Positions 1 through 64,000 of a DNA stretch of 64,000 nucleotides are shown here, in pieces. The stretch covers positions 1,824,001 to 1,888,000 of the forward strand of contig CBDFGR010000003.1 in NCBI GenBank assembly GCA_965247115.1, given 5' to 3'. Made by a program: the position numbers and the translations under genes. Numbering within the stretch: the stretch's first letter is position 1; each line of letters starts with the position of its first letter. A model generated the notes under the pieces. The model saw only the letters and a program-made list of their open reading frames with translations. It was not told the DNA's origin and ran no database searches. This stretch comes from Myxococcota bacterium. Lineage in GTDB: Bacteria > Myxococcota_A > UBA9160 > SZUA-336.

Positions 1-725
1 CGGACGACGCGGTGCGCGCCATCATTGTAACGGGTGCGGGTCGTGGCTTCTGTGCGGGCGCGGATCTGTCCAGGGGGCCGGGGACCTTCGACCGGAGCGC
101 GGGCGGTCGAGCTGGCTCCGAGGAGCTGCGGGACGGGGGAGGGCTGCTGACGCTGCGGCTCTACGAGTGCCAGAAGCCGCTGATCGCCGCGATCAACGGG
201 CCCGCGGTCGGCGTGGGCATCACCATGACCCTGGCCATGGACATCCGCCTGGCGTCGGAGACGGCGAGGATCGGCTTCGTCTTTGCTCGGCGGGGACTCG
301 TTCCGGAGGCCTGCTCGAGCTGGTTCCTGCCGCGTGTGGTCGGCATGAGCCGCGCGCTGGAGTGGGTCTACTCCGGACGTGTGTTCCCGGCGAGCGAGGC
401 GGTGGAAGCGGGCCTGGTGCGGAGTCTGCACGCTCCCGACGAGCTACTGCCCGCGGCCCGCGAAATCGCGCGTGAGATCGCAGACAACACCTCTGCGGTG
501 TCGGTCGCCCTTACGCGTCAGATGCTCTGGAAGATGCTCGGTGCGGACCATCCGATGGAGGCGCACAAGATCGACTCCCGGGCCATCGATGCCTGCGGCG
601 CGGGCAGTGACGCGCGCGAGGGAGTGGCGTCGTTCCTCGAGAGGCGGCCGGCTAGCTTCACGCTCAGCCCGAGCAAGGACATGCCGGACTTCTTCCCCTG
701 GTGGAAGGAGCGCGAGTTCTCCTGA
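1..725 (+). CDS. Enoyl-CoA hydratase/isomerase (crotonase) family protein, 5'-truncated by window edge
   Basis: TGAGRGFCAGADL, KPLIAAINGPAVGVG and C-terminal EGVASFLERR crotonase motifs; frame open to window start. Confidence 0.93.
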   Translation, partial: DDAVRAIIVTGAGRGFCAGADLSRGPGTFDRSAGGRAGSEELRDGGGLLTLRLYECQKPLIAAINGPAVGVGITMTLAMDIRLASETARIGFVFARRGLVPEACSSWFLPRVVGMSRALEWVYSGRVFPASEAVEAGLVRSLHAPDELLPAAREIAREIADNTSAVSVALTRQMLWKMLGADHPMEAHKIDSRAIDACGAGSDAREGVASFLERRPASFTLSPSKDMPDFFPWWKEREFS

Positions 726-735
726 GCTGCGTCGA

Positions 736-1344
736 TCAGGCCTTGGCGCTGGGACGGCTCGAGACGGCCTCGTGCCAGCGCGTGAGGTTCTTCAGCTCTG
801 GCGGGATTCGGTACTGGATCACGCGGCCGAAGTCGACCCCGATCAGCGCCGTGATGTCGGCGATGGAGTAGCGCTCGCCGGCTACGAACTCGCGCTCTCC
901 CAGCACCCCATCGAGCCACTCGAGCCGGGACACGGCCGCCTCCCTGCAGACCTTGCCGTACTCGGGCACCTGCGGGATCCGACCCTTGAAGAAGTCGCTC
1001 GTGTTGCGAAAGCAGCCGGCCACGTTGGACAGGACCTCGAGTTCCATGCGGCGCTGCCACATCTCGACCCTGGCAGTGTCCTCGGTGCCCACGCCCATGA
1101 GCGGTGGCTCCGGATTGGTCCCCTCGAAGTAGCGGCAGATGGCGACGCTCTCGGCGATGTAGCTGCCGTCGTCGAGTTCGAGGACGGGCACCCTTCCCAG
1201 CGGGTTCTTCGCGAGGAACTCCGGCTCGTGATGCTCTTGCTTGCCCAGGTCGATCTGCTGGGTTGGTACCTCGATTCCCTTCTCGGCCAGGAAAACACGC
1301 ACGCGGCGCGGATTCGGAGCCATGGTGGTGTCGTAGAGCTTCAT
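736..1344 (-). CDS. Glutathione S-transferase family protein
   Basis: MKLYD..APNPRRVRVFLAEKG, NPLGRVPVL, ESVAICRY, YSIADIT; GAGGAGGA RBS upstream of ATG 1344. Confidence 0.93.
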   Translation of the reverse strand: MKLYDTTMAPNPRRVRVFLAEKGIEVPTQQIDLGKQEHHEPEFLAKNPLGRVPVLELDDGSYIAESVAICRYFEGTNPEPPLMGVGTEDTARVEMWQRRMELEVLSNVAGCFRNTSDFFKGRIPQVPEYGKVCREAAVSRLEWLDGVLGEREFVAGERYSIADITALIGVDFGRVIQYRIPPELKNLTRWHEAVSSRPSAKA

Positions 1345-1419
1345 CTGCGCTCCTCCTCGTCGGCGCCAGCGGCAGGCGCGTGGGGAGGGCATTCTACACG
1401 GCGCGGGACGAAAGCTACC

Positions 1420-1944
1420 ATGCCCCCAGTGCAAGAGATTCGGGTCGAAAAGGAGCTCGCTGTGGCGCCGGAGGTCGCCTGGGAGCGCTTCACCGATCAC
1501 CTTGGCTGGGCGGAGTGGACGGGTGCCAGGGAGGTGGTCCTGCGGCAGGAAGGAGACCCGGCGCCCAACGGGCTCGGGGCGATCCGGGTGCTGCACGCGC
1601 ACGGTCTGGCGGTCGAGGAAGAGGTCATCGCCTTCGAGCCTCCGAGACGCTTGCGGTATCGGGTGGTCGCCGGACTCCCGATCCGCGACCACACCGGCGA
1701 GGTCGAGTTCGAGCCGAGCGGCGCAGCAACGCGCCTGACCTGGACCATCCGCTTTCGCCCCCTCGTTCCAGGCACAGGCCGCCTCGCAAGGTGGGCGCTC
1801 CAGAAAGCCCTCCAGAACACCCTACAGCGCCTCTCCGAAGACCTCGCCCCCCCAGACCCCCGAGACAACAGCCCCACCCCCAACCCCCAAAGAACCGCAC
1901 GTAGAACTCAAGGACCGTTCCTACGTTCTGATCCGCCCCAGTGA
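1420..1944 (+). CDS. SRPBCC/polyketide cyclase-dehydrase family protein
   Basis: APEVAW..FTDH..WAEW, GLGAIRVL, EEEVIAFEPPRRLRY; C-terminal tail runs into low-complexity/repeat DNA. Confidence 0.82.
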   Translation: MPPVQEIRVEKELAVAPEVAWERFTDHLGWAEWTGAREVVLRQEGDPAPNGLGAIRVLHAHGLAVEEEVIAFEPPRRLRYRVVAGLPIRDHTGEVEFEPSGAATRLTWTIRFRPLVPGTGRLARWALQKALQNTLQRLSEDLAPPDPRDNSPTPNPQRTARRTQGPFLRSDPPQ

Positions 1945-2136
1945 CCAGAAGTTCCGACTTCGGCCAAACAAGTTCGGATTAGGGACCGTCCCCAAGTTCG
2001 GATTCCGTGGAGAACCGGCAACCTCGTACGGGGCTTAGCAACCTTGCAAGCGCCGCGGAGCGCGGCGCGCGCAGCGAAGGCCGCAGGCCTGAGCGGAGGT
2101 GGGTGGGCCGCGGCCGCCCGCGGCCCGGGTCCCACA
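1945..2136 (+). repeat. Modular REP-like element, full copy
   Basis: AAGTTCGGATT/GGACCGTCCCC module plus GCAAGCGCCGC..GCGCGCAGCGAAGG..GGTGGGTGG..CCGGGTCCCACA module; near-identical to 59031-59223. Confidence 0.88.
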
Positions 2137-2139
2137 GGG

Positions 2140-2206
2140 AAAGAAAAGGGGCGGAAGCACCAACAGCGGATCCCCCCCAAGTCCCGGCATGTCAGCGCTC
2201 CCGCCC
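2140..2206 (-). terminator. Candidate intrinsic terminator (17-bp stem, 24-nt G-rich loop, U-tract)
   Basis: Minus strand GGGCGGGAGCGCTGACA pairs fully (WC+GU) with TGTTGGTGCTTCCGCCC, followed by CTTTTCTTT. Confidence 0.6.
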
Positions 2207-2384
2207 TCCCCCTACATCCCTGGGGAACAGGAGTCACCGCCTTGTATCGACAGCTGCTAGCAAGTCTTGAGCAACTTCTGCGCAGGGAACGTGCAAAATG
2301 GGCTGACTCGATCGGTCCGTGGGCGACGTGGTCGGACATCAGGGGACAGGACCGCCAGGGGCTCCGCACCGGGCCGCGATCCGC

Positions 2385-2798
2385 TCACGGACGCGGCGCG
2401 AACTCCTTCAGGATCTCGAGCGGGATTCGGCGCGGTTTCTGGGTCTCTTTGTCGGTAAAGGCCCACTGGGTCGTGCTCGTGACGTACTCGAGACCATCGG
2501 CTGGTCGGGTGAACCGGCATCTGCGTACGCTTCGGGCGCCGCGCAGCGAGTCGACCCAGGTCTCTTCCACGATCTCCTCGCCGCGCAGGGCGGAGCGGAG
2601 GTAGTCGATCTCGTGGCGGCGCACGATCCACTGGCCGCCGAGCGCACGCACGGTTTTCCAATCGAGGCCGCGCGCGCTGGAGTGCGCGTCGGCGAGCTCG
2701 ACGATGAACCTGACCCAGACCGTGTTGTTTACGTGGCCGAGACCGTCCACGTCTTCGGCAGCGACGACTCTCCTGCGCCGATATACGTCCTTGCTCAT
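2385..2798 (-). CDS. Acyl-CoA thioesterase (4HBT/YbgC hot-dog family)
   Basis: DVDGLGHVNN motif, WIVRRHEIDY. Confidence 0.9.
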   Translation of the reverse strand: MSKDVYRRRRVVAAEDVDGLGHVNNTVWVRFIVELADAHSSARGLDWKTVRALGGQWIVRRHEIDYLRSALRGEEIVEETWVDSLRGARSVRRCRFTRPADGLEYVTSTTQWAFTDKETQKPRRIPLEILKEFAPRP

Positions 2799-3673
2799 GC
2801 GTCTTCAGCGGCGTCTTCCGCGGCGACCTGCTCCACGTACTCCCGGTAGGGGGAGACGGGCATCGCCTCGGTGGCCTGCAGCAAGGCCGGCCGGTCGATG
2901 AACCCCTGCCGGTAGGCGACCTCTTCCAGGCAGGCGATCTTCAAGCCCTGCCGTCGCTCGATGGCCGCGATGAACTCTGCGGCCTCCAGCAGGCTCTCGT
3001 GCGTACCCGTATCGAGCCACGCAATCCCTCGCCCGAGTCGGACGGCGCGCAGCTTCCCCAGCTCGAGATACGCGCGGTTCAGGTCCGTGATCTCGAGCTC
3101 TCCCCGCGCCGAGGGCTTGAGCGACCGTGCGTGCTCGACGACGTTTCCGTCGTAGAGGTAGATGCCCGGCACGGCGAGGTTCGACCTCGGAACGGTCGGC
3201 TTCTCCTCCAGGTGTGCGACCCCGCCGTCCGCGTCGATCACGACCACGCCGTAGCGCTCGGCATCGCGCACCGGGTAGCCGAAGATCAGAGCGCCGTCGC
3301 GAAACTCGCGCACGATCTGGTCCAGGTTCATGCGCCCGTAGAACAGGTTGTCGCCGAGGATCAGCGCGACGGGCTCCCCGTCGATGAACTCCTCGGCAAC
3401 GAGGAAGGCCTGGGCGATGCCCTTCGGTTGCGCCTGCGCCGCGTACGAGAGCTCGATCCCCCACGTCGAGCCGTCGCCGAGCAGGGTCTCGAAGCGCGGC
3501 AGGTCCTGTGGAGTGGAGATGATGAGGATGTCGCGGATGCCGGCCAGCATCAGCGTGGCTAGCGGATAGAAGATCATCGGCTTGTCGTACACGGTCTGGA
3601 GCTGCTTGCTCATGACGCGGCTCATGGGATACAGCCGCGTGCCGAGACCGCCTGCGAGCACGATTCCCTTCAC
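2795..3673 (-). CDS. rfbA: Glucose-1-phosphate thymidylyltransferase
   Basis: [40 protein letters not shown]. Confidence 0.96.
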
Positions 3674-3769
3674 GCTCGAATCGATATCCTTTCCGCCCCT
3701 TTTACGCCATCGGAGCTAGAGAGGCCCACACGTTCGCAAGACGGGACCGCCAGAGCCCGCGCCGAGACT

Positions 3770-3920
3770 GCAAGCGCCCCGCCAAAGCGCCCCGCAAGCG
3801 CACCCGCAAGCGCCGCGAATGCGGCGCGCGCAGCGAGCCGAAGGCGAGCGAAGAGTGGGTGGCCGCGGACGCCCGCGGCCGGGTCCCACAAGACCCACAA
3901 GACCCACAAGACCCACAAGA
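3770..3920 (+). repeat. REP-like element with iterated termini (GCAAGCGCC-like x4; CCCACAAGA x4)
   Basis: Core matches the other REP copies; exact 9-bp tandem 3885-3920. Confidence 0.85.
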
Positions 3921-3984
3921 CTACTTGCCCGGGCGGGGCGGGTGTTGTACAGAGGGATGCGCAGCGGAGGGAGTGGAGCATAGG

Positions 3985-4152
3985 ATGGCCAAGGGCGCGC
4001 GCGAGAAGATCAAACTGGAAAGCTCGGCGGGGACCGGCTTCTTCTACACCACGACGAAGAATCGCCAGAAGACCCCGGACAAGATCGAGCTCAAAAAGTA
4101 CGATCCCGTGGTCCGCAAGCACGTCCTGTTCAAGGAAGCAAAGCTCAAGTAA
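3985..4152 (+). CDS. rpmG: 50S ribosomal protein L33 (Cys-free form)
   Basis: [45 protein letters not shown]. Confidence 0.98.
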
Positions 4153-4189
4153 TCGCGGCCCCCCGGAAGCTCAGTTGCCGAGCTCTGCT

Positions 4190-4358
4190 CGCGCTACCCC
4201 GATCGGAACTCTGCGAAGGTTGCCTCGGGAGATCGAGGATCGCCTCGGTTGACCGAAGACAGACCCCGTTGTAACGTCGGCCCGCTCGGCGGAGAAGCGC
4301 ATCGAAAGGCCGTTCTGTCGTCGAGCTCCACTGGTGCACTCCCGATCGGGGGGTGGGA
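4190..4358 (-). ncRNA. Candidate structured ncRNA (6S-like rod)
   Basis: Nested complementary arms spanning ~165 nt (see findings); identity unverified. Confidence 0.35.
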
Positions 4359-4407
4359 GACGATCCGTACCTCCCGCCGTTCCCGTAACGAAAGGACAGG
4401 GACGGTC

Positions 4408-5370
4408 TTGTCTCCCCTCGACGAGCGCCTGAAGACTCGAGCGCAACGCGCTGGTCTGACTCTGGGAGCTCTGACTCTGCTCGCCTACCTCCTGATCGTG
4501 CTCGGCGCGGTCGTGCGGGCAAAGGGCGCCGGGCTGGCATGTCCAGACTGGCCGCTCTGCTTCGGCCAGGCGATTCCCCCGTTCGACACCAGAATCGCGC
4601 TCGAGTGGGCTCACCGGGTGCTGGCGGGCCTCGTCTCCCTGGGGCTCGTGGGCACAAGCGTGTTCGTGCTGCGAACGCCCGAACTGCGGCGCGTGTCGGC
4701 CCGGTCCTTTGTCCTCGCGTTGCTCTTGCTCACCACTCAGGTGCTGCTCGGGGGGCTCACGGTTCTGCTGGGCCTGGCGCCGTGGACTGTGACCGCGCAC
4801 CTGCTCGTCGGAAATGCACTGTGTGGAACCATGCTCTGGACGTCCCGGGATCTGATCGAGGCGGGGCGCACCCGTCCTGCCGCGTCCAGCCCCCTCTCCA
4901 CCGCCGGCGCCTCGCTGCTCGCGCTCTTCAGCCTGCTCCTGGTCGTGCAGATGCTGCTGGGAGGGATGGTCTCGAGCCATCTCGCGGGCCTGGCGTGCTC
5001 GACTTTCCCTACCTGCAACGGCGACTCGATCGCGCCCACCTTCTCGGGTCTGGTCGGGATCCACGTCATCCACCGGCTGAACGGGTGCGCACTGGCCCTC
5101 TGCTGTGCCGCTCTCGTGTGGCTCGTCCGGGGCAGCGGTCGGACCCGGGCGCTCGCGGCTCTCTGCCTCCACCTCGTCGTACTGCAGATCGTGGTGGGAG
5201 CCGTCAACGTGCTCGGTGCGCTTCCCGTGGAGATCACCGCGCTCCATTCGGCACTTGCCGCGGCGCTCGTGCTCGCGACGCTGCTCTTGACTCGAGAAGC
5301 CCTGCTCGCCCAGAGAGCCGCCGCGCCCTCGGAGAGGACGCTCGGACGCGTGCTGGAGTCCACGGGATGA
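4408..5370 (+). CDS. ctaA: Heme A synthase (COX15/CtaA, type 1 with Cys pairs)
   Basis: GAGLACPDWPLC, EWAHR, TAHL, HVIHR, ALHS; TTG start after AAAGGACAGG. Confidence 0.9.
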   Translation: MSPLDERLKTRAQRAGLTLGALTLLAYLLIVLGAVVRAKGAGLACPDWPLCFGQAIPPFDTRIALEWAHRVLAGLVSLGLVGTSVFVLRTPELRRVSARSFVLALLLLTTQVLLGGLTVLLGLAPWTVTAHLLVGNALCGTMLWTSRDLIEAGRTRPAASSPLSTAGASLLALFSLLLVVQMLLGGMVSSHLAGLACSTFPTCNGDSIAPTFSGLVGIHVIHRLNGCALALCCAALVWLVRGSGRTRALAALCLHLVVLQIVVGAVNVLGALPVEITALHSALAAALVLATLLLTREALLAQRAAAPSERTLGRVLESTG

Positions 5371-6236
5371 GCGCCCTCGCGAGCTACGCCGCGCTCACCA
5401 AGCCACGGCTCCTGCCGCTCGTTCTGTTCAGCGGAACTCCCGCGCTCGTCATGGCGGCCGGCGGCTGGCCCTCGCTCTCGCTCGCCGTTGCGACGCTGCT
5501 CGGAACCGCGCTGGCCGCCGGATCCGCGGCCGCACTGAACAGCTACATGGAGCGCGACCTGGACGCGCGTATGGAGCGCACGCGCGGGCGGCCCCTTCCC
5601 GCTGGCGAGCTCAGCGCCAGGAACGCACTGCTCTTTGGCCTGGTGCTTGGCGTGCTTGGGACGGGTACGCTCCTTGCTGCCGTTGGCGCGGTGCCGGCGT
5701 TGGTCGCGCTGGCGGCGATCCTGTTCTACGTGTTCGTGTACACGCTCTGGCTCAAGCCCCGCACGCCGCTGGCGGTCGTGATCGGGGGTGCGTCGGGGGC
5801 CGTCTCGCCGCTGATCGCCGACGCTGCCATCGGCGGTGGCATCGGCATTGCCGGGTGGCTGCTGTTCGCGATCATTTTCATGTGGCAGCCTCCGCACTTC
5901 TACGCGATCGCTCTCTCCAGGAAGAGCGACTACGCGAACGCCGGGCTGCCGATGCTCCACGACCGGATTGGTGACGCCGCGACAACGCGCAGAATCGTCG
6001 CGTGGATCGTGGCACTGCTTCCTGTGACACTTCTTCCTGTAGCCCTCAACCTGCTGGGTCCGCTCTATGGCGCCGTTGCGCTCGGGCTTGGCGGGTGGTT
6101 TCTCTACCAGGGCGTCCAGCTGCTGCGCAGAAGAAGTGTGGAGTCGGCGAGGAGATTGTTCCGGGTCTCGCTCGTCTATCTGCTCGGAATTTTCGGTGCC
6201 ATGATCTGCGATCTGGCGTTGAGAGGGCTACTCTGA
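5367..6236 (+). CDS. ctaB: Protoheme IX farnesyltransferase (heme O synthase)
   Basis: LTKPR, LNSYMERDLDARMERTRGRPLP, WQPPHF, DYANAGLPML. Confidence 0.96.
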   Translation: MSALASYAALTKPRLLPLVLFSGTPALVMAAGGWPSLSLAVATLLGTALAAGSAAALNSYMERDLDARMERTRGRPLPAGELSARNALLFGLVLGVLGTGTLLAAVGAVPALVALAAILFYVFVYTLWLKPRTPLAVVIGGASGAVSPLIADAAIGGGIGIAGWLLFAIIFMWQPPHFYAIALSRKSDYANAGLPMLHDRIGDAATTRRIVAWIVALLPVTLLPVALNLLGPLYGAVALGLGGWFLYQGVQLLRRRSVESARRLFRVSLVYLLGIFGAMICDLALRGLL

Positions 6237-6691
6237 TGCGTGTACTCGTCGCTTCGCTCGTGCTCCTGCTGATCAGCACCGGGTGCGGAGATCAGGCTCC
6301 GCCTCCCGCAGCCGAGCCGCAGATGCAAGAGCCCGCTCCACCGCCACGACCTGCGCCTGCGCCCGAGCCGGCGGTTTCGCCACCAGCTGCGGAAGGCCTG
6401 CGCGGCGACGCTCTGGCCGGGGGGAACACGTACAATCTGTACTGTGCGACCTGTCACGGGCGGAGCGGTAAGGGCGACGGGCCCGCGGGAATGGCGCTCG
6501 ATCCCAAGCCCCGGGATCACACCGATGCGGCGTACATGGCCGGAGTGAGTGATGAGTACCTCTACAACGTGATCAAGATGGGCGGTACGTCCGTTGGCAA
6601 GTCTCCGCTCATGGCTCCGTGGGGCGGGGTCGTCAACGAGCAAGGCCTGCGCGATCTCGTCGCCTACGTGCGGTCACTCTCGGGAACGTAG
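6236..6691 (+). CDS. Monoheme cytochrome c lipoprotein with Pro-rich linker
   Basis: Lipobox-like LLISTGC, CATCH, GKGDGP..PKPRD, distal Met in SPLMAPW. Confidence 0.9.
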   Translation: MRVLVASLVLLLISTGCGDQAPPPAAEPQMQEPAPPPRPAPAPEPAVSPPAAEGLRGDALAGGNTYNLYCATCHGRSGKGDGPAGMALDPKPRDHTDAAYMAGVSDEYLYNVIKMGGTSVGKSPLMAPWGGVVNEQGLRDLVAYVRSLSGT

Positions 6692-6701
6692 TCCGGGCAC
6701 G

Positions 6702-7577
6702 ATGCCCGGTGAGCTGCTCGGCGTTCTGGCGCCAACCTTCGTATGTGCCGCTCTCGGCTGGGGCTGGGGGCGTTGGGGCCCCGGCTACGACACTGTTCTG
6801 ATCACGGCGCTGATCAGCAATATCGGCGCTCCCTGCCTCGTCTTCTCGGAGCTGACCGCTCTCGACGTCGAGCCGGCGGCGCTGCTCCAGATGGCGGTCG
6901 GCGCGGGGCTGGCTCTTCTGAGCTTTGCTACAGCCGGGGCCATCATTCTGCGCGTCTGGGGCTTGCCGGCGCACACCTACCTCGCGCCACTGATGTTTGG
7001 AAATGCCGGGAACCTGGGGATGTCCCTCTGCCTGTTCGCGTTCGGAAGGGAGGGGCTGACCCTCGGCGTCTGCTTCTTCGCGGTCATGGCGACGGCGCAT
7101 TTCACCATCGGGATCCTGATCTGGTCCGGCCGTCTCTCGCTAGGCGAGCTACTGCGCAACCCGCTCTTCGGTGCGGCGCTGCTCGCCATCCTGGTGCTGG
7201 CGAGCGAGCTGCGCGTGCCGCTCTGGCTTCGAAACACCACCGAGCTGCTCGGCGGGCTGACGATCCCGCTCATGCTGCTCACGCTGGGCGTGTCGATCGG
7301 CGAGCTCAGGGTGGCGCGACTGCCCCGGACGATCGTGCTGTCGCTTCTGCGCCTGGGCATGGGTGCCCTGGTGGGCTTTGGTCTGGCCGAGGTACTCGGC
7401 TTCGAGGGAACCAGCAGGGGCGTGCTAATTCTCCAGTGCTCCATGCCTGCTGCGGTCTTCAACTACCTATTCGCGCAGCGCTACGGCCGCTCCCCCGAAC
7501 AGATCGCGAGCATCGTGGTGGTCTCGACGCTGCTCGCCTTCCTGCTCTCCCCCTTGCTGCTGGCCAGTCTGCTCTAG
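6702..7577 (+). CDS. AEC family transporter
   Basis: PCLVFS, FGNAGNLG, IPLMLLTLG, MPAAVFNY; multi-TM. Confidence 0.9.
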   Translation: MPGELLGVLAPTFVCAALGWGWGRWGPGYDTVLITALISNIGAPCLVFSELTALDVEPAALLQMAVGAGLALLSFATAGAIILRVWGLPAHTYLAPLMFGNAGNLGMSLCLFAFGREGLTLGVCFFAVMATAHFTIGILIWSGRLSLGELLRNPLFGAALLAILVLASELRVPLWLRNTTELLGGLTIPLMLLTLGVSIGELRVARLPRTIVLSLLRLGMGALVGFGLAEVLGFEGTSRGVLILQCSMPAAVFNYLFAQRYGRSPEQIASIVVVSTLLAFLLSPLLLASLL

Positions 7578-7626
7578 CGGCAGTCTCTGCGGCTCCTGCC
7601 GCGCGGTTTGGAGCCCTGGCCAGGGG

Positions 7627-8799
7627 TCAGGAGAGCTCGGCGGAGCTATAGCCGAGGATGTTGCGGGCGATGATCAAGCGCTGGATCTCGCCGGTGCCCT
7701 CGTAGATGTCGGTGATGCGGCAGTCGCGGAACCATTTCTCGAGCAGGTGCTCGCGCGAGATGCCGAAGCCGCCGAGGATCGCGAGGCAGCGTTGTGTCGC
7801 GGTGCGCGCCACCTCCCCGCCCTTGGCTTTCGCGATCGAGGCCTCGAGGTTGTTGGCCTGACCCTCGGAGGACAGCCACGAGGCGTGGACCACCTCCAGC
7901 ATCGCCGCCTCGATGTCGGCGTCGATCTCGATCAGCTCCTGCTGGATCGCGCTGCGGCTGTGCTTGCCTGCGCTCCAGTCGACCTCGATGCCCTCCAGGG
8001 CGAGGGCATCCCGCGTGAAGTCCAGGGCAGCGTGCGCGATCCCGAGACCGAGCGCCGCAACCGCAGGGCGGGTCATGTTGAAAGTCTTCATGACACCGCG
8101 AAAGCCGCCGGCTCCCTGCTTGGGAATTGTCTCATCCCCACCGAGCAAGTGGTCCCGCGGAATGCGCGTATCCCGGAACACCATCGCCGCCGTATCGTCG
8201 GCGCGGATGCCCAGCTTCTTCTCCTTGTGTGTCACCTCGAAGCCGGGCGTTCCCTTCATCACGACGAAGGACTTGATGCCCGCTCGCCCGGCGCTCTTGT
8301 CGATCGTCGCCCAGACGACCACGCCGTCGCAACGGCAGCCGGTGGTTACGAAGATCTTCTCTCCATTCAGGACCCACTCGTCGCCGTCGAGCGCGGCCGT
8401 CGTCTGCACGGCCTTCGAGTCCGAGCCGCAGCCTGGCTCGGTGATCGCCATGGCGAGCGAGACGCCACCCCAGCGTTGCTGCTGCTCGGGAGTACCAGAA
8501 GCGCGCAGCGCGGCGTTGCCGAGCCCGCCGCTTCCTCGCCGCATGCGCACGGTGTAGTCGCCCCAGGTCTGGCCCGCTACCACGAGCATGCTGAGCACGC
8601 CCATCGAGCTGTCGAGCTCGTCGCGCTGTGCCATCGCTGCGTAGGGGCTGGCGAAGTCGCTCGCCTCGGGCAGCTCGTCAGGGGCGAATTCGTCCTCGTG
8701 GTCGTCGTAGTAGCGAGCATACTCACGACACACGAGCGCCTGGCGCCGCACCTCGTCCAGGATCTGCCTGTCGTTCTCGCTGAGTGAGAAATCAATCAT
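7627..8799 (-). CDS. Acyl-CoA dehydrogenase (FadE23-like)
   Basis: AMAITEPGCGSD, LNGEKIFVT, KLGIRADDT, EKWFRD..ITDIYEGT. Confidence 0.93.
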   Translation of the reverse strand: MIDFSLSENDRQILDEVRRQALVCREYARYYDDHEDEFAPDELPEASDFASPYAAMAQRDELDSSMGVLSMLVVAGQTWGDYTVRMRRGSGGLGNAALRASGTPEQQQRWGGVSLAMAITEPGCGSDSKAVQTTAALDGDEWVLNGEKIFVTTGCRCDGVVVWATIDKSAGRAGIKSFVVMKGTPGFEVTHKEKKLGIRADDTAAMVFRDTRIPRDHLLGGDETIPKQGAGGFRGVMKTFNMTRPAVAALGLGIAHAALDFTRDALALEGIEVDWSAGKHSRSAIQQELIEIDADIEAAMLEVVHASWLSSEGQANNLEASIAKAKGGEVARTATQRCLAILGGFGISREHLLEKWFRDCRITDIYEGTGEIQRLIIARNILGYSSAELS

Positions 8800-8832
8800 C
8801 AGAATCTCCTCGGCGCCGAGAGCGCCCTCTCG

Positions 8833-9942
8833 TCAGAGTGCAGCCAGGCCTTCCAGGACCGTGAGGCTGCGCGCGTTGCGGTACCACATCTCCACCGGGT
8901 AGTCGCGAATGAAGCCGTGCCCGCCAAAGATCTGCAGGCCGTTGTCCGCGATCTTCATTGCCTCGCGGCTCACGTAGGTTTGGGCCAGCGTCGACGCCCG
9001 AGTCGCATCGAGCCCCTGCTCCAGCTGACTCGCGGCCTTCCAGACGAGATGGCGCATGGCGCTCACCTCGATCTCCATTTCTGCCAGCTTGAAGGCGATC
9101 GCCTGCTTCTGCGCGATTGGTTGGCCGAAGGCCACGCGCTCCTTCGCGTACGGGATCGCGAAGTCCTTGACCGCGCGGGCGAGACCGACGGCCAGAGCCG
9201 CACTGCCCATCCTGCAGAGGTTGATCAGGCGCGCGCCGTCGATGCCGCCGTTCCCGCCAAGACGCGCCTCACGCGGAAGCTCGACTCCGTCGAGCTCGAG
9301 CGCCGAGCACGGCAGGGCCTGCATGCCGAGCAGCTTCTCGACGTCGGGAGCGATTTTCAGACCCTCCGCGTCGCGCGGGACGATGAAGGCCTCGAGGCCT
9401 GCCAGCCCCTCGCGCCCGTCGCGGGCGATGATCAGGAAGTGGCTCGCGCGATCACCCATCGGGACGAAGCGCTTTTGCCCCGTGAGACGGAAGCCCTCGC
9501 CCTTGGGCTCCACGGTGGTGCGGAGCTTGCTCGGGTCGAAGGTGAAGTTGGGCTCATGGAGGGCCAGCGTTGCCGGGTGGTAGTCCGCGCCCACAAAGAG
9601 CGGCAGGAGCTGTTCCTTCTGTTCCTCCGTGCCGAAGTCGAGCAGTGGCTGAACGAAGAGTGCGGGCGCCAGCACGGCGGCGGCAAGAGGCGCATCACCG
9701 CAGGCGAGCTCTTCCAGCACGAGCGCGCTCGTCACCGGGGAGCGCTCCATCCCAGCGCCGCCCAGCTCCTCAGGGATCGATCCCGCGACCAGTCCCAGCT
9801 CCCAGGTCTTTGCGAGCAGCTCGTCGGGTACCTGGCTCTGCTCGTCGCATTCGCGCGCGATCTCGCGCAGCTCGGTCTGCGCGAACTCGCGCACCGTCTC
9901 CCGGATCAGCTGTTGTTCTTCCGTCGGTCCAAACGAGATCAT
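8833..9942 (-). CDS. Acyl-CoA dehydrogenase (FadE24-like partner subunit)
   Basis: YAKERVAFGQPIAQKQAIAF, LQIFGGHGFIRDYPVEMWYR; short C-terminus. Confidence 0.9.
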   Translation of the reverse strand: MISFGPTEEQQLIRETVREFAQTELREIARECDEQSQVPDELLAKTWELGLVAGSIPEELGGAGMERSPVTSALVLEELACGDAPLAAAVLAPALFVQPLLDFGTEEQKEQLLPLFVGADYHPATLALHEPNFTFDPSKLRTTVEPKGEGFRLTGQKRFVPMGDRASHFLIIARDGREGLAGLEAFIVPRDAEGLKIAPDVEKLLGMQALPCSALELDGVELPREARLGGNGGIDGARLINLCRMGSAALAVGLARAVKDFAIPYAKERVAFGQPIAQKQAIAFKLAEMEIEVSAMRHLVWKAASQLEQGLDATRASTLAQTYVSREAMKIADNGLQIFGGHGFIRDYPVEMWYRNARSLTVLEGLAAL

Positions 9943-10646
9943 TGGCCTTCTCCTTGCTCTGCCCGTTCAAGCTGCTGGGGCTGATGGAAATACCAGGCAA
10001 TCGAGCCACCCTGGCCGTCCTTACTGAGACGCCCGGCCTGTACGGCTTCCCGGTCGTCCATGAGACCGAGCGCCAGCAGAGTCCAGTCGCGGGCGTCGGC
10101 CGTGTAGCGCACGTCCGCGCGGTCGGCGAAGCCCTCGCGGACGGAGCAGCTCCCATCCTCGATCCGCACCGTCCAGACACCGCCGGCTGGGCCCGTGAGC
10201 CGCAGCTCGTAGGTGATCTCCACGTCGCGGGCTCGCTCACGGCGCAGCAGAAACGGGAGCGCTTCGACGACGGAGGCGGGCGTGGTCTCCTTGAAGGGAC
10301 CCGAGCTGTCCATTGCGTTCTGGACCCACCACACCGCGATGTCGCTCACGATCGGCTCCAGGGTGCGTCCGAGCTCGGTGAGGGCGTAGTGGGAGCGGCT
10401 GCCGGCGGGAACCGTCTCTACGAGCCCGCGCTGCCCGAGCTGGCGCAGCCGTGTGCTCAGCACCCTTGGGGCGATCCCGCTGCGGGCGCGCAGCTCCTGG
10501 AAGCCTCGCGGCCCCCCGAGCAGATGGCGGACCAGCACCAGGGTCCAGCGCTCGCCGATGAGATCCAGGGCGCGAGCCACCGGGCAGAAGAGAGGGCCGC
10601 GGGACGCGAAGGCCTCTGTGGGGCGGTCGGGCTCTATGGACGTCAC
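9939..10646 (-). CDS. HxlR-family winged-helix regulator fused to SCP2 lipid-binding domain
   Basis: FCPVARALDLIGERWTL, YALTELG; C-terminal LTGPAGGVWTVRIEDG..ADV..A..GRL SCP2-like pattern. Confidence 0.85.
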   Translation of the reverse strand: MTSIEPDRPTEAFASRGPLFCPVARALDLIGERWTLVLVRHLLGGPRGFQELRARSGIAPRVLSTRLRQLGQRGLVETVPAGSRSHYALTELGRTLEPIVSDIAVWWVQNAMDSSGPFKETTPASVVEALPFLLRRERARDVEITYELRLTGPAGGVWTVRIEDGSCSVREGFADRADVRYTADARDWTLLALGLMDDREAVQAGRLSKDGQGGSIAWYFHQPQQLERAEQGEGQ

Positions 10647-10760
10647 TTCTATCTACATACCTGAATTGAGATCATATCGAAATCATATAAAGTATATAAT
10701 AGATAGTAATAGAAGCCTGCAAGCGAATCTCTCAGTCCTGAACTCGTTGGGATAAGATCC
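10647..10760. promoter_or_regulatory. AT-rich divergent promoter/operator region
   Basis: Most AT-rich stretch seen in the window; TATAAT at 10695-10700; inverted arms CTTCTAT/ATAGAAG. Confidence 0.55.
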
Positions 10761-10853
10761 AGGCGACCTCCATAGGTAGGGACCGATGCCAGTCGCAATA
10801 CAGACCGTGGCCCCGGCGGCCCCAGAGGGCGGGGCCCGCGTGGGAGGCCTGAG

Positions 10854-11648
10854 TTGAGCGAGCCCGCCGTCCTCTACGACGCGAAGGACCACATCGCGGA
10901 GATCACGCTCAACCGTCCCGACAACCGCAACAGCATGACGGACGAGGTGCTCGAGGGTCTGCGTGCCGCGGTCGCGACCATACGCGAAGACGCTTCCCTG
11001 CGTTGCGTGATCATCACGGGACGCGGCAACAGCTTCTGTGCAGGGGCCGACTTCAAGGTCGGCGCTCAGCGCAGCGAGCGGGGCGCCGGCTACGAGGCGG
11101 CAAACGAGCGCTCGTTCGCCATGTACCGCCCATTCCTCTCGATCCTGGATATCGAGGTTCCGACGCTCGCGGCCATGCAGGGGCATGCAGTGGGCGGTGG
11201 CCTTGGTCTCGCGATCGTTTGCGACATGCGTGTTGCCAACGAGAGCGCGAAGTACGGTGCGAACTTTGTCCGGCTCGGTTTGCATCCGGGCATGGCGACG
11301 ACCTACATCCTGCCGCATCTCGTCGGACTGCCGCGCGCAACGGAGCTCTTGCTGACCGGACGTCTCGTGAGCGGACAGGAGGCCGCGGAGATCGGTCTGG
11401 CGAACTACGCGGTCCCGGGCGATCAGGTCCTCGCGCGGGCCCGCGAGCTCGCGCGGGAGGTCGCGGCCGCCGCGCCCATCGCCGTGCGCTGGACCAAGAA
11501 GTCGATCTACCGCGCGGCCTCCTGGGATCCGACGCGCGAAGCGGAGCTCGAGGCCCACGCGCAATCGCGCACGCTCGAGACCGAGGACTCCAAAGAGGGC
11601 ATCCGTGCGCTGCTCGAGAAGCGCACGCCGGAGTTCAGGGGCAGCTAG
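10854..11648 (+). CDS. Enoyl-CoA hydratase/isomerase family protein
   Basis: ITLNRPDNRN, FCAGADF, GHAVGGG, EGIRALLEKRTPEFRG. Confidence 0.94.
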   Translation: MSEPAVLYDAKDHIAEITLNRPDNRNSMTDEVLEGLRAAVATIREDASLRCVIITGRGNSFCAGADFKVGAQRSERGAGYEAANERSFAMYRPFLSILDIEVPTLAAMQGHAVGGGLGLAIVCDMRVANESAKYGANFVRLGLHPGMATTYILPHLVGLPRATELLLTGRLVSGQEAAEIGLANYAVPGDQVLARARELAREVAAAAPIAVRWTKKSIYRAASWDPTREAELEAHAQSRTLETEDSKEGIRALLEKRTPEFRGS

Positions 11649-11651
11649 TCC

Positions 11652-12977
11652 GTGGACCGAGGGGGGGTCGGCAGACGAGAGGCTCGGGTGCCCGAAGGAC
11701 GGGCAGAGCGGATCGCCAAGCTCGGCTCGATGCTGGCCGGAATCGCGGGAGAGACCGCGATGGAGGTACTGAGACGTGCCGCAGGCCGCGGCGACCGCGA
11801 TGCGAGTCTATTGATGAGCCCGGCCAACGCGCGGCGGCTGGTTGACACCCTGGCCGATCTGCGCGGCGCCGCGATGAAGCTCGGCCAGCTGCTGTCGATC
11901 CAGGGCCAGGAGCTGCTACCCGAGCCGCTCTCCGAGATCCTCTCCGAGTTGCAGAGTCAGGGCCGTCTCATGCCCGCCAGGCAGGTTCGCGACGTGCTCT
12001 CGCAGGAGCTCGGCCCAGAGTGGGAGCGGCGCTTTGCGGAATTCGACCTGGAGCCGCTTGCCGCCGCCTCCATCGGGCAAGTTCACGCGGCCGAAGCCGC
12101 TGACGGTCGGGACCTGGCCGTGAAGGTCCAGTACCCCGGCGTGGAGCGGAGCATCGCAGCGGACGTCGATAACCTGGTCGTGCTGCTGCGTATGACGCGG
12201 CTGCTTCCCCCTGAGATCGACCTGGAGAGGCTCGCACCCGAGCTGAAACGCGAGCTCCGACGCGAGGCCGACTACCGGCGCGAGGCCCAGAGCACCGAAC
12301 TCTACCGGGAGCTGGTCGGAGCTGACGCCGGCGTCTTCGTGCCGCGCGTGCATGCGGACCTCTCGACCGCTCGCGTGCTCACAACGGATCGTGTACGCGC
12401 TCTCCCGATCGAGGACCTTCGGTCTCGCGAGCACACGCAGGAGCGCCGCGACGCCATGGGCGAGAAGCTGCTGCGTCTGGTCTTCCGCGAGCTCTTCGAG
12501 TTCCGCTTCGTGCAGACCGATCCCAACTTTGCGAACTACTTGTTCGAGCCGAAGCACGAACGCGTTGCCCTGCTCGATTTCGGCTCCGTCCGCTCGCTCT
12601 CGCGCCGCTGGTGCGTGGCCTACGCAAGACTCGTGACTGCGACCGTGGAGGGCGATCCGGCTCGGGTCGTCTCCGTCGGAGAGGAGACCGGCTTCCTGCG
12701 CGGTAACGAGAGTCCCGAGGCTCGCAGGGCGTTCATCGAGCTCTCGGGCCTCATTGCGGAGCCCTTGCGGAGTGCCATGCCCTACGACTTCGCCGGCTCC
12801 GACCTCGCGGAGCGGGTCCGGGCCAGCGGCGTGGACGCCTATACCCGTCAGGAGCTGCCGCGACCGCCGACGGAGCTCATCTTCGTGCACAGGAAGATCG
12901 CAGGGAGCTACCTGCTGCTGGCCCACATCGGGGCCCGAGTCGACTGTAGGGCGCTGTATCGGGAATGCGTCCTGTGA
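11652..12977 (+). CDS. ABC1/UbiB (COQ8-like) atypical kinase
   Basis: RGAAMKLGQ, AAASIGQVH, AVKVQYPG, QTDPNFAN, LLDFG; start uncertain (11652 or 11688). Confidence 0.93.
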   Translation: MDRGGVGRREARVPEGRAERIAKLGSMLAGIAGETAMEVLRRAAGRGDRDASLLMSPANARRLVDTLADLRGAAMKLGQLLSIQGQELLPEPLSEILSELQSQGRLMPARQVRDVLSQELGPEWERRFAEFDLEPLAAASIGQVHAAEAADGRDLAVKVQYPGVERSIAADVDNLVVLLRMTRLLPPEIDLERLAPELKRELRREADYRREAQSTELYRELVGADAGVFVPRVHADLSTARVLTTDRVRALPIEDLRSREHTQERRDAMGEKLLRLVFRELFEFRFVQTDPNFANYLFEPKHERVALLDFGSVRSLSRRWCVAYARLVTATVEGDPARVVSVGEETGFLRGNESPEARRAFIELSGLIAEPLRSAMPYDFAGSDLAERVRASGVDAYTRQELPRPPTELIFVHRKIAGSYLLLAHIGARVDCRALYRECVL

Positions 12978-13546
12978 CGCGCTGTCCCTGGGCGGGTGAC
13001 GATCCGTTGCACCAGGCGTACCACGACGAAGAGTGGGGGGTTCCACTGCACGACGACCGGAATCTCTTCGAGTTCCTGATTCTGGAGGGAGCGCAGGCGG
13101 GACTCTCCTGGCTCACCATCCTGCGAAAGCGGGAGGGCTATCGACGTGCCTACGACGACTTCGAGCCCACCCGGGTGGCACGCTACACGTCGCGGCGGCG
13201 GGACAAGCTCCTGCGGGACGAGGGGATCGTGCGAAACCGGCTGAAGGTCGAGGCGTCGATCCAGAACGCGCGGTGCTTCCTCGAGATCCAGAGCGAGGTC
13301 GGGAGCTTTGATCGGTATCTCTGGGCGTTCATCGCAGGCAAACCTCGCCAGAATCGTTTCGAGAAGATGAGCGAGATCCCCACGCAGACGCCAGAGTCCG
13401 AGTCACTCAGCCGAGATCTGAAGAAGCGGGGCTTCAAGTTCGTCGGCCCGACGATCTGCTACGCCTTCATGCAGGCGGTAGGCCTCGTGAACGACCACCT
13501 CGTGAGCTGCCCACGACACCGTGAGCTCGGGAGCGGTGCGCCGTAG
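12974..13546 (+). CDS. tag: DNA-3-methyladenine glycosylase I
   Basis: RCPW, YHDEEWG, LEGAQAGLSW, GIVRNRLK, GFKFVGPTICYAFMQA..NDH..C. Confidence 0.96.
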   Translation: MTRCPWAGDDPLHQAYHDEEWGVPLHDDRNLFEFLILEGAQAGLSWLTILRKREGYRRAYDDFEPTRVARYTSRRRDKLLRDEGIVRNRLKVEASIQNARCFLEIQSEVGSFDRYLWAFIAGKPRQNRFEKMSEIPTQTPESESLSRDLKKRGFKFVGPTICYAFMQAVGLVNDHLVSCPRHRELGSGAP

Positions 13547-13571
13547 CCCGCATCTGGTAAAGTCCGCCCCA

Positions 13572-14210
13572 ATGAATCCTCCCCTTGTCCGCAGCTGGCC
13601 CAGCTCCTACCTGTGGGCCCACCCGGCCTGGTTGAGCCTCGTCTTGATGGCGGGCTGCTTCGGGCCGCCCCCTCCGCCGGTCATGACGGTGCTTCCCAGC
13701 TATAACCTGACCAATAGCCGCGCGGAGCCGTTTGGCACCGAGCAGCTGGCTGGGCAGGTCTACGTTGCCAACTTCTTCTTCACCCGCTGCACCACCGTGT
13801 GCCCGATGTTGACGAATTCGATGTCGAAGCTGCTGCGTCGCTACAGGGAAGGTGGCGTCGACGGGATTCGCCTCGTCAGCATCTCGGTCGATGGAGCGTA
13901 TGACACGCCGGATCAGCTGGCTGCCTACGCGGAGCGATTCGAGATTGAGACAGAGGTCTGGTCGCTCCTGACCGGGCCTCCGGAACAGGTTCGCCCGCTT
14001 GTGGTCAAGGGCTTTCGGCTCCCGCTCGGCGATCGGCATGAGGACGAGCGGGGTATGGATATTGCTCACGCGGGTCGACTCGTTCTCGTAGACCGCTGGG
14101 GCCAGGTTCGGGGCTACTATGCTAGCGACGCGTCTGGTCTGAATGAGCTGTTCAAGCGTTCCCAGCATGTGCTCGAGGAGAAGCACCGGCCGCCGCCGCA
14201 AACTTCGTAG
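13572..14210 (+). CDS. SCO family copper chaperone
   Basis: FFFTRCTTVCP (CxxxC), SISVD, IAH, LVD..GQVRGYY. Confidence 0.92.
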   Translation: MNPPLVRSWPSSYLWAHPAWLSLVLMAGCFGPPPPPVMTVLPSYNLTNSRAEPFGTEQLAGQVYVANFFFTRCTTVCPMLTNSMSKLLRRYREGGVDGIRLVSISVDGAYDTPDQLAAYAERFEIETEVWSLLTGPPEQVRPLVVKGFRLPLGDRHEDERGMDIAHAGRLVLVDRWGQVRGYYASDASGLNELFKRSQHVLEEKHRPPPQTS

Positions 14211-14222
14211 GGTCCGCAAGTC

Positions 14223-15260
14223 GTGAGTCGCGCGCCCAAGATCGGTCTCCTGCTGATCAATCTCGGAACCCCAAGAAGTCCCGAGGTCCCAGACGTTCGG
14301 CGCTACCTGCGCCAGCTTTTGATGGACGAACACGTGCTCGACATGCCGGCGTGGCGCCGCTTCTTACTGGTCGAGCTGGTGATCGTGCCGCGCAGGGCGC
14401 GTCGCTCCGCCGCGAGCTACGAGAAGATCTGGACGCATCGTGGCTCGCCGTTGCTCACGCACGGACAGGATCTGCGCGACCTCGTGGAGGTGGAGCTGGG
14501 TGACGGAGTCGCAGTAGAGCTCGCCATGCGCTTCGGCGAGCCTTCGATTCGCTCGGCGCTCGACCGGCTCGAGGCGCGGGGTATCGACCGGCTCGTCTTG
14601 TTCCCGCTCTACGCGCAGTCGAGCTCGGCATCGACCGGATCCTCGCTGCAGGCTGTGCAAGCCGAGCTTGCGCGACGCGGCTCGGCTCTCGACCTCGCGG
14701 TCGCCCCCGCGTTCTACGCGGACCCGGCCTATCTCGAAGCGAAGCGGCGACTGGCCGCGCCCGTGATCGCAGAGGTCGACCCCGACCTCGTCCTGTTCAG
14801 CTTTCACGGCGTGCCCGAGCGGCAGCTCAAAGCCCTCGGCCTGGGCTGTCTCGAGAACGGCGGCTGCTGTTCGGCCGAGACCGGCCGGCGCGGCTGCTAT
14901 CGAGCGCAGTGTCTCCTGAGTGCGGAGGCGCTGGCCGAGCAGCTGGGCCTCGCCGGGGACCGGTACGCCGTGAGCTTTCAGTCGCGTCTGGGGCGCACGC
15001 CGTGGATCGCGCCGTTCACTGACCTTGTGCTGGCCGAGCAGGCACAACGCGGCCGTCGCCGCGTCGTGGTGATCAGCGGGTTCGTCGCGGACTGTCTGGA
15101 GACCCTCGAGGAGATCCGCATCCGGGGGCGGGAGATCTGGTTGCAAAACGGCGGCGAGGGCTTCGAGCTCGTTCCCGCCCCGAATGGCAACGCCGCGTGG
15201 GTGAAGGCCCTGGTCGAGATCGCCGGCGAGCATCTGCTGGGTGCGGATCGGAGCTCGTGA
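14223..15260 (+). CDS. hemH: Ferrochelatase (proto- or coproporphyrin) with Cys-rich insert
   Basis: LLINLGTP, GSPL, FSFHGVP, FQSRLGRTPW..P.TD, FVADCLETLEEI; CLENGGCC..CY..QC insert. Confidence 0.95.
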   Translation: MSRAPKIGLLLINLGTPRSPEVPDVRRYLRQLLMDEHVLDMPAWRRFLLVELVIVPRRARRSAASYEKIWTHRGSPLLTHGQDLRDLVEVELGDGVAVELAMRFGEPSIRSALDRLEARGIDRLVLFPLYAQSSSASTGSSLQAVQAELARRGSALDLAVAPAFYADPAYLEAKRRLAAPVIAEVDPDLVLFSFHGVPERQLKALGLGCLENGGCCSAETGRRGCYRAQCLLSAEALAEQLGLAGDRYAVSFQSRLGRTPWIAPFTDLVLAEQAQRGRRRVVVISGFVADCLETLEEIRIRGREIWLQNGGEGFELVPAPNGNAAWVKALVEIAGEHLLGADRSS

Positions 15261-16711
15261 TGACCGCCCGTCGCGACAACCCCGACCTGCCACACTTGGA
15301 TGTGGCGATTGTCGGCGGAGGCATCTCCGGCCTCGCGGCCGCGTTTCGTCTGCGTGAGCACGGGAAGTCGACTCGACCGCTTTCGGCGCGCCTGTTCGAA
15401 GCCGGCGGCCGCCTGGGTGGCACGATCCAGACCGAGCGGATCGAGGCGGAACAACGCGGCGAGTGCGTGTGCGAGGCGGGCCCGGATTCGATGGTCACCA
15501 CCAAGCCAGCGGCGATCGAGCTGTGCCGCGAGCTCGGGCTCGGCGCTGCGCTCGCTCCGCCCCGATCCGCCGAGGCCTTCTCCGTGGTCCACGAGGGGCG
15601 GTTGCATGCGTTGCCTGAGGGACTTCGACTGATCGCACCGACCGAGCGCTTGCCGTTGCTGCGCTCTGGCCTGTTCAGCTGGCCGGGTAAGCTGCGGATG
15701 CTACGCGAGTCTCGGGTCGAGGGGCGTGACGGGCTCGCGGCGGATGAGAGCGTGGAGAGCTTCGTTGTGCGGCGCTTCGGCAGGGAGGCCTTCGAGCGTG
15801 TGGCGGAGCCGGTGCTGGGCGGGTTGTTCGTCGCCGACGCGTCGGAGCTGAGCGCGGCCCGCACGCTTGGTTCGTTCGTGGAGCTCGAGCGCCAGTACGG
15901 CAGCGTGCTGCGCGGGCTCCGGGACAACGCGGGAGCATCGAGCTCGCCAGCCCAGCTGACACTCGGACACGGACTCGGCTCGCTCGTAGAACGACTGTCG
16001 GAGCGGATCCCACCGAGCTGGATCGAGCTCGACTGTGCTGCGAAGCAGATTCAACCCCTGCCAGGAGCGGGGTGGCAGATCGAGACGGCTCGGGGGATGT
16101 GGCTGGCGCGCCACGTGGTTCTCGCCTGCCCGGCGCCGCGCTGCAGCGCGATGCTGAGTGCCGCAGCCCCGACCCTGGCGAGCGCGCTTGGCGAATTGCG
16201 CTTCGCCTCCTGTGTCACCGTCAACCTGGTGTACCGACGCGGGGAGGTCGCTCGCCTTCCGGACGACTTCGGCTTCTTCGTGCCGCGGTCAGAGCAGAAT
16301 CACATTCTCGCCGCAACCTACGCGAGTGAGAAGTTCGCCGCTCGGGCGCCGGAGGGCTACGTCGTAGTGCGTACGTTCCAGGGCGGTAGGCTCGATCGCG
16401 GCGCGGTCGATCTCGACGATGAAACCCTGGTCGAGCGCTCGCACCGGGACCTGGCTCGTCTGATTGGCGTGACCGGCCCGGCCCGGGCAACCGGCCTGAC
16501 CCGTTTTCACGAAGCCGTGCCGCAGTTCGATGTCGGGTACGCGGAACGCGTGGCCAGGCTCAACCGCGAGGTCGCAAAACACGAGGGCCTCCACCTCGCA
16601 GGAAGCGCCCTCAGCGCCTACGGTCTGGCCGACTGTGTGGCGTCGGGGGAAGCCGTCGCTGCCACGGTCTGTGCGGGTCTCGCAAAGAGGGAGTCACGAT
16701 GGCGGAGCTAG
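15260..16711 (+). CDS. hemY: HemY-type proto-/coproporphyrinogen oxidase
   Basis: IVGGGISGLAAA, RLGGTIQT, EAGPDS, DESVESFVVRRFGRE, GFFVP. Confidence 0.92.
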   Translation: MTARRDNPDLPHLDVAIVGGGISGLAAAFRLREHGKSTRPLSARLFEAGGRLGGTIQTERIEAEQRGECVCEAGPDSMVTTKPAAIELCRELGLGAALAPPRSAEAFSVVHEGRLHALPEGLRLIAPTERLPLLRSGLFSWPGKLRMLRESRVEGRDGLAADESVESFVVRRFGREAFERVAEPVLGGLFVADASELSAARTLGSFVELERQYGSVLRGLRDNAGASSSPAQLTLGHGLGSLVERLSERIPPSWIELDCAAKQIQPLPGAGWQIETARGMWLARHVVLACPAPRCSAMLSAAAPTLASALGELRFASCVTVNLVYRRGEVARLPDDFGFFVPRSEQNHILAATYASEKFAARAPEGYVVVRTFQGGRLDRGAVDLDDETLVERSHRDLARLIGVTGPARATGLTRFHEAVPQFDVGYAERVARLNREVAKHEGLHLAGSALSAYGLADCVASGEAVAATVCAGLAKRESRWRS

Positions 16712-17934
16712 CCGACTACAAGCCCTCCCTGATCTCCTGGAACCTGACGAGGGCGTGCAACCTGCGCTGCCCGCACTGCTACATGGAGGGCGGACGGAAG
16801 GCAGAGAACGAGCTCACGACGGAGGAATGTCTGGGCCTGATCGACGAGATCAAGGCCCTCGGCACCGAAATGCTGATTCTGACCGGCGGCGAGCCGTTGC
16901 TGCGCAAGGACATCTACGACATCGCCCGCTACGCATCGAAGCGGGGGATCTGGGTCGTGATGGGGACCAACGGGGTTCTGGTCACCGACAGGGTCGTCCA
17001 CAAGATGATCGAGTGCGGTGTGAAGGGTGTGGCCATCAGCATCGATTCGCTCGAGCCAGCGAAACACAACCACTTTCGCGGCGGGCCGGATGCGTGGGAG
17101 TACTCGGTACGCGCGCTGGAGATCTGTCGGGCCAATGGCCTTCAAGTCCTGGTCCAGACCACGGTCATGGACATGAACTACGCCGAGATTCCCAAGCTGC
17201 TGGAGTTTGCCCGCGAGAAGGGGGCCTGGTCCTTCAATCTTTACTTCCTCGTCCAGACCGGCCGCGGCCAGCAGATGAACGATCTCTCGTCGGAACGGAC
17301 GGAAGCCATGCTCGCTCAGCTGGTGGACTGGCAGGATCGGTACCGTCCCATGCTGGTGCGCTCCAAGTGTGCGCCGCAGTTCAAGCAGATCGCCTACGAG
17401 AGGGGAGTGGGAGGTCTGGAGAGCGGCGGCTGCATGGCCGGCACCCAGTACTGTCGGATCACACCACAGGGCGACGTGACCCCGTGTCCCTACATGACCG
17501 CCGTCGCAGGCAACGTGCGTGACCAGAGCTTTGGCGAGATCTGGCGGACGTCATCCGTCTTGCGAGAGCTTCGCGACCTCTCGCAGCTCAAGGGACGCTG
17601 CGGCCGCTGCGAGTTCAACGAGCTGTGCGGCGGCTGCCGCTGCCGGGCCTACGCGGTCCACGGAGACTATCTGCAAGAGGACCCGGCCTGCCGCTATCAG
17701 CCAACCGGACGAACGCTCCAGCTCGCGGCCGTTCGCTGGAGCCCGGAAGCGGAGGCTCGGTTGGAGCGCATCCCCCTCGCCTTCATCCGCGGGAAGGTGA
17801 GGCAAGGCCTGGAGACCTACGCGGAACGCCAGGGGATCGACCTGATCACACCCGACGTGATGAAGGAAGCCCTGGCTGGCGAGGAGCGATCCGAGATGTT
17901 CGGCAAGCTGCCGCGCTTGTCAAAGCCGGACTGA
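16699..17934 (+). CDS. Radical SAM/SPASM enzyme (AhbD/NirJ-like) with C-terminal PCP_red-like domain
   Basis: ISWNLTRACNLRCPHC, TGGEPLLR, SPASM Cys (GDVTPC, CGRC..CGGCRCRA..DPAC); tail WSPEAEARLERIP..FIRGKVR..E.YA. Confidence 0.88.
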   Translation: MAELADYKPSLISWNLTRACNLRCPHCYMEGGRKAENELTTEECLGLIDEIKALGTEMLILTGGEPLLRKDIYDIARYASKRGIWVVMGTNGVLVTDRVVHKMIECGVKGVAISIDSLEPAKHNHFRGGPDAWEYSVRALEICRANGLQVLVQTTVMDMNYAEIPKLLEFAREKGAWSFNLYFLVQTGRGQQMNDLSSERTEAMLAQLVDWQDRYRPMLVRSKCAPQFKQIAYERGVGGLESGGCMAGTQYCRITPQGDVTPCPYMTAVAGNVRDQSFGEIWRTSSVLRELRDLSQLKGRCGRCEFNELCGGCRCRAYAVHGDYLQEDPACRYQPTGRTLQLAAVRWSPEAEARLERIPLAFIRGKVRQGLETYAERQGIDLITPDVMKEALAGEERSEMFGKLPRLSKPD

Positions 17935-17943
17935 GGGCCCCTT

Positions 17944-18360
17944 CTACATCCCGAAGAAGCTTCTGGCTTCCTCGAGCACCTCCACATCGATCTGCGCCAG
18001 CCCGCGGTCCTTGGCGAACTTCTCGATCCCGGTCTTGGCCATCGGACGCGCGAAGTCTGGGATGTTTGCCAGCCGCTCGCTCGCCTCGGGTGTCCACGGA
18101 AACGCCGCGCTCGAGCCGTCGAGGCTCGCGCCCATCTCCTGCATCACGCCGGGGAACGGGCACTTGCCGGCTGAGTCACCCTCGGGGCCGACCTGCACGC
18201 CCAGCGAGCCGACCACCTGGGTTTCGTAGGGATTCGTCAGCATGGCGAACTCGTGAGCGCACTCCGGACAGCGATACACGACGGTGAGTGAGCCTCGATC
18301 GGGCGGCTTCGCGTCGATCAGCTTCATGGCCTTGTCGCACGACACGCAGAGGAACTTCAT
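17944..18360 (-). CDS. Zn-ribbon (CxxC..CxxC) plus PCP_red-like domain protein
   Basis: CVSC, CPEC, a KCPF motif, WTPEASERLANIPDFARPMAK..IEKFA. Confidence 0.8.
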   Translation of the reverse strand: MKFLCVSCDKAMKLIDAKPPDRGSLTVVYRCPECAHEFAMLTNPYETQVVGSLGVQVGPEGDSAGKCPFPGVMQEMGASLDGSSAAFPWTPEASERLANIPDFARPMAKTGIEKFAKDRGLAQIDVEVLEEARSFFGM

Positions 18361-19250
18361 GCTTTCTCCTCGAAGGCGGGGGCGGGCTCGGCGACGCGTT
18401 GGCAGACCCCCTCCGCGATCCGCCGCACGGGCTGCCAGGAAACCAGTTCGGGCACTTCGCAGGGGGAGCCGCCCCGATCGCAGAGCGCAGCTAGCTCGGG
18501 GTCGAAGGGTACGCTACCCAGGCACGGAAGATCGAGCTTCACCTGTGACTGCGCGGGGAACAGAGGCTTGACCTGCCCGCAGTCGGAGCAGTAGTAGCCG
18601 TCCATGTTACAGACGTACCCCAGGATCCGGTTCGGGGTCCTCGCGAGTGCATCGACCGAGCGCGTCACGACCCCGGTCGCCAGATCGGAGGGAATCGTGA
18701 CCAGCACGAATAGAGTCGCGGGGCCCAGGAGCTCGGCGTACTGCACGATCCGTTCGGCGCCCGGGGGCAGGTCGATCAGGAGGTAGTCGAGCTTCCCCCA
18801 GTCCATGCATGCCATGAGCTCACGCAGGAACGTGAACTCCTTGGTTGCCCGCCAGGTGTGCGACGACCCGTTCGCCACATTCTCGAACTCGACGGAACGC
18901 GGCTCGGGGATCAGGCTGCCCATCGAGACCACGCCGATCCCGTTCCGCGTCGTCGGAACCGGAGCCCCGCTCTCGCCAGGAAACAGCGGCCGGTCTTGCA
19001 CCGCTCCCAGGCGTGCCTGCGAAGGGCCGTTCAGATCGGCGTCCAGGATCGAGACCGTCTTCCCCAGCTCGCGCAGCGCGTACGCGAGCTGCATCGTGAG
19101 CGTGCTCTTCCCCACGCCCCCCTTGCCGGAACCGACGGCCAGCAGGTTCCGCACGCCGGAAAGGCTCCGGGTCACACTCTCCTGCTGGGCCTCGACCTGC
19201 TGCAGGATGTCGGATCCTCCGTCCCCTGCAATGTCGTGGTAGCTCTTCAC
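18357..19250 (-). CDS. Mrp/NBP35 (ApbC-like) P-loop ATPase, Fe-S carrier family
   Basis: GSGKGGVGKST, DADLNGPS, WGKLDYLLIDLPPG, NMDGYYCSDCG, LGSVPFDP. Confidence 0.92.
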   Translation of the reverse strand: MKSYHDIAGDGGSDILQQVEAQQESVTRSLSGVRNLLAVGSGKGGVGKSTLTMQLAYALRELGKTVSILDADLNGPSQARLGAVQDRPLFPGESGAPVPTTRNGIGVVSMGSLIPEPRSVEFENVANGSSHTWRATKEFTFLRELMACMDWGKLDYLLIDLPPGAERIVQYAELLGPATLFVLVTIPSDLATGVVTRSVDALARTPNRILGYVCNMDGYYCSDCGQVKPLFPAQSQVKLDLPCLGSVPFDPELAALCDRGGSPCEVPELVSWQPVRRIAEGVCQRVAEPAPAFEEKA

Positions 19251-19266
19251 GCTCTACTCCGCGGCA

Positions 19267-20142
19267 TCATCGCTGCGTTCGCGAGTCCGGGTTCGCCACG
19301 TAGCGGGTGTACGTTCGCGCACGCTGGAAGCCCATGGACTCGAGCCTATCCCATGAGATCTCCTCGCTCGAGACCCTCGGAATCGTCACCACGAGGGAGC
19401 CCGCCTGGCTAGCGACTCGAACCACCATCTCCAGCAGGACACGGGCCTCTGCTTCGCCGTCGCTCAGCTGTGTTCCGCCCAGGCCGACGATCTCGCGCTG
19501 ACCGTGTCGGGGAAGGTCGCGGAACAGCGCGCAGGCCTCGACCCGCGTCTCGGACGCGATGGCCAGCCCCTGGATCTGGTCCTTCCGGTTCTGCAGCGTG
19601 TCCAGGGCTCGCTCCCAGCTGCGGGAAACGGACGGGTCGAGGGCTCCGTAGCGCAGGAGGTCGTCCAGGCTGGCGGGGCTGACCACAGCCGTGTTCGCCG
19701 GGGGCGCGAGCGGCTTTGGCAGTGTGAAGTCGGCAAAGCTGTGCTCCGCCTCGTACCCGACGGCCTCGAACAAGGCGCCTACCGTCGGCAGGTCGTCGGG
19801 CACCTCCGCCACCATCCGGGGGGGACCCAGTACGGCGAGCTTTTGGCTCAGTGAGTCGAGCAGGTGCCGGGCGTGGCCTCGCCGCAGGAAGTCCGGATGG
19901 ACGCCGATCCTGTGGATCAGGGTTTCGCGTTCCCGCTTGGCGCCCGTGACCACGCCGATGGGATCGCGGTCGGCCGACGCCACCATGCAGCTGCTGCACC
20001 AGACGTTGAGCTCGCGGATCTCCCGCTTGAAATCCCCCGTGGACAGCGCGGCTTGATCCGAAAAGTGAACGGTGTAGCACGCGTTCAGCGCGTCGGTCAG
20101 GAGCGCGATGTCGTCGGTTCTGCAGAAGCGGTAAGCGGGCAT
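19267..20142 (-). CDS. GNAT-family N-acetyltransferase (probably tandem domains)
   Basis: IGVHPDFLRRGHARHLL acetyl-CoA-binding motif; LFEAVGY, LESMGF. Confidence 0.78.
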   Translation of the reverse strand: MPAYRFCRTDDIALLTDALNACYTVHFSDQAALSTGDFKREIRELNVWCSSCMVASADRDPIGVVTGAKRERETLIHRIGVHPDFLRRGHARHLLDSLSQKLAVLGPPRMVAEVPDDLPTVGALFEAVGYEAEHSFADFTLPKPLAPPANTAVVSPASLDDLLRYGALDPSVSRSWERALDTLQNRKDQIQGLAIASETRVEACALFRDLPRHGQREIVGLGGTQLSDGEAEARVLLEMVVRVASQAGSLVVTIPRVSSEEISWDRLESMGFQRARTYTRYVANPDSRTQR

Positions 20143-20152
20143 GGTCTGGTCA

Positions 20153-20268
20153 GGCGGGTTATCGGCGGGCGGAGCCCGCCTGCCCGAACGGCCAGCCTAC
20201 GGCTGGCCTCGGGCGGGTTATCGGCGGGCGAAGCCCCCTTGCCCGAACGGTCAGCCTACGGCTGGCCT
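20153..20268. repeat. Two tandem 59-bp palindromic units (second repeat family)
   Basis: Units start 20153 and 20212; hairpins GGCGGGC-GGA-GCCCGCC and GGCCAGCC-TAC-GGCTGGCC. Confidence 0.85.
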
Positions 20269-20271
20269 GGG

Positions 20272-22347
20272 TCACTCCTGTTTCTCCCCGGACCCCTCTT
20301 GCTGGGTCAGGAGCAGCCGCATGGCCGCCAGCTCGTTCATCGGGCTCACCTCGTTCAGCGGCTCGTCGCCAGTGCTGCTCGCCTCGGACTCGCGTTTTTG
20401 TGCGGCGGGGCACTGCGCGGCTGCGGCGCGTTCGTCGCGGCGCTCGTTTTCAGAGTCGACACCATTCTGGGAGACCATCTCGGCCATCATCTGCAGGCCG
20501 AGCTCGATACCGGCTTCGACGCGCGGGAGGTCGATCTCCCCACCTGCCGCCTCCCGAGCCAGCTCCTCGATCCGCGCCTGGGTCCGGTCTCGCATGAAGC
20601 CGGCGGGGACGCGTTGGATGCGCGCGATCGCGTCCTCGGTCCAGTCGAATTCAGAGAACAGCGGCGCGCGCCGGGCATCCCGCGCGATCAATCTCTTTCC
20701 ATCCGTCTCGGCCTCGGCGATCCGCTCGGCGTCCTCCGCGCCCTGCTCCGGCGCGGCGGCGAAGGGCAGGCCCGTCTCCTCCTCGATCAGCTTCCGGGCG
20801 AACTCGAGCGTCACGGTCTTCTGCCTCCGCAGCCGGGCTGACTTCTCGATCCGCGCCTTCGTGCGCCGCCGCAGGTAGGCCTCTTCGATTCCGAGCATCG
20901 CTCGGCGGGCCTCTTTGGTCCATTGCAGCTTGCGTCCGTCGTAGCTCGGCTCGTCGGCGGCCCCGCCCTCGCTCTTGACGAGGCGCTCGACCATCTCGGC
21001 CGTCAGGATCTCGAAGCTCGTGCCGCCACATACACTACACAGTGCGGGGTCGGGCTCGCGCGCGGTCAGCCCGCAGCTCTCGCACACGGCCACGGCCTGC
21101 TCCTGCGACCTACCGATGGCGACCGCCTCCGCCAGCCTGTTCATCGGGGCTTGCTTGGGCATGAAGCGCGCCATCGCTTCGTCCAAGAGCGAGCTGGTGA
21201 CGACGCTGTGACCCTTCTCCAGCGCCAGCCGCAAGATCGCCGTGCGCGCGATGCCCACGACCAGCTTGGGAACGCGCTCCATCCGCTCCTCGGCTTCTCG
21301 AGTCCACTTGATGCTCTCCTCCGCGCGGACGTCGAGCTCGGGCCGAGCGACTCGCGTGGTCAGCAGAATGTCGCACTCGGAGAGCCGCAGAAGGTTCTCC
21401 GAATTGCTCCCCAGGTTGGGGTCGTCCGGATCGCTGTGGACCCCGATCCGGCCCAGCACGAGCAGCCAGGGCTTGGTCTTGGTCGCGTGGTCGTGGATCT
21501 TCTGAAAGGTCTTGCCGTCGAGGAGGGTCTTGCCGACCTCGGTGCCCTCTGCGCCCGCCATCTGGTGGGCGACTTCCAGGTGAGACTGGTAGATCTGGGC
21601 GAGGCCGGTGTCGATGATCTCCTCGTGGAGCTGGTTCTGCTCCTCGAAGCGGAAGACCTTCGACGCCTTCTCGGTGAGGGTCCCGACCAGCCCGTTGAAT
21701 ACGAGGTAGTGGAGGTAGGGGTCGTACACGCCGATGAGCTCGACTCGCTTGTTGAACGCCCTGGCCAGCTCGAGCGCGGTCTCCAGCGCCCCGAACGACT
21801 GCGGGCTCCCGTCGATGCCGACGAGGATCGTGTCCCGCTCCGGCTCGTCCTTCTTGGGCACGTGCTTCGTCACCCAGACGTCCTGGGAACACGAACGGGC
21901 CACGCGCTCGCAGACCGATCCGATCTGGCTGTCGCGCTGACGTCCGAGACCCAGCGCTCCCAGGACCACCAGGTCGCAGTCCGACTCTTCCAGATCCCGG
22001 CGGATCTCGACGTGATGCTTCCCGTCGATCATGCGGCCCTCGAAAGGCAGCTCCTCTCTTGCGCAGCGCTGTTTCATGCTTTCGAGGTAGCTGTCCGAGA
22101 TCAGCTCGAGCCCCATGGTGATCAGGCTGTCGTGGATCTTCCGCTGCCGCTCGAGCTCGTTCTCCTCCAGATACTCTTCCGGGAGCGAGTACTCCATCTG
22201 CTTGAAGCGGTAGTCGTGCATCTTGGCCGCGTAGACGTGACAGCCCACCAACTCGGAGCTGAAGGCCTTGCCGACGCGCACCGCGGACTCGATGGCCCGG
22301 TTGGAGTGTGCCGAGTTGTCGACGGGCACGTAGATCTTCTTGTACAT
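20272..22347 (-). CDS. Multidomain universal stress protein: USP-USP-PCP_red-Zn ribbon-PCP_red-PCP_red
   Basis: YKKIYVPVDNS..GSVCERV; ILVGIDGS..GSNSENLLR; CESC..CSVC; three WTxEA/DA modules; GGAGG RBS before ATG 22347. Confidence 0.85.
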   Translation of the reverse strand: MYKKIYVPVDNSAHSNRAIESAVRVGKAFSSELVGCHVYAAKMHDYRFKQMEYSLPEEYLEENELERQRKIHDSLITMGLELISDSYLESMKQRCAREELPFEGRMIDGKHHVEIRRDLEESDCDLVVLGALGLGRQRDSQIGSVCERVARSCSQDVWVTKHVPKKDEPERDTILVGIDGSPQSFGALETALELARAFNKRVELIGVYDPYLHYLVFNGLVGTLTEKASKVFRFEEQNQLHEEIIDTGLAQIYQSHLEVAHQMAGAEGTEVGKTLLDGKTFQKIHDHATKTKPWLLVLGRIGVHSDPDDPNLGSNSENLLRLSECDILLTTRVARPELDVRAEESIKWTREAEERMERVPKLVVGIARTAILRLALEKGHSVVTSSLLDEAMARFMPKQAPMNRLAEAVAIGRSQEQAVAVCESCGLTAREPDPALCSVCGGTSFEILTAEMVERLVKSEGGAADEPSYDGRKLQWTKEARRAMLGIEEAYLRRRTKARIEKSARLRRQKTVTLEFARKLIEEETGLPFAAAPEQGAEDAERIAEAETDGKRLIARDARRAPLFSEFDWTEDAIARIQRVPAGFMRDRTQARIEELAREAAGGEIDLPRVEAGIELGLQMMAEMVSQNGVDSENERRDERAAAAQCPAAQKRESEASSTGDEPLNEVSPMNELAAMRLLLTQQEGSGEKQE

Positions 22348-22382
22348 CGCTGCCTCCGTGTTTGGAGCCGGGGTTGTCATGC

Positions 22383-23927
22383 TCACGACTCTCGGACCTC
22401 CTGGTGCGCGGGTGCCTGCGGCTGCTCATTCGCCCAGCGCCGGCGAAAGGCGCGAAGCCCGATCATCTCGCCGACGGCCGCCAGGAAGATCACGGCGATC
22501 GGCCAGACGTAGGCCGTGAGCGGCGTTTCGGGCTCGAGCAACAGGTAGTACCAGCGAGAGATCGCGCGCTGCTTGCCTTCTTCGTTGCGATCGCCGTCCC
22601 AGATGTTCCAGGCGATCGGGATCATCTGGCCGGGCGTAAAGGCGACCTCGTCGTCCTGGCTTGCCCCCAGGCTGCGGCGCAAGACGACCCGGTACTGCCC
22701 ATCCTGGTACGCGCCGACGGCGCTCACCGGCGAGGGCCGGGGTGTCACGTCGTCCATGCCACGGGTCAGGAAGGTCTCGGTCTCGCCTCCGGCGCTCCAT
22801 TGCCAGCTATCGACCGGACGTCGGCGGTCGCCCATCAGGAAATAGGGCTTCTTTCCCTCCTCGAGCTCACGCGCGGGGAAGAGGACCGACACCCGATCGG
22901 TCGGCCTGGCGTTGCTGCCATCATCGTGGAACCGGTCGTGCCAGACGAGGAGCAGGGCGAGCTCGCGCTCGTCGAACAGGACCCGTGCGTTCACGCTCTG
23001 AACCGAGGGATTGAACAGCCTCGGTCGCTGGATGATCTGCCCGGCCATGCGGACGTCGAGTGCCGGAACCTCGTCCCAGGCCGGCGCGAACGGATCGTCG
23101 GGAATGGAGTCGGTCTTCGTACCCCGTACGATCTCGCCCCAGACGGGCTTGCGGCCGATGCTCTCGGTGTAGTTCGCCAGGTGCGCCAGATCCTCGTGGG
23201 CCCACGCGTCGGAGAAGGAGGGCATGGGCGTACCGTTCACGCCCGTTGTCAGGGTCCTGTAGATATCCTGTGCGGTGCTTCCGCCGCGCAGGACCCAGGG
23301 CTGGGTGAGGTCGGCGGGCCAGATCTTGTTTCCCCACTCGTCCTCTTGCTCGGATGCCGAGGGTCCGTTCCCGCGCCCGCTCTCGCCATGGCACTTGGCG
23401 CACTCCGCCTTCACGTAGACCTCGGCGCCGCGTGCAAGGCTCTCGGGCGAGGCCTCTGGCAGCCCGTCGATCAGGAACTCCTGCTCCGCGGGGTAGTCCG
23501 CGAAGTCCTCGCTGAAGCTCTTGAGGTAGTCCACCAGCTGCCAGATCTGCTCGTCGCTGAGGATCCCCTGCCACTCGGGCATGGAGGTGCCGGGCATGCC
23601 CTTGCGGACGATCTGGAACAGATCGAGGTCGGTCGGGAGCTCGCCCTGCATCGTCGTGCGAATCTTGTAGACGCCTCGCCGGAAGTCCCTGGGACGCGGG
23701 TCGAGCAGGTCGGCCATCAAGCCCTGGCCATCCCCCTCCGCTCCGTGGCACTGCTCGCAGTGGTCGGCGTACAGCGCCTTCCCGGCGGCCAGATTCTCTG
23801 GGCTGGTCTCGCGAGGGCTCGGCGGAGCCAGACGGAAGCCGCGCGACTCGAAGTCCTGCGCCGTTGCGCCGGCGGGCAAGAGAAGTGCGCCGGCGAGCAG
23901 GGCTATGACGCAGCGTGCGTGCGTCAT
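22383..23927 (-). CDS. Diheme cytochrome c fused to ethylbenzene-dehydrogenase-gamma/DOMON-like domain, C-terminal TM anchor
   Basis: Signal peptide, CEQCH, CAKCH, GTSMP/GTPMP; LLVWHD, DRVSVLFP, KPYFLMG, IAWNIWDG..E..K. Confidence 0.85.
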   Translation of the reverse strand: MTHARCVIALLAGALLLPAGATAQDFESRGFRLAPPSPRETSPENLAAGKALYADHCEQCHGAEGDGQGLMADLLDPRPRDFRRGVYKIRTTMQGELPTDLDLFQIVRKGMPGTSMPEWQGILSDEQIWQLVDYLKSFSEDFADYPAEQEFLIDGLPEASPESLARGAEVYVKAECAKCHGESGRGNGPSASEQEDEWGNKIWPADLTQPWVLRGGSTAQDIYRTLTTGVNGTPMPSFSDAWAHEDLAHLANYTESIGRKPVWGEIVRGTKTDSIPDDPFAPAWDEVPALDVRMAGQIIQRPRLFNPSVQSVNARVLFDERELALLLVWHDRFHDDGSNARPTDRVSVLFPARELEEGKKPYFLMGDRRRPVDSWQWSAGGETETFLTRGMDDVTPRPSPVSAVGAYQDGQYRVVLRRSLGASQDDEVAFTPGQMIPIAWNIWDGDRNEEGKQRAISRWYYLLLEPETPLTAYVWPIAVIFLAAVGEMIGLRAFRRRWANEQPQAPAHQEVRES

Positions 23928-24674
23928 TCAGTGCCCCTCCGCGGAGCTCGACGCCCGCGGCGTGTAGCCTGCGGCGTCGTAGATGTAGGCGACCACCTGC
24001 CAGATCTCTTCTTCTGTCAGAAGGTCCTGCCAGATCGGCATGGAGGAGTTCCAGGGAGTCGCACCGTCCGGGAGCCCGGGACCGCCTGTGGCGACGCGCC
24101 AGAAGACGTAGGTCTCCTCCAGCTGCGCGATCGTGCCGCTGTCGCGAAAGTTGGCCGGCAGCGGGTTCACCGCGTCGGCGAAGTGGCCCTGCCCGTTCAG
24201 GTAGTCGCCATGGCAGTACATGCAGTTGCGGTAGTAGACGCGTCGACCCGCGGCGAGGTTCTCCGCGTTCACCTCCATGCCCTCAGGACGGTGGCCGCCG
24301 AGCACATCGAAGTCAGCCCCGTGCAGGCGGAAGATCGCCGGGGGCTCGGGGTGAATCACGCGAGCCTCGAACGGCGGGTCGAAGCGCGGCCGGACGCTGT
24401 TGAACGTGTACCAGCCGAGTAGCAGCGGAACGGCGACGAGCACCCCCAGCCTGGGAGCGGCGAGATGGCGCTCCCGCAACAGTGTCACGAGGGGGGCCAG
24501 AAAGGCCGCCGTGCGTTCCTGGTCGGCCAGGATGTACACGAGGATGGCGACGGTGGTGATCGCCATGTACAGGCCCATGACCTGGCCCGGGATCGGCGGC
24601 TGGACGCCGAACCGGAGCGCCGCCCACACCCCGAGCCAGACGAGCGCAGCCAGCGGGAGCGCGAGCCTACGCAT
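23928..24674 (-). CDS. Membrane-anchored monoheme cytochrome c
   Basis: Three N-terminal hydrophobic segments, CMYCH, PLPANF, SSMPIW. Confidence 0.88.
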   Translation of the reverse strand: MRRLALPLAALVWLGVWAALRFGVQPPIPGQVMGLYMAITTVAILVYILADQERTAAFLAPLVTLLRERHLAAPRLGVLVAVPLLLGWYTFNSVRPRFDPPFEARVIHPEPPAIFRLHGADFDVLGGHRPEGMEVNAENLAAGRRVYYRNCMYCHGDYLNGQGHFADAVNPLPANFRDSGTIAQLEETYVFWRVATGGPGLPDGATPWNSSMPIWQDLLTEEEIWQVVAYIYDAAGYTPRASSSAEGH

Positions 24675-25587
24675 TCTGGTCTCCAGACGCGACTGCCCGA
24701 CGGATCGCCAGCCTGCGCATGATCCACACCCCCCCGTTGAACAGCACGATCAGGGACACGAGCGGCACTGCCGGGTGGGCGAGGCGCTCGGAGAGCGACA
24801 CCTCGCCCGAGAGGTAGCTCACGATCTGGTCGAGCTCCTCGGTTGGCACCGTCTCTGCGAAGTCCTGCAGCATGAGTCCCGGCGGGAAGCCCTCCGCGAT
24901 GACGGAGTTCGGATCCGTGATCGACTGGCGGATCTCCGCTGCCGACAGCCGCTCGCGCACGTTCGTGAGGGGAGGGCCCACGAGCCGGATGGTTCCGTTC
25001 ACGTCGTGGCACGCGATGCAGCCGTGCCTGGTGACGAGGTCCCTGCCCGGGTGGGTGTCGACCGCGGCCGTCGGTTGCTCCTTCTTGGTCGCCGCTGCTG
25101 CAACATCTTGGGCCGTGATCTCGACCGTGACCTCGCCGCCGAGCGACTGCAGGTAGGCGATCAGCGCCTTGAGCTCGGTCGGGGCCAGGTCTGCCGGTGG
25201 CAGGGTCGCGACCGGCATGATGGTCAGGCCGCCGGCGGCGGCGAACTCCTCGACCACGTACGCGCCCGGGTCGACGAGCGATTCGACCAGGTAGGCCTCG
25301 GCGCTCATGCCAGGCTTGCGCGACGCGGCCCGGGCGCCTATGCCGCGGAGATCGGGCCCGCGGTTGTTTCCCTGCTCGGTGACCTTGTGGCAGAGCAGGC
25401 AACCCCCCCTCGCTCCGAGCAGGGTTCTGCCCATGCTGACCAGTGCGTCGGTATCGGTGTCGACGCTGATCTCTAGCTCGGGCGGCGGATGCTCCTCCGT
25501 CTGCGTCAACCAGAACTGACCGATCGACCCGTAGAAGACGGTGATCACGATCACGAACAGGAGGATTCTCAGGAAGACGGCTCTCAC
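24667..25587 (-). CDS. Membrane-anchored diheme cytochrome c
   Basis: N- and C-terminal TM, CLLCH, CIACH, GPDL/GPPL, YLVESLVDP. Confidence 0.9.
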   Translation of the reverse strand: MRAVFLRILLFVIVITVFYGSIGQFWLTQTEEHPPPELEISVDTDTDALVSMGRTLLGARGGCLLCHKVTEQGNNRGPDLRGIGARAASRKPGMSAEAYLVESLVDPGAYVVEEFAAAGGLTIMPVATLPPADLAPTELKALIAYLQSLGGEVTVEITAQDVAAAATKKEQPTAAVDTHPGRDLVTRHGCIACHDVNGTIRLVGPPLTNVRERLSAAEIRQSITDPNSVIAEGFPPGLMLQDFAETVPTEELDQIVSYLSGEVSLSERLAHPAVPLVSLIVLFNGGVWIMRRLAIRRAVASGDQNA

Positions 25588-27338
25588 GTCGCCAGTCGCT
25601 CCCGCCGCTCGGAGCGCATCGCCAGAGCGAACACCCCCGCGACGAACAGGAAGAACGTGATGACGATGATCGACACGACCATGGTCGCGAACCCGTGGGT
25701 CGGGATGTACGCGCCCTCGCTCGTGTCGCGCATGACCTGATAGACGTGCCAGTGCTGGCGGACGCCGGAGCGGATGTAGCCCATCAGTCCCATCAGCCAG
25801 GTGAAGGTGGCGGCCAGGAAGAACAGCACGTACTGCGAGAGCCTCGGCATCTGGCCCCAGCGGATCTCACCGAGCGACTGCGCTCCGCGGAACGCCGGAC
25901 CCTCGATCGCGAGGAACAGCACCATGAAGGCGCCGACCATGAGCGGCTGGTAGCCGGACAGCCCGACGCGCACGGCAGCGGGGACGAAGTAGCCGTAGAT
26001 CCCGATCCAGACGATCCCGACGATGACCGCCGCGAAGGCCAGGCCCTGGATCCAGTTGCCGAGGACGGCGAAGCCCGCCGTGGCCAGCTTGTTGCCGCGC
26101 CGGTACAGCATGAACGTGATGAACGTGGAGATGATCATCAGGTTCACGGCGGTGTTCTTGGCAGACATGACGCCGAGCACGCCGAGCCTGGGGTGGTGCG
26201 CCGCGCCCATCGCCTGCATCTCGGCGAACGTCGCGATGATGGTGTGGGGCGTCGCCCAGACCGCGAGGCCGGTCGCCAGAACGATCAGCACCGGGGCCTG
26301 GAACACGCGATAACGCTCGCCGCCGGGGATGCGGCCCATGGCCAGCCACAGGTAGAGGTTGATCGCCAGGAACAGCGAGCCGATCAGGATGGCCTGCAGA
26401 ATCCACAGCTGGGCGAAGGAGCCGCCCATCATCGACACGCCCATCTGCTGGCTGTACGTGTAGATCTCAAGCCCGAGGTAGTAGCCGGCGAACGGCAGGG
26501 GGATGAAGGCAGCGACGGCGATGAAGCTCCCGATGTACCCCATCCAGTCGTAGTTGGCCCGTTCCTCGTCGTCGGTCGCCGCCAGGAAGCGGAAGGCGGC
26601 ATAGGCGCCCACGATGGCTCCGCCGAAGCACACGTTGGCGAGCAGCCGGTGGATGTTCAGTGGGTTCCAGGCGAAGTTCATGAAGGCGTCGGCCCGGCTG
26701 GTGACCGTGATGGCCAGGTCGGTGCCCTCGATGCCGCCCGGAGTCATCATGTAGCCCGTCCAGGCGTTCGTGATGACCAGGATCGCGATTCCCCCGACGT
26801 TGACCATCACTCCCAGGAAGATGTGCCAGCCCTTGCGCGGCCCCTGGAGCAGGTCCCACGTGTACCAGTACAGGTACGCGAACAGCGCCTCTCCGAAGAT
26901 CACGGCCACGTAGAAGCCCCAGGTGGGGTCGAACACCTTCTCCATGTGGGAGACGAACCTGGGGTAGAGCCCGACCAGCGCCACCAGCAAGAGCGCGCCG
27001 AGGGTGGCGGTGATCGTGTAGCTCATTGCCAGAAGGCGGGTGAAATCCTTGGCCAGTCCGTCGTAGCGCTCGCTCTTCGTGACGAAGCCGAGCACCTCGG
27101 CGATCAGCGCGAAGATCGGCACGCCCAGCACGAAGGCAGCGAAAAGGAGGTGACCTTGGGCCAGGCACCAGACGAGCACGCGGCTGCCGATCACGGGGAA
27201 GTGGCGGTAGTCGGCGGCCTCGAACGCCTGCGGCAGCAGCCAGACCAGGAGATAGACGCCGGTGAGGATGAGCGAGACCTTCAGAACCCCGCCGCGAACT
27301 CCCCCCAGGGCTCCCGGCCAGCTCTTGGCCTCGGCCAT
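25584..27338 (-). CDS. Cytochrome bd-superfamily subunit I-like oxidase (non-canonical, Nitrospira-type/OR-N-like)
   Basis: QGHLLFAAFVLGVP (heme His), NAW..YMMTP, NIHRLLAN (His), MGYIRSGVRQHW in place of EVGRQPW. Confidence 0.85.
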   Translation of the reverse strand: MAEAKSWPGALGGVRGGVLKVSLILTGVYLLVWLLPQAFEAADYRHFPVIGSRVLVWCLAQGHLLFAAFVLGVPIFALIAEVLGFVTKSERYDGLAKDFTRLLAMSYTITATLGALLLVALVGLYPRFVSHMEKVFDPTWGFYVAVIFGEALFAYLYWYTWDLLQGPRKGWHIFLGVMVNVGGIAILVITNAWTGYMMTPGGIEGTDLAITVTSRADAFMNFAWNPLNIHRLLANVCFGGAIVGAYAAFRFLAATDDEERANYDWMGYIGSFIAVAAFIPLPFAGYYLGLEIYTYSQQMGVSMMGGSFAQLWILQAILIGSLFLAINLYLWLAMGRIPGGERYRVFQAPVLIVLATGLAVWATPHTIIATFAEMQAMGAAHHPRLGVLGVMSAKNTAVNLMIISTFITFMLYRRGNKLATAGFAVLGNWIQGLAFAAVIVGIVWIGIYGYFVPAAVRVGLSGYQPLMVGAFMVLFLAIEGPAFRGAQSLGEIRWGQMPRLSQYVLFFLAATFTWLMGLMGYIRSGVRQHWHVYQVMRDTSEGAYIPTHGFATMVVSIIVITFFLFVAGVFALAMRSERRERLAT

Positions 27339-27527
27339 CCACGCCTCCCCACTGCAACGCGGCCCATCGGCCCGCGGGTCCGGTTGAGATTCGCGCTACG
27401 GTATGCTGAAATGCCGCGGGCTGTCCAGAGGTCACAGGAGGGTTTGCCGGAGCCTCCAGGCTTGAGACCTCACAGTCACCGCGTCGAGTCGCCGCACTCC
27501 GGCTTGTCACAGGCGATAGGGGGATCC

Positions 27528-28274
27528 GTGGACAACCGACTCATTCTTGTAGCAGCTTGCCTGGCCTTCCTTCTGCCCGCGACGGGCGGCGGCCAGGAAG
27601 ACAAGGCCTGGGACCCCGCGATGGGCACCGCGACCATCACGGGGAGCGTCAAGTTCAACGGAAAGAAGCCGCGCACGCGGCCCATCGACATGGCTGGCGC
27701 AGACGAGAAGTGCGCGGAGCTTCACGGCGGCAAGAGGCTCCGGCCGGACACCGTCGTCTTGAACGAGAACGGAACGCTTCGGAACGTCTTCGTCTGGGTC
27801 AAGTCGGGCGCCGAGGGCTGGAGCTTTCCGATGCCCGATGGAGACGTTCTGCTGGACCAGAACGGCTGTACGTACGCCCCTCACGTGCAGGGCATGCGGA
27901 CGGGCCAGTCGCTGTCTGTCAAGACCAGCGATCCCACGGCGCACAACGTCCACGGCTACGCGAAGGTCAACCGCTCGTTCAATCGCTCCCAGCCAGCCGG
28001 TGCCGCCAATGTCTCCATCAGGATGAGACGGGATGAGGCGAGCCCCCCGATGAAAGTCAAGTGCGACATTCATCCCTGGATGAACGCGTACGTAGCCGTG
28101 GTGGACCATCCCTACTTTGCGGTGACCGGGGACGACGGCTCATTTACGCTGTCGAATCTCCCCCCAGGCACCTACACGATCGAGGTCTGGCACGAGAAGT
28201 ACGAGACGATGGAGCAGACCATCACCATCGGCGACAACGAGTCCCAGGCACTCGACTTCACTTACGAAGGCTGA
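27528..28274 (+). CDS. Exported cupredoxin-like/carboxypeptidase-regulatory-like domain protein
   Basis: Signal peptide, DQNGCTYAPHV, HNVH, VKCDIHPWM, HPYFAVT..DGSF.L.NLPPGTY.IEVWH. Confidence 0.82.
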   Translation: MDNRLILVAACLAFLLPATGGGQEDKAWDPAMGTATITGSVKFNGKKPRTRPIDMAGADEKCAELHGGKRLRPDTVVLNENGTLRNVFVWVKSGAEGWSFPMPDGDVLLDQNGCTYAPHVQGMRTGQSLSVKTSDPTAHNVHGYAKVNRSFNRSQPAGAANVSIRMRRDEASPPMKVKCDIHPWMNAYVAVVDHPYFAVTGDDGSFTLSNLPPGTYTIEVWHEKYETMEQTITIGDNESQALDFTYEG

Positions 28275-28287
28275 CAGGGGGAACCCA

Positions 28288-29049
28288 ATGGACCAACCGG
28301 AATACGGCTGGTGGCTGCCACCGGACGTCTCCGTCCACGGCGCCGACGTCGATCTTCTCATGAACATGATCCACTGGTTCATGCTGGCGCTGTTCGTCGG
28401 TTGGAGCCTGTTCATCGTGTACTGCCTCGTGCGCTTCCGCCAGCGCACTGGCCACGTCGCCATCTATGAACCGATCAAGGCGAAGCTCTCCAAGTGGCTC
28501 GAGGTGGGAGTGGCCGTGGCGGAGTTCGTCGTCCTGATCGGGCTCGCTGTACCCGTATGGGCGCAGCTCAAGACCATCACACCCGTGACCCCTGAGAACC
28601 CGCTGGTCGTGCGCGTGGTGGCGGAGCAGTTCAAATGGCTGTTCCACTACCCTGGGCGGGACGGCCTGTTCGGGGCCACGGGCGTAGAGCACTACAGCGA
28701 TGACAACCCCGCCGGACTGGACTATGACGACGAGGACGGGATCGATGACATCACGGTGCGAGGCTTCCACTTTCCGGTGGGGCGGCCGGTGATCGCGCGC
28801 CTGACTGCCAAGGACACGATCCACAGCTTCAAGATGCCGGTCATGCGGATCACACAGGACGCGGTCCCCGGCATCGAGATCCCCGTCTGGTTCGAGGCGA
28901 AGGACACGGGCAGGTTTCAGCTGGGGTGCGCGCAGCTGTGCGGCCTCGGTCACTACGAGATGAAGGCAGATCTCGTCATCGAGTCACCCGAGGACTTCCA
29001 GAAGTGGCTGGATGAGGAGCACGCATACCTGGGGTTGGACGATGAGTGA
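28288..29049 (+). CDS. coxB: Cytochrome c oxidase subunit II (CuA), operon 1
   Basis: Two TM, EQFKW, DTIHSF, DAVPG, CAQLCGLGHYEM. Confidence 0.95.
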   Translation: MDQPEYGWWLPPDVSVHGADVDLLMNMIHWFMLALFVGWSLFIVYCLVRFRQRTGHVAIYEPIKAKLSKWLEVGVAVAEFVVLIGLAVPVWAQLKTITPVTPENPLVVRVVAEQFKWLFHYPGRDGLFGATGVEHYSDDNPAGLDYDDEDGIDDITVRGFHFPVGRPVIARLTAKDTIHSFKMPVMRITQDAVPGIEIPVWFEAKDTGRFQLGCAQLCGLGHYEMKADLVIESPEDFQKWLDEEHAYLGLDDE

Positions 29050-30766
29050 TACGCACTCCGAGCTGGGTTTCTGGAGCAAGTACGTCTTCTCCACGGACCA
29101 CAAGACGATCGGGATCCAGTACGGGCTGACCTCGCTGGTCTTCCTGTTCTTTGGCTTCTGCCTGATGATGATGATGCGCTGGCAGCTGGCCTATCCGGGT
29201 GAGGCGATCCCGGTCATCGGTGCGATGCTCAGCGATTCCCTGGTAGATGACGGCGCCATGCTGCCCGACTTCTACAACCAGCTCGGCGCCATGCACGGCA
29301 CCATCATGGTCTTCATGGGGATCGTGCCGCTCGCGGTCGGAGCGTTCGGCAACTACGTCGTTCCCCTGCAGATCGGCGCGCCGGACATGGCCTTCCCGCG
29401 CCTGAACATGATGAGCTACCAGGCGTTCGTCATCGGCGGCATCGTGATGCTGGCGAGCTTCTTTCTGCCGGGCGGCGCGGCGAGCTCGGGCTGGACCTCG
29501 TACGCTCCGCTCTCGGTCATCGCGACCATGGGGCAGACGGCCTGGCTGGTCGGCATGATCTTCCTGATCGCGTCCTCGCTCCTGGGGGCGATCAACTTCA
29601 TCACCACGATTGTCCACCTGCGGGCGGAGGGCCTTACGTTCTTCCGCCTGCCTTTCTTCGTCTGGTCTCAGCTGGTGACTGCGTTCCTGCTGCTGCTGGC
29701 GTTCCCGCCGCTCCAGGCCGCGGCCGTCTTCCAGCTGATGGACCGCCTGGCCGATACGAGCTTCTTCATGCCGAGCGGGCTCGTGGTGGGCGGCGAGCTG
29801 GCCGTCAATGCCGGCGGCGGCAGCCCCCTGCTCTGGCAGCACCTGTTCTGGTTCCTGGCCCATCCCGAGGTGTACGTCCTGATCCTGCCCGGCATGGGAA
29901 TCGTGGCCGAGGTGATCGCCAACAACACCCGCAAGCCCCTGTGGGGCTACCGCACCATGGTGTACTCGCTGCTGATTCTGGGATTCCTGTCCTTCACTGT
30001 GTGGGCGCACCATATGTACCTGACGGGCATGGGAACCACGATGTCGAGCTTCTTCCAGACCACCACCATGATCATCTCGATCCCGTCGGTGATCATCCTG
30101 TCCTGCCTTGTGCTCAGCTTGTGGGGTGCTTCAATCCGGTTCCCCGTTTCCATGCTGTTCGCGGTGGCCTTCCTGCCCATGTTCGGCATCGGCGGGCTCA
30201 CGGGGCTGCCCCTGGGGCTGGCGGTCCCGGACGTCTACCTGCACGACTCCTACTACGTGATCGGGCACTTCCACTACGTGGTCGCCCCCGGCACGATCTT
30301 CGCAATGTTCGCGGGCATCTATCACTGGTACCCGAAGATCACCGGCCGCTCGTTGAACGAGGCGCTCGGAAAGGCGCACTTCTGGCTGTCGCTCGTCTTC
30401 ATCAACGGAGTATTCATGCCCATGATGTTCGAGGGCATGGCGGGGGTGAGTCGGCGCCTCTTCGATCCCACCATCTACGACGTCGGAGCAGGAGCTCACG
30501 GCCTGACCATGATCACTTCCTGGTCGGCTTGGCTGCTCGCACTGTCGCAGCTCCCGTTCATCTACAACTTCTTCGCGAGCATGCGCAAGAAGGAGCGGGC
30601 TAGCCAGAATCCCTGGCAGGCGACCACGCTCGAGTGGGCGGCACCATCTCCGCCGCCGCACGGCAACTTCACGGAGCCGCTGGTCGTGGTTGCGGGACCC
30701 TACGAGTACAGCGTACCGGGAGCTCCGAACGACTTCTCACCGCAGTACGCGACGCGAGGGGGCTGA
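29042..30766 (+). CDS. coxA: Heme-copper oxidase subunit I, A1-type, operon 1
   Basis: [41 protein letters not shown]. Confidence 0.96.
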
Positions 30767-30770
30767 AGCA

Positions 30771-31400
30771 GTGGAAGTAGTCATTCCCTACCGCACCGAG
30801 CCGCATCCGATCACGGGCGTCACCAGCGGGAAGCTCGGCGTCTGGCTGTTCCTCGCGTCCGAGGTCATGCTCTTCGGGGCGCTCTTCTCGTCGTACGTGC
30901 TGCTCCGGGTCGGCTCGTTGCCCGAGTTCTGGCCGACGGGCGTCGACGCCGGTCTGAACGTGCCGATCGGCACGTTCAATACAATGGTGCTGATCACCTC
31001 GAGCATCACGATGGTCATGTCGTGGGCCTCGCTCAAGATGAACCAGCTTGGCGCCTTCAAGGCCTACTTCGGCGCCACGATCGGGCTCGGCCTGGTCTTC
31101 CTCATCGTCAAGGGCTTCGAGTACGGCGACAAGTTCGGCCACCACATCTTCCCCGCCACCGGCTGGCCGGATGCTGCCAGCCCGTCCACGTTCTACGCCA
31201 TCTACTTCACGCTGACCGGACTGCACGGCCTGCACGTGCTGTTGGGCATCCTCGTCAATCTGTGGCTGCTGATCTGGGGGACCAGGTTGTGGCAGACCGA
31301 CCGAGAGCGCTTCGCCGGCAGGATCGAGATCGCCGGACTCTACTGGCACTTCGTGGATCTGGTCTGGATCTTCCTCTTCCCCGTGCTCTACCTTCTATAG
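30771..31400 (+). CDS. coxC: Cytochrome c oxidase subunit III, operon 1
   Basis: [37 protein letters not shown]. Confidence 0.94.
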
Positions 31401-31409
31401 GGAACCATC

Positions 31410-31724
31410 ATGAGCGAATCAGCAGAAGACATTCGAGAGCACGTCCGAGTCTACGTGATGGTATTCGTGGCCCTGGCCTGCTTGACGGTGGTCACGGTTG
31501 CGATCTCGTACATCGGCATGCCGACGGCTCTCGCGATCTGTATGGCCATGGTCGTGGCCAGCGTGAAGGCGGGCCTGGTGGCCGGATTTTTCATGCACCT
31601 GATAACAGAGCAGAGGGTAATCATCTGGCTCCTCGTGCTCTCTGCGGCCTTCCTCGTCTTCCTGGTGTTCCTTCCCCTTTGGACGGAGTCCGGGATTGCC
31701 CCGTTGTGGCCGCTCACGGGCTGA
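31410..31724 (+). CDS. Cytochrome c oxidase subunit IV family, operon 1
   Basis: Y..VF..L..LTVVTV, ASVKAGLVAGFFMHL. Confidence 0.9.
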   Translation: MSESAEDIREHVRVYVMVFVALACLTVVTVAISYIGMPTALAICMAMVVASVKAGLVAGFFMHLITEQRVIIWLLVLSAAFLVFLVFLPLWTESGIAPLWPLTG

Positions 31725-31742
31725 CAGCGGTGAGAGCGATCG

Positions 31743-31949
31743 ATGTCGCTAAAAGCGTTTCACATCTTCTTCATCGTCGTGTCGATTCTGCTGGCTGTTG
31801 CTTTCGGGTTCTGGGCCGTCGACGACTTCGGCCGTTCCGCGAGCCGAGTTCACCTGGCCCTAGGAGTGGGCTCTTTCATCGCGAGCGGCGTGCTCGTTGT
31901 GTACGGCGTCTGGTTTCTGCGCAAGCTGAAGCACGTGGGGTACCTATGA
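31743..31949 (+). CDS. Small two-TM membrane protein in oxidase operon
   Basis: MSLKAFHIFFI.., two hydrophobic helices; ATGA overlap with next gene. Confidence 0.8.
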   Translation: MSLKAFHIFFIVVSILLAVAFGFWAVDDFGRSASRVHLALGVGSFIASGVLVVYGVWFLRKLKHVGYL

Positions 31950-32254
31950 TCCGGAAGCGTCTGGCCAGCATGGCGTTGGCCATCCCGATAGGCCTGGCCG
32001 TGGTACTCCTTGCGAACCCTGCCGGGGCTTGCGCTGTCTGTGTCGGGGGCGACCCGAGCGCCGAGCTGAACCAGGGGCTCGATGCTGGCGTGATCGTCCT
32101 GCTGGGCGTGATTGGCGTCGTCCTCTTGGGATTCGCCTCGTTGTTTCTCTTCTGGATGCGAAGGGCTGCCGTCCTGGAGGCCCAGGTCGCGCAGGTCGAT
32201 CGAGCACTACAGAAGGACACGAGCTCGCCACGAGCCTCGCTGTCGACCACGTAG
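31946..32254 (+). CDS. Small membrane protein with exported ACAVC (CxxC) motif
   Basis: Signal-like helix, AGACAVCVGG, second TM; paralogous pattern at 38620. Confidence 0.78.
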   Translation: MIRKRLASMALAIPIGLAVVLLANPAGACAVCVGGDPSAELNQGLDAGVIVLLGVIGVVLLGFASLFLFWMRRAAVLEAQVAQVDRALQKDTSSPRASLSTT

Positions 32255-32263
32255 GTTGCGCGA

Positions 32264-33730
32264 TTAGGCGAGACGCGCGGCCTGCTTGATCCTCTCCCAG
32301 GCGTCCTCGCGGTGTGAGACCACGAAGAAGAACGCCATCGAAGCTGCGGCCAGCAGGTTCGCAACGCCCACCCGGACAATCCCCAGTTTCGCGATCACGC
32401 CGGGCATCACCAGCGAGCCCACGAGTAAGAAGACGGCTTCGAGGATCGCGAAGAGCACGACGAGCACCGCCGCGGGGTGTCGCGAGTGCAGCTCTATCTC
32501 GTGGACCAGCCACGTAACCACCGTTCCCACCACAGCGCACGCGCCGAAGTGCACGATGCTGAAGTAGGCGACGGCGCCGAGGTGCACCTCCGTGACCTCC
32601 TCTGCCGGGACGCCTAGGAAGAGCACGCTGCCCATGAGCGACGGCGTGAAGAGCGACTGCCCGTCCAGCACGTCGGCGGCCAGGAAGAAGAGGGCCACCG
32701 TGGAGCCGCCGATCGCGCCAGCGTAAAACGAGTCGAACAGGAAGTCGGCTAGGTTGTGCTTGAGACTGTCCTTCGCCGCCGAGCCATGGGCGAGCATGAA
32801 GAAGAGAGCCATTGAACCTGCCGCAAGCAGGTTCGCGATCCCGACCCGGGCGATTCCGAGCCTCGCGATCACGCCGGGCATCGCCAGCGGGGCCATGGCG
32901 AAGAAGCCTACTTCGATGATCGCAAAAAGAACGACGAGCACCTGGATGGGATGCCGCGAGTGCAGCTCGACCTCGTGAACCACCAGCGAGAGCCCCGCTC
33001 CAAGCGCAGCGAAGGCGGCAATGTGCACCACGCTGAAGTAAGCGACCGCGCCGAGGTGCACCTCCGTCACCTCTTCTGCCGCGGCACCGAGGAAGAGCAC
33101 GCTGCCCATGAGCGACGGTGTGAAGAGCGGCTGCCCGTCCAGGAGGTCAGCTACGAGGAAGAACGCCGCAACCGCTGAGCCGCCGAGCACACTCAGGCTG
33201 AGGGAGTCGAGAATGAGCTCGCGCGTGGTGCGCTTGAGCTTGTTCCAGGCCTCTGTGCGGTGGGAAAGCATGAAGAAGAGCGCCATCGTCCCGGCTGCCA
33301 GCAGGTTTGCGGCGGCGACCCGCGCCATTCCCAGGCGCGCGATCACCCCGGGCATCGCCAGGGGGGCCACCACGAAGAACGCCGCTTCGATCACCGCGAA
33401 GAGCACCACCAACACCACCACGGGATGGCGCGAGCGCAGCTCTACCTCGCGGACCAGCAAGGAGATTGCTCCACCAAGCGCGGTGAACGCGGCGATGTGC
33501 ACAATGCTGAAGTAGGCGACCGTGTCGAGCCGCACCTTCGCCACATCTTCTGCGGCAACGCCGTGGAACATCACGCTGCCTATCAGCGATGGCGTGAAGA
33601 ACGGCTGCGCGTCCAGGAGGTCGGCGATCAGGAAGAACAGGGCCACCGCCGAGCCACCGAGCACACCCACGTAGAGAGATTCGAAGAGGAACTCACCGCG
33701 GGTGGCGGGGATCGGGGCTCTGTCAGCCAT
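32264..33730 (-). CDS. Integral membrane protein made of three tandem 158-aa repeats
   Basis: AAGGAGG RBS before ATG 33730; 474-bp periodicity; each unit has GGS.VA.FFL.AD..D.Q..FTPSL.GS and YFS.VH. Confidence 0.85.
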   Translation of the reverse strand: MADRAPIPATRGEFLFESLYVGVLGGSAVALFFLIADLLDAQPFFTPSLIGSVMFHGVAAEDVAKVRLDTVAYFSIVHIAAFTALGGAISLLVREVELRSRHPVVVLVVLFAVIEAAFFVVAPLAMPGVIARLGMARVAAANLLAAGTMALFFMLSHRTEAWNKLKRTTRELILDSLSLSVLGGSAVAAFFLVADLLDGQPLFTPSLMGSVLFLGAAAEEVTEVHLGAVAYFSVVHIAAFAALGAGLSLVVHEVELHSRHPIQVLVVLFAIIEVGFFAMAPLAMPGVIARLGIARVGIANLLAAGSMALFFMLAHGSAAKDSLKHNLADFLFDSFYAGAIGGSTVALFFLAADVLDGQSLFTPSLMGSVLFLGVPAEEVTEVHLGAVAYFSIVHFGACAVVGTVVTWLVHEIELHSRHPAAVLVVLFAILEAVFLLVGSLVMPGVIAKLGIVRVGVANLLAAASMAFFFVVSHREDAWERIKQAARLA

Positions 33731-33891
33731 GACGATCCTCCTTGCCCTGCCAGAGGTTACGTCCAACCTACAGCGCGCCCTGCGTCGGGTCAACCGCGAG
33801 AGTACCTGGTTCGGGCGCTCTCGCGTCGGAGCTAACTGCTTGACATCCCATCGGAATCAGCTATGTGACGACCACCTCGCGCGTGGGAGCG

Positions 33892-34530
33892 ATGGCATTG
33901 CGTAAGAGTCTGCTCGGCTTCATCCTGATCCTTGCCGCCCTCGCGTTCGCGAAAGGTTCAGCGCGTGCGCAGGGCACGGCCCGAGGCGAGACGCTCTTCG
34001 AAATCTGCGCTACCTGCCACGGCGAGTACGGAGAGGGCATCCGGCTGTTCGCCGCACCTGCAATCGCGGGCATGGGCCAGTGGTACATCCAGGCACAGCT
34101 GGAGAAGTTCAGGACGGGCGCGCGCGGTGCGCATCCCGACGACGTCGAGGGGCTGCGCATGCGCCCGATGTCGCGAACCCTGCGGACCGAGGAGGACGTG
34201 GCGGAGGTCGCCGCGTACGTGGCGAGCCTCAGCGCCGTCTCGCTTCCGCGCTCTCTCGAGGGCGACCCCCAGAAGGGCAAGGTCCTCTACACCACATGTG
34301 CGACCTGCCATGGTGCGAACGGCGAGGGCAACCGGCAGCTCTTCGGTCCCTCGGTGAACCGCACCAGCGACTGGTACCTGCTCGAACAGCTCAAGAAATA
34401 CAAGTCTGGCGTGAGGGGCGGGAACCCCAAGGACACGACGGGCATCATGATGCGACCAATGGCCCTGGTGCTGCCCGACGAGCAGGCGATGCAGGACGTC
34501 GTCGCCTACATGATGACCCTCGCCGACTAG
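33892..34530 (+). CDS. Diheme cytochrome c4-like protein
   Basis: Signal peptide, two CATCH, YIQAQLEKF/YLLEQLKKY, MRPM twice. Confidence 0.92.
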   Translation: MALRKSLLGFILILAALAFAKGSARAQGTARGETLFEICATCHGEYGEGIRLFAAPAIAGMGQWYIQAQLEKFRTGARGAHPDDVEGLRMRPMSRTLRTEEDVAEVAAYVASLSAVSLPRSLEGDPQKGKVLYTTCATCHGANGEGNRQLFGPSVNRTSDWYLLEQLKKYKSGVRGGNPKDTTGIMMRPMALVLPDEQAMQDVVAYMMTLAD

Positions 34531-34542
34531 GATTCGAGTCAG

Positions 34543-34647
34543 ATGGCAAAGGAATACTCGGCGGATCAGATGGCAATCAGGTGGTTCATCGTCACGATCT
34601 TCGGAGCGGCCCTGTACATCGGGGCCGTGTTCTTCTTCGTGCTCTAG
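34543..34647 (+). CDS. 34-aa single-TM small protein (not in ORF track)
   Basis: MAKEYSADQMAIRWFIVTIFGAALYIGAVFFFVL*; fills the gap between cytochrome c4 and coxB; GC-rich third positions. Confidence 0.72.
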   Translation: MAKEYSADQMAIRWFIVTIFGAALYIGAVFFFVL

Positions 34648-34657
34648 GTGAGGCGAG

Positions 34658-35350
34658 ATGATTGAGCGCTACGTCGAAGCAGCCTCTACATATGCCAGCG
34701 ACATCGACGACCTCGTCCTGCTCATCACTGTCCTCGTTGGCTTCTGGTTCCTCGTCTGCGAACTCCTCTTCTTTGGGTTGATCTTCCGCTTCCGAGCCAG
34801 GGAGGGAAGGCGAACCGAGTACGTGACCGGTGAGGAGAAGGAGCTCAAGCGCTGGATCACGATCCCCCACGCACTCGTTCTGATATGCGATGTCTTCATC
34901 ATCATCGCCGCGCTGCGGGTCTGGTACGAGGTCAAGCAGGCATTGCCGCCAGCTGACGAGACCGTGCGCGTGATCGCGCAGCAATGGGCGTGGACCTTCG
35001 TCCACCCGGGCCCCGACCGAGAGCTCGGTACAGCGGACGACATCGCAACGATCGACGAGCTCCACGTCAAGACGAACACGACCTATCACTACAAGCTCGA
35101 GGCTCGAGACGTGGTGCACAGCTTCTCCGTCCCGGTCTTCCGGCTCAAACAAGATGCCGTTCCAGGGCGGATCATCACTGGCTGGTTCGAGGCGACGAAG
35201 ACGGGCAGCTTTGACATCCAGTGCGCGGAGATTTGCGGGATCGGACACGCCCTCATGGGTGCTCGTATCTTCATCGAGACGCCCGAGCAACACGCGGCCT
35301 GGATGGAGGGACGACCCCTCGCGACTGTCGCCGCCCTGGCGGACAGGTAG
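34658..35350 (+). CDS. coxB: Cytochrome c oxidase subunit II (CuA), operon 2
   Basis: AQQWAW, DVVHSF, KQDAVPG, CAEICGIGHALM. Confidence 0.95.
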   Translation: MIERYVEAASTYASDIDDLVLLITVLVGFWFLVCELLFFGLIFRFRAREGRRTEYVTGEEKELKRWITIPHALVLICDVFIIIAALRVWYEVKQALPPADETVRVIAQQWAWTFVHPGPDRELGTADDIATIDELHVKTNTTYHYKLEARDVVHSFSVPVFRLKQDAVPGRIITGWFEATKTGSFDIQCAEICGIGHALMGARIFIETPEQHAAWMEGRPLATVAALADR

Positions 35351-35371
35351 CGGGAGACCAGAAGGGGCGGC

Positions 35372-37075
35372 ATGACCGAGTCAGCTGACACTTCGACGGT
35401 CGCACACGAAACTCAGCACGAAGAGCTCGGCTTCGCGAGGACGTACATCTTCCCCACCGATCACAAGATGATCGGCATGCAGTACCTGTTCACCGGCATG
35501 ATCATGGCGCTGATTGGCGGCTTCATGTCCTACGTGTTTCGCATGCAGCTCGCCTTCCCTGGCATGGAGGTTCCGCTCTACGGGAACGTCACCGCGGCCA
35601 CCTACAACTTCCTGGTGACGAACCACGGCACCATCATGATCTTCTGGGTGGCCATGCCGGTGCTCCTGGCCTTCTTTGGGAATTTCTTGATCCCGCTGAT
35701 GATCGGCTGTGACGACATGGTGTTCCCGCGCATCAACCGGCTGTCCTACCAGGTCTTCTTCGTCAGTACGGTCGTTCTCATCACCTCCTTCTTTGTGCCG
35801 GGTGGTGGCTTCGGAGGCGGCTGGACGGCCTACCCACCTCTCTCTGCGCAGGCTGAGTACAGCCACACGCCGCTGGGATCCACGCTGTGGCTCGTAGCGG
35901 TCGCGTTGGAGTTTGTGGCCTTCCTGCTCGGCGGCATCAACTTCGTGACGACGGCCATGAACTCGCGCGCACCGGGGATGAAGTTCACGGATATTCCCAT
36001 GGTGGTCTGGACGATCGTGATCGGCAGCGTCCTCTTCATGGCGTCGATCGGCCCGCTGATCGCGGGCGCGATCATGTTGTTCATGGACCAGAATATCGGA
36101 ACGGGTTTCTACGACCCGACGGGCGTCGGCGATCCTTTGCTCTGGCAGCACCTGTTCTGGTTCTTCGGGCATCCCGAAGTGTATGTCGTCCTGCTCCCGG
36201 CCCTTGGCATCACGGCGGAGGTAATGTGCGTGTTTGCGCGCAAGAAGCTCTTTGCCTACCGCGTGGTTCTCCTCACCCTCTTTGGTACGGCTATCCTGAG
36301 CTTCTTCGTCTGGGCGCATCACCAGTTCATAGCGGGCATCGACCCGCGCATGGCCAATATCTTTACCGTCACCACGGTGCTGATCTCCATCCCGCTCGCC
36401 GAGCTCTGCTTCGTCTACATTGCGACCCTCTACGGCGGGTCGATCACCCTCACGACCCCCATGCTGTGGGCGCTGGCTTTCATTGCGGAATTCCTGATTG
36501 GGGGGGTGACCGGCATCTACCTCGGCGCGAGCGGCACCGACATCTACTTCCACGACACCTACTTCGTGCTTGCCCACTTCCACTACACGTTCTTCCCGAT
36601 CGCGATCATCGGTGTCTTTGCCGGGATTACGTTCTGGTACCCCAAGATGTTCGGCCGGATGATGAACGACCTGGTGGGCAGGATTCACTTCTGGGGCACG
36701 ATCATCCCCTTCAACTTCATCTTCATTCCCCTCTTTGTCCTGGGCGCCGCGGGCCAGCACCGGCGGATCTACGACTACACGCACTTCCCGGACCTGGCGA
36801 CTCCCGCGTTTCAGGACATGCGAGTGTTCGCCACGCTGTCGCTGGTCGTGATGCTGTTCTTCCAGGGCGTGTTCCTGCTGAACTTCTTCGTCAGCTTGTG
36901 GAGAGGTGCGCCGGCCCCGCGGAACCCCTGGAGGTCGAATACGCTCGAGTGGACAGCTCCTTCGCCGCCGCCGCACGGGAACTTCGCGGAGCTCCCGAAC
37001 GTCTATCGCGGACCGTACGAGTACGGCGTCCCCGGTCGCGAGGATGACTACTTTCCGCAAGACGTTCCGGCTTGA
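35372..37075 (+). CDS. coxA: Heme-copper oxidase subunit I, A1-type, operon 2
   Basis: TDHKMIG, NHGT, DDMVFPRIN, FWFFGHPEVY, WAHH, HFHY, HRR. Confidence 0.96.
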   Translation: MTESADTSTVAHETQHEELGFARTYIFPTDHKMIGMQYLFTGMIMALIGGFMSYVFRMQLAFPGMEVPLYGNVTAATYNFLVTNHGTIMIFWVAMPVLLAFFGNFLIPLMIGCDDMVFPRINRLSYQVFFVSTVVLITSFFVPGGGFGGGWTAYPPLSAQAEYSHTPLGSTLWLVAVALEFVAFLLGGINFVTTAMNSRAPGMKFTDIPMVVWTIVIGSVLFMASIGPLIAGAIMLFMDQNIGTGFYDPTGVGDPLLWQHLFWFFGHPEVYVVLLPALGITAEVMCVFARKKLFAYRVVLLTLFGTAILSFFVWAHHQFIAGIDPRMANIFTVTTVLISIPLAELCFVYIATLYGGSITLTTPMLWALAFIAEFLIGGVTGIYLGASGTDIYFHDTYFVLAHFHYTFFPIAIIGVFAGITFWYPKMFGRMMNDLVGRIHFWGTIIPFNFIFIPLFVLGAAGQHRRIYDYTHFPDLATPAFQDMRVFATLSLVVMLFFQGVFLLNFFVSLWRGAPAPRNPWRSNTLEWTAPSPPPHGNFAELPNVYRGPYEYGVPGREDDYFPQDVPA

Positions 37076-37096
37076 TGCGCAGGTGCCGATGAGAGA

Positions 37097-37666
37097 ATGA
37101 GACCGATTGCAACGACACGGAGCGCGGCCGGGATCCCCACGGGTCGTCTCGCAGTCTGGTGGGTCCTCGCGTCGGAGATCGTCATCTTCGGCGGCTTGCT
37201 CGCGTCCTACATCATGTACCGCCTGGCGCACGACGCCTGGGCCGACCACGCAGCACACACGAACCTGGTCGCAGGGAGCTTCAACACGCTGGTCCTCCTC
37301 ACGTCCAGCTTGACGGCCGTGCTCGCTCACAAGGCGGCAGACGAGAGCGACGGGCCGCGAGCTGCGCGTCTACTGACCTTCACGATGCTTGGCGGCGCGA
37401 CCTTCGTCATCGTGAAGGCCTTCGAGTGGACGGCCGAGATCCAGGCCGGCTACACGATCACGGCGAACACGTTCTGGTCGTTCTACTACACCGCGGCGGG
37501 CCTCCATGGCTTACACGTGATCGTGGGTGTGATCATCATGGGCTTCGTCGCCTGGGATGCGAGAAAGGGCAGGGAGCTTCACCGCGTCGAGCTGATCGGC
37601 ATCTACTGGCACTTCGTCGACATCGTGTGGATCTTCCTATTCCCACTGCTCTACATCGCGAGGTAG
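37097..37666 (+). CDS. coxC: Cytochrome c oxidase subunit III, operon 2 (first copy)
   Basis: LASEIVIF, NTLVLLTSS, GLHGLHV, YWHFVDIVW. Confidence 0.92.
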   Translation: MRPIATTRSAAGIPTGRLAVWWVLASEIVIFGGLLASYIMYRLAHDAWADHAAHTNLVAGSFNTLVLLTSSLTAVLAHKAADESDGPRAARLLTFTMLGGATFVIVKAFEWTAEIQAGYTITANTFWSFYYTAAGLHGLHVIVGVIIMGFVAWDARKGRELHRVELIGIYWHFVDIVWIFLFPLLYIAR

Positions 37667-37674
37667 CCCGAACC

Positions 37675-38004
37675 ATGTCCGAGATGCATCACCCTAGCTA
37701 CGTAAAGATCTGGGTAGCGCTCGTCATTCTGCTGGCGATCAGCGTTGCGGGTCCCTTCCTCGGGATCCGGATCGTGACGCTGATCACGGCATTCGGCATA
37801 GCCATCGTCAAGGCCTACCTCGTGGCGAGAAACTTCATGCACCTGAACATCGAGAAACGGTACGTGGTGTACCTGCTCTCGACGGTCCTCGCCTTCATGC
37901 TGCTCTTCTTCTTCGGCGTCGCGCCAGACGTGATGAAACAAGAGGGCCAGGGCTGGATCAAGCCACCCGTCGAGTCCGCAAGCGCGGGGGAAACGGGCCA
38001 CTAG
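37675..38004 (+). CDS. Cytochrome c oxidase subunit IV family, operon 2
   Basis: YVKIW..L, AIVKAYLVARNFMHL. Confidence 0.88.
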   Translation: MSEMHHPSYVKIWVALVILLAISVAGPFLGIRIVTLITAFGIAIVKAYLVARNFMHLNIEKRYVVYLLSTVLAFMLLFFFGVAPDVMKQEGQGWIKPPVESASAGETGH

Positions 38005-38021
38005 CTCCGCAGAGGCTACGC

Positions 38022-38609
38022 ATGTACGAGAAGACCCTGGAGACCCTTACTGGTGCGCCGCGGCACCCCCAGCTCGTCTCCAACGCCGTTCTCGGAATGC
38101 TGATGTTCGTCATCGTGGAGGCGATGCTGTTTGCCGGGCTGATCAGCGCCTTCATGATCGTCAAGACGTCGTCGCTAGGCGCGTGGCCCCCGCCGGGCCA
38201 GGCCCGTCTTCCCGTCGAGGAGACGGCCCTCAATACCGTCGCGTTGCTCATCAGCGGGCTCATGCTCTTCGTTGCGCACCGAGCCTTCAGACGCGCGCCG
38301 GAGAGCGCGAGAGTGCCGCTCATGGTCTCCATCCTGCTCGGCGCGATCTTCGTCATCTTTCAGGGCGTCGAGTGGGCTGCCCTCATCCGCGAGGGTCTGA
38401 CCTTGACCTCGAGCACACATGGCGGATTCTTCTACCTGATCGTCGGGCTGCATGCCCTGCACGTCGTCGCCGCGCTGATCGTCCTGACGTACGCATGGCT
38501 TCTGTTGCGCCAGGCCCGGCTCGCTCCCGCCACGTTCCACGCGACCCAGGTCTTCTGGTATTTTGTAGTCGGCCTCTGGCCGATCCTGTACGTTCAGGTG
38601 TACCTGTGA
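38022..38609 (+). CDS. Cytochrome c oxidase subunit III-like, operon 2 (second copy)
   Basis: LGMLMFVIVEAMLF, NTVALLISG, GLHALHV, FWYFVV.LW. Confidence 0.88.
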   Translation: MYEKTLETLTGAPRHPQLVSNAVLGMLMFVIVEAMLFAGLISAFMIVKTSSLGAWPPPGQARLPVEETALNTVALLISGLMLFVAHRAFRRAPESARVPLMVSILLGAIFVIFQGVEWAALIREGLTLTSSTHGGFFYLIVGLHALHVVAALIVLTYAWLLLRQARLAPATFHATQVFWYFVVGLWPILYVQVYL

Positions 38610-38619
38610 GGCTCCGTTC

Positions 38620-38892
38620 GTGAAGTGGTGGTCGGCTGCCCTGGTAGCAAGCGCTCTCCTGTGGGCCCCGCGGCTGGCTGAGGCCTGCGCGGTCTGCTTC
38701 TCCGGGACCGACGAGGTTCGCGACGCCTTCATCGTCACGACCGCCCTGCTGACCGCCCTCCCTCTCCTACTGATCGGCTCCCTCATCCTCTGGCTCCGCC
38801 ACCGCTTCCTCCGCCAAACGACCCAATCCACCCCCAGCCCGGCGCAGCGACGCCCGTCCCCAACTTCAGATTCCCAAGTTCAAATTCCGTAG
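38620..38892 (+). CDS. Small membrane protein with exported ACAVC (CxxC) motif
   Basis: Signal-like helix, AEACAVCFSG, TM; tail reads into REP-like DNA. Confidence 0.75.
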   Translation: MKWWSAALVASALLWAPRLAEACAVCFSGTDEVRDAFIVTTALLTALPLLLIGSLILWLRHRFLRQTTQSTPSPAQRRPSPTSDSQVQIP

Positions 38893-39019
38893 AGAACGGG
38901 CAACCCCCTACGAGGCTTGGCACCCATGCAAGCGCCGCGGAACGCGGCGCGCGCAGCGAAGGCCGTAGGCCTGAGCGGAGGTGGGTGGCCGCGGCCGCCC
39001 GCGGCCGGGTCCCACAAGA
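38860..39019 (+). repeat. Modular REP-like element
   Basis: Same modules as 1945-2136; ends CCCACAAGA directly against the cysH stop codon. Confidence 0.87.
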
Positions 39020-39793
39020 CTAGATTCCGGAGCCGTCTCTCTCGTAGCCGACGTGGATGCCGCACTCTCGAGAGCTATCCCGCTCCCACCACCAGCGTCC
39101 AGCACGTTCATCCTCGCCAGGCTTGATGGCGCGCGAGCAGGGCGCGCAACCGACCGACGGGTAGCCACGAGCGTGCAGCGCATTCACCGGGAGGCCGCGG
39201 TCGTGCACGTACTGCTCCACGTCATCCCTGCTCCAGCTCGCGAGCGGGTTGAGCTTGATGCGTCCGCCGTGGATATGGTCGACCTCTACGGATCGCACGT
39301 CTGCTCGGGCCTTGCTGTGCTCCGGACGTAGGCCCGCGACCCAGGCATCCAGGCCGGCGAGGGCGCGGTCCAGCGCTGCCACCTTGCGGACTCCGCAACA
39401 GAGCTCGCGCTTTTCCTTGGACTCGAAGAACAGGTTGTGTCCGTGCTTGCGCACCATTGCCTCGACACGTTCGTGCTCTGGAAAGTGGATCTCGACCTCG
39501 ATCCCGTAGCGGTCCCGGACCCGATCCATCAGGTCGTAGGTCTCCTGGGGAAGACGTCCTGTGTCGATCGAAAAGACCCGCGTCCGCTCTGGGTCAATCC
39601 GGTGCATCAGGTCGAGGATGACCATGCCTTCCGGGGATCCGAAGCTGGCGGACAGGGCGATACGTGGAGCGAAGTTCTCGAATCCCCACGCCAGCAGGCG
39701 CTCCGCTGGCCACTCGTTCATCCCGCCGGAGCGAACCTGGGCGAGGGTCCGCTCCGGAAGGAGCTCCGTCCTTACGAGCTCGAGCTGCGGCAC
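39020..39793 (-). CDS. cysH: APS/PAPS reductase (Fe-S-containing APS-reductase type)
   Basis: SASFG, IDTG, CCGVRK, GLR, KLNPL, GYPSVGCAPC, RAGRW, ECGIH; GGAGG RBS before GTG 39793. Confidence 0.94.
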   Translation of the reverse strand: MPQLELVRTELLPERTLAQVRSGGMNEWPAERLLAWGFENFAPRIALSASFGSPEGMVILDLMHRIDPERTRVFSIDTGRLPQETYDLMDRVRDRYGIEVEIHFPEHERVEAMVRKHGHNLFFESKEKRELCCGVRKVAALDRALAGLDAWVAGLRPEHSKARADVRSVEVDHIHGGRIKLNPLASWSRDDVEQYVHDRGLPVNALHARGYPSVGCAPCSRAIKPGEDERAGRWWWERDSSRECGIHVGYERDGSGI

Positions 39794-39978
39794 GTGGTGG
39801 ACCTCCGAAGGCACATTGCGAGAATGAGAAATATGCGGGACATGCAACTCTATGACACTCGGGGATTTGGCGGCAAGTGGCGCCATATCACCGATTTTTT
39901 CGATGTGGTTTAGGTCGCTCAGGTTTCACAGAAGCAGAGCCGTTCGAAGTTGTTGTGAAATACCCCCGTTTCACGCGG

Positions 39979-41304
39979 ATGGGCCTGTCCATGACTTCGA
40001 GCGCGGTCCTTGTCCTGTGGGCCTCTCTGTCTGGCGCTGGCAACCCTGCCGTCTGGGAGCCGGCGGTCAGCCTCGAAGACAGGTACCGGGCCGATGTGCT
40101 CGAGCCCGTCCGCCTGGATCAGGGCCCGGAAGACGTCCAGATTCTGCGAGAACCCGGGACGGCTAAATGGCCGGCCGGAACTCACGCCCTCCTGGAGCAG
40201 CGCATCCGCAGCGGCTGGGACCCGAATCAGCTCTACGGTCCCGTGTATTCCTCGGTCGGACTCTGGCTGCGGTACCCGCTGGTGACGGCGCGGATCGGTG
40301 GCCGGGTCCTCATCCCCGTCCTGGACCACGGGGCGCTCGGCGTTCGCGGGATCCTGGAGCCCCCCGGAAGCGGGCGCGGTCGCCGCGTGGTGATTCTCGT
40401 CGACACCTCGGAGAGCGCGAACGCCGCGGTTCCCCTGGCGGTCGGCTCAGTTGCGGGGCCGCTGTCGCTGCTCGAAGCGCAGCGCCGCGCGCTGGCCAAC
40501 CTGGTGTCGGGCGTTGCTGGACAGGACACCGAGTTCGGGATCATTGCGTTCGGCGAGGGAACCTGGACGGTTGTCGATCTCGGCGCACCGGAGGAGGAGA
40601 GGCGGCGGGGTCTGGCGCGCTTCGAGCAGGAGCATCCGAGAGGCGAGGGCCGCAGCGACGCCGTGTGTGCATTGTGGACTGCCGCCGACTGGTTGCGTCA
40701 GTCCCCGGACGGCGTGGACCGCGAGATCGTGCTCCTGACAGGTACGGACCTGCCCCACTCCGGGCGCTTCCTGCGCTGCTCGGACTCGCTCTGCGAGTCC
40801 GCCAAACGGACCTGCGATGCTGCACGAAACAGGACAGCCTGCCCGGCCAGTCACGAGTTCAGTCGGCTCGACGGTATCTCGGACATCACGCAGCTCGCGA
40901 GCTTCGGACGCGAGGTCCGGGGTGAGCTCGTCGTGACGCCCGTGATCTTCGGAGGCGATCGCAACCAGCGGCTCTACACCGAGGTGGCGCGCCGCACGGG
41001 CGGCCGTCTCGTACGTGTACCTTCCGCCCGTGGGCTCGAGGAGCTGCTCCCTGCCCTGGTCACGCGCAGCATCAGCGGCGTCTTCGCAACCAACCGGCAG
41101 AGCGGTATCCGGTCCGACGATCTGCTTGGCCCCGACGGCCGGCTCCTAGAGGGCCAGATCCCCCTGGTTCCCGGCGGTAACGACATCGAGCTCCGGATCG
41201 CCACCAACGGCGGCACCGCCGCGCTGTTCCGCTTCCACGTCTACTCCACCCCCGGACCCCACCCCCTAACCCCAATCGGCTCCGCATCCCCCCTCTCCCC
41301 CTAG
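39979..41304 (+). CDS. vWA-domain protein, probably exported
   Basis: VVILVDTSES (DxSxS MIDAS), IIAFG, IVLLTG, VARRTGG; start uncertain. Confidence 0.7.
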   Translation: MGLSMTSSAVLVLWASLSGAGNPAVWEPAVSLEDRYRADVLEPVRLDQGPEDVQILREPGTAKWPAGTHALLEQRIRSGWDPNQLYGPVYSSVGLWLRYPLVTARIGGRVLIPVLDHGALGVRGILEPPGSGRGRRVVILVDTSESANAAVPLAVGSVAGPLSLLEAQRRALANLVSGVAGQDTEFGIIAFGEGTWTVVDLGAPEEERRRGLARFEQEHPRGEGRSDAVCALWTAADWLRQSPDGVDREIVLLTGTDLPHSGRFLRCSDSLCESAKRTCDAARNRTACPASHEFSRLDGISDITQLASFGREVRGELVVTPVIFGGDRNQRLYTEVARRTGGRLVRVPSARGLEELLPALVTRSISGVFATNRQSGIRSDDLLGPDGRLLEGQIPLVPGGNDIELRIATNGGTAALFRFHVYSTPGPHPLTPIGSASPLSP

Positions 41305-41334
41305 CCCCTCCCCCAGCTCAAAGCCCCCCAAAAA

Positions 41335-41537
41335 GAAGTCAAGATTAAGGACCGTCCCCAAGTTCAGATTCCCATCGCCAAGTTCAGATTCCGCCCAGTC
41401 CAGATTCCGTACAGAACCGGCAACTCCTACGAGGCTTGGCACCCATGCAAGCGGCGCGAAGCGGCGCGCGCAGCGAAGGCCGCAGGCCTGAGCGGAGGTG
41501 GGTAGCGCGCGACCGCTCGCGCGCTGGGTCCCACAAG
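41335..41537 (+). repeat. Modular REP-like element with iterated CCAAGTTCAGATTCC sub-units
   Basis: AAGGACCGTCCCC plus B module ending GGGTCCCACAAG. Confidence 0.86.
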
Positions 41538-41552
41538 GACTAAGATCCCCTC

Positions 41553-42509
41553 GTGGCACCGAAGGTCTACATCGACGGTCACGTCGGTACGACAGGGCTC
41601 CGGATCCGGGAGTGGCTCGTCGGTCGGGAGGACCTCGAGCTCCTGACGCTCGAGGAGGTACACCGCAAGGTCCCCGAGCGGCGGCGCGAGATGTTGAAGC
41701 GGGCGGACCTCGTGGTCCTGTGCCTCCCGGACGCTGCGGCTCGCGAGACCGTGTCCTGGCTCGAAGGGTCCCAGACTCGGATCATCGACGCGAGCACAGC
41801 CCATCGCACGGCCGCGGGCTGGGTGTACGGCCTGCCGGAGCTCGAGCCCGCGCAGCGCAATGCCATCGCCGGCGCGCGGCGCGTCTCGAATCCCGGCTGC
41901 TATCCAACGGCCGTGATCCTGGCGATCCGGCCGCTCCTCGAGGCTGGCCTGGTGGCTTCGGACCTGCCGCTTCAGGTGCACGCTCTCTCGGGCTATTCGG
42001 GCGGGGGCAGGGCCATGATCGAGCGCTGGGAAGACTCCAGCACGGAGCTCTCGACCCTCCCCTATGAAGCGCCCTACGCGCTCGACGCCATGCACAAGCA
42101 CATCCCGGAGATGCAGCACCACGCAAGGCTGACTCGGGAGCCGCAGTTCGTTCCGGCCGTGGGACCGTTTCGCTGTGGAATGCGCGTGCAGCTTCCATTG
42201 CACCGCCACCTCCTGTCGGCGGGCGCGACGGGCAAGACGCTCTGGGACGCCTTGAACGAGCGCTATCGCGACGAGCCCTTCGTGCGCGTCCAGCCGATCG
42301 CCGAGCCGCTCGACTCGGACGAGGGGAGCTTCGATCCCCGAGCCTGCAACGACACGAATCGCCTCGACCTACGTGTGCTGCCGCATCCCTCCGGTCACGT
42401 GCTGCTGCTGGCTACGCTCGACAACCTGGGAAAGGGCGCCGCAGGCGCCGCCATCCAGAACCTGAACCTCATGTTGGGACTCGCCGAGACGGAGGGTCTG
42501 CAGGCCTAG
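41553..42509 (+). CDS. argC: N-acetyl-gamma-glutamyl-phosphate reductase (type 2)
   Basis: VYIDGHVGTTGL, IIDASTAHR, YGLPEL, NPGCYPT, DNLGKGA. Confidence 0.96.
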   Translation: MAPKVYIDGHVGTTGLRIREWLVGREDLELLTLEEVHRKVPERRREMLKRADLVVLCLPDAAARETVSWLEGSQTRIIDASTAHRTAAGWVYGLPELEPAQRNAIAGARRVSNPGCYPTAVILAIRPLLEAGLVASDLPLQVHALSGYSGGGRAMIERWEDSSTELSTLPYEAPYALDAMHKHIPEMQHHARLTREPQFVPAVGPFRCGMRVQLPLHRHLLSAGATGKTLWDALNERYRDEPFVRVQPIAEPLDSDEGSFDPRACNDTNRLDLRVLPHPSGHVLLLATLDNLGKGAAGAAIQNLNLMLGLAETEGLQA

Positions 42510-42522
42510 GCTTGGGAGGCCG

Positions 42523-45500
42523 ATGACAGCAGCGCGCACAGATCTCTGTCCTCCTGTCAGGGCCTGGTTCGACGGCCGCTTCCGCGAGGCGACCGCGCCG
42601 CAAAAGCAGGGCTGGCCGCCCATCGCGCGCGGCGAGGACACGCTCATCGCTGCTCCGACCGGATCCGGCAAGACGCTGGCCGCGTTCCTGATGATCCTCG
42701 ACCGGCTATTTCGCCGCGCCATCGAAGGCGAGCTCGGGGATCACCTGGAGGCCGTGTACATCTCCCCGCTCCGGGCGCTCTCTCACGACATCCAGCGCAA
42801 CCTCGAGACCCCACTGCAGGAGATTCACGCCGAGGCGGAGCGGATGGGCTACCGGCTGCCCCTCATTCGCGCGGCGGTCCGCACGGGCGATACGCCGCAG
42901 TCCGAGCGGCAGGCGATGTTGCGGCGCCCCCCGCACATCCTGGTGACGACCCCCGAGTCGCTGTACCTGATGCTGACCGCGGAGCGTAGCCGCGAGATCC
43001 TGAAGTCCACCCGCACGGTGATCGTCGACGAAATCCACGCGCTGGCACGCGACAAGCGCGGCTCGCACCTCGCGCTGTCGCTGGAACGCCTCCAGACTCT
43101 CGCCGAGACGCGCCCCGCTCGCGTGGGCCTGTCGGCGACGCAGCGTCCCATGGATCTGATCGCGCGCTTCCTGGTGGGCAGCGAGCGCGGCGCTGACGAT
43201 CGTCCGCCCGGCTGCACGGTGATCGACCTGGGACACCAGCGGGACATCGATCTGGCGATCGAGGTGCCGCCAAGCGAGGATCTGCAGGGGGTCGCCTCGA
43301 AGGAGCAGTGGGATGATCTGCTCGACGTCATCTCGGGCCATATCGGCGAGCACCGCACGACACTGATCTTCACGAACACGCGGCGCCTCGCCGAGCGTCT
43401 CGCGCACCGCCTGGGCGAGAAGGTGGGTGCAGAGAATGTCGCAGCCCACCACGGCAGCCTGGCGCGGGAACGACGCCTGAAGGTGGAGCAGCGCCTCAAG
43501 GACGGCGACCTGCGCGCGCTGGTTGCCACAGCCTCGCTGGAGCTGGGCATCGACATCGGCAGCGTGGAGCTCGTGTGCCAGATCGGCTCGCCGCGCAGCA
43601 TTGCCACCCTGCTGCAGCGCATCGGCCGTTCCGGGCACGCCCTGGGACTGCGGCCCATGGGTCGGCTGTTTCCGACCACGCGCGACGAGATGGTGGAGTG
43701 CGCCGCACTCGTGCGCGCAGCGAAGTCCGGGCGCCTCGACCGGATCCATCCGTCGGAAGCCCCCCTGGACATCCTGGCGCAGCAGATCGTAGCCGCGTGC
43801 GCTTGCGAGGAGTGGGAAGAGGACAAGCTCTTCGAGCTCGTGCGCGGCGCCTATCCGTATCGGTCGCTCCAGCGGGCGGACTTCGAGGCCGTGCTCGACA
43901 TGCTCTCTCGAGGCTTCGAGACGCCAAAGGGTCGCCGCGCCGCGTACGTACATCGGGATCGCTTGCAGCGTCGACTGCGGGGCCGACGCGGCGCGCGCAT
44001 GGCCGCGATCATGTCGGGCGGCGCGATCCCTGAGACCGGAGACTATCGCGTCGTGCTCGATCCCGAAGAGACGACGATCGGTACGGTGAACGAGGACTGG
44101 GCGATCGAGAGCATGGCCGGCGACGTGTTCTTGCTGGGGACGCACAGCTGGAGGATTCGCCGGGTCGAGTCCGCTGTGGTGCGCGTCGTCGACGCCCAGG
44201 GGGCGCCGCCCACGATTCCATTCTGGCTCGGTGAGGCACCAGCGCGCACGGAGGAGCTCTCGCAGGAGGTCTCGGTGCTCCGCGAAGAGGTGGCGCTGCG
44301 GATCCAGGACGACTTCGAGGCGGCCGTCGCATGGCTCCAGGCGGAGTGCGCGCTGCCGCGCGAGGGTGCCCTTCAGATTGCCCACTACGTGCGCGTTCAG
44401 GTGGACTCGGTGGGCCGCGTACCCACCTGCGAGGATCTGGTCGCTGAGCGTTTCTTCGACGAGGCGGGCGGGATGCAGCTCGTCATCCACAGCCCCTGGG
44501 GCGCGCGGATCAATCGCGGCTTTGGTCTGGCACTGCGAAAACGCTTCTGCGCCTCGTTCAACATGGAGCTGCAAGCAGCCGCGACTGACGATGCCCTGGT
44601 GCTCTCGCTCGGGAATCCCCAGACCTTCCCGCTCGAGTCGGTCGCTCGCTTCCTGTCGCCGAAGACGGTGGACGAGGTGCTGGGCCAGGCGCTGCTCGCC
44701 TCGCCGTTGTTCGCCGCGCGCTGGCGCTGGAACGCCACTCGCTCTCTGGCCGTTCCGCGTGCGCGCTCGCGCGGACGCGTGCCGTTCCCGGTCCAACGCA
44801 TGCAGGCGGATGATCTGCTCGGCTGCGTCTTTCCGGAGCAGGTGGCGTGTCAGGAGAACGTCGAGTACCCGATCGCGATCCCCGACCATCCGCTTGTCAA
44901 GCAGACGATGCACGACTGCAAGACCGAAGCTTCGGACATCGAGGGCCTGATCCGGTTGCTCGAACGCGTCGAGTCCCAGGAGGTACGCATTCACTGCATC
45001 GACACCGTGGAGCCCTCTCCCTTTACTCACGAGATTCTGAACGCGCGCCCCTACGCTTTCCTCGACGACGCGCCGCTCGAGGAACGCCGCACACGTGCAG
45101 TTGCCCTGCGACACATGCTCCCCGACCAGGCGCAGAACCTTGCGCGCCTGGATGCCGATGCCATCAAACGCGTGCGCACCGAGGCGACTCCCGACGTGCG
45201 CAATGCAGACGAGCTCCTGGATCTGCTTGACGACCTCGTGGTGACGCGGGACGAGGACCTGCCCGTCGCTTCGGACCTGGTGCAAGAGCTCGTGCAGGCG
45301 GCCCGCGCCGCTCGGATTTGGGGAGGGACTGCTGGTCGGCTCTTCGCCGTGGAGCGTATCGGCCTGGCATCGGCTCTGTTCCCTGAAGCGCTGGTGGAGC
45401 CGGCGGTCCAGCTCCCTACACACCTCGGCGTCGAGACCGTCGAACCCGAGACGGCGCTCGATGCCGCCGTGCGCGGACACCTGTCGCTGCTCGGCCCGAC

Positions 45501-46785
45501 GGATTCCCAGGCGCTCGCGCAGCGCATCGGTGTGCCCGCGGGCTCCGTCGAGGCGGCGCTCGCCCGGCTCGAGGGGGCGGGCGTGGCCGTGCGCGGACGC
45601 TTCGAGCCAGATGCACAGGTCGAGCAGTTCTGCGACCGGGGCCTGCTGGCACGGATCCACCGCTACACGCTCGCGCGGCTGCGCAAGGAGATTGAGCCGG
45701 TCAGTGCCGGCGATTACCTGAGCTTCCTGTTGCGCTGGCAGCACGTACACCCGCGGGAGCGCCTCTACGGCGAGGGAGGTCTCCTGAAGGCGATCGAGCA
45801 GCTCTCGGGCTTCGAGGCCGCGCTGGCCGCCTGGGAGTCCGGAGTTCTCTCTGCGCGTGTGGAGGGCTACAAGTCGGAGCTCCTCGACTCGCTCTGCATG
45901 AGCGGCTCCGTCGCGTGGGGCCGGCTCAGCTCGCGTCCGCTCGAAGCCGGAGCGCAGCCTTCTCGAGCCACGCCGATTGCGCTCTTTGTTCGAGACGAGA
46001 TGGAGTCCCTCCTGCACGCCGTCGGCGAACGCACGGGCGCCGGGTTGCGCGGTCCGGGCGAGAGGATCATGGAGCTCCTGCACGAGCGCGGCGCGCTCTT
46101 TGCCCGCGAGCTCGGGCCGACGACTGGTCTATTGCCAGTCCAGGTCGAGGAGGGCCTGAAGGAGCTGGTGGCGCAGGGACTCGTGACCTGTGACGGCTTC
46201 GCCCCGTTGCGTCGCCTGCTCGGCGGCCGCCAGCAGGCCTCGCGGCGCCGGCGCGGTCCGGGCCGGGTTCTGGCGGGAAGCATGCCCGGTCCCGAGGGCC
46301 GCTGGGGACTGCTGCGCTCTCTCGGAGAACCTCCAGAGTCAGAGGAGCGGGCTGAGCGCAGCGCCTGGAGGCTGCTACGGCGGTACGGCGTGGTATTTCG
46401 GGATCTCCTCGGGCGTGAGTGGGTGCCCGAAGGCTGGCGTGAGGTCCACCGTGCCTTGCGCACGCTGGAGGCCCGCGGACTCGTGCGGGGCGGCCGCTTC
46501 GTCTCGGGCTTCACCGGGGAGCAGTTTGCTCTCCCCGAGGCGGTGCCGCTCCTGCGCAAGGAGCGCAACCGATCGCGCGACGGGGAGGAGATCCGCGTCT
46601 CCGCCGCAGATCCACTGAATCTTGCCGGCATTCTCACCCCCGGGCACCGCGTCCCGGCGGGCCACGCCCGCTGGCTCATCTTCCGTGACGGCCTCCCCGT
46701 CTCGACCATCGAGCGAGGCCATCGCGCGGAGCTCACTGAGTCTCGTGGGACCCGGCGCGCGAGCGGTCCACCCGCGGGCCGCTGA
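42523..46785 (+). CDS. lhr: Lhr-family DEAD/DEAH helicase (long form)
   Basis: APTGSGKT, TTPES, DEIH, GLSAT, HHGS, ATASLELGID, QRIGRSGH; C-terminal LLRRYGVVFR, GEQFA. Confidence 0.94.
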   Translation: MTAARTDLCPPVRAWFDGRFREATAPQKQGWPPIARGEDTLIAAPTGSGKTLAAFLMILDRLFRRAIEGELGDHLEAVYISPLRALSHDIQRNLETPLQEIHAEAERMGYRLPLIRAAVRTGDTPQSERQAMLRRPPHILVTTPESLYLMLTAERSREILKSTRTVIVDEIHALARDKRGSHLALSLERLQTLAETRPARVGLSATQRPMDLIARFLVGSERGADDRPPGCTVIDLGHQRDIDLAIEVPPSEDLQGVASKEQWDDLLDVISGHIGEHRTTLIFTNTRRLAERLAHRLGEKVGAENVAAHHGSLARERRLKVEQRLKDGDLRALVATASLELGIDIGSVELVCQIGSPRSIATLLQRIGRSGHALGLRPMGRLFPTTRDEMVECAALVRAAKSGRLDRIHPSEAPLDILAQQIVAACACEEWEEDKLFELVRGAYPYRSLQRADFEAVLDMLSRGFETPKGRRAAYVHRDRLQRRLRGRRGARMAAIMSGGAIPETGDYRVVLDPEETTIGTVNEDWAIESMAGDVFLLGTHSWRIRRVESAVVRVVDAQGAPPTIPFWLGEAPARTEELSQEVSVLREEVALRIQDDFEAAVAWLQAECALPREGALQIAHYVRVQVDSVGRVPTCEDLVAERFFDEAGGMQLVIHSPWGARINRGFGLALRKRFCASFNMELQAAATDDALVLSLGNPQTFPLESVARFLSPKTVDEVLGQALLASPLFAARWRWNATRSLAVPRARSRGRVPFPVQRMQADDLLGCVFPEQVACQENVEYPIAIPDHPLVKQTMHDCKTEASDIEGLIRLLERVESQEVRIHCIDTVEPSPFTHEILNARPYAFLDDAPLEERRTRAVALRHMLPDQAQNLARLDADAIKRVRTEATPDVRNADELLDLLDDLVVTRDEDLPVASDLVQELVQAARAARIWGGTAGRLFAVERIGLASALFPEALVEPAVQLPTHLGVETVEPETALDAAVRGHLSLLGPTDSQALAQRIGVPAGSVEAALARLEGAGVAVRGRFEPDAQVEQFCDRGLLARIHRYTLARLRKEIEPVSAGDYLSFLLRWQHVHPRERLYGEGGLLKAIEQLSGFEAALAAWESGVLSARVEGYKSELLDSLCMSGSVAWGRLSSRPLEAGAQPSRATPIALFVRDEMESLLHAVGERTGAGLRGPGERIMELLHERGALFARELGPTTGLLPVQVEEGLKELVAQGLVTCDGFAPLRRLLGGRQQASRRRRGPGRVLAGSMPGPEGRWGLLRSLGEPPESEERAERSAWRLLRRYGVVFRDLLGREWVPEGWREVHRALRTLEARGLVRGGRFVSGFTGEQFALPEAVPLLRKERNRSRDGEEIRVSAADPLNLAGILTPGHRVPAGHARWLIFRDGLPVSTIERGHRAELTESRGTRRASGPPAGR

Positions 46786-47210
46786 CGGCCACCCACCTCC
46801 GCTCAGGCCCAGGGCCTTCGCTGCGCGCGCTTGCCTTGTGGGACCCGGCCGCGGGCGTCCGCGGCCACCCACCTTCGCTCGGGCCCAGGGCCTTCGCTGC
46901 GCGCGCTTGCCTTGTGGGACCCGGCCGCGGGCGTCCGCGGCCACCCACCTTCGCTCGGGCCCAGGGCCTTCGCTGCGCGCGCTTGCCTTGTGGGACCCGG
47001 CCGCGGGCGTCCGCGGCCACCCACCTTCGCTCAGGCCGAGGGCCTTCGCTGCGCGCGCTTGCCTTGTGGGACCCGGCCGCGGGCGTCCGCGGCCACCCAC
47101 CTTCGCTCAGGCCCAGGGCCTTCGCTGTGTGCGCTTGCCTTGTGGGACCCGGCCGCGGGCGTCCGCGGCCACCCACCTTCGCTCAGGCCGAGGGCCTTCG
47201 CTGCGCGCGC
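46786..47210 (-). repeat. Tandem array of ~5.6 copies of a 76-bp REP-derived unit
   Basis: Units start 46786, 46862, 46938, 47014, 47090, 47166; few substitutions, no unique spacers. Confidence 0.93.
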
Positions 47211-47387
47211 CGCTCCCGCGGCGCTTGCATGGCCACGGCGCTTGCATGGGCGCCCTGACTCCCTTGGACCGCGCAATCTCCGGGTGCCGTTTGCTCGCAA
47301 GCGTGACCGTCAGCGGACCTGGACGCCGAGACGATTGATACGCCCGGCAAGCGCCTCGGAGTGGCGCCTCCTACAGCGAGACCTTGC

Positions 47388-48344
47388 TCAGGGCCAGAGG
47401 TAGTAGAAGCCTGGTGCGAGCCTTGCCTCCTCGGGGAGGAGGTTCAGGTCGACGACGTTGACGCTGGGCAGGTCCCGCCTGCTGTAGATGTTCTGGCGGT
47501 ACGCGCCGGCGGGGCGATAGATGACGACTCGCGACTCCGAGATTCCTGCGAGGCGCTCCGCCGCTGCAGCTGCGTCTTCCAGGTGGCCGATCGCGTCGAT
47601 CAGGCCCACGTCGAGGGCCTGGGAAGCCGTGTAGATCCGGCCGTCGGAGAGCTCGACGATTCTGCTGCGATCGAGCTTCGGGCGTCCTGCCTCGACGACG
47701 TCGAGAAAGCGCGCTTGCAGTTCGTCGACCACACCCTGCAGCTGCTCGGCTTCTTCCGGCGACATGTCTCTCAGGGTGGAACCGGCATCCTTGTAAGGTC
47801 CGCTCGTGAACGATTGGTCGGCGACGCCGACCCGCTCCAGCAGTCCGGAGAAGTTCAGGCCCCTCATCAGGACGCCGATCGAGCCGGTAACAGCGGCGGG
47901 CTGGGCGATGATCTCGTCCGCAGCCATGGCGATGTAATAGCCGCCGGATGTGGCGAGCCCGTTCATGTAGGCGATCACCGGGCGTTGGGTCCGGGTCTTC
48001 CAGCGCAGGAGCTCGTGGTGAATGGTCTCCGTGGCCCCGACGGTGCCTCCTGGGCTGCGGATGCGGAGCAAGAGCGCCGCGACGTCGCGATCCGCGGCAG
48101 CCAGGTCGAGAGCTTCTCGCAGTCGTGCTGCGTGGCCAGGGCCGCTCGGAAAGCCAGGAAAGCGCGAGCGTGTCGCCTCGGTGATCAAGCCCGAGACGTC
48201 GACCATGGCGAGCTTCGGCCCGTCTTCCCCGAGCACGGTTGTCTCCTGTAGGGGGCGGGCCGACCCCAAGCCGCCAACGTCAAGATTCACACAGGCCGAC
48301 AGGCCGCAAACGAAAACAAGCAGTGCGCAGAGTGCGAATTGCAT
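47388..48344 (-). CDS. sppA: Signal peptide peptidase SppA (S49), lipoprotein-type
   Basis: GLSAC lipobox, LRIRSPGG, ATSGGYYIA, TGSIGV, SGPYKD, DGRIYT. Confidence 0.93.
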   Translation of the reverse strand: MQFALCALLVFVCGLSACVNLDVGGLGSARPLQETTVLGEDGPKLAMVDVSGLITEATRSRFPGFPSGPGHAARLREALDLAAADRDVAALLLRIRSPGGTVGATETIHHELLRWKTRTQRPVIAYMNGLATSGGYYIAMAADEIIAQPAAVTGSIGVLMRGLNFSGLLERVGVADQSFTSGPYKDAGSTLRDMSPEEAEQLQGVVDELQARFLDVVEAGRPKLDRSRIVELSDGRIYTASQALDVGLIDAIGHLEDAAAAAERLAGISESRVVIYRPAGAYRQNIYSRRDLPSVNVVDLNLLPEEARLAPGFYYLWP

Positions 48345-48494
48345 CCTCTCTCCCCCGCGTGATCGAGTTCGACTCTGCCCGACAGTCTACGAGATCGGCA
48401 CGGAACGTCACGCAAGTACACGAACGGCGCTCGCGCTGGGACCGCAAAACGTCACTCATGCACCCGCAGCGCCCCAAGAAAGTCACGCCTCCCC

Positions 48495-48599
48495 GCAAGC
48501 GCCGCGGAGCGGCGCGCGCAGTGAGGCGATAGCCGAACGAAGAGCGGGAGGCGCGCGACCGCTCGCGCGCAGGGCCCCGCAAGACAGGCCCCGCAAGAC
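48495..48599 (+). repeat. Degenerate REP-like copy with duplicated end (GGCCCCGCAAGAC x2)
   Basis: GCAAGCGCCGCGG..GCGCGCAG..GCGCGCGACCGCTCGCGCGC. Confidence 0.78.
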
Positions 48600-48639
48600 G
48601 GGGTTTACACCTCGAGCACCCGAAGCTACACAGGAGCGG

Positions 48640-50118
48640 GTGAGCACCCGGTACGACCGGCTCAGCGAGGCAGCGACCTTCTCTCTCGCACAGGATAGCG
48701 CTGCGACCCACACCCACGTGGGCGCGGTGCTGGTGTTCGATGCGAGTACGCTGCGCACGCTGGAGGGCGGCATCGACATCGAGCGGATTCGGGCGCACGC
48801 GGCTTCGCAACTCCATCGAGCGCCGCGCTATCGCCAGCGACTCGCGCGCGTGCCCTTTGAAAACTCGCCAGTGTGGGTCGACGATGATCATTTCAGCCTC
48901 GACCACCACGTCCGGCATACGAGCCTGCCGCGTCCGGGGGACGAGTCGCAGCTGAAGCGTCTCGCCGCGCGCATCATGTCGCAAGAGCTCGATCGCGAGA
49001 AGCCGCTCTGGGAGCTCTGGATCGTGGAGGGAGTGGACGGGGATCGCTTTGCGATCGTGTCCAAGACTCACGCCTGCGTTGTCGATGGGCCGCACGGCGT
49101 CGACCTGCTGACGCTCCTCCTTGCAGCGGAGCCGACGGAAGAGAGCGACAAGCCGCGGGAGTTCGAGCCGCGCCTCGCGCCGAGCCAGCTGCACCTGCTG
49201 CGCGACGAGATCCTGCGCCGCGTGCGCTCTCCCCTCGAGCTGGCGCGCGACGTCGGTGGTGTGCTGACGCGTCCCCAGGAGTTCGCGTCGAGCGTCGAGG
49301 CGCGAGCCAGGACCTGGGTCGATACGTTTGTAAGATTCGGGCGCGAGCCAACCGAAACGCTGCTCAACGGTCAGATCGGACCGCACCGGCAGAGCGACTG
49401 GGTCGGCATGGAGCTGGCCGACGTCCGTGCCGTGAAGCGGCGGTTGGGCTGCACGGTTCACGAGCTGGTGCTCGCCACCGCAACGGGAGCCATGCGCCGT
49501 TTCCTGGAGCGGAGGGGCGTCGGTTTGAGGTCGTTCGAGTTGACGGCATCTACACCGATCAGCGTATATTCGAGTCCGGGCACTTCGCCGGAACGCATCG
49601 CCATCCACGCCGTGCGACTCCCGGTGGGGGAGCCGGAGCCGCTCGATCAGCTGGAGCTGGTGCGCCGAGCCACGCGTGGGCTCACGCCTGCAGGCGGGGC
49701 GGTCCCGGCCGCCGATCTTGCCGGCGTCACGCGCTGGACTGGCTCGTCGCTGCTCTCGCGAGGCGCCCTTGCCCTCTACGGGGCCGACGCCTGCAACCTG
49801 GTCGTGACGAACGTCCCTGGGCCGCAGGTGCCGCTCTACTTCCTGCCCTCGAGGCTACTGGTCTGCCATCCGCAGGCGCCGCTCGCACCGAATCACGCGC
49901 TCTCGATCGCGCTGTGGAGCTATGCCGGACGCCTCACTTGGGGACTCGTCGCGGATCGCGAGCGCCTGCCTGACCTGCCGCTGCTGACGGACGAGATCGT
50001 CGCGTCCTTCTCCGAGCTCCGCGTCGCAGCGGGACTCGAGTGGAGTAGGCGCGCGCTCGGGCGGCGGTCGCGAGCGAGGCGTAGGCTCGACTCGAGCGGC
50101 GCGCGTGCGGAGCTCTGA
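48640..50118 (+). CDS. Wax ester synthase/DGAT-family O-acyltransferase with altered active-site motif
   Basis: THVG, WVDD..F.LDHHVR, LDREKPLWE, KTHACVVDG, NLVVTNVPGP. Confidence 0.9.
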   Translation: MSTRYDRLSEAATFSLAQDSAATHTHVGAVLVFDASTLRTLEGGIDIERIRAHAASQLHRAPRYRQRLARVPFENSPVWVDDDHFSLDHHVRHTSLPRPGDESQLKRLAARIMSQELDREKPLWELWIVEGVDGDRFAIVSKTHACVVDGPHGVDLLTLLLAAEPTEESDKPREFEPRLAPSQLHLLRDEILRRVRSPLELARDVGGVLTRPQEFASSVEARARTWVDTFVRFGREPTETLLNGQIGPHRQSDWVGMELADVRAVKRRLGCTVHELVLATATGAMRRFLERRGVGLRSFELTASTPISVYSSPGTSPERIAIHAVRLPVGEPEPLDQLELVRRATRGLTPAGGAVPAADLAGVTRWTGSSLLSRGALALYGADACNLVVTNVPGPQVPLYFLPSRLLVCHPQAPLAPNHALSIALWSYAGRLTWGLVADRERLPDLPLLTDEIVASFSELRVAAGLEWSRRALGRRSRARRRLDSSGARAEL

Positions 50119-50126
50119 GGGAGGCC

Positions 50127-51530
50127 ATGGGAGGTCGGTTCTGGCATTGCGTGGTCGCGATCGTCGCGGGCCTGTTGTGGCTGATCTCGGGCGCTGGAGC
50201 GGGTGTTGCTGGCTTCGTCCTCGGTGCGATTCCGGGTTCGCTCTTGCTCGCCGGGGGCGTCTCGCAGCTGTGGCTGCAGCGCGACGTGCGGCCCCTGCAG
50301 ATGAGCGCGCTCGGTGGGGCGCTCGGAGCTGTACTGGCGCTTCCCATGCTCTTCGTGGTGGGCCCCTCGGGGGCTCTCTGGCTGCTCATCCTAGCGGGCG
50401 GGAGCTTTCTGGCTGCTGGCTGGGTGAGTCAGCGGCGACAGGCCGTGGTGCCGGGCGTGCCGGAGCCGACGCTGGATCTGAAGCTCGCTGCAAAGATCGG
50501 ACTCGACGAGGCCATCATCGCGACCGTGCCCCTGGCCCGGCGCGGCTTCGTCAGCCTGGATACTGCACGGGTGGTCGAGGAGATCCGTGGAGCGCACGAG
50601 CTCTTCACGGAGCAAGGCTGGCTGGAGAAGCCCGCCAGCTTCCACGCGGAGCCGCCTGCTCTCGAGTCGCCGAGCATCGACCGGAAGGAGATGCGCGGGC
50701 TGCGCTACGAACACCTGAGCTTCGAGAGCGGCTATGAGCCGCCAGCCGCGGCTCCCGGTCGCGAACGCTGGCTGAGCTATGCGAAGAATCGGCGCGGACA
50801 CGCCTGGGTGCTGCGCGACGGCGCGGAGCCACGCCCGTGGCTCGTCTGCATCCACGGCCTGGGCATGGGCTTCCCCCTGCTGGACTTCCCGGCCTTCGAG
50901 GCCGAACGGCTGCACCGCGAGCTCGGCCACAATTTGCTCTTTCCCGTGCTCCCGCTGCACGGGCCGCGGAAGGTGGGACTCCGCAGTGGTGACCGCTTCG
51001 TCGGTGGCGAGCTTCTGGACACTGTTTTTGCCGAGGCCCAGGCGATGTGGGATATCCGTCGGCTCCTGAGCTGGGCGCGCGCCGACGCCGCCGAGTCCGT
51101 CGGGATCTACGGCATCTCACTGGGCGGATACTCGGCCGCGCTGCTTGCTGGACTCGACGACGACCTGGCGTGCGTGATCGCCGGCGTTCCGGTCGTCGAC
51201 TTCCTGCGTGGCGAGAGCAGACTCTCGGTACCCGAGACGCGCAGGGAGCTGGAGCGTCGGGGTCTGGAGTGGGGCCAGGTCGAAGAGCTCATGCGTTCGA
51301 TCTCGCCTCTCGCGCTCCAGCCGCTCCTGCCCAGGGAGCGCTGCTTCATCTACGCCGGAACCGTCGATCGGCTGGTCACCGCCGACCAGCCGCGTGATTT
51401 GTGGACCCACTGGGGCGAGCCGCAGCTGGCCTGGTACCACGGCAGCCACCTGTCGTTCCGGCGCGAGCCAGCAGTTCGAAAGCTCGTTGACCGGGCCCTC
51501 CGCGAGTGGCGCCTGGGCCCGATGTGCTGA
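50127..51530 (+). CDS. Membrane-anchored alpha/beta-hydrolase
   Basis: N-terminal TM bundle, CIHG, PLHGPR, GISLGG nucleophile elbow, DRLV, GSH. Confidence 0.85.
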   Translation: MGGRFWHCVVAIVAGLLWLISGAGAGVAGFVLGAIPGSLLLAGGVSQLWLQRDVRPLQMSALGGALGAVLALPMLFVVGPSGALWLLILAGGSFLAAGWVSQRRQAVVPGVPEPTLDLKLAAKIGLDEAIIATVPLARRGFVSLDTARVVEEIRGAHELFTEQGWLEKPASFHAEPPALESPSIDRKEMRGLRYEHLSFESGYEPPAAAPGRERWLSYAKNRRGHAWVLRDGAEPRPWLVCIHGLGMGFPLLDFPAFEAERLHRELGHNLLFPVLPLHGPRKVGLRSGDRFVGGELLDTVFAEAQAMWDIRRLLSWARADAAESVGIYGISLGGYSAALLAGLDDDLACVIAGVPVVDFLRGESRLSVPETRRELERRGLEWGQVEELMRSISPLALQPLLPRERCFIYAGTVDRLVTADQPRDLWTHWGEPQLAWYHGSHLSFRREPAVRKLVDRALREWRLGPMC

Positions 51531-51543
51531 GCGTGCAAGCCGG

Positions 51544-54348
51544 TCAGGGGCTGCGCTCGCGGGAACCCCTGGCGAAGGCCTCGCGCACGAACTCCGCCTC
51601 CTCCTGCTCGTGAATGGAGTACGAGCCTGTCGCCGGGCTCGCGGCTTCGTGTCGACCCACGTAGCGTAGGCCGACCTCGGGGCCGAGCACCCGTCGCATT
51701 CGCTCCTGGACGTAGGACCAGGCTCCCATGTTCCACGGCTCCTCCTGACACCAGACGATGTCGCGTGCAGGATACGCCGCAAGCAGGTCATGCAGGAGCT
51801 CGAACGGGAAGGGGTGCAGCTGCTCCAGGCGAACCAGAGCGACGTCGTTGAAGTTCGAGTCCTCACGCGCGGCTAGCAGCGTGTAGTAGACCTTTCCCGA
51901 GCACACGATGACCCGCCGTACCTGAGGCCGGTCCAGGTCTCCCGAAACGAACGCGGGGTCGTCGATGGCGCAGTGGAAGGCCCCCTCCGTAAACTCCTCG
52001 ACGGAGGATACGGCGAGCGGGTGGCGTAGCAGGCTCTTGGGGGACATGAGGACCAGCGGCTTGCGATAGTTGCGGCGGATCTGGCGGCGTAGCGCGTGGA
52101 AGTACTGCGCGGGTGTCGTCAGATTACAGACCTGGATGTTGTCCTCTGCACAGAGCTGGAGGAAGCGCTCGAGGCGAGCGCTCGAGTGCTCGGGGCCCTG
52201 TCCCTCGTATCCATGCGGCAGCAGCATCACGAGCCCGCTGGAACGCCTCCACTTGGTCTCCGCGCTGGCGATGAACTGGTCGATGATGACCTGGGCGGTA
52301 TTGGAGAAGTCCCCGAACTGCGCCTCCCAGATCGCCAGGCGATCGGGATCGACAGAGCTGTAGCCGTACTCGAAGCCAAGCACTGCGGCCTCGGAGAGGT
52401 TGCTGTTGCTGATGATCAGACGCGAGCCCAAGCTGCCGAGGGTGTCGAGGGGGATCGCGCGTGCAGCGGTCTCGACGTCGTGAAGAACGGCGTGGCGCGA
52501 GCTGAAGGTGCCGCGCTCGACGTCCTGGCCCGTCAGCCGGATTGTGGTTCCCTCGAGCAGCATGGTCCCCAGCGCCACGCACTCCGCGGTTCCCCAGTCG
52601 ATCCCGCGTCCCTCGGCAATAGAGCGAGCGCGCTGCCCCATGAGTCGCGCGATCTTCGGGTGAGCGGCGAAGCCTTCCGGCAGGTCGAGTAGGGCGTCTG
52701 CGACTCGCCCGAGTTGCTCCCGGGGGACCGCCGTTGGGAGCTCGACGCGCGCGCGCGCTTCCAGCCCGCTCCACAGACCGTGGTAGCCCTCGGTGCCGGC
52801 GTCGCGCTGCTGCTCGCTGCTGCGCTCGAGCGCCTCTTCCAGGCGCTGGTTCTGCTCGCGTTCGGTCTTTTCGACGGCAACCTCGTCGATCACGCCTTCC
52901 TGTAGCAGCCGCTCGGTGTAGATGGTGCCCACGCGCGGGTGGGTGCGGACCTGCTTGTAGAGCTGCGGCTGGGTGAAGGTCGGATCGTCGCCCTCGTTGT
53001 GTCCGTGGCGCCGATAGCAGACCAGGTCGATGATCACATCCTCCTTCCAGCGCTGTCGGAACTCGATCGCGAGCCGCGCGGCGTTGACGCAGGCCTCGGG
53101 GTCGTCCGCGTTTACGTGGAAGATGGGCGCCTGGATCACCTTGGCCATGTCGCTCGGATGCTGGGTAAAGAGGTAGTCCTTCGGCTCCGTCGTGAAGCCG
53201 ATCTGATTGTTCACAATTATGTGTATAGTTCCGCCGGTCCAGTAGATGTCGAGTTCCGACATGGCAAGGGTCTCCGGCACGATTCCCTGTCCGATGAAGG
53301 CGGAGTCGCCATGGATCATGACGGGGATCACCTGGGCGCGTTCGACGTCGCCGCGGAAGTTCTGCTTGGCTCGCACGATCCCCTCCGCGACGGGGTTCAC
53401 CCACTCCAGATGGCTCGGGTTCGGCTGCAGGGAGAGATGGATCGTCCTGCCCGCGCGCGTCTTGCGGTCCGAGGAGTAGCCTCGGTGGTACTTGACGTCG
53501 CCGGAGCCCTGCGCGTCGAGTGGCACGAGCGCCGTTTGAAAGCCGGCCATCACCGCCACGTAGGGCATTCCCATCGTGTGCGCCATCACGTTGAGGCGAC
53601 CACGATGCGCCATGGCGATCACCACCTCATGGGCACCGAGCTGCGATGCATCCTCGACGAGCGAGTCCATGAGCGGGAGCAGCGACTCGGCCCCTTCTAT
53701 CGAGAAGCGCTTCTGCCCGATGAAGCGCTTGTGCAGGAACTGCTCGAAGCGCTCTGCTGCGATCACCTGGGTCAAGACTCTCCGGCGGCCTTCTGCCGGG
53801 AGCTCTGGCTGGTTCTGGACGGGCTCCATGCGCTCGAGCAGCCAGTCGCGGCGCTCCTTGTCGCGCATCTCCATGAACTCGACGGCGAAGGATCTGCAGT
53901 ACGTCGCCCGCAGGCTCTCGATCAGCTCGCGCGGGGTGGCCTCGCGCAGGCCGAGGAAGTTCCCGCAGGAGCCCTTCACGTCGAGGTGCTCCTCCTCGAG
54001 TCCGAACTCACGCGGGTCCAGCAGAGCGTGCTCGCTTGCGCCCCCTCTCAGCGGATCGAGCTCTGCGATCAGGTGACCGTGGGTCCGGTACGCGTTCACG
54101 AGCGCGAAGATTCCGAGGCCGGAGAGGCTCCCCGCCTCGCGCATCGGCCCCGAGGTGACCGGAGGTTGCTCGCCAGCGTCGCGCACGTGGATCGCGTCGA
54201 AGACCTCGCGCCAGTGGTCCGGCAGGCCGGCCCGCCCGAGCACGTAGTCCTCGTAGAGAGACTCGACCCAGGCACCGTTCTCGCCGCTGAGCAGCGCAGC
54301 GAGCTCGAGCTTCCCTGCGGCCGTCGGCTGCGGGAGATTCGTGTTCAC
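51544..54348 (-). CDS. sucA: 2-oxoglutarate dehydrogenase E1 component
   Basis: KRFSIEG, MAHRGRLN, GDVKYH, NPSHLE, HGDSAF, WEAQFGDF, GPEHSSAR, QEEP.NMG. Confidence 0.97.
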   Translation of the reverse strand: MNTNLPQPTAAGKLELAALLSGENGAWVESLYEDYVLGRAGLPDHWREVFDAIHVRDAGEQPPVTSGPMREAGSLSGLGIFALVNAYRTHGHLIAELDPLRGGASEHALLDPREFGLEEEHLDVKGSCGNFLGLREATPRELIESLRATYCRSFAVEFMEMRDKERRDWLLERMEPVQNQPELPAEGRRRVLTQVIAAERFEQFLHKRFIGQKRFSIEGAESLLPLMDSLVEDASQLGAHEVVIAMAHRGRLNVMAHTMGMPYVAVMAGFQTALVPLDAQGSGDVKYHRGYSSDRKTRAGRTIHLSLQPNPSHLEWVNPVAEGIVRAKQNFRGDVERAQVIPVMIHGDSAFIGQGIVPETLAMSELDIYWTGGTIHIIVNNQIGFTTEPKDYLFTQHPSDMAKVIQAPIFHVNADDPEACVNAARLAIEFRQRWKEDVIIDLVCYRRHGHNEGDDPTFTQPQLYKQVRTHPRVGTIYTERLLQEGVIDEVAVEKTEREQNQRLEEALERSSEQQRDAGTEGYHGLWSGLEARARVELPTAVPREQLGRVADALLDLPEGFAAHPKIARLMGQRARSIAEGRGIDWGTAECVALGTMLLEGTTIRLTGQDVERGTFSSRHAVLHDVETAARAIPLDTLGSLGSRLIISNSNLSEAAVLGFEYGYSSVDPDRLAIWEAQFGDFSNTAQVIIDQFIASAETKWRRSSGLVMLLPHGYEGQGPEHSSARLERFLQLCAEDNIQVCNLTTPAQYFHALRRQIRRNYRKPLVLMSPKSLLRHPLAVSSVEEFTEGAFHCAIDDPAFVSGDLDRPQVRRVIVCSGKVYYTLLAAREDSNFNDVALVRLEQLHPFPFELLHDLLAAYPARDIVWCQEEPWNMGAWSYVQERMRRVLGPEVGLRYVGRHEAASPATGSYSIHEQEEAEFVREAFARGSRERSP

Positions 54349-54539
54349 GCCGCGAAGCCTCCGTGTTTCGAGGCGTCGCGCCCCGTTTGCGGAAAATAAC
54401 GCTCCGCCGGGAGGCCGTCATTTGCTGCCCGTCTCGGGCTGAGACGCTCCATCCTGCTCTTCATCGTCTCGTCTGCGACTCGGGTGAAGGTCTCTCGGTC
54501 GACTGACGCCCGGGCACGGCTCCGCTAGGATGCCGCGCT

Positions 54540-55760
54540 ATGAAGTTCAAGGTCCTCCCCGGCTTTCGCGACTTCTTGCCCGCGGAGCTCGCCACCAGGC
54601 GCGCGATCGAGTCCGCCTGGCGCGAGGCCTCTGTGGGCGCCGGCTTCGAGGAGATCGACGGGCCCGTCCTCGAGCCACTCGAGCTCTTCACGACAAAGTC
54701 GGGCGAGGAGATCGTGTCGCAGCTCTACGCCTTTGAGGACAAGGGCGGACGCAAAGTGGCGTTGCGGCCAGAGATGACGCCGAGCATTGCGCGCATGGTG
54801 GCAGGTCGCGCCGCCGGGCTCCCGAAGCCTATCAAGTGGTTCTGCGTGCCGGAGTTCTATCGCTACGAGAAGCCTCAGCGCGGTCGGACACGGGCGTTTC
54901 GGCAGTGGAACGTCGATGTGTTCGGGAGCGACGACGCGGCGGCCGATGCGGAGGCGATCTCCGTTGCCGTCGAAGGGCTGCGCAGTCTCGGCCTCGGCTC
55001 AGACGACGTCATCGTGCGCATCAACGATCGCCGCCTGCTGCGCAGGCAGCTCCGCAAGATCGATGTGGGCGACGCGGACGAGCCAGAGGTGCTGGCCCTG
55101 ATCGACAGGCTCGAGAGGGACGACAGGGCTGCGGGTCGGCTCGAGGCGCTGCTGGGGACGAGTCGCGCACAGGAGCTCGCGGGCTGGTGCGAGCGCATGC
55201 CCGTCGAAGCCGGGGATGAGCTAGGCGCCGTGCTCGAGGCCTGCGAGGACTTCGGCATCGGCGATTTCCTGGAGCCCGACTTTCGCATCGTTCGGGGGCT
55301 CGACTACTACACGGGACCCGTCTGGGAGATCTTCGATCGCACCCGCTCACTGCGCTCGGTCGCGGGTGGCGGCCGCTACGACGAGCTCATCGAGCTGCTC
55401 GGAGGTCCCAAGCTCCCGGCACTCGGCTTCGGTATGGGAGACGCCGTGCTCGGCGAGCTCCTGCAGGAACGAGGCCTGCTGCCGACGTCCGCCCCCCGTG
55501 TAGACGTCGTAGTGGTAGCGATCGGTGCCGAGATGCGCTCCGCCGCCCGTCGCGTCGTCGCAAAGCTCCGTGCGGAAGGCGTCCGCGCCGACGCCCCCTA
55601 CGGCTCCCCCCGTCTCTCAAAGGCCCTAAAGTCCGCCGACGGCATGGGCGCCACCCGAGTCGTCCTGGTCGGCCCCGACGAATGGCAAACCGACTCGGTA
55701 AAAGTCAAAGATCTCGCAACCGGCCGCGAAACCATAGTCCGCCTAGAAAACCTCTCGTAG
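54540..55760 (+). CDS. hisS: Histidine--tRNA ligase
   Basis: GFRDF, LRPEMT, RYEKPQRGR, IVRGLDYYTG, GGGRYD, GFGMG. Confidence 0.97.
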   Translation: MKFKVLPGFRDFLPAELATRRAIESAWREASVGAGFEEIDGPVLEPLELFTTKSGEEIVSQLYAFEDKGGRKVALRPEMTPSIARMVAGRAAGLPKPIKWFCVPEFYRYEKPQRGRTRAFRQWNVDVFGSDDAAADAEAISVAVEGLRSLGLGSDDVIVRINDRRLLRRQLRKIDVGDADEPEVLALIDRLERDDRAAGRLEALLGTSRAQELAGWCERMPVEAGDELGAVLEACEDFGIGDFLEPDFRIVRGLDYYTGPVWEIFDRTRSLRSVAGGGRYDELIELLGGPKLPALGFGMGDAVLGELLQERGLLPTSAPRVDVVVVAIGAEMRSAARRVVAKLRAEGVRADAPYGSPRLSKALKSADGMGATRVVLVGPDEWQTDSVKVKDLATGRETIVRLENLS

Positions 55761-55823
55761 CTCGAGACACGTCCATGCCAGGATCCAGGCCGCCGACGGT
55801 GTACGCATCAGCGCGCCTGGCTG

Positions 55824-56711
55824 CTACTCCACCGCCATGCCCATCGCATGGAACCCCTTGTCGACGTAGAGGGTGGTTCCGGTAACACCCGACGCCAGGG
55901 GGCTCGCGAGGAAGGTGGCGGCAGCACCCACCTCTGACGCGTGAATGGGTTCGGGCAGCGGTGAGTTCTTGCTGACGTAGTCGATCATCGTTCCGATGAA
56001 TCCGATCGCGCTCGCTGCGCGCGAGGCCAGAGGGCCCGCCGAGATGCAATTGACGCGCGCACCCCAGCGGCGCCCGGCCTCGAACGCGAGGGTGCGCGTG
56101 TCGGACTCGAGAGCCGCCTTGGCCGAGGACATGCCGCCCCCGTAGCCGGGGATCACCCGTTCGGACGCCATGAAGCTGAGGGTGAGGAAGGAGCCGTGCT
56201 CTCGCAGCAGGGGACCGAAGCGCTGCACGAGTGCTACGAACGAGTAGCTGCTTGCGCTCAGCGCGTCCAGGTAGCCCTCGCGGCTCGTATCCAGAAGCGG
56301 GTTCTTGACCTCTGATCCGTTCGCCAGGCTGTGCACGACGATGTCGAGTGGCTTCTCGCCGAACTCGGCCACGAGCTGATCCGCTACACCCTGCAGCGTG
56401 AAGTCGGGGTGTGCCTTGTAGCGGCGATGCTCGCGGACCTCCATGGGCACTCGGTCGAGCTCGTCGTACGCGGCGTCTAGCGCGTAGATGCGCTCGAACT
56501 CGAGCTTCCTCCCGTCCTGGAGCTGCAGAGAGTCGGCAATCTTGTCGCGCTCGAGCAGCTTTGTGAAGATCCCGTAGGCAGGGGGCCAGGTCCCGACGCA
56601 GACGGAGGCTCCGGCCTCGGCCAGCTTCTTCGCGATCGCGAAGCCGAAGCCAGCATCGTCGGCCACGCCCGCCACGAAGGCTCGCTTGGCGTGCAGGTCG
56701 ATTCCGAGCAT
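55824..56711 (-). CDS. fabI: Enoyl-ACP reductase (plant/chlamydial-type FabI)
   Basis: FVAGVADD.GFGFAIAK, VGTWPP, VHSLANG, SASSYS, PGYGGGMSSAKAALESD, ISAGPL.SRAA. Confidence 0.93.
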   Translation of the reverse strand: MLGIDLHAKRAFVAGVADDAGFGFAIAKKLAEAGASVCVGTWPPAYGIFTKLLERDKIADSLQLQDGRKLEFERIYALDAAYDELDRVPMEVREHRRYKAHPDFTLQGVADQLVAEFGEKPLDIVVHSLANGSEVKNPLLDTSREGYLDALSASSYSFVALVQRFGPLLREHGSFLTLSFMASERVIPGYGGGMSSAKAALESDTRTLAFEAGRRWGARVNCISAGPLASRAASAIGFIGTMIDYVSKNSPLPEPIHASEVGAAATFLASPLASGVTGTTLYVDKGFHAMGMAVE

Positions 56712-56712
56712 C

Positions 56713-56820
56713 TCAGCGGCCTCTGAAGACCGGCTCGCGCTTCTCCAGGAACGAGCGCATGCCCTCCTCGATCCGGGCGACGTGGCTCCGCACTTTGTGG
56801 TGAACGAGCGTGTAGTCCAT
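56713..56820 (-). pseudogene. Internally deleted enoyl-CoA hydratase remnant (35 codons)
   Basis: GAGGAGGGAG RBS; MDYTLVHHKVRSHVARI joined in frame to EEGMRSFLEKREPVFRGR*. Confidence 0.68.
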
Positions 56821-56855
56821 GGCTCCCTCCTCTGTCGCGTCGGGGAGCGCGCCCC

Positions 56856-57830
56856 TCAGTTGCGATGAAGATACTGGATACTGAAGAGCGAGCGATCGTC
56901 CAGCCAGACCCGTTCGACGGAGAAATCTGCCGCCGCGGCGAAACGACCGAAGCTCTCCAGTGTGTACTTCTGTGCGCATTCCATCAGGATCCGTTCCGAC
57001 TTTGCAAAGGCGATCTCTCCTCCAGCGACCCGTACGTGCTGGTTCTCGAGGCTCTCCAGATACATCTCGATGCGCTGCAGCTCCGTGTGGTACCAGGAGC
57101 GGTACGCGAAGCGCTCCGTCTCGAAGTTCGCGCCGAACTCGCGATTGATGTGGTTGAGCGCGTTGAGCTCGAACTCCGCCGTGATCCCATCGGCGTCGTT
57201 GTAGGCTCGCTCGAGCGTGTCGACGTCCTTGTGCAGGTCGACGCCCACGAGCAGCCTGCCTCCTTTTTTAACGTCGCTCGCGATGTGGCGCATGAAGCTC
57301 TCCGCGTCCTCCAGCTCGAAGTTGCCGATGGTCGAGCCTGGAAAGAACGCGACGCGTCTGGCCGGCTCGCTAGGTGGTTGCGGCAGCTCGTAGTGCGACG
57401 TGTAGTCGGCCACCACGGGCAGCACGTGCAGCCCCGGGTAGCGGACGTGGAGCGCCTCCGTGGACTTCTGCAGAGCTTCGCGCGAGATCTCGATGGGGAC
57501 GTAGGCAACGGGCGTCTGCAGGTGATCGAGCAGCACACGGGTCTTCAGTCCCGAGCCGCTGCCGTACTCGATGAGCAGACTGCGCGGCCCGATCAGTTCG
57601 GTCATCTCGCGAACGTTCTCACGCAGGATCCCGAGCTCGGTCCGCGTCAGGTAGTACTCCTCGGTCTCGCAGATCGCTTCGAAGAGCTCGACTCCTCTGG
57701 CGTCGTAGAGCAATCTGCTCGGGATCGACTTCTCGGGCGCCTGGAGCGAAGCCAGCAGTTCCGCGGCCGCACGGGCGGGTTTCGGCGCGAAGTCGCGAAG
57801 TGTCGCACGACGCTGGACGACTTCGGGCAT
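56856..57830 (-). CDS. egtD: EgtD-like L-histidine N-alpha-methyltransferase (Methyltransf_33)
   Basis: LYD..G.ELFEAIC..EYYLTRTE, IEYGSGS..KT, GSTIGN, GVDL.K, AYND..G.T, RIEM. Confidence 0.85.
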   Translation of the reverse strand: MPEVVQRRATLRDFAPKPARAAAELLASLQAPEKSIPSRLLYDARGVELFEAICETEEYYLTRTELGILRENVREMTELIGPRSLLIEYGSGSGLKTRVLLDHLQTPVAYVPIEISREALQKSTEALHVRYPGLHVLPVVADYTSHYELPQPPSEPARRVAFFPGSTIGNFELEDAESFMRHIASDVKKGGRLLVGVDLHKDVDTLERAYNDADGITAEFELNALNHINREFGANFETERFAYRSWYHTELQRIEMYLESLENQHVRVAGGEIAFAKSERILMECAQKYTLESFGRFAAAADFSVERVWLDDRSLFSIQYLHRN

Positions 57831-57896
57831 CTCCTCCCCACCTGAAACACGCGCATCCTGCCCGACGCAGAGAGGGGGTGTCAAACCAGCTTCGAT

Positions 57897-58760
57897 TCAG
57901 CCCGCGCCGTTCGACTCCGCGTCGAGCTCGATGGTCGCGATGACCGGCAGATGATCGGAGCCCCGTCGTGCCAGACGACTCTTGTGGGTTCGGACCTGCT
58001 TGACTTGCGCGCCCCGAGCGTACACGCGATCGAGTGCCAGGACCGGCCGCGTCGAAGGGAAGGTGGGCGGCCAGCTCTTGTTGTGGTGTCGCTCCGTGAA
58101 CTCGCGGTCGAGCCGTCGAGTGGCCGCACAGCGTCGCCAGGCGTTCATGTCTCCCAACAATATGGTGGGACCCTGAAGCTGTGGGTGTGAGAGCAAGGAG
58201 CGCACCTGTCGCTCCCGCGTGCGGTCGACCAGCCCGAGGTGAGTCGCAACGACCGCGACCGAGCGCAGGTCCCCTCTGAACTGGGCCGCGATCGCGGAGC
58301 GTCGTTCCAGTCGACCCTGACTCAGGTCCAGGGTGAAGACTCCAGTCATTGGCCAGCGAGACAGGATCGCGTTTCCCAGCTCGCCAAGGCGATGGGCTCG
58401 CGTGGAGACGAAAGCCAGGTACAGCTGCAGCTCGTCGGCGATTCGCTCCAGAGGGTCCTCGGCCCCGATGGGGCGCAAGCACTCCTGGAGCGCGATCACG
58501 TCGCTGCCCAGCTCGACGATCACGTCGCTCGCCAGCTCTGGCATCCACCTGCGCCCGCCCGTTACTCCCGACCAGCGATGAACGTTGTAGGTCGCGACCT
58601 CGAACCAGTCGCCGAAGGCCGGTACGGGGCCGGGAACCGCAGGAGGGCGCACGCTGGCTAGATACGGCAAACGCTCGGCAAGGAGCGCCCGTCGCTCGGG
58701 AGTGCGCCTGGCAGACCTGCGCCGATCCCTCCCTGACCTGACCCGCATCCCGTCTTTCAT
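57897..58760 (-). CDS. Endonuclease/exonuclease/phosphatase family protein
   Basis: ATYNVH, DVIALQE, GNAILS, THLG, GDMN, LDR, SDHLP. Confidence 0.92.
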   Translation of the reverse strand: MKDGMRVRSGRDRRRSARRTPERRALLAERLPYLASVRPPAVPGPVPAFGDWFEVATYNVHRWSGVTGGRRWMPELASDVIVELGSDVIALQECLRPIGAEDPLERIADELQLYLAFVSTRAHRLGELGNAILSRWPMTGVFTLDLSQGRLERRSAIAAQFRGDLRSVAVVATHLGLVDRTRERQVRSLLSHPQLQGPTILLGDMNAWRRCAATRRLDREFTERHHNKSWPPTFPSTRPVLALDRVYARGAQVKQVRTHKSRLARRGSDHLPVIATIELDAESNGAG

Positions 58761-58796
58761 CGTCTACCCGCAGACAATAGTGAAGCAGAGAGAGTC

Positions 58797-59313
58797 TTGT
58801 GGGACCCGGGCCGCGGGCGGCCGCGGCCCACCCACCTACGCTCGGCTCCGCCTCGCTGCGCGCGCCGCTTTGCGGCGCTTGCGGGTGCCCTCCGCGTACT
58901 TGCGAGACCCACCGCGGTCTTGTGGGGACCCGGTTAACCTAGGGACGGTCCTTAATCTGAACTTATTCCGCGTGAGACGACCGCAGCGGTGCCTAGATGA
59001 ACGAATGTGCCAAAGAGTCCCGCCGCTGTGAGCAGAAGTTCCGACTTCGGCCAAACAAGTTCGGATTAAGGACCGTCCCCAAGTTCGGATTCCGGTGGAG
59101 ACCCGGCAACCGCCCACGGGGCTTGGCAACCTGCAAGCGCCGCGGAACGCGGCGCGCGCAGCGAAGGGCGAAGCCCTGAGCGGAGGTGGGTGGCCCGCGG
59201 CCGCTCGCGCGCCGGGTCCCACAACGGCAAGCGCCGCGATAGCGGCGCGCGCAGCGAGGCGTAGCCGAGCGAAGGTGGGTGGCGCGCGACCGCTCGCGCG
59301 CCGGGTCCCACAA
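58797..59313. repeat. Cluster of REP-like copies in both orientations
   Basis: Inverted copy 58797-58882, inverted A-module 58942-58964, full copy 59031-59223, extra B-module 59227-59313. Confidence 0.88.
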
Positions 59314-59335
59314 GAAAGGCTAGAGTACGCCGCCG

Positions 59336-60787
59336 ATGAACGTGCGGACCATCCTCTGGCTGGTCGGCGTGGTGCTGGGGGTGGTGGCACTGGCGCAGAC
59401 TGCCAGCCTGGTCACGGCCGTCGTGCTCGGGGAGCCATGGCAGCCTTTTGCCGTTGCGGTGTGCCTCGGGGCTGGACTCGGAGCCCTGTGTCTCGTACCG
59501 GCGCGTGGCGCCGAGATGTCGCTCGACCATCGCTCGGCGTTCATGGCGGTTACGCTGGCCTGGGTTTCCGCCTGTCTCCTGGGGGCGGTTCCCCTGCTGA
59601 ACAACGAGAGCCTGCAGATCTCCGCCGTGAACGCCCTGTTCGAGGCCACCTCCGGCTTCACGACGACCGGCGCCACGGTCCTGTCCGGGGTCGACGCGCT
59701 GCCCCGGTCCGTCCTGCTCTGGCGGAGTCTCTCGCAGTGGATGGGTGGGCTCGGCATGGTGCTGCTCGGCATCGCTGTGTTCCCGATTCTGGGGCTGGGT
59801 GGCATGCAGCTCTTCAAGGCGGAGGGACCGGGACCCACGAAGGACAAGCTCACCCCGCGCATCGCCGAGACCGCAAAGCTGCTCTGGGTGCTCTACCTCG
59901 GGCTCACCGTCGTGGATGGCGGCCTGCTCTACCTCGGGGGAATGGGCCCTTTCGACGCCGTTTGCCACGCGATGACGACGATCTCCACCGGGGGCTTCTC
60001 GACGCACGACGCGTCTCTCGGCTTCTACAACTCCGGCTACATCAACGTCGTGACGTCGATCTTCATGCTGCTTGGAGGCACGAGCTTCGCGATCCTGCAC
60101 GCCTCGCTCACGCGTGGGATTCCGTGGGCCGATCATCCGGAGCTGCGGCTCTACTTCGGCATCTGCCTGCTCGTCGTGCTGCTGATCACGCTCGACCTGC
60201 GCTTCGGCAGCGGAGGCGCATACCCGGACACTCCGGAGGCACTGGAGCACGCGGCCTTCCAGACGGCCTCGATCCTCTCGACGACCGGGTTCTCCACGCA
60301 GGACTTCGATGTCTGGCCACCTCTCTCGCACGCCGCGATCCTCTTCCTCTGGTTCGTCGGAGGCATGGCCGGCTCCACGGCCGGGGGGGTCAAGGTGATT
60401 CGCGTGCTCGTGCTGATGCGACTCGCCTTCTCCCAGTTCTTTCGCCTGGTACATCCCCATGGCTACGGGACGATCAAGCTGAGAGGCACCACCGTCGACG
60501 ACGAGGTGCTGCTGAGCGTGCTCGGCTTCCTCGGCATGTGGGTCGTCGTTCTCGGTCTCGGAACCGCCACGCTCTGTGTGCTGGGCTCCGACCTGTATAC
60601 GGGCTTCTCGGCAGCTGCAGTCACGCTGGGGAACATCGGGCCGGGCTTCGGCGGTGCCGGCCCGGCCACGACCTTCGACCACTTCGAGCCAGCGGCAAAG
60701 CTCGTCACGAGCGGCCTCATGATCCTGGGACGGCTCGAGATCTACACGGCGCTCGTCATCCTCACACCCGGCTTCTGGCGGCGCTGA
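59336..60787 (+). CDS. trkH: Trk system potassium uptake membrane protein
   Basis: FEATSGFTTTGAT, QWMGGLG, ISTGGFS, STTGF, GSTAGGVK, GNIGPG, GRLE. Confidence 0.96.
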   Translation: MNVRTILWLVGVVLGVVALAQTASLVTAVVLGEPWQPFAVAVCLGAGLGALCLVPARGAEMSLDHRSAFMAVTLAWVSACLLGAVPLLNNESLQISAVNALFEATSGFTTTGATVLSGVDALPRSVLLWRSLSQWMGGLGMVLLGIAVFPILGLGGMQLFKAEGPGPTKDKLTPRIAETAKLLWVLYLGLTVVDGGLLYLGGMGPFDAVCHAMTTISTGGFSTHDASLGFYNSGYINVVTSIFMLLGGTSFAILHASLTRGIPWADHPELRLYFGICLLVVLLITLDLRFGSGGAYPDTPEALEHAAFQTASILSTTGFSTQDFDVWPPLSHAAILFLWFVGGMAGSTAGGVKVIRVLVLMRLAFSQFFRLVHPHGYGTIKLRGTTVDDEVLLSVLGFLGMWVVVLGLGTATLCVLGSDLYTGFSAAAVTLGNIGPGFGGAGPATTFDHFEPAAKLVTSGLMILGRLEIYTALVILTPGFWRR

Positions 60788-60828
60788 TACCATTCGAACG
60801 TGTCCTCAAACAAGAGAAAGGCGCTTTC

Positions 60829-61881
60829 GTGACCGATATCCGTCTGACGCAGCTCGTGCCCGCAGGGGGGTGAGCCCGAAAACTGGGTGCTGAGGACCTG
60901 GTCCAGGTCCTGAACGCGATCGCACCTTTCGATCACCCGTGGGTCGACGCCGACGTGGGTCCCATGGAGGATGCGGCCCTCCTGCGCTCCGGAGACGGCC
61001 CTCCGCTCGCGTTCAGTGTCGACTTCATCACGCCCATCGTGGATGATCCCGAGACCTTCGGGGCCATCGCTGCGGCGAACTCCCTGTCCGATATCTACGC
61101 CATGGGAGGCGAGCCGCAGGTAGCGCTGGCCATCTGCGGCTTTCCGGAGGGAGACGTGCCTCGCGACGTGCTTGTGCAAATCTTCCGCGGAGGACGGGAC
61201 AAGGCGGCCGAGGCGGGCTGTGCAATCGTCGGCGGCCACACGGTAATCGACCCGGAGCTCAAGTACGGACTTTGCGTGCTGGGCTCGGTCGGCACCGCAG
61301 GCCTCTCTCAGAAGGGGACTCGCGTGGGCGATCGGCTGGTGCTCACGAAACCGATCGGAACGGGGATCGCCGCCCAGGCGATCAAGGGCCAGAGTCTGAG
61401 CGACGCAGAGCTTGCGCAGGTGGTGGCGGTCATGACCCGGCTCAACCGCGATGCGAAGGACGCGGCACTGGCGGCGCGAGCGAACGCCGCGACCGACGTG
61501 ACCGGGTTCGGTCTGCTCGGCCACCTGCACCATCTGCTCCTGGGTGGGGGCGTGGCCGCCCGCGTGTACGCGGACGCCGTCCCCGTCCTCGAGTTCGTCC
61601 GTCGGCTTGCGAGCGAGGGCATCACCCCCGGGGGGACCGTGCGGAATCTGGCCTACGTGGAGCCGCGGGCGAGCTTCGCCAGCGATCTGCCTGAGAGCGA
61701 GCGCCTGGTCCTGTGTGATGCGCAAACGTCCGGTGGGCTGCTGATCTCCGTGCCGCCCGAGCGTGAGTCCGAGCTGGTGTCGGCGCTTACGGAGCGTCAG
61801 TCGCTCGCAGCCGCCGTGATCGGAGAGGTGACCGAGGGCCCAGCGGGTTGGCTCGAGGTCGTCGCGGGGGGCATGCGATAG
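60829..61881 (+). CDS. selD: Selenide, water dikinase containing selenocysteine (in-frame UGA 60871-60873)
   Basis: GTG 60829: MTDIRLTQLVPAGG-U-ARKL; SVDFITP, AANSLSDIYAMG, GGHT, TDVTGFGL.GH, DAQTSGGLL. Confidence 0.95.
60893..60911 (+). promoter_or_regulatory. Candidate bacterial SECIS hairpin
   Basis: AGGACCTG-GTC-CAGGTCCT perfect stem; loop starts with G, 27 nt after the UGA. Confidence 0.72.
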
Positions 61882-61903
61882 AATCCCCGCGGAGGCTCCC
61901 CCC

Positions 61904-62914
61904 ATGGCCGCGAGGAAGAAGGCCACCCGGAAGAAGTCGAGGCGAAAGGCGTCTTCCGCGCGAAAGCGCCTGATCCCGGCCAAGCAGAAGCGCGGTCTGC
62001 AGGGCGCCGAGGTCCTGATGGAGGTCTCGGCGCGCGAGATCGAGCCGCTGGCACAACAGGTCTCCGCCCTTGGAGGCGCTGCGATCGGCGCGTATCGGGA
62101 GCCCCTCTCCGGCAAGCCCCTGCTGCTCGCGGTGCTGCCGCTCGATGCTATCGCGCCGACGCCGTTCCAGCGTGACCTGTCGCCCACGCACACCAAGCGT
62201 TTAGCAAAGAAGATCGAGGAGAGCGGATCGTTCCTCGACCCGCTGATCGCCGTCCGAGGCGCGGACGGCATGTTGTGGACGCCGAACGGTCGACACCGAC
62301 TTGCAGCCGCCAAGCACCTCGGTCTGCGGTCGGTGACGGCGCTCGTCTCGCCCGACGAGAATCTGGCGTTCCGGATCCTCGCCCTCAACACAGAGAAGGC
62401 GCACAACCTCAAGGACCGCAGCCTGGAGGTGATCCGGATGGCGCGTGAGCTGGCGGTGCGGCGCAAGCGCGCGAAGGAGAGCGACTTCGAGGAGGAGTTC
62501 GAAGCGCCGTCACTCCTGACTCTCGGCATCGTGTACGAGCAGAACGGACGCTTTGCCGGCGGCGCCTACAGTCCGTTCCTGCGAAAGGTGGATCGCTTTG
62601 GCTCCAAGACGCTCGCGAAGTGCTTGCAGGAGCGCGAGGGCTGGTCCGCTCGACTGCTCGGCATCGATGAGCAGGTTACCCGGATCATCGGCGAGCTGCG
62701 CGAGCGAGGTTTTCGCTCGCCCTACCTTCGCAATCTCGTGGTGGCGCGCATCAACCCGGTGCGCTGGCACCGCGCGAAGAAGGGCGAGACCAAGCCACCG
62801 ATGGCGCTCGGAGCCGCTCTCACGCGCATGTCTGCGTCGGCTAGGAAGTTCGACGCGGGCACCGTTCGGGAGAGCGACCTGGCCCTAGTGGCAGCCGTCG
62901 CGGACTCCGATTGA
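61904..62914 (+). CDS. ParB/sulfiredoxin N-terminal domain protein with basic N-terminal tail
   Basis: PTPFQRD, FLDPLIAV, TPNGRHRL.A, LNTE. Confidence 0.8.
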   Translation: MAARKKATRKKSRRKASSARKRLIPAKQKRGLQGAEVLMEVSAREIEPLAQQVSALGGAAIGAYREPLSGKPLLLAVLPLDAIAPTPFQRDLSPTHTKRLAKKIEESGSFLDPLIAVRGADGMLWTPNGRHRLAAAKHLGLRSVTALVSPDENLAFRILALNTEKAHNLKDRSLEVIRMARELAVRRKRAKESDFEEEFEAPSLLTLGIVYEQNGRFAGGAYSPFLRKVDRFGSKTLAKCLQEREGWSARLLGIDEQVTRIIGELRERGFRSPYLRNLVVARINPVRWHRAKKGETKPPMALGAALTRMSASARKFDAGTVRESDLALVAAVADSD

Positions 62915-63189
62915 CGCAAAGGCGCGTACACGTAGTCGTGTCGGGTCGGGTACAGGGAGTCTTCTACCGCGATACCCTGTGCCGCCGCGCGAACGAGCTC
63001 GGCGTGTCCGGCTGGGTGCGGAACACGGCAGACGGTCGGGTCGAGGCCGTCTTCGAGGGCGACGACGCCGCCGTAACCAATGCGATCGGTTACGCGCGCG
63101 AGGGCCCGCCCTTCGCGCGTGTCTCAGACATCGAGCTCGTGGAAGAGCCCGTGACCGGCGAGCACGGTCGCTTCGAGATTCGTCATTGA
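62911..63189 (+). CDS. acyP: Acylphosphatase
   Basis: VSGRVQGVFYR, GWVRN..DGRVE, GPPFARV. Confidence 0.95.
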   Translation: MTQRRVHVVVSGRVQGVFYRDTLCRRANELGVSGWVRNTADGRVEAVFEGDDAAVTNAIGYAREGPPFARVSDIELVEEPVTGEHGRFEIRH

Positions 63190-64000
63190 GCCGGCGTATC
63201 GCGATCACAGGGGCCTCCGGACTGATCGGGCGATGTCTCCAGACCGCGCTTGCGAAGGCCGGGGAGCAGGTCGTGTGCCTCGTACGGGGTGGCACGCAGC
63301 TCGCTCCGCATGAGCGCGTCTGGAACCCGGCCGCGGGTGAGCTCGACCCGGCGCAGCTCGACGGAATCGACGCGGTCGTCCATCTGGCGGGCGAGCCGAT
63401 CGCGCCGGGGCGCTGGACGGCGCGCAGGAAGCGCGAGATTCTCGAGAGTCGGACCGGCAGCACACGCCTGCTCAGCGAGGTCCTCGCGCGTCTGACGACG
63501 CCCCCCTCCGTTCTGATCTCCGCGTCTGCAATCGGCTACTACGGGAACCGAGGCGATGCCCGCCTCGACGAGGAGAGCGGCCCGGGCAGCGGCTTCCTGG
63601 CCGAGGTATGCCTCGCATGGGAGCAGGCGGTCGAGCCGGCTCGACGCGCGGGCATCCGCGTCGCCATTCCCCGGATCGGCGTGGTGCTCGCGCGCCACGG
63701 AGGCGCGCTGGCGCCGCTACTGCTGCCGTTCCGACTCGGGCTGGGTGGCCGCCTTGGGCACGGCCGTCAGTACATGAGCTGGATCCACATCGACGACCTC
63801 GTCGCCGCCTTCCAGCACGCGCTCGACCAACCCGATCTCGAGGGTCCCTTCAACGCCGTCGCTCCGAACCCCGTCCCCAACACCGAGTTCACCAAGACCC
63901 TCGCCCGAGTCCTCCACCGCCCCGCTTTCCTGCCCATCCCCGTCCCAATCCTCCGTCTCGCCCTGGGCGAGCTCGCAGAACCCCTCCTCCTCGACAGCAC
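63186..64000 (+). CDS. TIGR01777-family NAD-dependent epimerase/oxidoreductase, 3'-truncated
   Basis: TTG 63186: MSRRIAITGASGLIG, HLAGE, SASAIGYYG, GFLAEVC..WE, GLGG.LG.GRQ..SWIH. Confidence 0.92.
   Translation, partial: MSRRIAITGASGLIGRCLQTALAKAGEQVVCLVRGGTQLAPHERVWNPAAGELDPAQLDGIDAVVHLAGEPIAPGRWTARRKREILESRTGSTRLLSEVLARLTTPPSVLISASAIGYYGNRGDARLDEESGPGSGFLAEVCLAWEQAVEPARRAGIRVAIPRIGVVLARHGGALAPLLLPFRLGLGGRLGHGRQYMSWIHIDDLVAAFQHALDQPDLEGPFNAVAPNPVPNTEFTKTLARVLHRPAFLPIPVPILRLALGELAEPLLLDS

Follow-up and report, generated by a model that had tools for sequence, protein, structure and literature searches.

A conserved accessory cassette of five genes accompanies a non-canonical, cytochrome bd-like oxidase of the OR-N type in this Myxococcota genome, and on balance we believe that its likely task is to produce or modify heme and, likewise probably, to hand it over to the adjacent oxidase complex. 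We favor a role in heme metabolism because the best profile matches of the radical SAM enzyme are heme-type, the spacing of its SPASM cysteines is AhbD-like, and the linkage to the oxidase is tight. Every part of the cassette belongs to a known fold. Within the window, the whole stretch of 64,000 nucleotides that was analysed, the genes and the PF08369 modules that three of them carry are arranged as follows:

13521..16711, + strand: SCO, hemH (ferrochelatase) and hemY, upstream of the radical SAM gene
16699..17934, + strand: radical SAM/SPASM enzyme of the AhbD/NirJ2 neighbourhood (Pfam, NCBIfam, cysteine alignment, tree)
17737-17871, + strand: PF08369 module of the radical SAM enzyme, residues 347-391 (Pfam E 1.2e-13)
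17944..18360, - strand: Zn-ribbon protein, 138 aa (cysteine conservation, model, fold search)
17962-18096, - strand: PF08369 module of the Zn-ribbon protein, residues 89-133 (Pfam E 8.5e-17)
18357..19250, - strand: divergent Mrp/ApbC-family P-loop ATPase (PF10609, C-terminal CxxC)
19267..20142, - strand: GNAT-fold acyltransferase (Pfam, conservation)
20272..22347, - strand: tandem-USP protein with three modules (Pfam, model, fold matches; PF08369 in three stretches, Pfam E 2.3e-20)
21175-21306, - strand: USP module 1
20800-20922, - strand: USP module 2 (middle)
20512-20643, - strand: USP module 3
22383..23927, - strand: diheme cytochrome c with a DMSO-reductase-gamma-like heme b domain (PF09459, two CxxCH)
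23928..24674, - strand: monoheme cytochrome c, membrane-anchored (Pfam and helix scan)
24667..25587, - strand: diheme cytochrome c, membrane-anchored (Pfam and helix scan)
25584..27338, - strand: CydA-like subunit, OR-N-like (PF01654, 65.6 bits)

The radical SAM gene closes the plus-strand run of SCO, hemH and hemY and is convergent with the minus-strand oxidase operon. The initial annotation had placed five modules in three neighbouring genes, together with an Mrp ATPase, a GNAT, hemH/hemY, cytochromes and a CydA-like gene; this layout was confirmed, with every named gene at its coordinates.

The proposed co-occurrence with a non-canonical bd-like oxidase is borne out in other genomes. Our survey covered 48 full-length loci around USP homologues, drawn from the 80 best of the 561 homologues found. 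Of these loci, 47 contained the CydA-like gene together with the three cytochromes, and at no more than 10 kb from the USP gene we found the GNAT in 48/48, Mrp in 34 and the radical SAM gene in 29, the latter being missing from the other 19. Two further samples of 151 genomes each, one centred on Acidobacteriota and one drawn from the host class, were picked independently of the USP gene. The CydA-like and USP genes occurred in the same eight genomes of the Acidobacteriota-centred sample (one of them the centre genome), all eight of which also carried the Zn-ribbon gene, and PF08369 was present in 11/11 CydA-like carriers of the host class. Altogether, several bacterial phyla carry the set alongside the oxidase, and the USP protein has recorded homologues in Ca. 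Manganitrophus (Nitrospirota), Nitrospinota and SAR324. No printed description of the cassette was found in the openly accessible papers and preprint main texts that were searched.

Not all of the neighbourhood travels with the oxidase. The inclusion of hemH and hemY as conserved members has to be dropped, as they were found in merely two and three of the 48 full-length loci, respectively, and SCO in two; the SCO-hemH-hemY run is a local arrangement and no part of the conserved cassette. Here and in close relatives, the radical SAM gene sits behind hemH-hemY. Heme-copper oxidase genes lie beside 25-28 of the 48 loci, which makes them alternative clients of the cassette. The idea of one fixed network including Mrp is weakened by a second subtype, which consists of the radical SAM enzyme, the USP protein and a three-module protein, with neither Mrp nor the Zn-ribbon gene; the pairing of radical SAM and USP persists there. 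The dispensability of the Mrp/Zn-ribbon pair in this subtype and the 19 loci lacking the radical SAM gene argue against our preferred reading, as does one module-bearing radical SAM copy (L143) that occurs without the oxidase. Two genomes encode nine modules each and have no Zn-ribbon gene, and docking on the Mrp ATPase lost weight as the core function of the module. Apparent fusions of Mrp with the Zn-ribbon protein, or of modules with the radical SAM enzyme (P0121-P0124), are partly out of frame and look like frameshift artefacts, and an in-frame fusion in L076 was discounted, as this locus has a broken GNAT.

The assembled contigs from three metatranscriptome runs were mostly 90-95% alike, with small word shares, and do not imply expression in this organism.

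The modules themselves turned out to be what the initial annotation had supposed. The PF08369 profile, with a cut-off of 32.5 bits, matched the radical SAM enzyme, the Zn-ribbon protein and the USP protein, with four of the five copies above the cut-off (63.5, 55.8, 43.3 and 35.5 bits) and the middle USP copy below it (19.1 bits). A profile trained on the cassette modules retrieved this middle copy at E 3e-15 and no further copy in the genome, and a six-frame search of the whole genome with PF08369 gave exactly five matches, every one inside the cluster. As had been expected, the predicted modules fold alike and superpose on the known structures at 0.9-2.0 Å. The module of the Zn-ribbon protein fits 2KRU with an rmsd of 0.9 Å over 52 columns, the DPOR chain 2YNM_D with 1.2 Å over 49 columns and 2L09 with 2.0 Å, albeit at Foldseek E values of only 1e-3 to 7e-2, and USP module 3 fits 2L09 with Z 7.8 and 1.8 Å. 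A search of the ESM Atlas returned PF08369 clusters alone (0.80-0.82). The structure comparisons gave no more than weak hints of a likeness to AAA+ lids (RuvBL, Z 7.1; fold-search E 0.4-0.8), and when 219 P-loop ORFs were tested by sequence, the best score was 7.8 bits, compared with 5.1 for the matched control. All five modules are thus PF08369 domains, folded, as judged from the models, like the C-terminal domain of BchB.

With the PCP_red domain of DPOR BchB/ChlB (2YNM_D, 2KRU) and the stand-alone Asr4154 (2L09), the modules share family and three-helix fold. In contrast to DPOR, they are tails or repeats on unrelated proteins, and no DPOR component is present: PF00148, the DPOR/nitrogenase component family, had no match in this 98% complete genome, in agreement with the earlier statement that chlorophyll-reductase genes are absent. 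The accessible parts of PMC12022308, PMC7317204, PMC13474568 and 10.1101/2025.02.17.634645 contain nothing on partners of the BchB C-terminal domain. The conserved columns of the module are W, A, R, P, F, R, E and G. Further cofactor-type proteins bear the module too, a flavin-reductase-like protein and a heme-oxygenase-like fusion (P0155), in keeping with our preferred reading.

The radical SAM enzyme resembles heme enzymes more than peptide maturases. It scored 357 bits on NirJ2 (TIGR04055) and 314 on AhbD (TIGR04545), each with a cut-off of 500, 286 bits on TIGR04053, and at most 172 bits on peptide-maturase HMMs. Eight SPASM cysteines are present in 38/38 aligned homologues, and their spacing from C224 to C331 (20-17-37-2-5-2-17) fits the AhbD motif, CX3CX2C followed by the SPASM pattern CX20-33CX17CX36-37CX2CX5CX2CX17-35C (PMC10452713). 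Three [4Fe-4S] clusters are predicted. Radical SAM and eight-cysteine SPASM domains, identical spacing and the best HMMs are shared with AhbD and NirJ2, whereas scores below the cut-offs, a tree group of its own, the PF08369 tail, the lack of AhbA/B and the presence of HemN set the enzyme apart. In a quick tree without characterised AhbD, 18 module-associated radical SAMs from Myxococcota and Acidobacteriota-dominated loci formed one group (SH-aLRT 90), apart from those AhbD-like proteins of the phylum that score higher. The scores below both cut-offs and, more tentatively, this separation weigh against our preferred reading. No protein in 251 genomes of the phylum reached at least 500 bits on TIGR04545, and AhbA/AhbB (PF17805) were found in none of five carrier genomes. 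The genome encodes a HemN above the cut-off and two ferrochelatases, both with an NLGTP start, which we take to be typical of protoporphyrin ferrochelatases. Heme b can therefore probably be made without this radical SAM enzyme, and since HemN is present, no pathway gap requires it to be AhbD. The best match in a plasmid search was a Paenibacillus enzyme, 39% identical, from a cluster of two radical SAMs and an AsnC protein.

The ATPase scored 172 bits on PF10609, whereas another Mrp, encoded at a different place in the genome, reaches 338, and by these sequence scores it is a divergent paralogue beside a housekeeping Mrp. It falls below the NCBIfam cut-offs for ApbC (116 vs 348 bits) and MrpORP (152 vs 450 bits). 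The deviant Walker A motif GKGGVGKST is invariant in 33 rows, and the C-terminal CxxC (C221/C224) occurs in 49/49. Its stop codon overlaps the start of the Zn-ribbon gene (ATGA), as it does in 36 of 47 pairs. The Zn-ribbon protein is modelled as a CxxC-x22-CxxC domain, a flexible linker and a PF08369 module. Five cysteines are conserved in 45/45 homologues, and the linker has a CP[FVMW] motif (C67) in 44/44; its invariant Cys-Pro dipeptide resembles a heme-regulatory motif. With the Mrp/ApbC/Cfd1 carriers and the ATPase-type HypB-HypA pair of T. kodakarensis, the ATPase and its neighbour have in common the deviant Walker A, the CxxC, the Mrp fold family and the coupling of an ATPase gene to a Zn-finger partner. 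The GNAT carries conserved Cys/His residues.

Judging from its homologues, the USP protein is most likely 691 aa long and begins with the ATG at 22347. Two USP domains are followed by module 1, a four-cysteine rubredoxin-like domain, module 2 and module 3. Both USP domains contain a helical insert of ~50 residues, modelled with a confidence of 50-74, that bears a histidine pair (H44/H72 and H213/H241) kept in 30-32 of 32 homologues, down to 39% identity. The ATP motif G-2x-G-9x-G(S/T) is found in 32/32 (G130/G133/G143 and G299/G302/G313), and motif and model indicate ATP-binding-type domains in a tandem USP fold. This fold and motif are shared with Rv2623 and TTHA0350 (Z 25 and 23), while the His-pair inserts, the four-cysteine domain and the three modules are additions of the cassette protein. 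A plasmid search with it returned generic USPs only. Histidine conservation and helix spacing suggest that the inserts may bind heme.

The oxidase subunit is the product of the only CydA-like gene in the genome. Of the 5DOQ residues, His21, Glu108 and His186 have equivalents in this subunit, whereas Glu101 is replaced by Tyr143 and Glu378 by Ser524. Additional histidines are H529 (59/61 homologues) and the likewise conserved H531; Y143 and the His19 equivalent, H63, occur in 61/61. The operon has no CydB-like gene. With the proton-channel Glu101, the Glu378/445 ligand and an operon-borne CydB missing, this is not a canonical bd quinol oxidase. By sequence it is OR-N-like, having the His19 equivalent, no CxxCH and cytochrome donors in the operon; a crude scan found 13 hydrophobic windows, where the OR-N family has 10 or 14 helices. 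The CydA N-terminal helices, His19 equivalent, ~13-14 helices and lack of CydB, as well as c-type cytochromes and an NxrC-like subunit next to the CydA-like gene, are common to the OR-N bd-like oxidases (bioRxiv 10.1101/2021.01.16.426971) and to the bd-like_3/alt_NxrC_2 cluster known from Nitrospira, Nitrospina and anammox bacteria; the protein at 22383..23927 is alternative-NxrC-like and membrane anchored (TIGR03477 below cut-off). According to the part of PMC10839748 available to us, OR-N bd-like oxidases have been proposed to serve nitrite and manganese oxidisers as terminal oxidases or as electron-routing complexes, a function that still awaits confirmation by experiment. The accessible portions of the OR-N and bd-like_3 literature describe no accessory cassette.

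These parts can be combined into a working model. The Mrp paralogue, partnered by the Zn-ribbon protein, would supply the radical SAM enzyme with its three [4Fe-4S] clusters, and this enzyme could then act on an iron-porphyrin without O2, through AhbD-like coproheme decarboxylation or a related tailoring reaction. The histidines of the USP inserts might hold the product or a metal, with ATP-controlled release to the CydA-like subunit, and the GNAT may tune the cassette via acylation. The PF08369 modules would be protein-protein docking units joining the parts, and not heme binders. Electrons would reach the oxidase from the periplasmic cytochromes instead of quinol.

Several other explanations deserve attention. 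What the cassette builds might be a component of the active site other than heme, with Mrp and the Zn-ribbon protein acting like the ATPase-type HypB/HypA metallochaperone. The extra histidines of the CydA-like subunit would then receive a metal (Cu or Fe) from the USP histidine pairs, and the radical SAM enzyme might modify the protein instead of a porphyrin. The ATPase indeed matches 3VX3 and 5AUN, the Mrp-family HypB of T. kodakarensis that binds the Zn-finger protein HypA (PMC7055735, in part), the CydA-like subunit has Ser for Glu378 and also H529, H531 and Y143, peptides are often the substrate of SPASM enzymes (PMC10452713), and putative copper sites were reported in a Nitrospira bd-like oxidase in the section of PMC6606698 at hand. 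However, those sites concern another paralogue, bd-like_2. Unlike HypA of T. kodakarensis, the partner here has a PF08369 module and lacks the N-terminal Ni motif (MKF start in 28/28), no HypA is among the fold matches listed for its model, the ATPase keeps the Fe-S-bridging CxxC throughout and is closer to Cfd1 (156 bits) than to 3VX3 (120 bits), and the peptide-maturase HMMs stay far below the heme-type ones. We regard such a metallochaperone as unlikely. Still less probable is that the cassette is a sensor and regulator, in which the USP protein reads ATP, redox state (at the rubredoxin-like site) and heme (His pairs, Cys-Pro) and, with the GNAT, switches the oxidase or heme synthesis on or off at low O2, a control that would include the radical SAM enzyme as a plain heme synthase for low-O2 conditions. 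Among the partners of the oxidase, USP and GNAT are the most constant (47-48 of 48), the ATP-motif glycines are invariant, USPs of Nitrospira marina, not necessarily of this family, increase under O2 limitation (PMC8115632, accessible part), and ChdC/chlorite-dismutase-family genes in 3/3 acidobacterial carriers would make AhbD a low-O2 alternative there. Yet Pfam detected no DNA-binding domain in any cassette protein, a dedicated Mrp and a three-cluster enzyme with a common module point towards assembly, and the USP gene matches the oxidase one to one, as a dedicated factor would.

The initial annotation had itself seen the module as a docking or tetrapyrrole-handling tag; in the latter case, the modules might bind or cap tetrapyrroles and pass heme along the three proteins. 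The sole characterised module host is a tetrapyrrole enzyme, with the domain modelled in the DPOR complex 2YNM, and there are heme-type enzymes among the other hosts. But in 25 aligned modules, no His, Cys, Met or Tyr is conserved that could serve as a ligand, and the lack of His, Cys and Met speaks against direct axial heme binding; copies range from one to six per protein, as with interaction repeats, and stand-alone and module-only proteins exist (2L09, L089). This makes heme transfer by the modules very improbable. Finally, the four membrane genes could anchor a nitrite oxidoreductase that the cassette would serve. Such an anchor has been proposed for the bd-like_3/alt_NxrC_2/two-cytochrome cluster of Nitrospira, Nitrospina and the anammox organisms, whose make-up, in the available parts of PMC6606698 and PMC3578206, equals that of the genes here. 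The 98% complete genome has no type II DMSO-reductase alpha subunit (NxrA/NarG; best 92 bits, cut-off 985), and its only PF09459 gene is that of the operon. Hence, the oxidase module is not an NXR anchor here, and for this genome the explanation is largely refuted and has next to no chance of being right.

Beyond the heme-supplying cassette that we prefer, a bolder version, to which we give only a small chance, is that the cassette builds an undescribed OR-N cofactor, be it a modified heme or a combined heme-metal site on H529/H531/Y143. It would involve a new radical SAM reaction, an ATP-gated His-pair USP chaperone and PF08369 as a docking tag, both here and in DPOR. The presence of the oxidase module in an NXR-free genome uncouples it from nitrite oxidation. 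By following the oxidase one to one, the gene set points to the factors that expression of an active enzyme probably requires, and the function of the oxidase becomes testable. If our reading is true, PF08369 would gain a function outside chlorophyll synthesis.

The PF08369 (PCP_red) cassette beside the CydA-like operon is genuine and widespread, and it is linked to OR-N-like oxidases, a family of cytochrome bd-like oxygen reductases. No published description of it was found in the literature searched. The genes named in the initial annotation lie where it had placed them, and Pfam recovers the module, known from the BchB subunit of DPOR, in the radical SAM protein, in the Zn-ribbon protein and, as three copies, in the USP protein.

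4539-6236: UbiA-family gene
16699-17934, plus strand: radical SAM protein with PF08369 (Pfam)
17944-18360, minus strand: Zn-ribbon protein with PF08369 (Pfam)
27507-31724 and 34658-38609: two heme-copper oxidase operons, upstream
27507-28274, plus strand: carboxypeptidase-regulatory-like domain protein, first gene of the cox operon
32264-33793, minus strand: hydrophobic protein of 509 aa whose sequence contains three similar repeats; lies between the oxidase operons

On the minus strand the order is CydA-like, diheme c, monoheme c, diheme c with a heme b domain, USP, GNAT, Mrp and Zn-ribbon, and a plus-strand SCO-hemH-hemY-radical SAM run converges on it. Most acidobacterial loci, in contrast, carry the radical SAM gene downstream of the Zn-ribbon gene and in the same orientation. 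The two heme-copper oxidase operons, the UbiA-family gene and SCO form a respiratory island. Homologues of the carboxypeptidase-regulatory-like protein are immediate neighbours of CydA-like operons in two compared genomes, G057 and G073, and the 509-aa protein has neither a Pfam nor an NCBIfam match. The USP-GNAT spacer (20143-20271) holds two near-identical copies of a GC-rich element of about 58 bases; a contig from the RNA run X6 skips about 60 bases there, so the copy number differs between strains.

The genome (5.17 Mb, 98% complete) contains five PF08369 matches, all in this cluster. Four pass the cut-off; the middle USP copy falls below it and reaches an E-value of 3e-15 with a cassette-trained profile. 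The five-copy repeat is real and not due to chance. The predicted module structures align to 2KRU, 2L09 and 2YNM_D with an rmsd of 0.9-2.0 Å, bearing out the suggested likeness in fold, and the reported lack of chlorophyll genes agrees with the absence of a PF00148 gene from the 98% complete genome. When 1.84 billion representatives were searched with a profile, 2088 module proteins came up. Among the best 150, which were examined, copy number varied from two to six per protein; 71 corresponded to portions of the USP protein; the others were fragments, proteins made up of modules alone, or fusions with a Zn-ribbon or a radical SAM domain. One protein joins modules to a heme-oxygenase-like domain. 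Varying copy number and unrelated hosts give the module the look of an interaction repeat. Weak, non-significant likenesses were seen between the module fold (17962-18096) and the helical lid of RuvBL AAA+ ATPases, and between the whole Zn-ribbon protein and the NrdR layout.

Scanning GTDB for the USP protein gave at least 561 loci; the best 80 were kept, whose record titles mostly name Acidobacteriota and Myxococcota, and 48 of the 80 had full 10-kb flanks. GNAT was present in all 48, the CydA-like gene with three cytochromes in 47, a Zn-ribbon match in 35 (one of them weak and within the USP gene), Mrp in 34, radical SAM in 29, coxB in 28 and coxA in 25. Membership of hemH and hemY in the network, as first proposed, did not hold up (2/48 and 3/48). 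These loci are close relatives picked by their USP gene, and even samples were therefore added, reported as plain counts because the sampled genomes are kin and not independent. In the phylum of an acidobacterial carrier (151 genomes), the CydA-like and USP genes occurred in the same eight genomes, one being the centre genome, in line with the anticipated co-occurrence with a bd-like oxidase; all eight carried the Zn-ribbon gene. In the host class (151 genomes), the 11 genomes with a CydA-like gene were all among the 25 with PF08369. Nine of the 14 others were examined: four had BchB-type proteins (called by eye and by tail likeness to 2YNM_D), three this cassette, truncated at contig ends, and one a flavin-reductase-like fusion, with the ninth not recovered. 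The BchB-type proteins (stretches L093, L094, L101 and L102, four genomes) hint at phototrophic members of the class. Distant USP homologues, seen as protein records alone, extend to Ca. Manganitrophus, Nitrospinota and SAR324.

G057 and G073 represent a second subtype, in which a radical SAM protein with one module is followed by a USP protein with five and a three-module protein; a further single-module protein adjoins two divergent CydA-like operons. Neither genome yielded the Zn-ribbon gene, and their fetched stretches held no Mrp or GNAT homologue. The constant core is therefore the oxidase and the USP protein, usually with the radical SAM protein; Mrp and the Zn-ribbon gene form a sub-module. 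These two are tightly coupled to each other: each of the 48 loci that have a Zn-ribbon ORF also has Mrp, and 36 of 47 pairs overlap stop to start. Between the G073 cassette and its bd-like operons (L089:11800-17243) lie genes for a Rieske-3Fe4S molybdopterin enzyme, a Rieske subunit and a MauG-type protein, which together resemble an arsenite oxidase set. In two genomes, the last gene of the CydA-like operon encodes an unassigned domain, roughly 250 aa long, followed by a PF08369 tail (L090:10538-11476, L091:15444-16352).

The radical SAM protein scores best with NirJ2 (357 bits, cut-off 500), AhbD (314, cut-off 500) and TIGR04053 (286, cut-off 395), and at most 172 with peptide-maturase models. 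Its eight SPASM cysteines, invariant in 38 homologues, predict three [4Fe-4S] clusters, and their spacing is identical to the methanogen and sulfate-reducer AhbD motif in the consulted section of PMC10452713. In a quick tree of 51 sequences without a characterised AhbD, 18 module-associated proteins form one group (SH-aLRT 90), separate from 15 AhbD-like (100) and 13 TIGR04053-like proteins (99). A module-bearing member of this group, L143:6616-8013 from genome G348, has no cassette or oxidase gene within 15 kb. The heme-pathway context is mixed. HemN is over the cut-off in the host genome, where ChdC, HemF and AhbA/B have no matches; both host ferrochelatases start with NLGTP, a mark of protoporphyrin ferrochelatases. 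Genes of the ChdC/chlorite-dismutase family were seen in three acidobacterial carriers, and AhbD also occurs outside the siroheme pathway according to a passage in PMC13564367. Tested in this way, the AhbD reading gave a mixed result: the enzyme appears AhbD-like in anatomy, is not placed as an AhbD member, and no pathway gap demands the AhbD reaction.

The model of the USP protein (pLDDT 70, pTM 0.51) shows two USP domains in tandem, resembling Rv2623 and TTHA0350 in fold. In both domains the glycines of the ATP motif are conserved in 32 of 32 diverse homologues. A helix-turn-long-helix insert within each, the most conserved portion of the protein, carries a histidine pair (H44/H72 in 30/32, H213/H241 in 32/32, down to 39% identity). 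As the spacing is 28 in each pair, about even on either side of the predicted turn, the paired histidines could face each other. The four cysteines of a rubredoxin-like domain do not vary among 78 close homologues, and in related proteins PF21349 gives a score. In mycobacteria there is a precedent for a GNAT acylating a USP. A sensing role for the cassette is quite unlikely. The cassette Mrp scores 172 bits on PF10609, and a second Mrp elsewhere in the genome 338. The cassette copy retains the deviant Walker A and CxxC motifs; it is closest to Cfd1 and next to the T. kodakarensis ATPase-type HypB, which binds the Zn-finger protein HypA (PMC7055735, in part). In the Zn-ribbon protein, the four ribbon cysteines are invariant, as is a Cys-Pro in a low-confidence linker. 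Assembly of a metal site by the cassette is a tentative alternative, unlikely on balance.

Compared with Geobacillus CydA (5DOQ), the CydA-like subunit retains His21, Glu108 and His186 (H63, E150, H230), whereas Glu101 and Glu378 are replaced by Y143 and S524. All 61 homologues share H63, Y143, E150, H230, M391 and H531, and 59 keep H529. A crude scan gave 13 hydrophobic windows; OR-N subfamilies N1/N2 have 14 helices and N2 often stands alone, according to part of bioRxiv 10.1101/2021.01.16.426971. These features fit the OR-N family, whose function has no experimental confirmation yet according to passages in PMC10839748 and PMC9040806. The four-gene membrane set corresponds to the bd-like_3/alt_NxrC_2/two-cytochrome cluster known from Nitrospira, Nitrospina and anammox bacteria, which sections of PMC6606698 and PMC3578206 propose as an anchor of nitrite oxidoreductase (NXR). 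However, this genome has no NxrA/NarG-type gene, so the oxidase module works without NXR here, and such anchoring by the cassette's oxidase genes is hardly credible. The conserved module columns (W, A, R, P, F, R, E, G) include no metal ligand and no heme ligand, and tetrapyrrole binding by the modules themselves seems very improbable. The best-supported role of the cassette is cofactor supply and insertion, to which we give slightly better than even chances, and as a kind of system it would be an oxidase maturation cassette.
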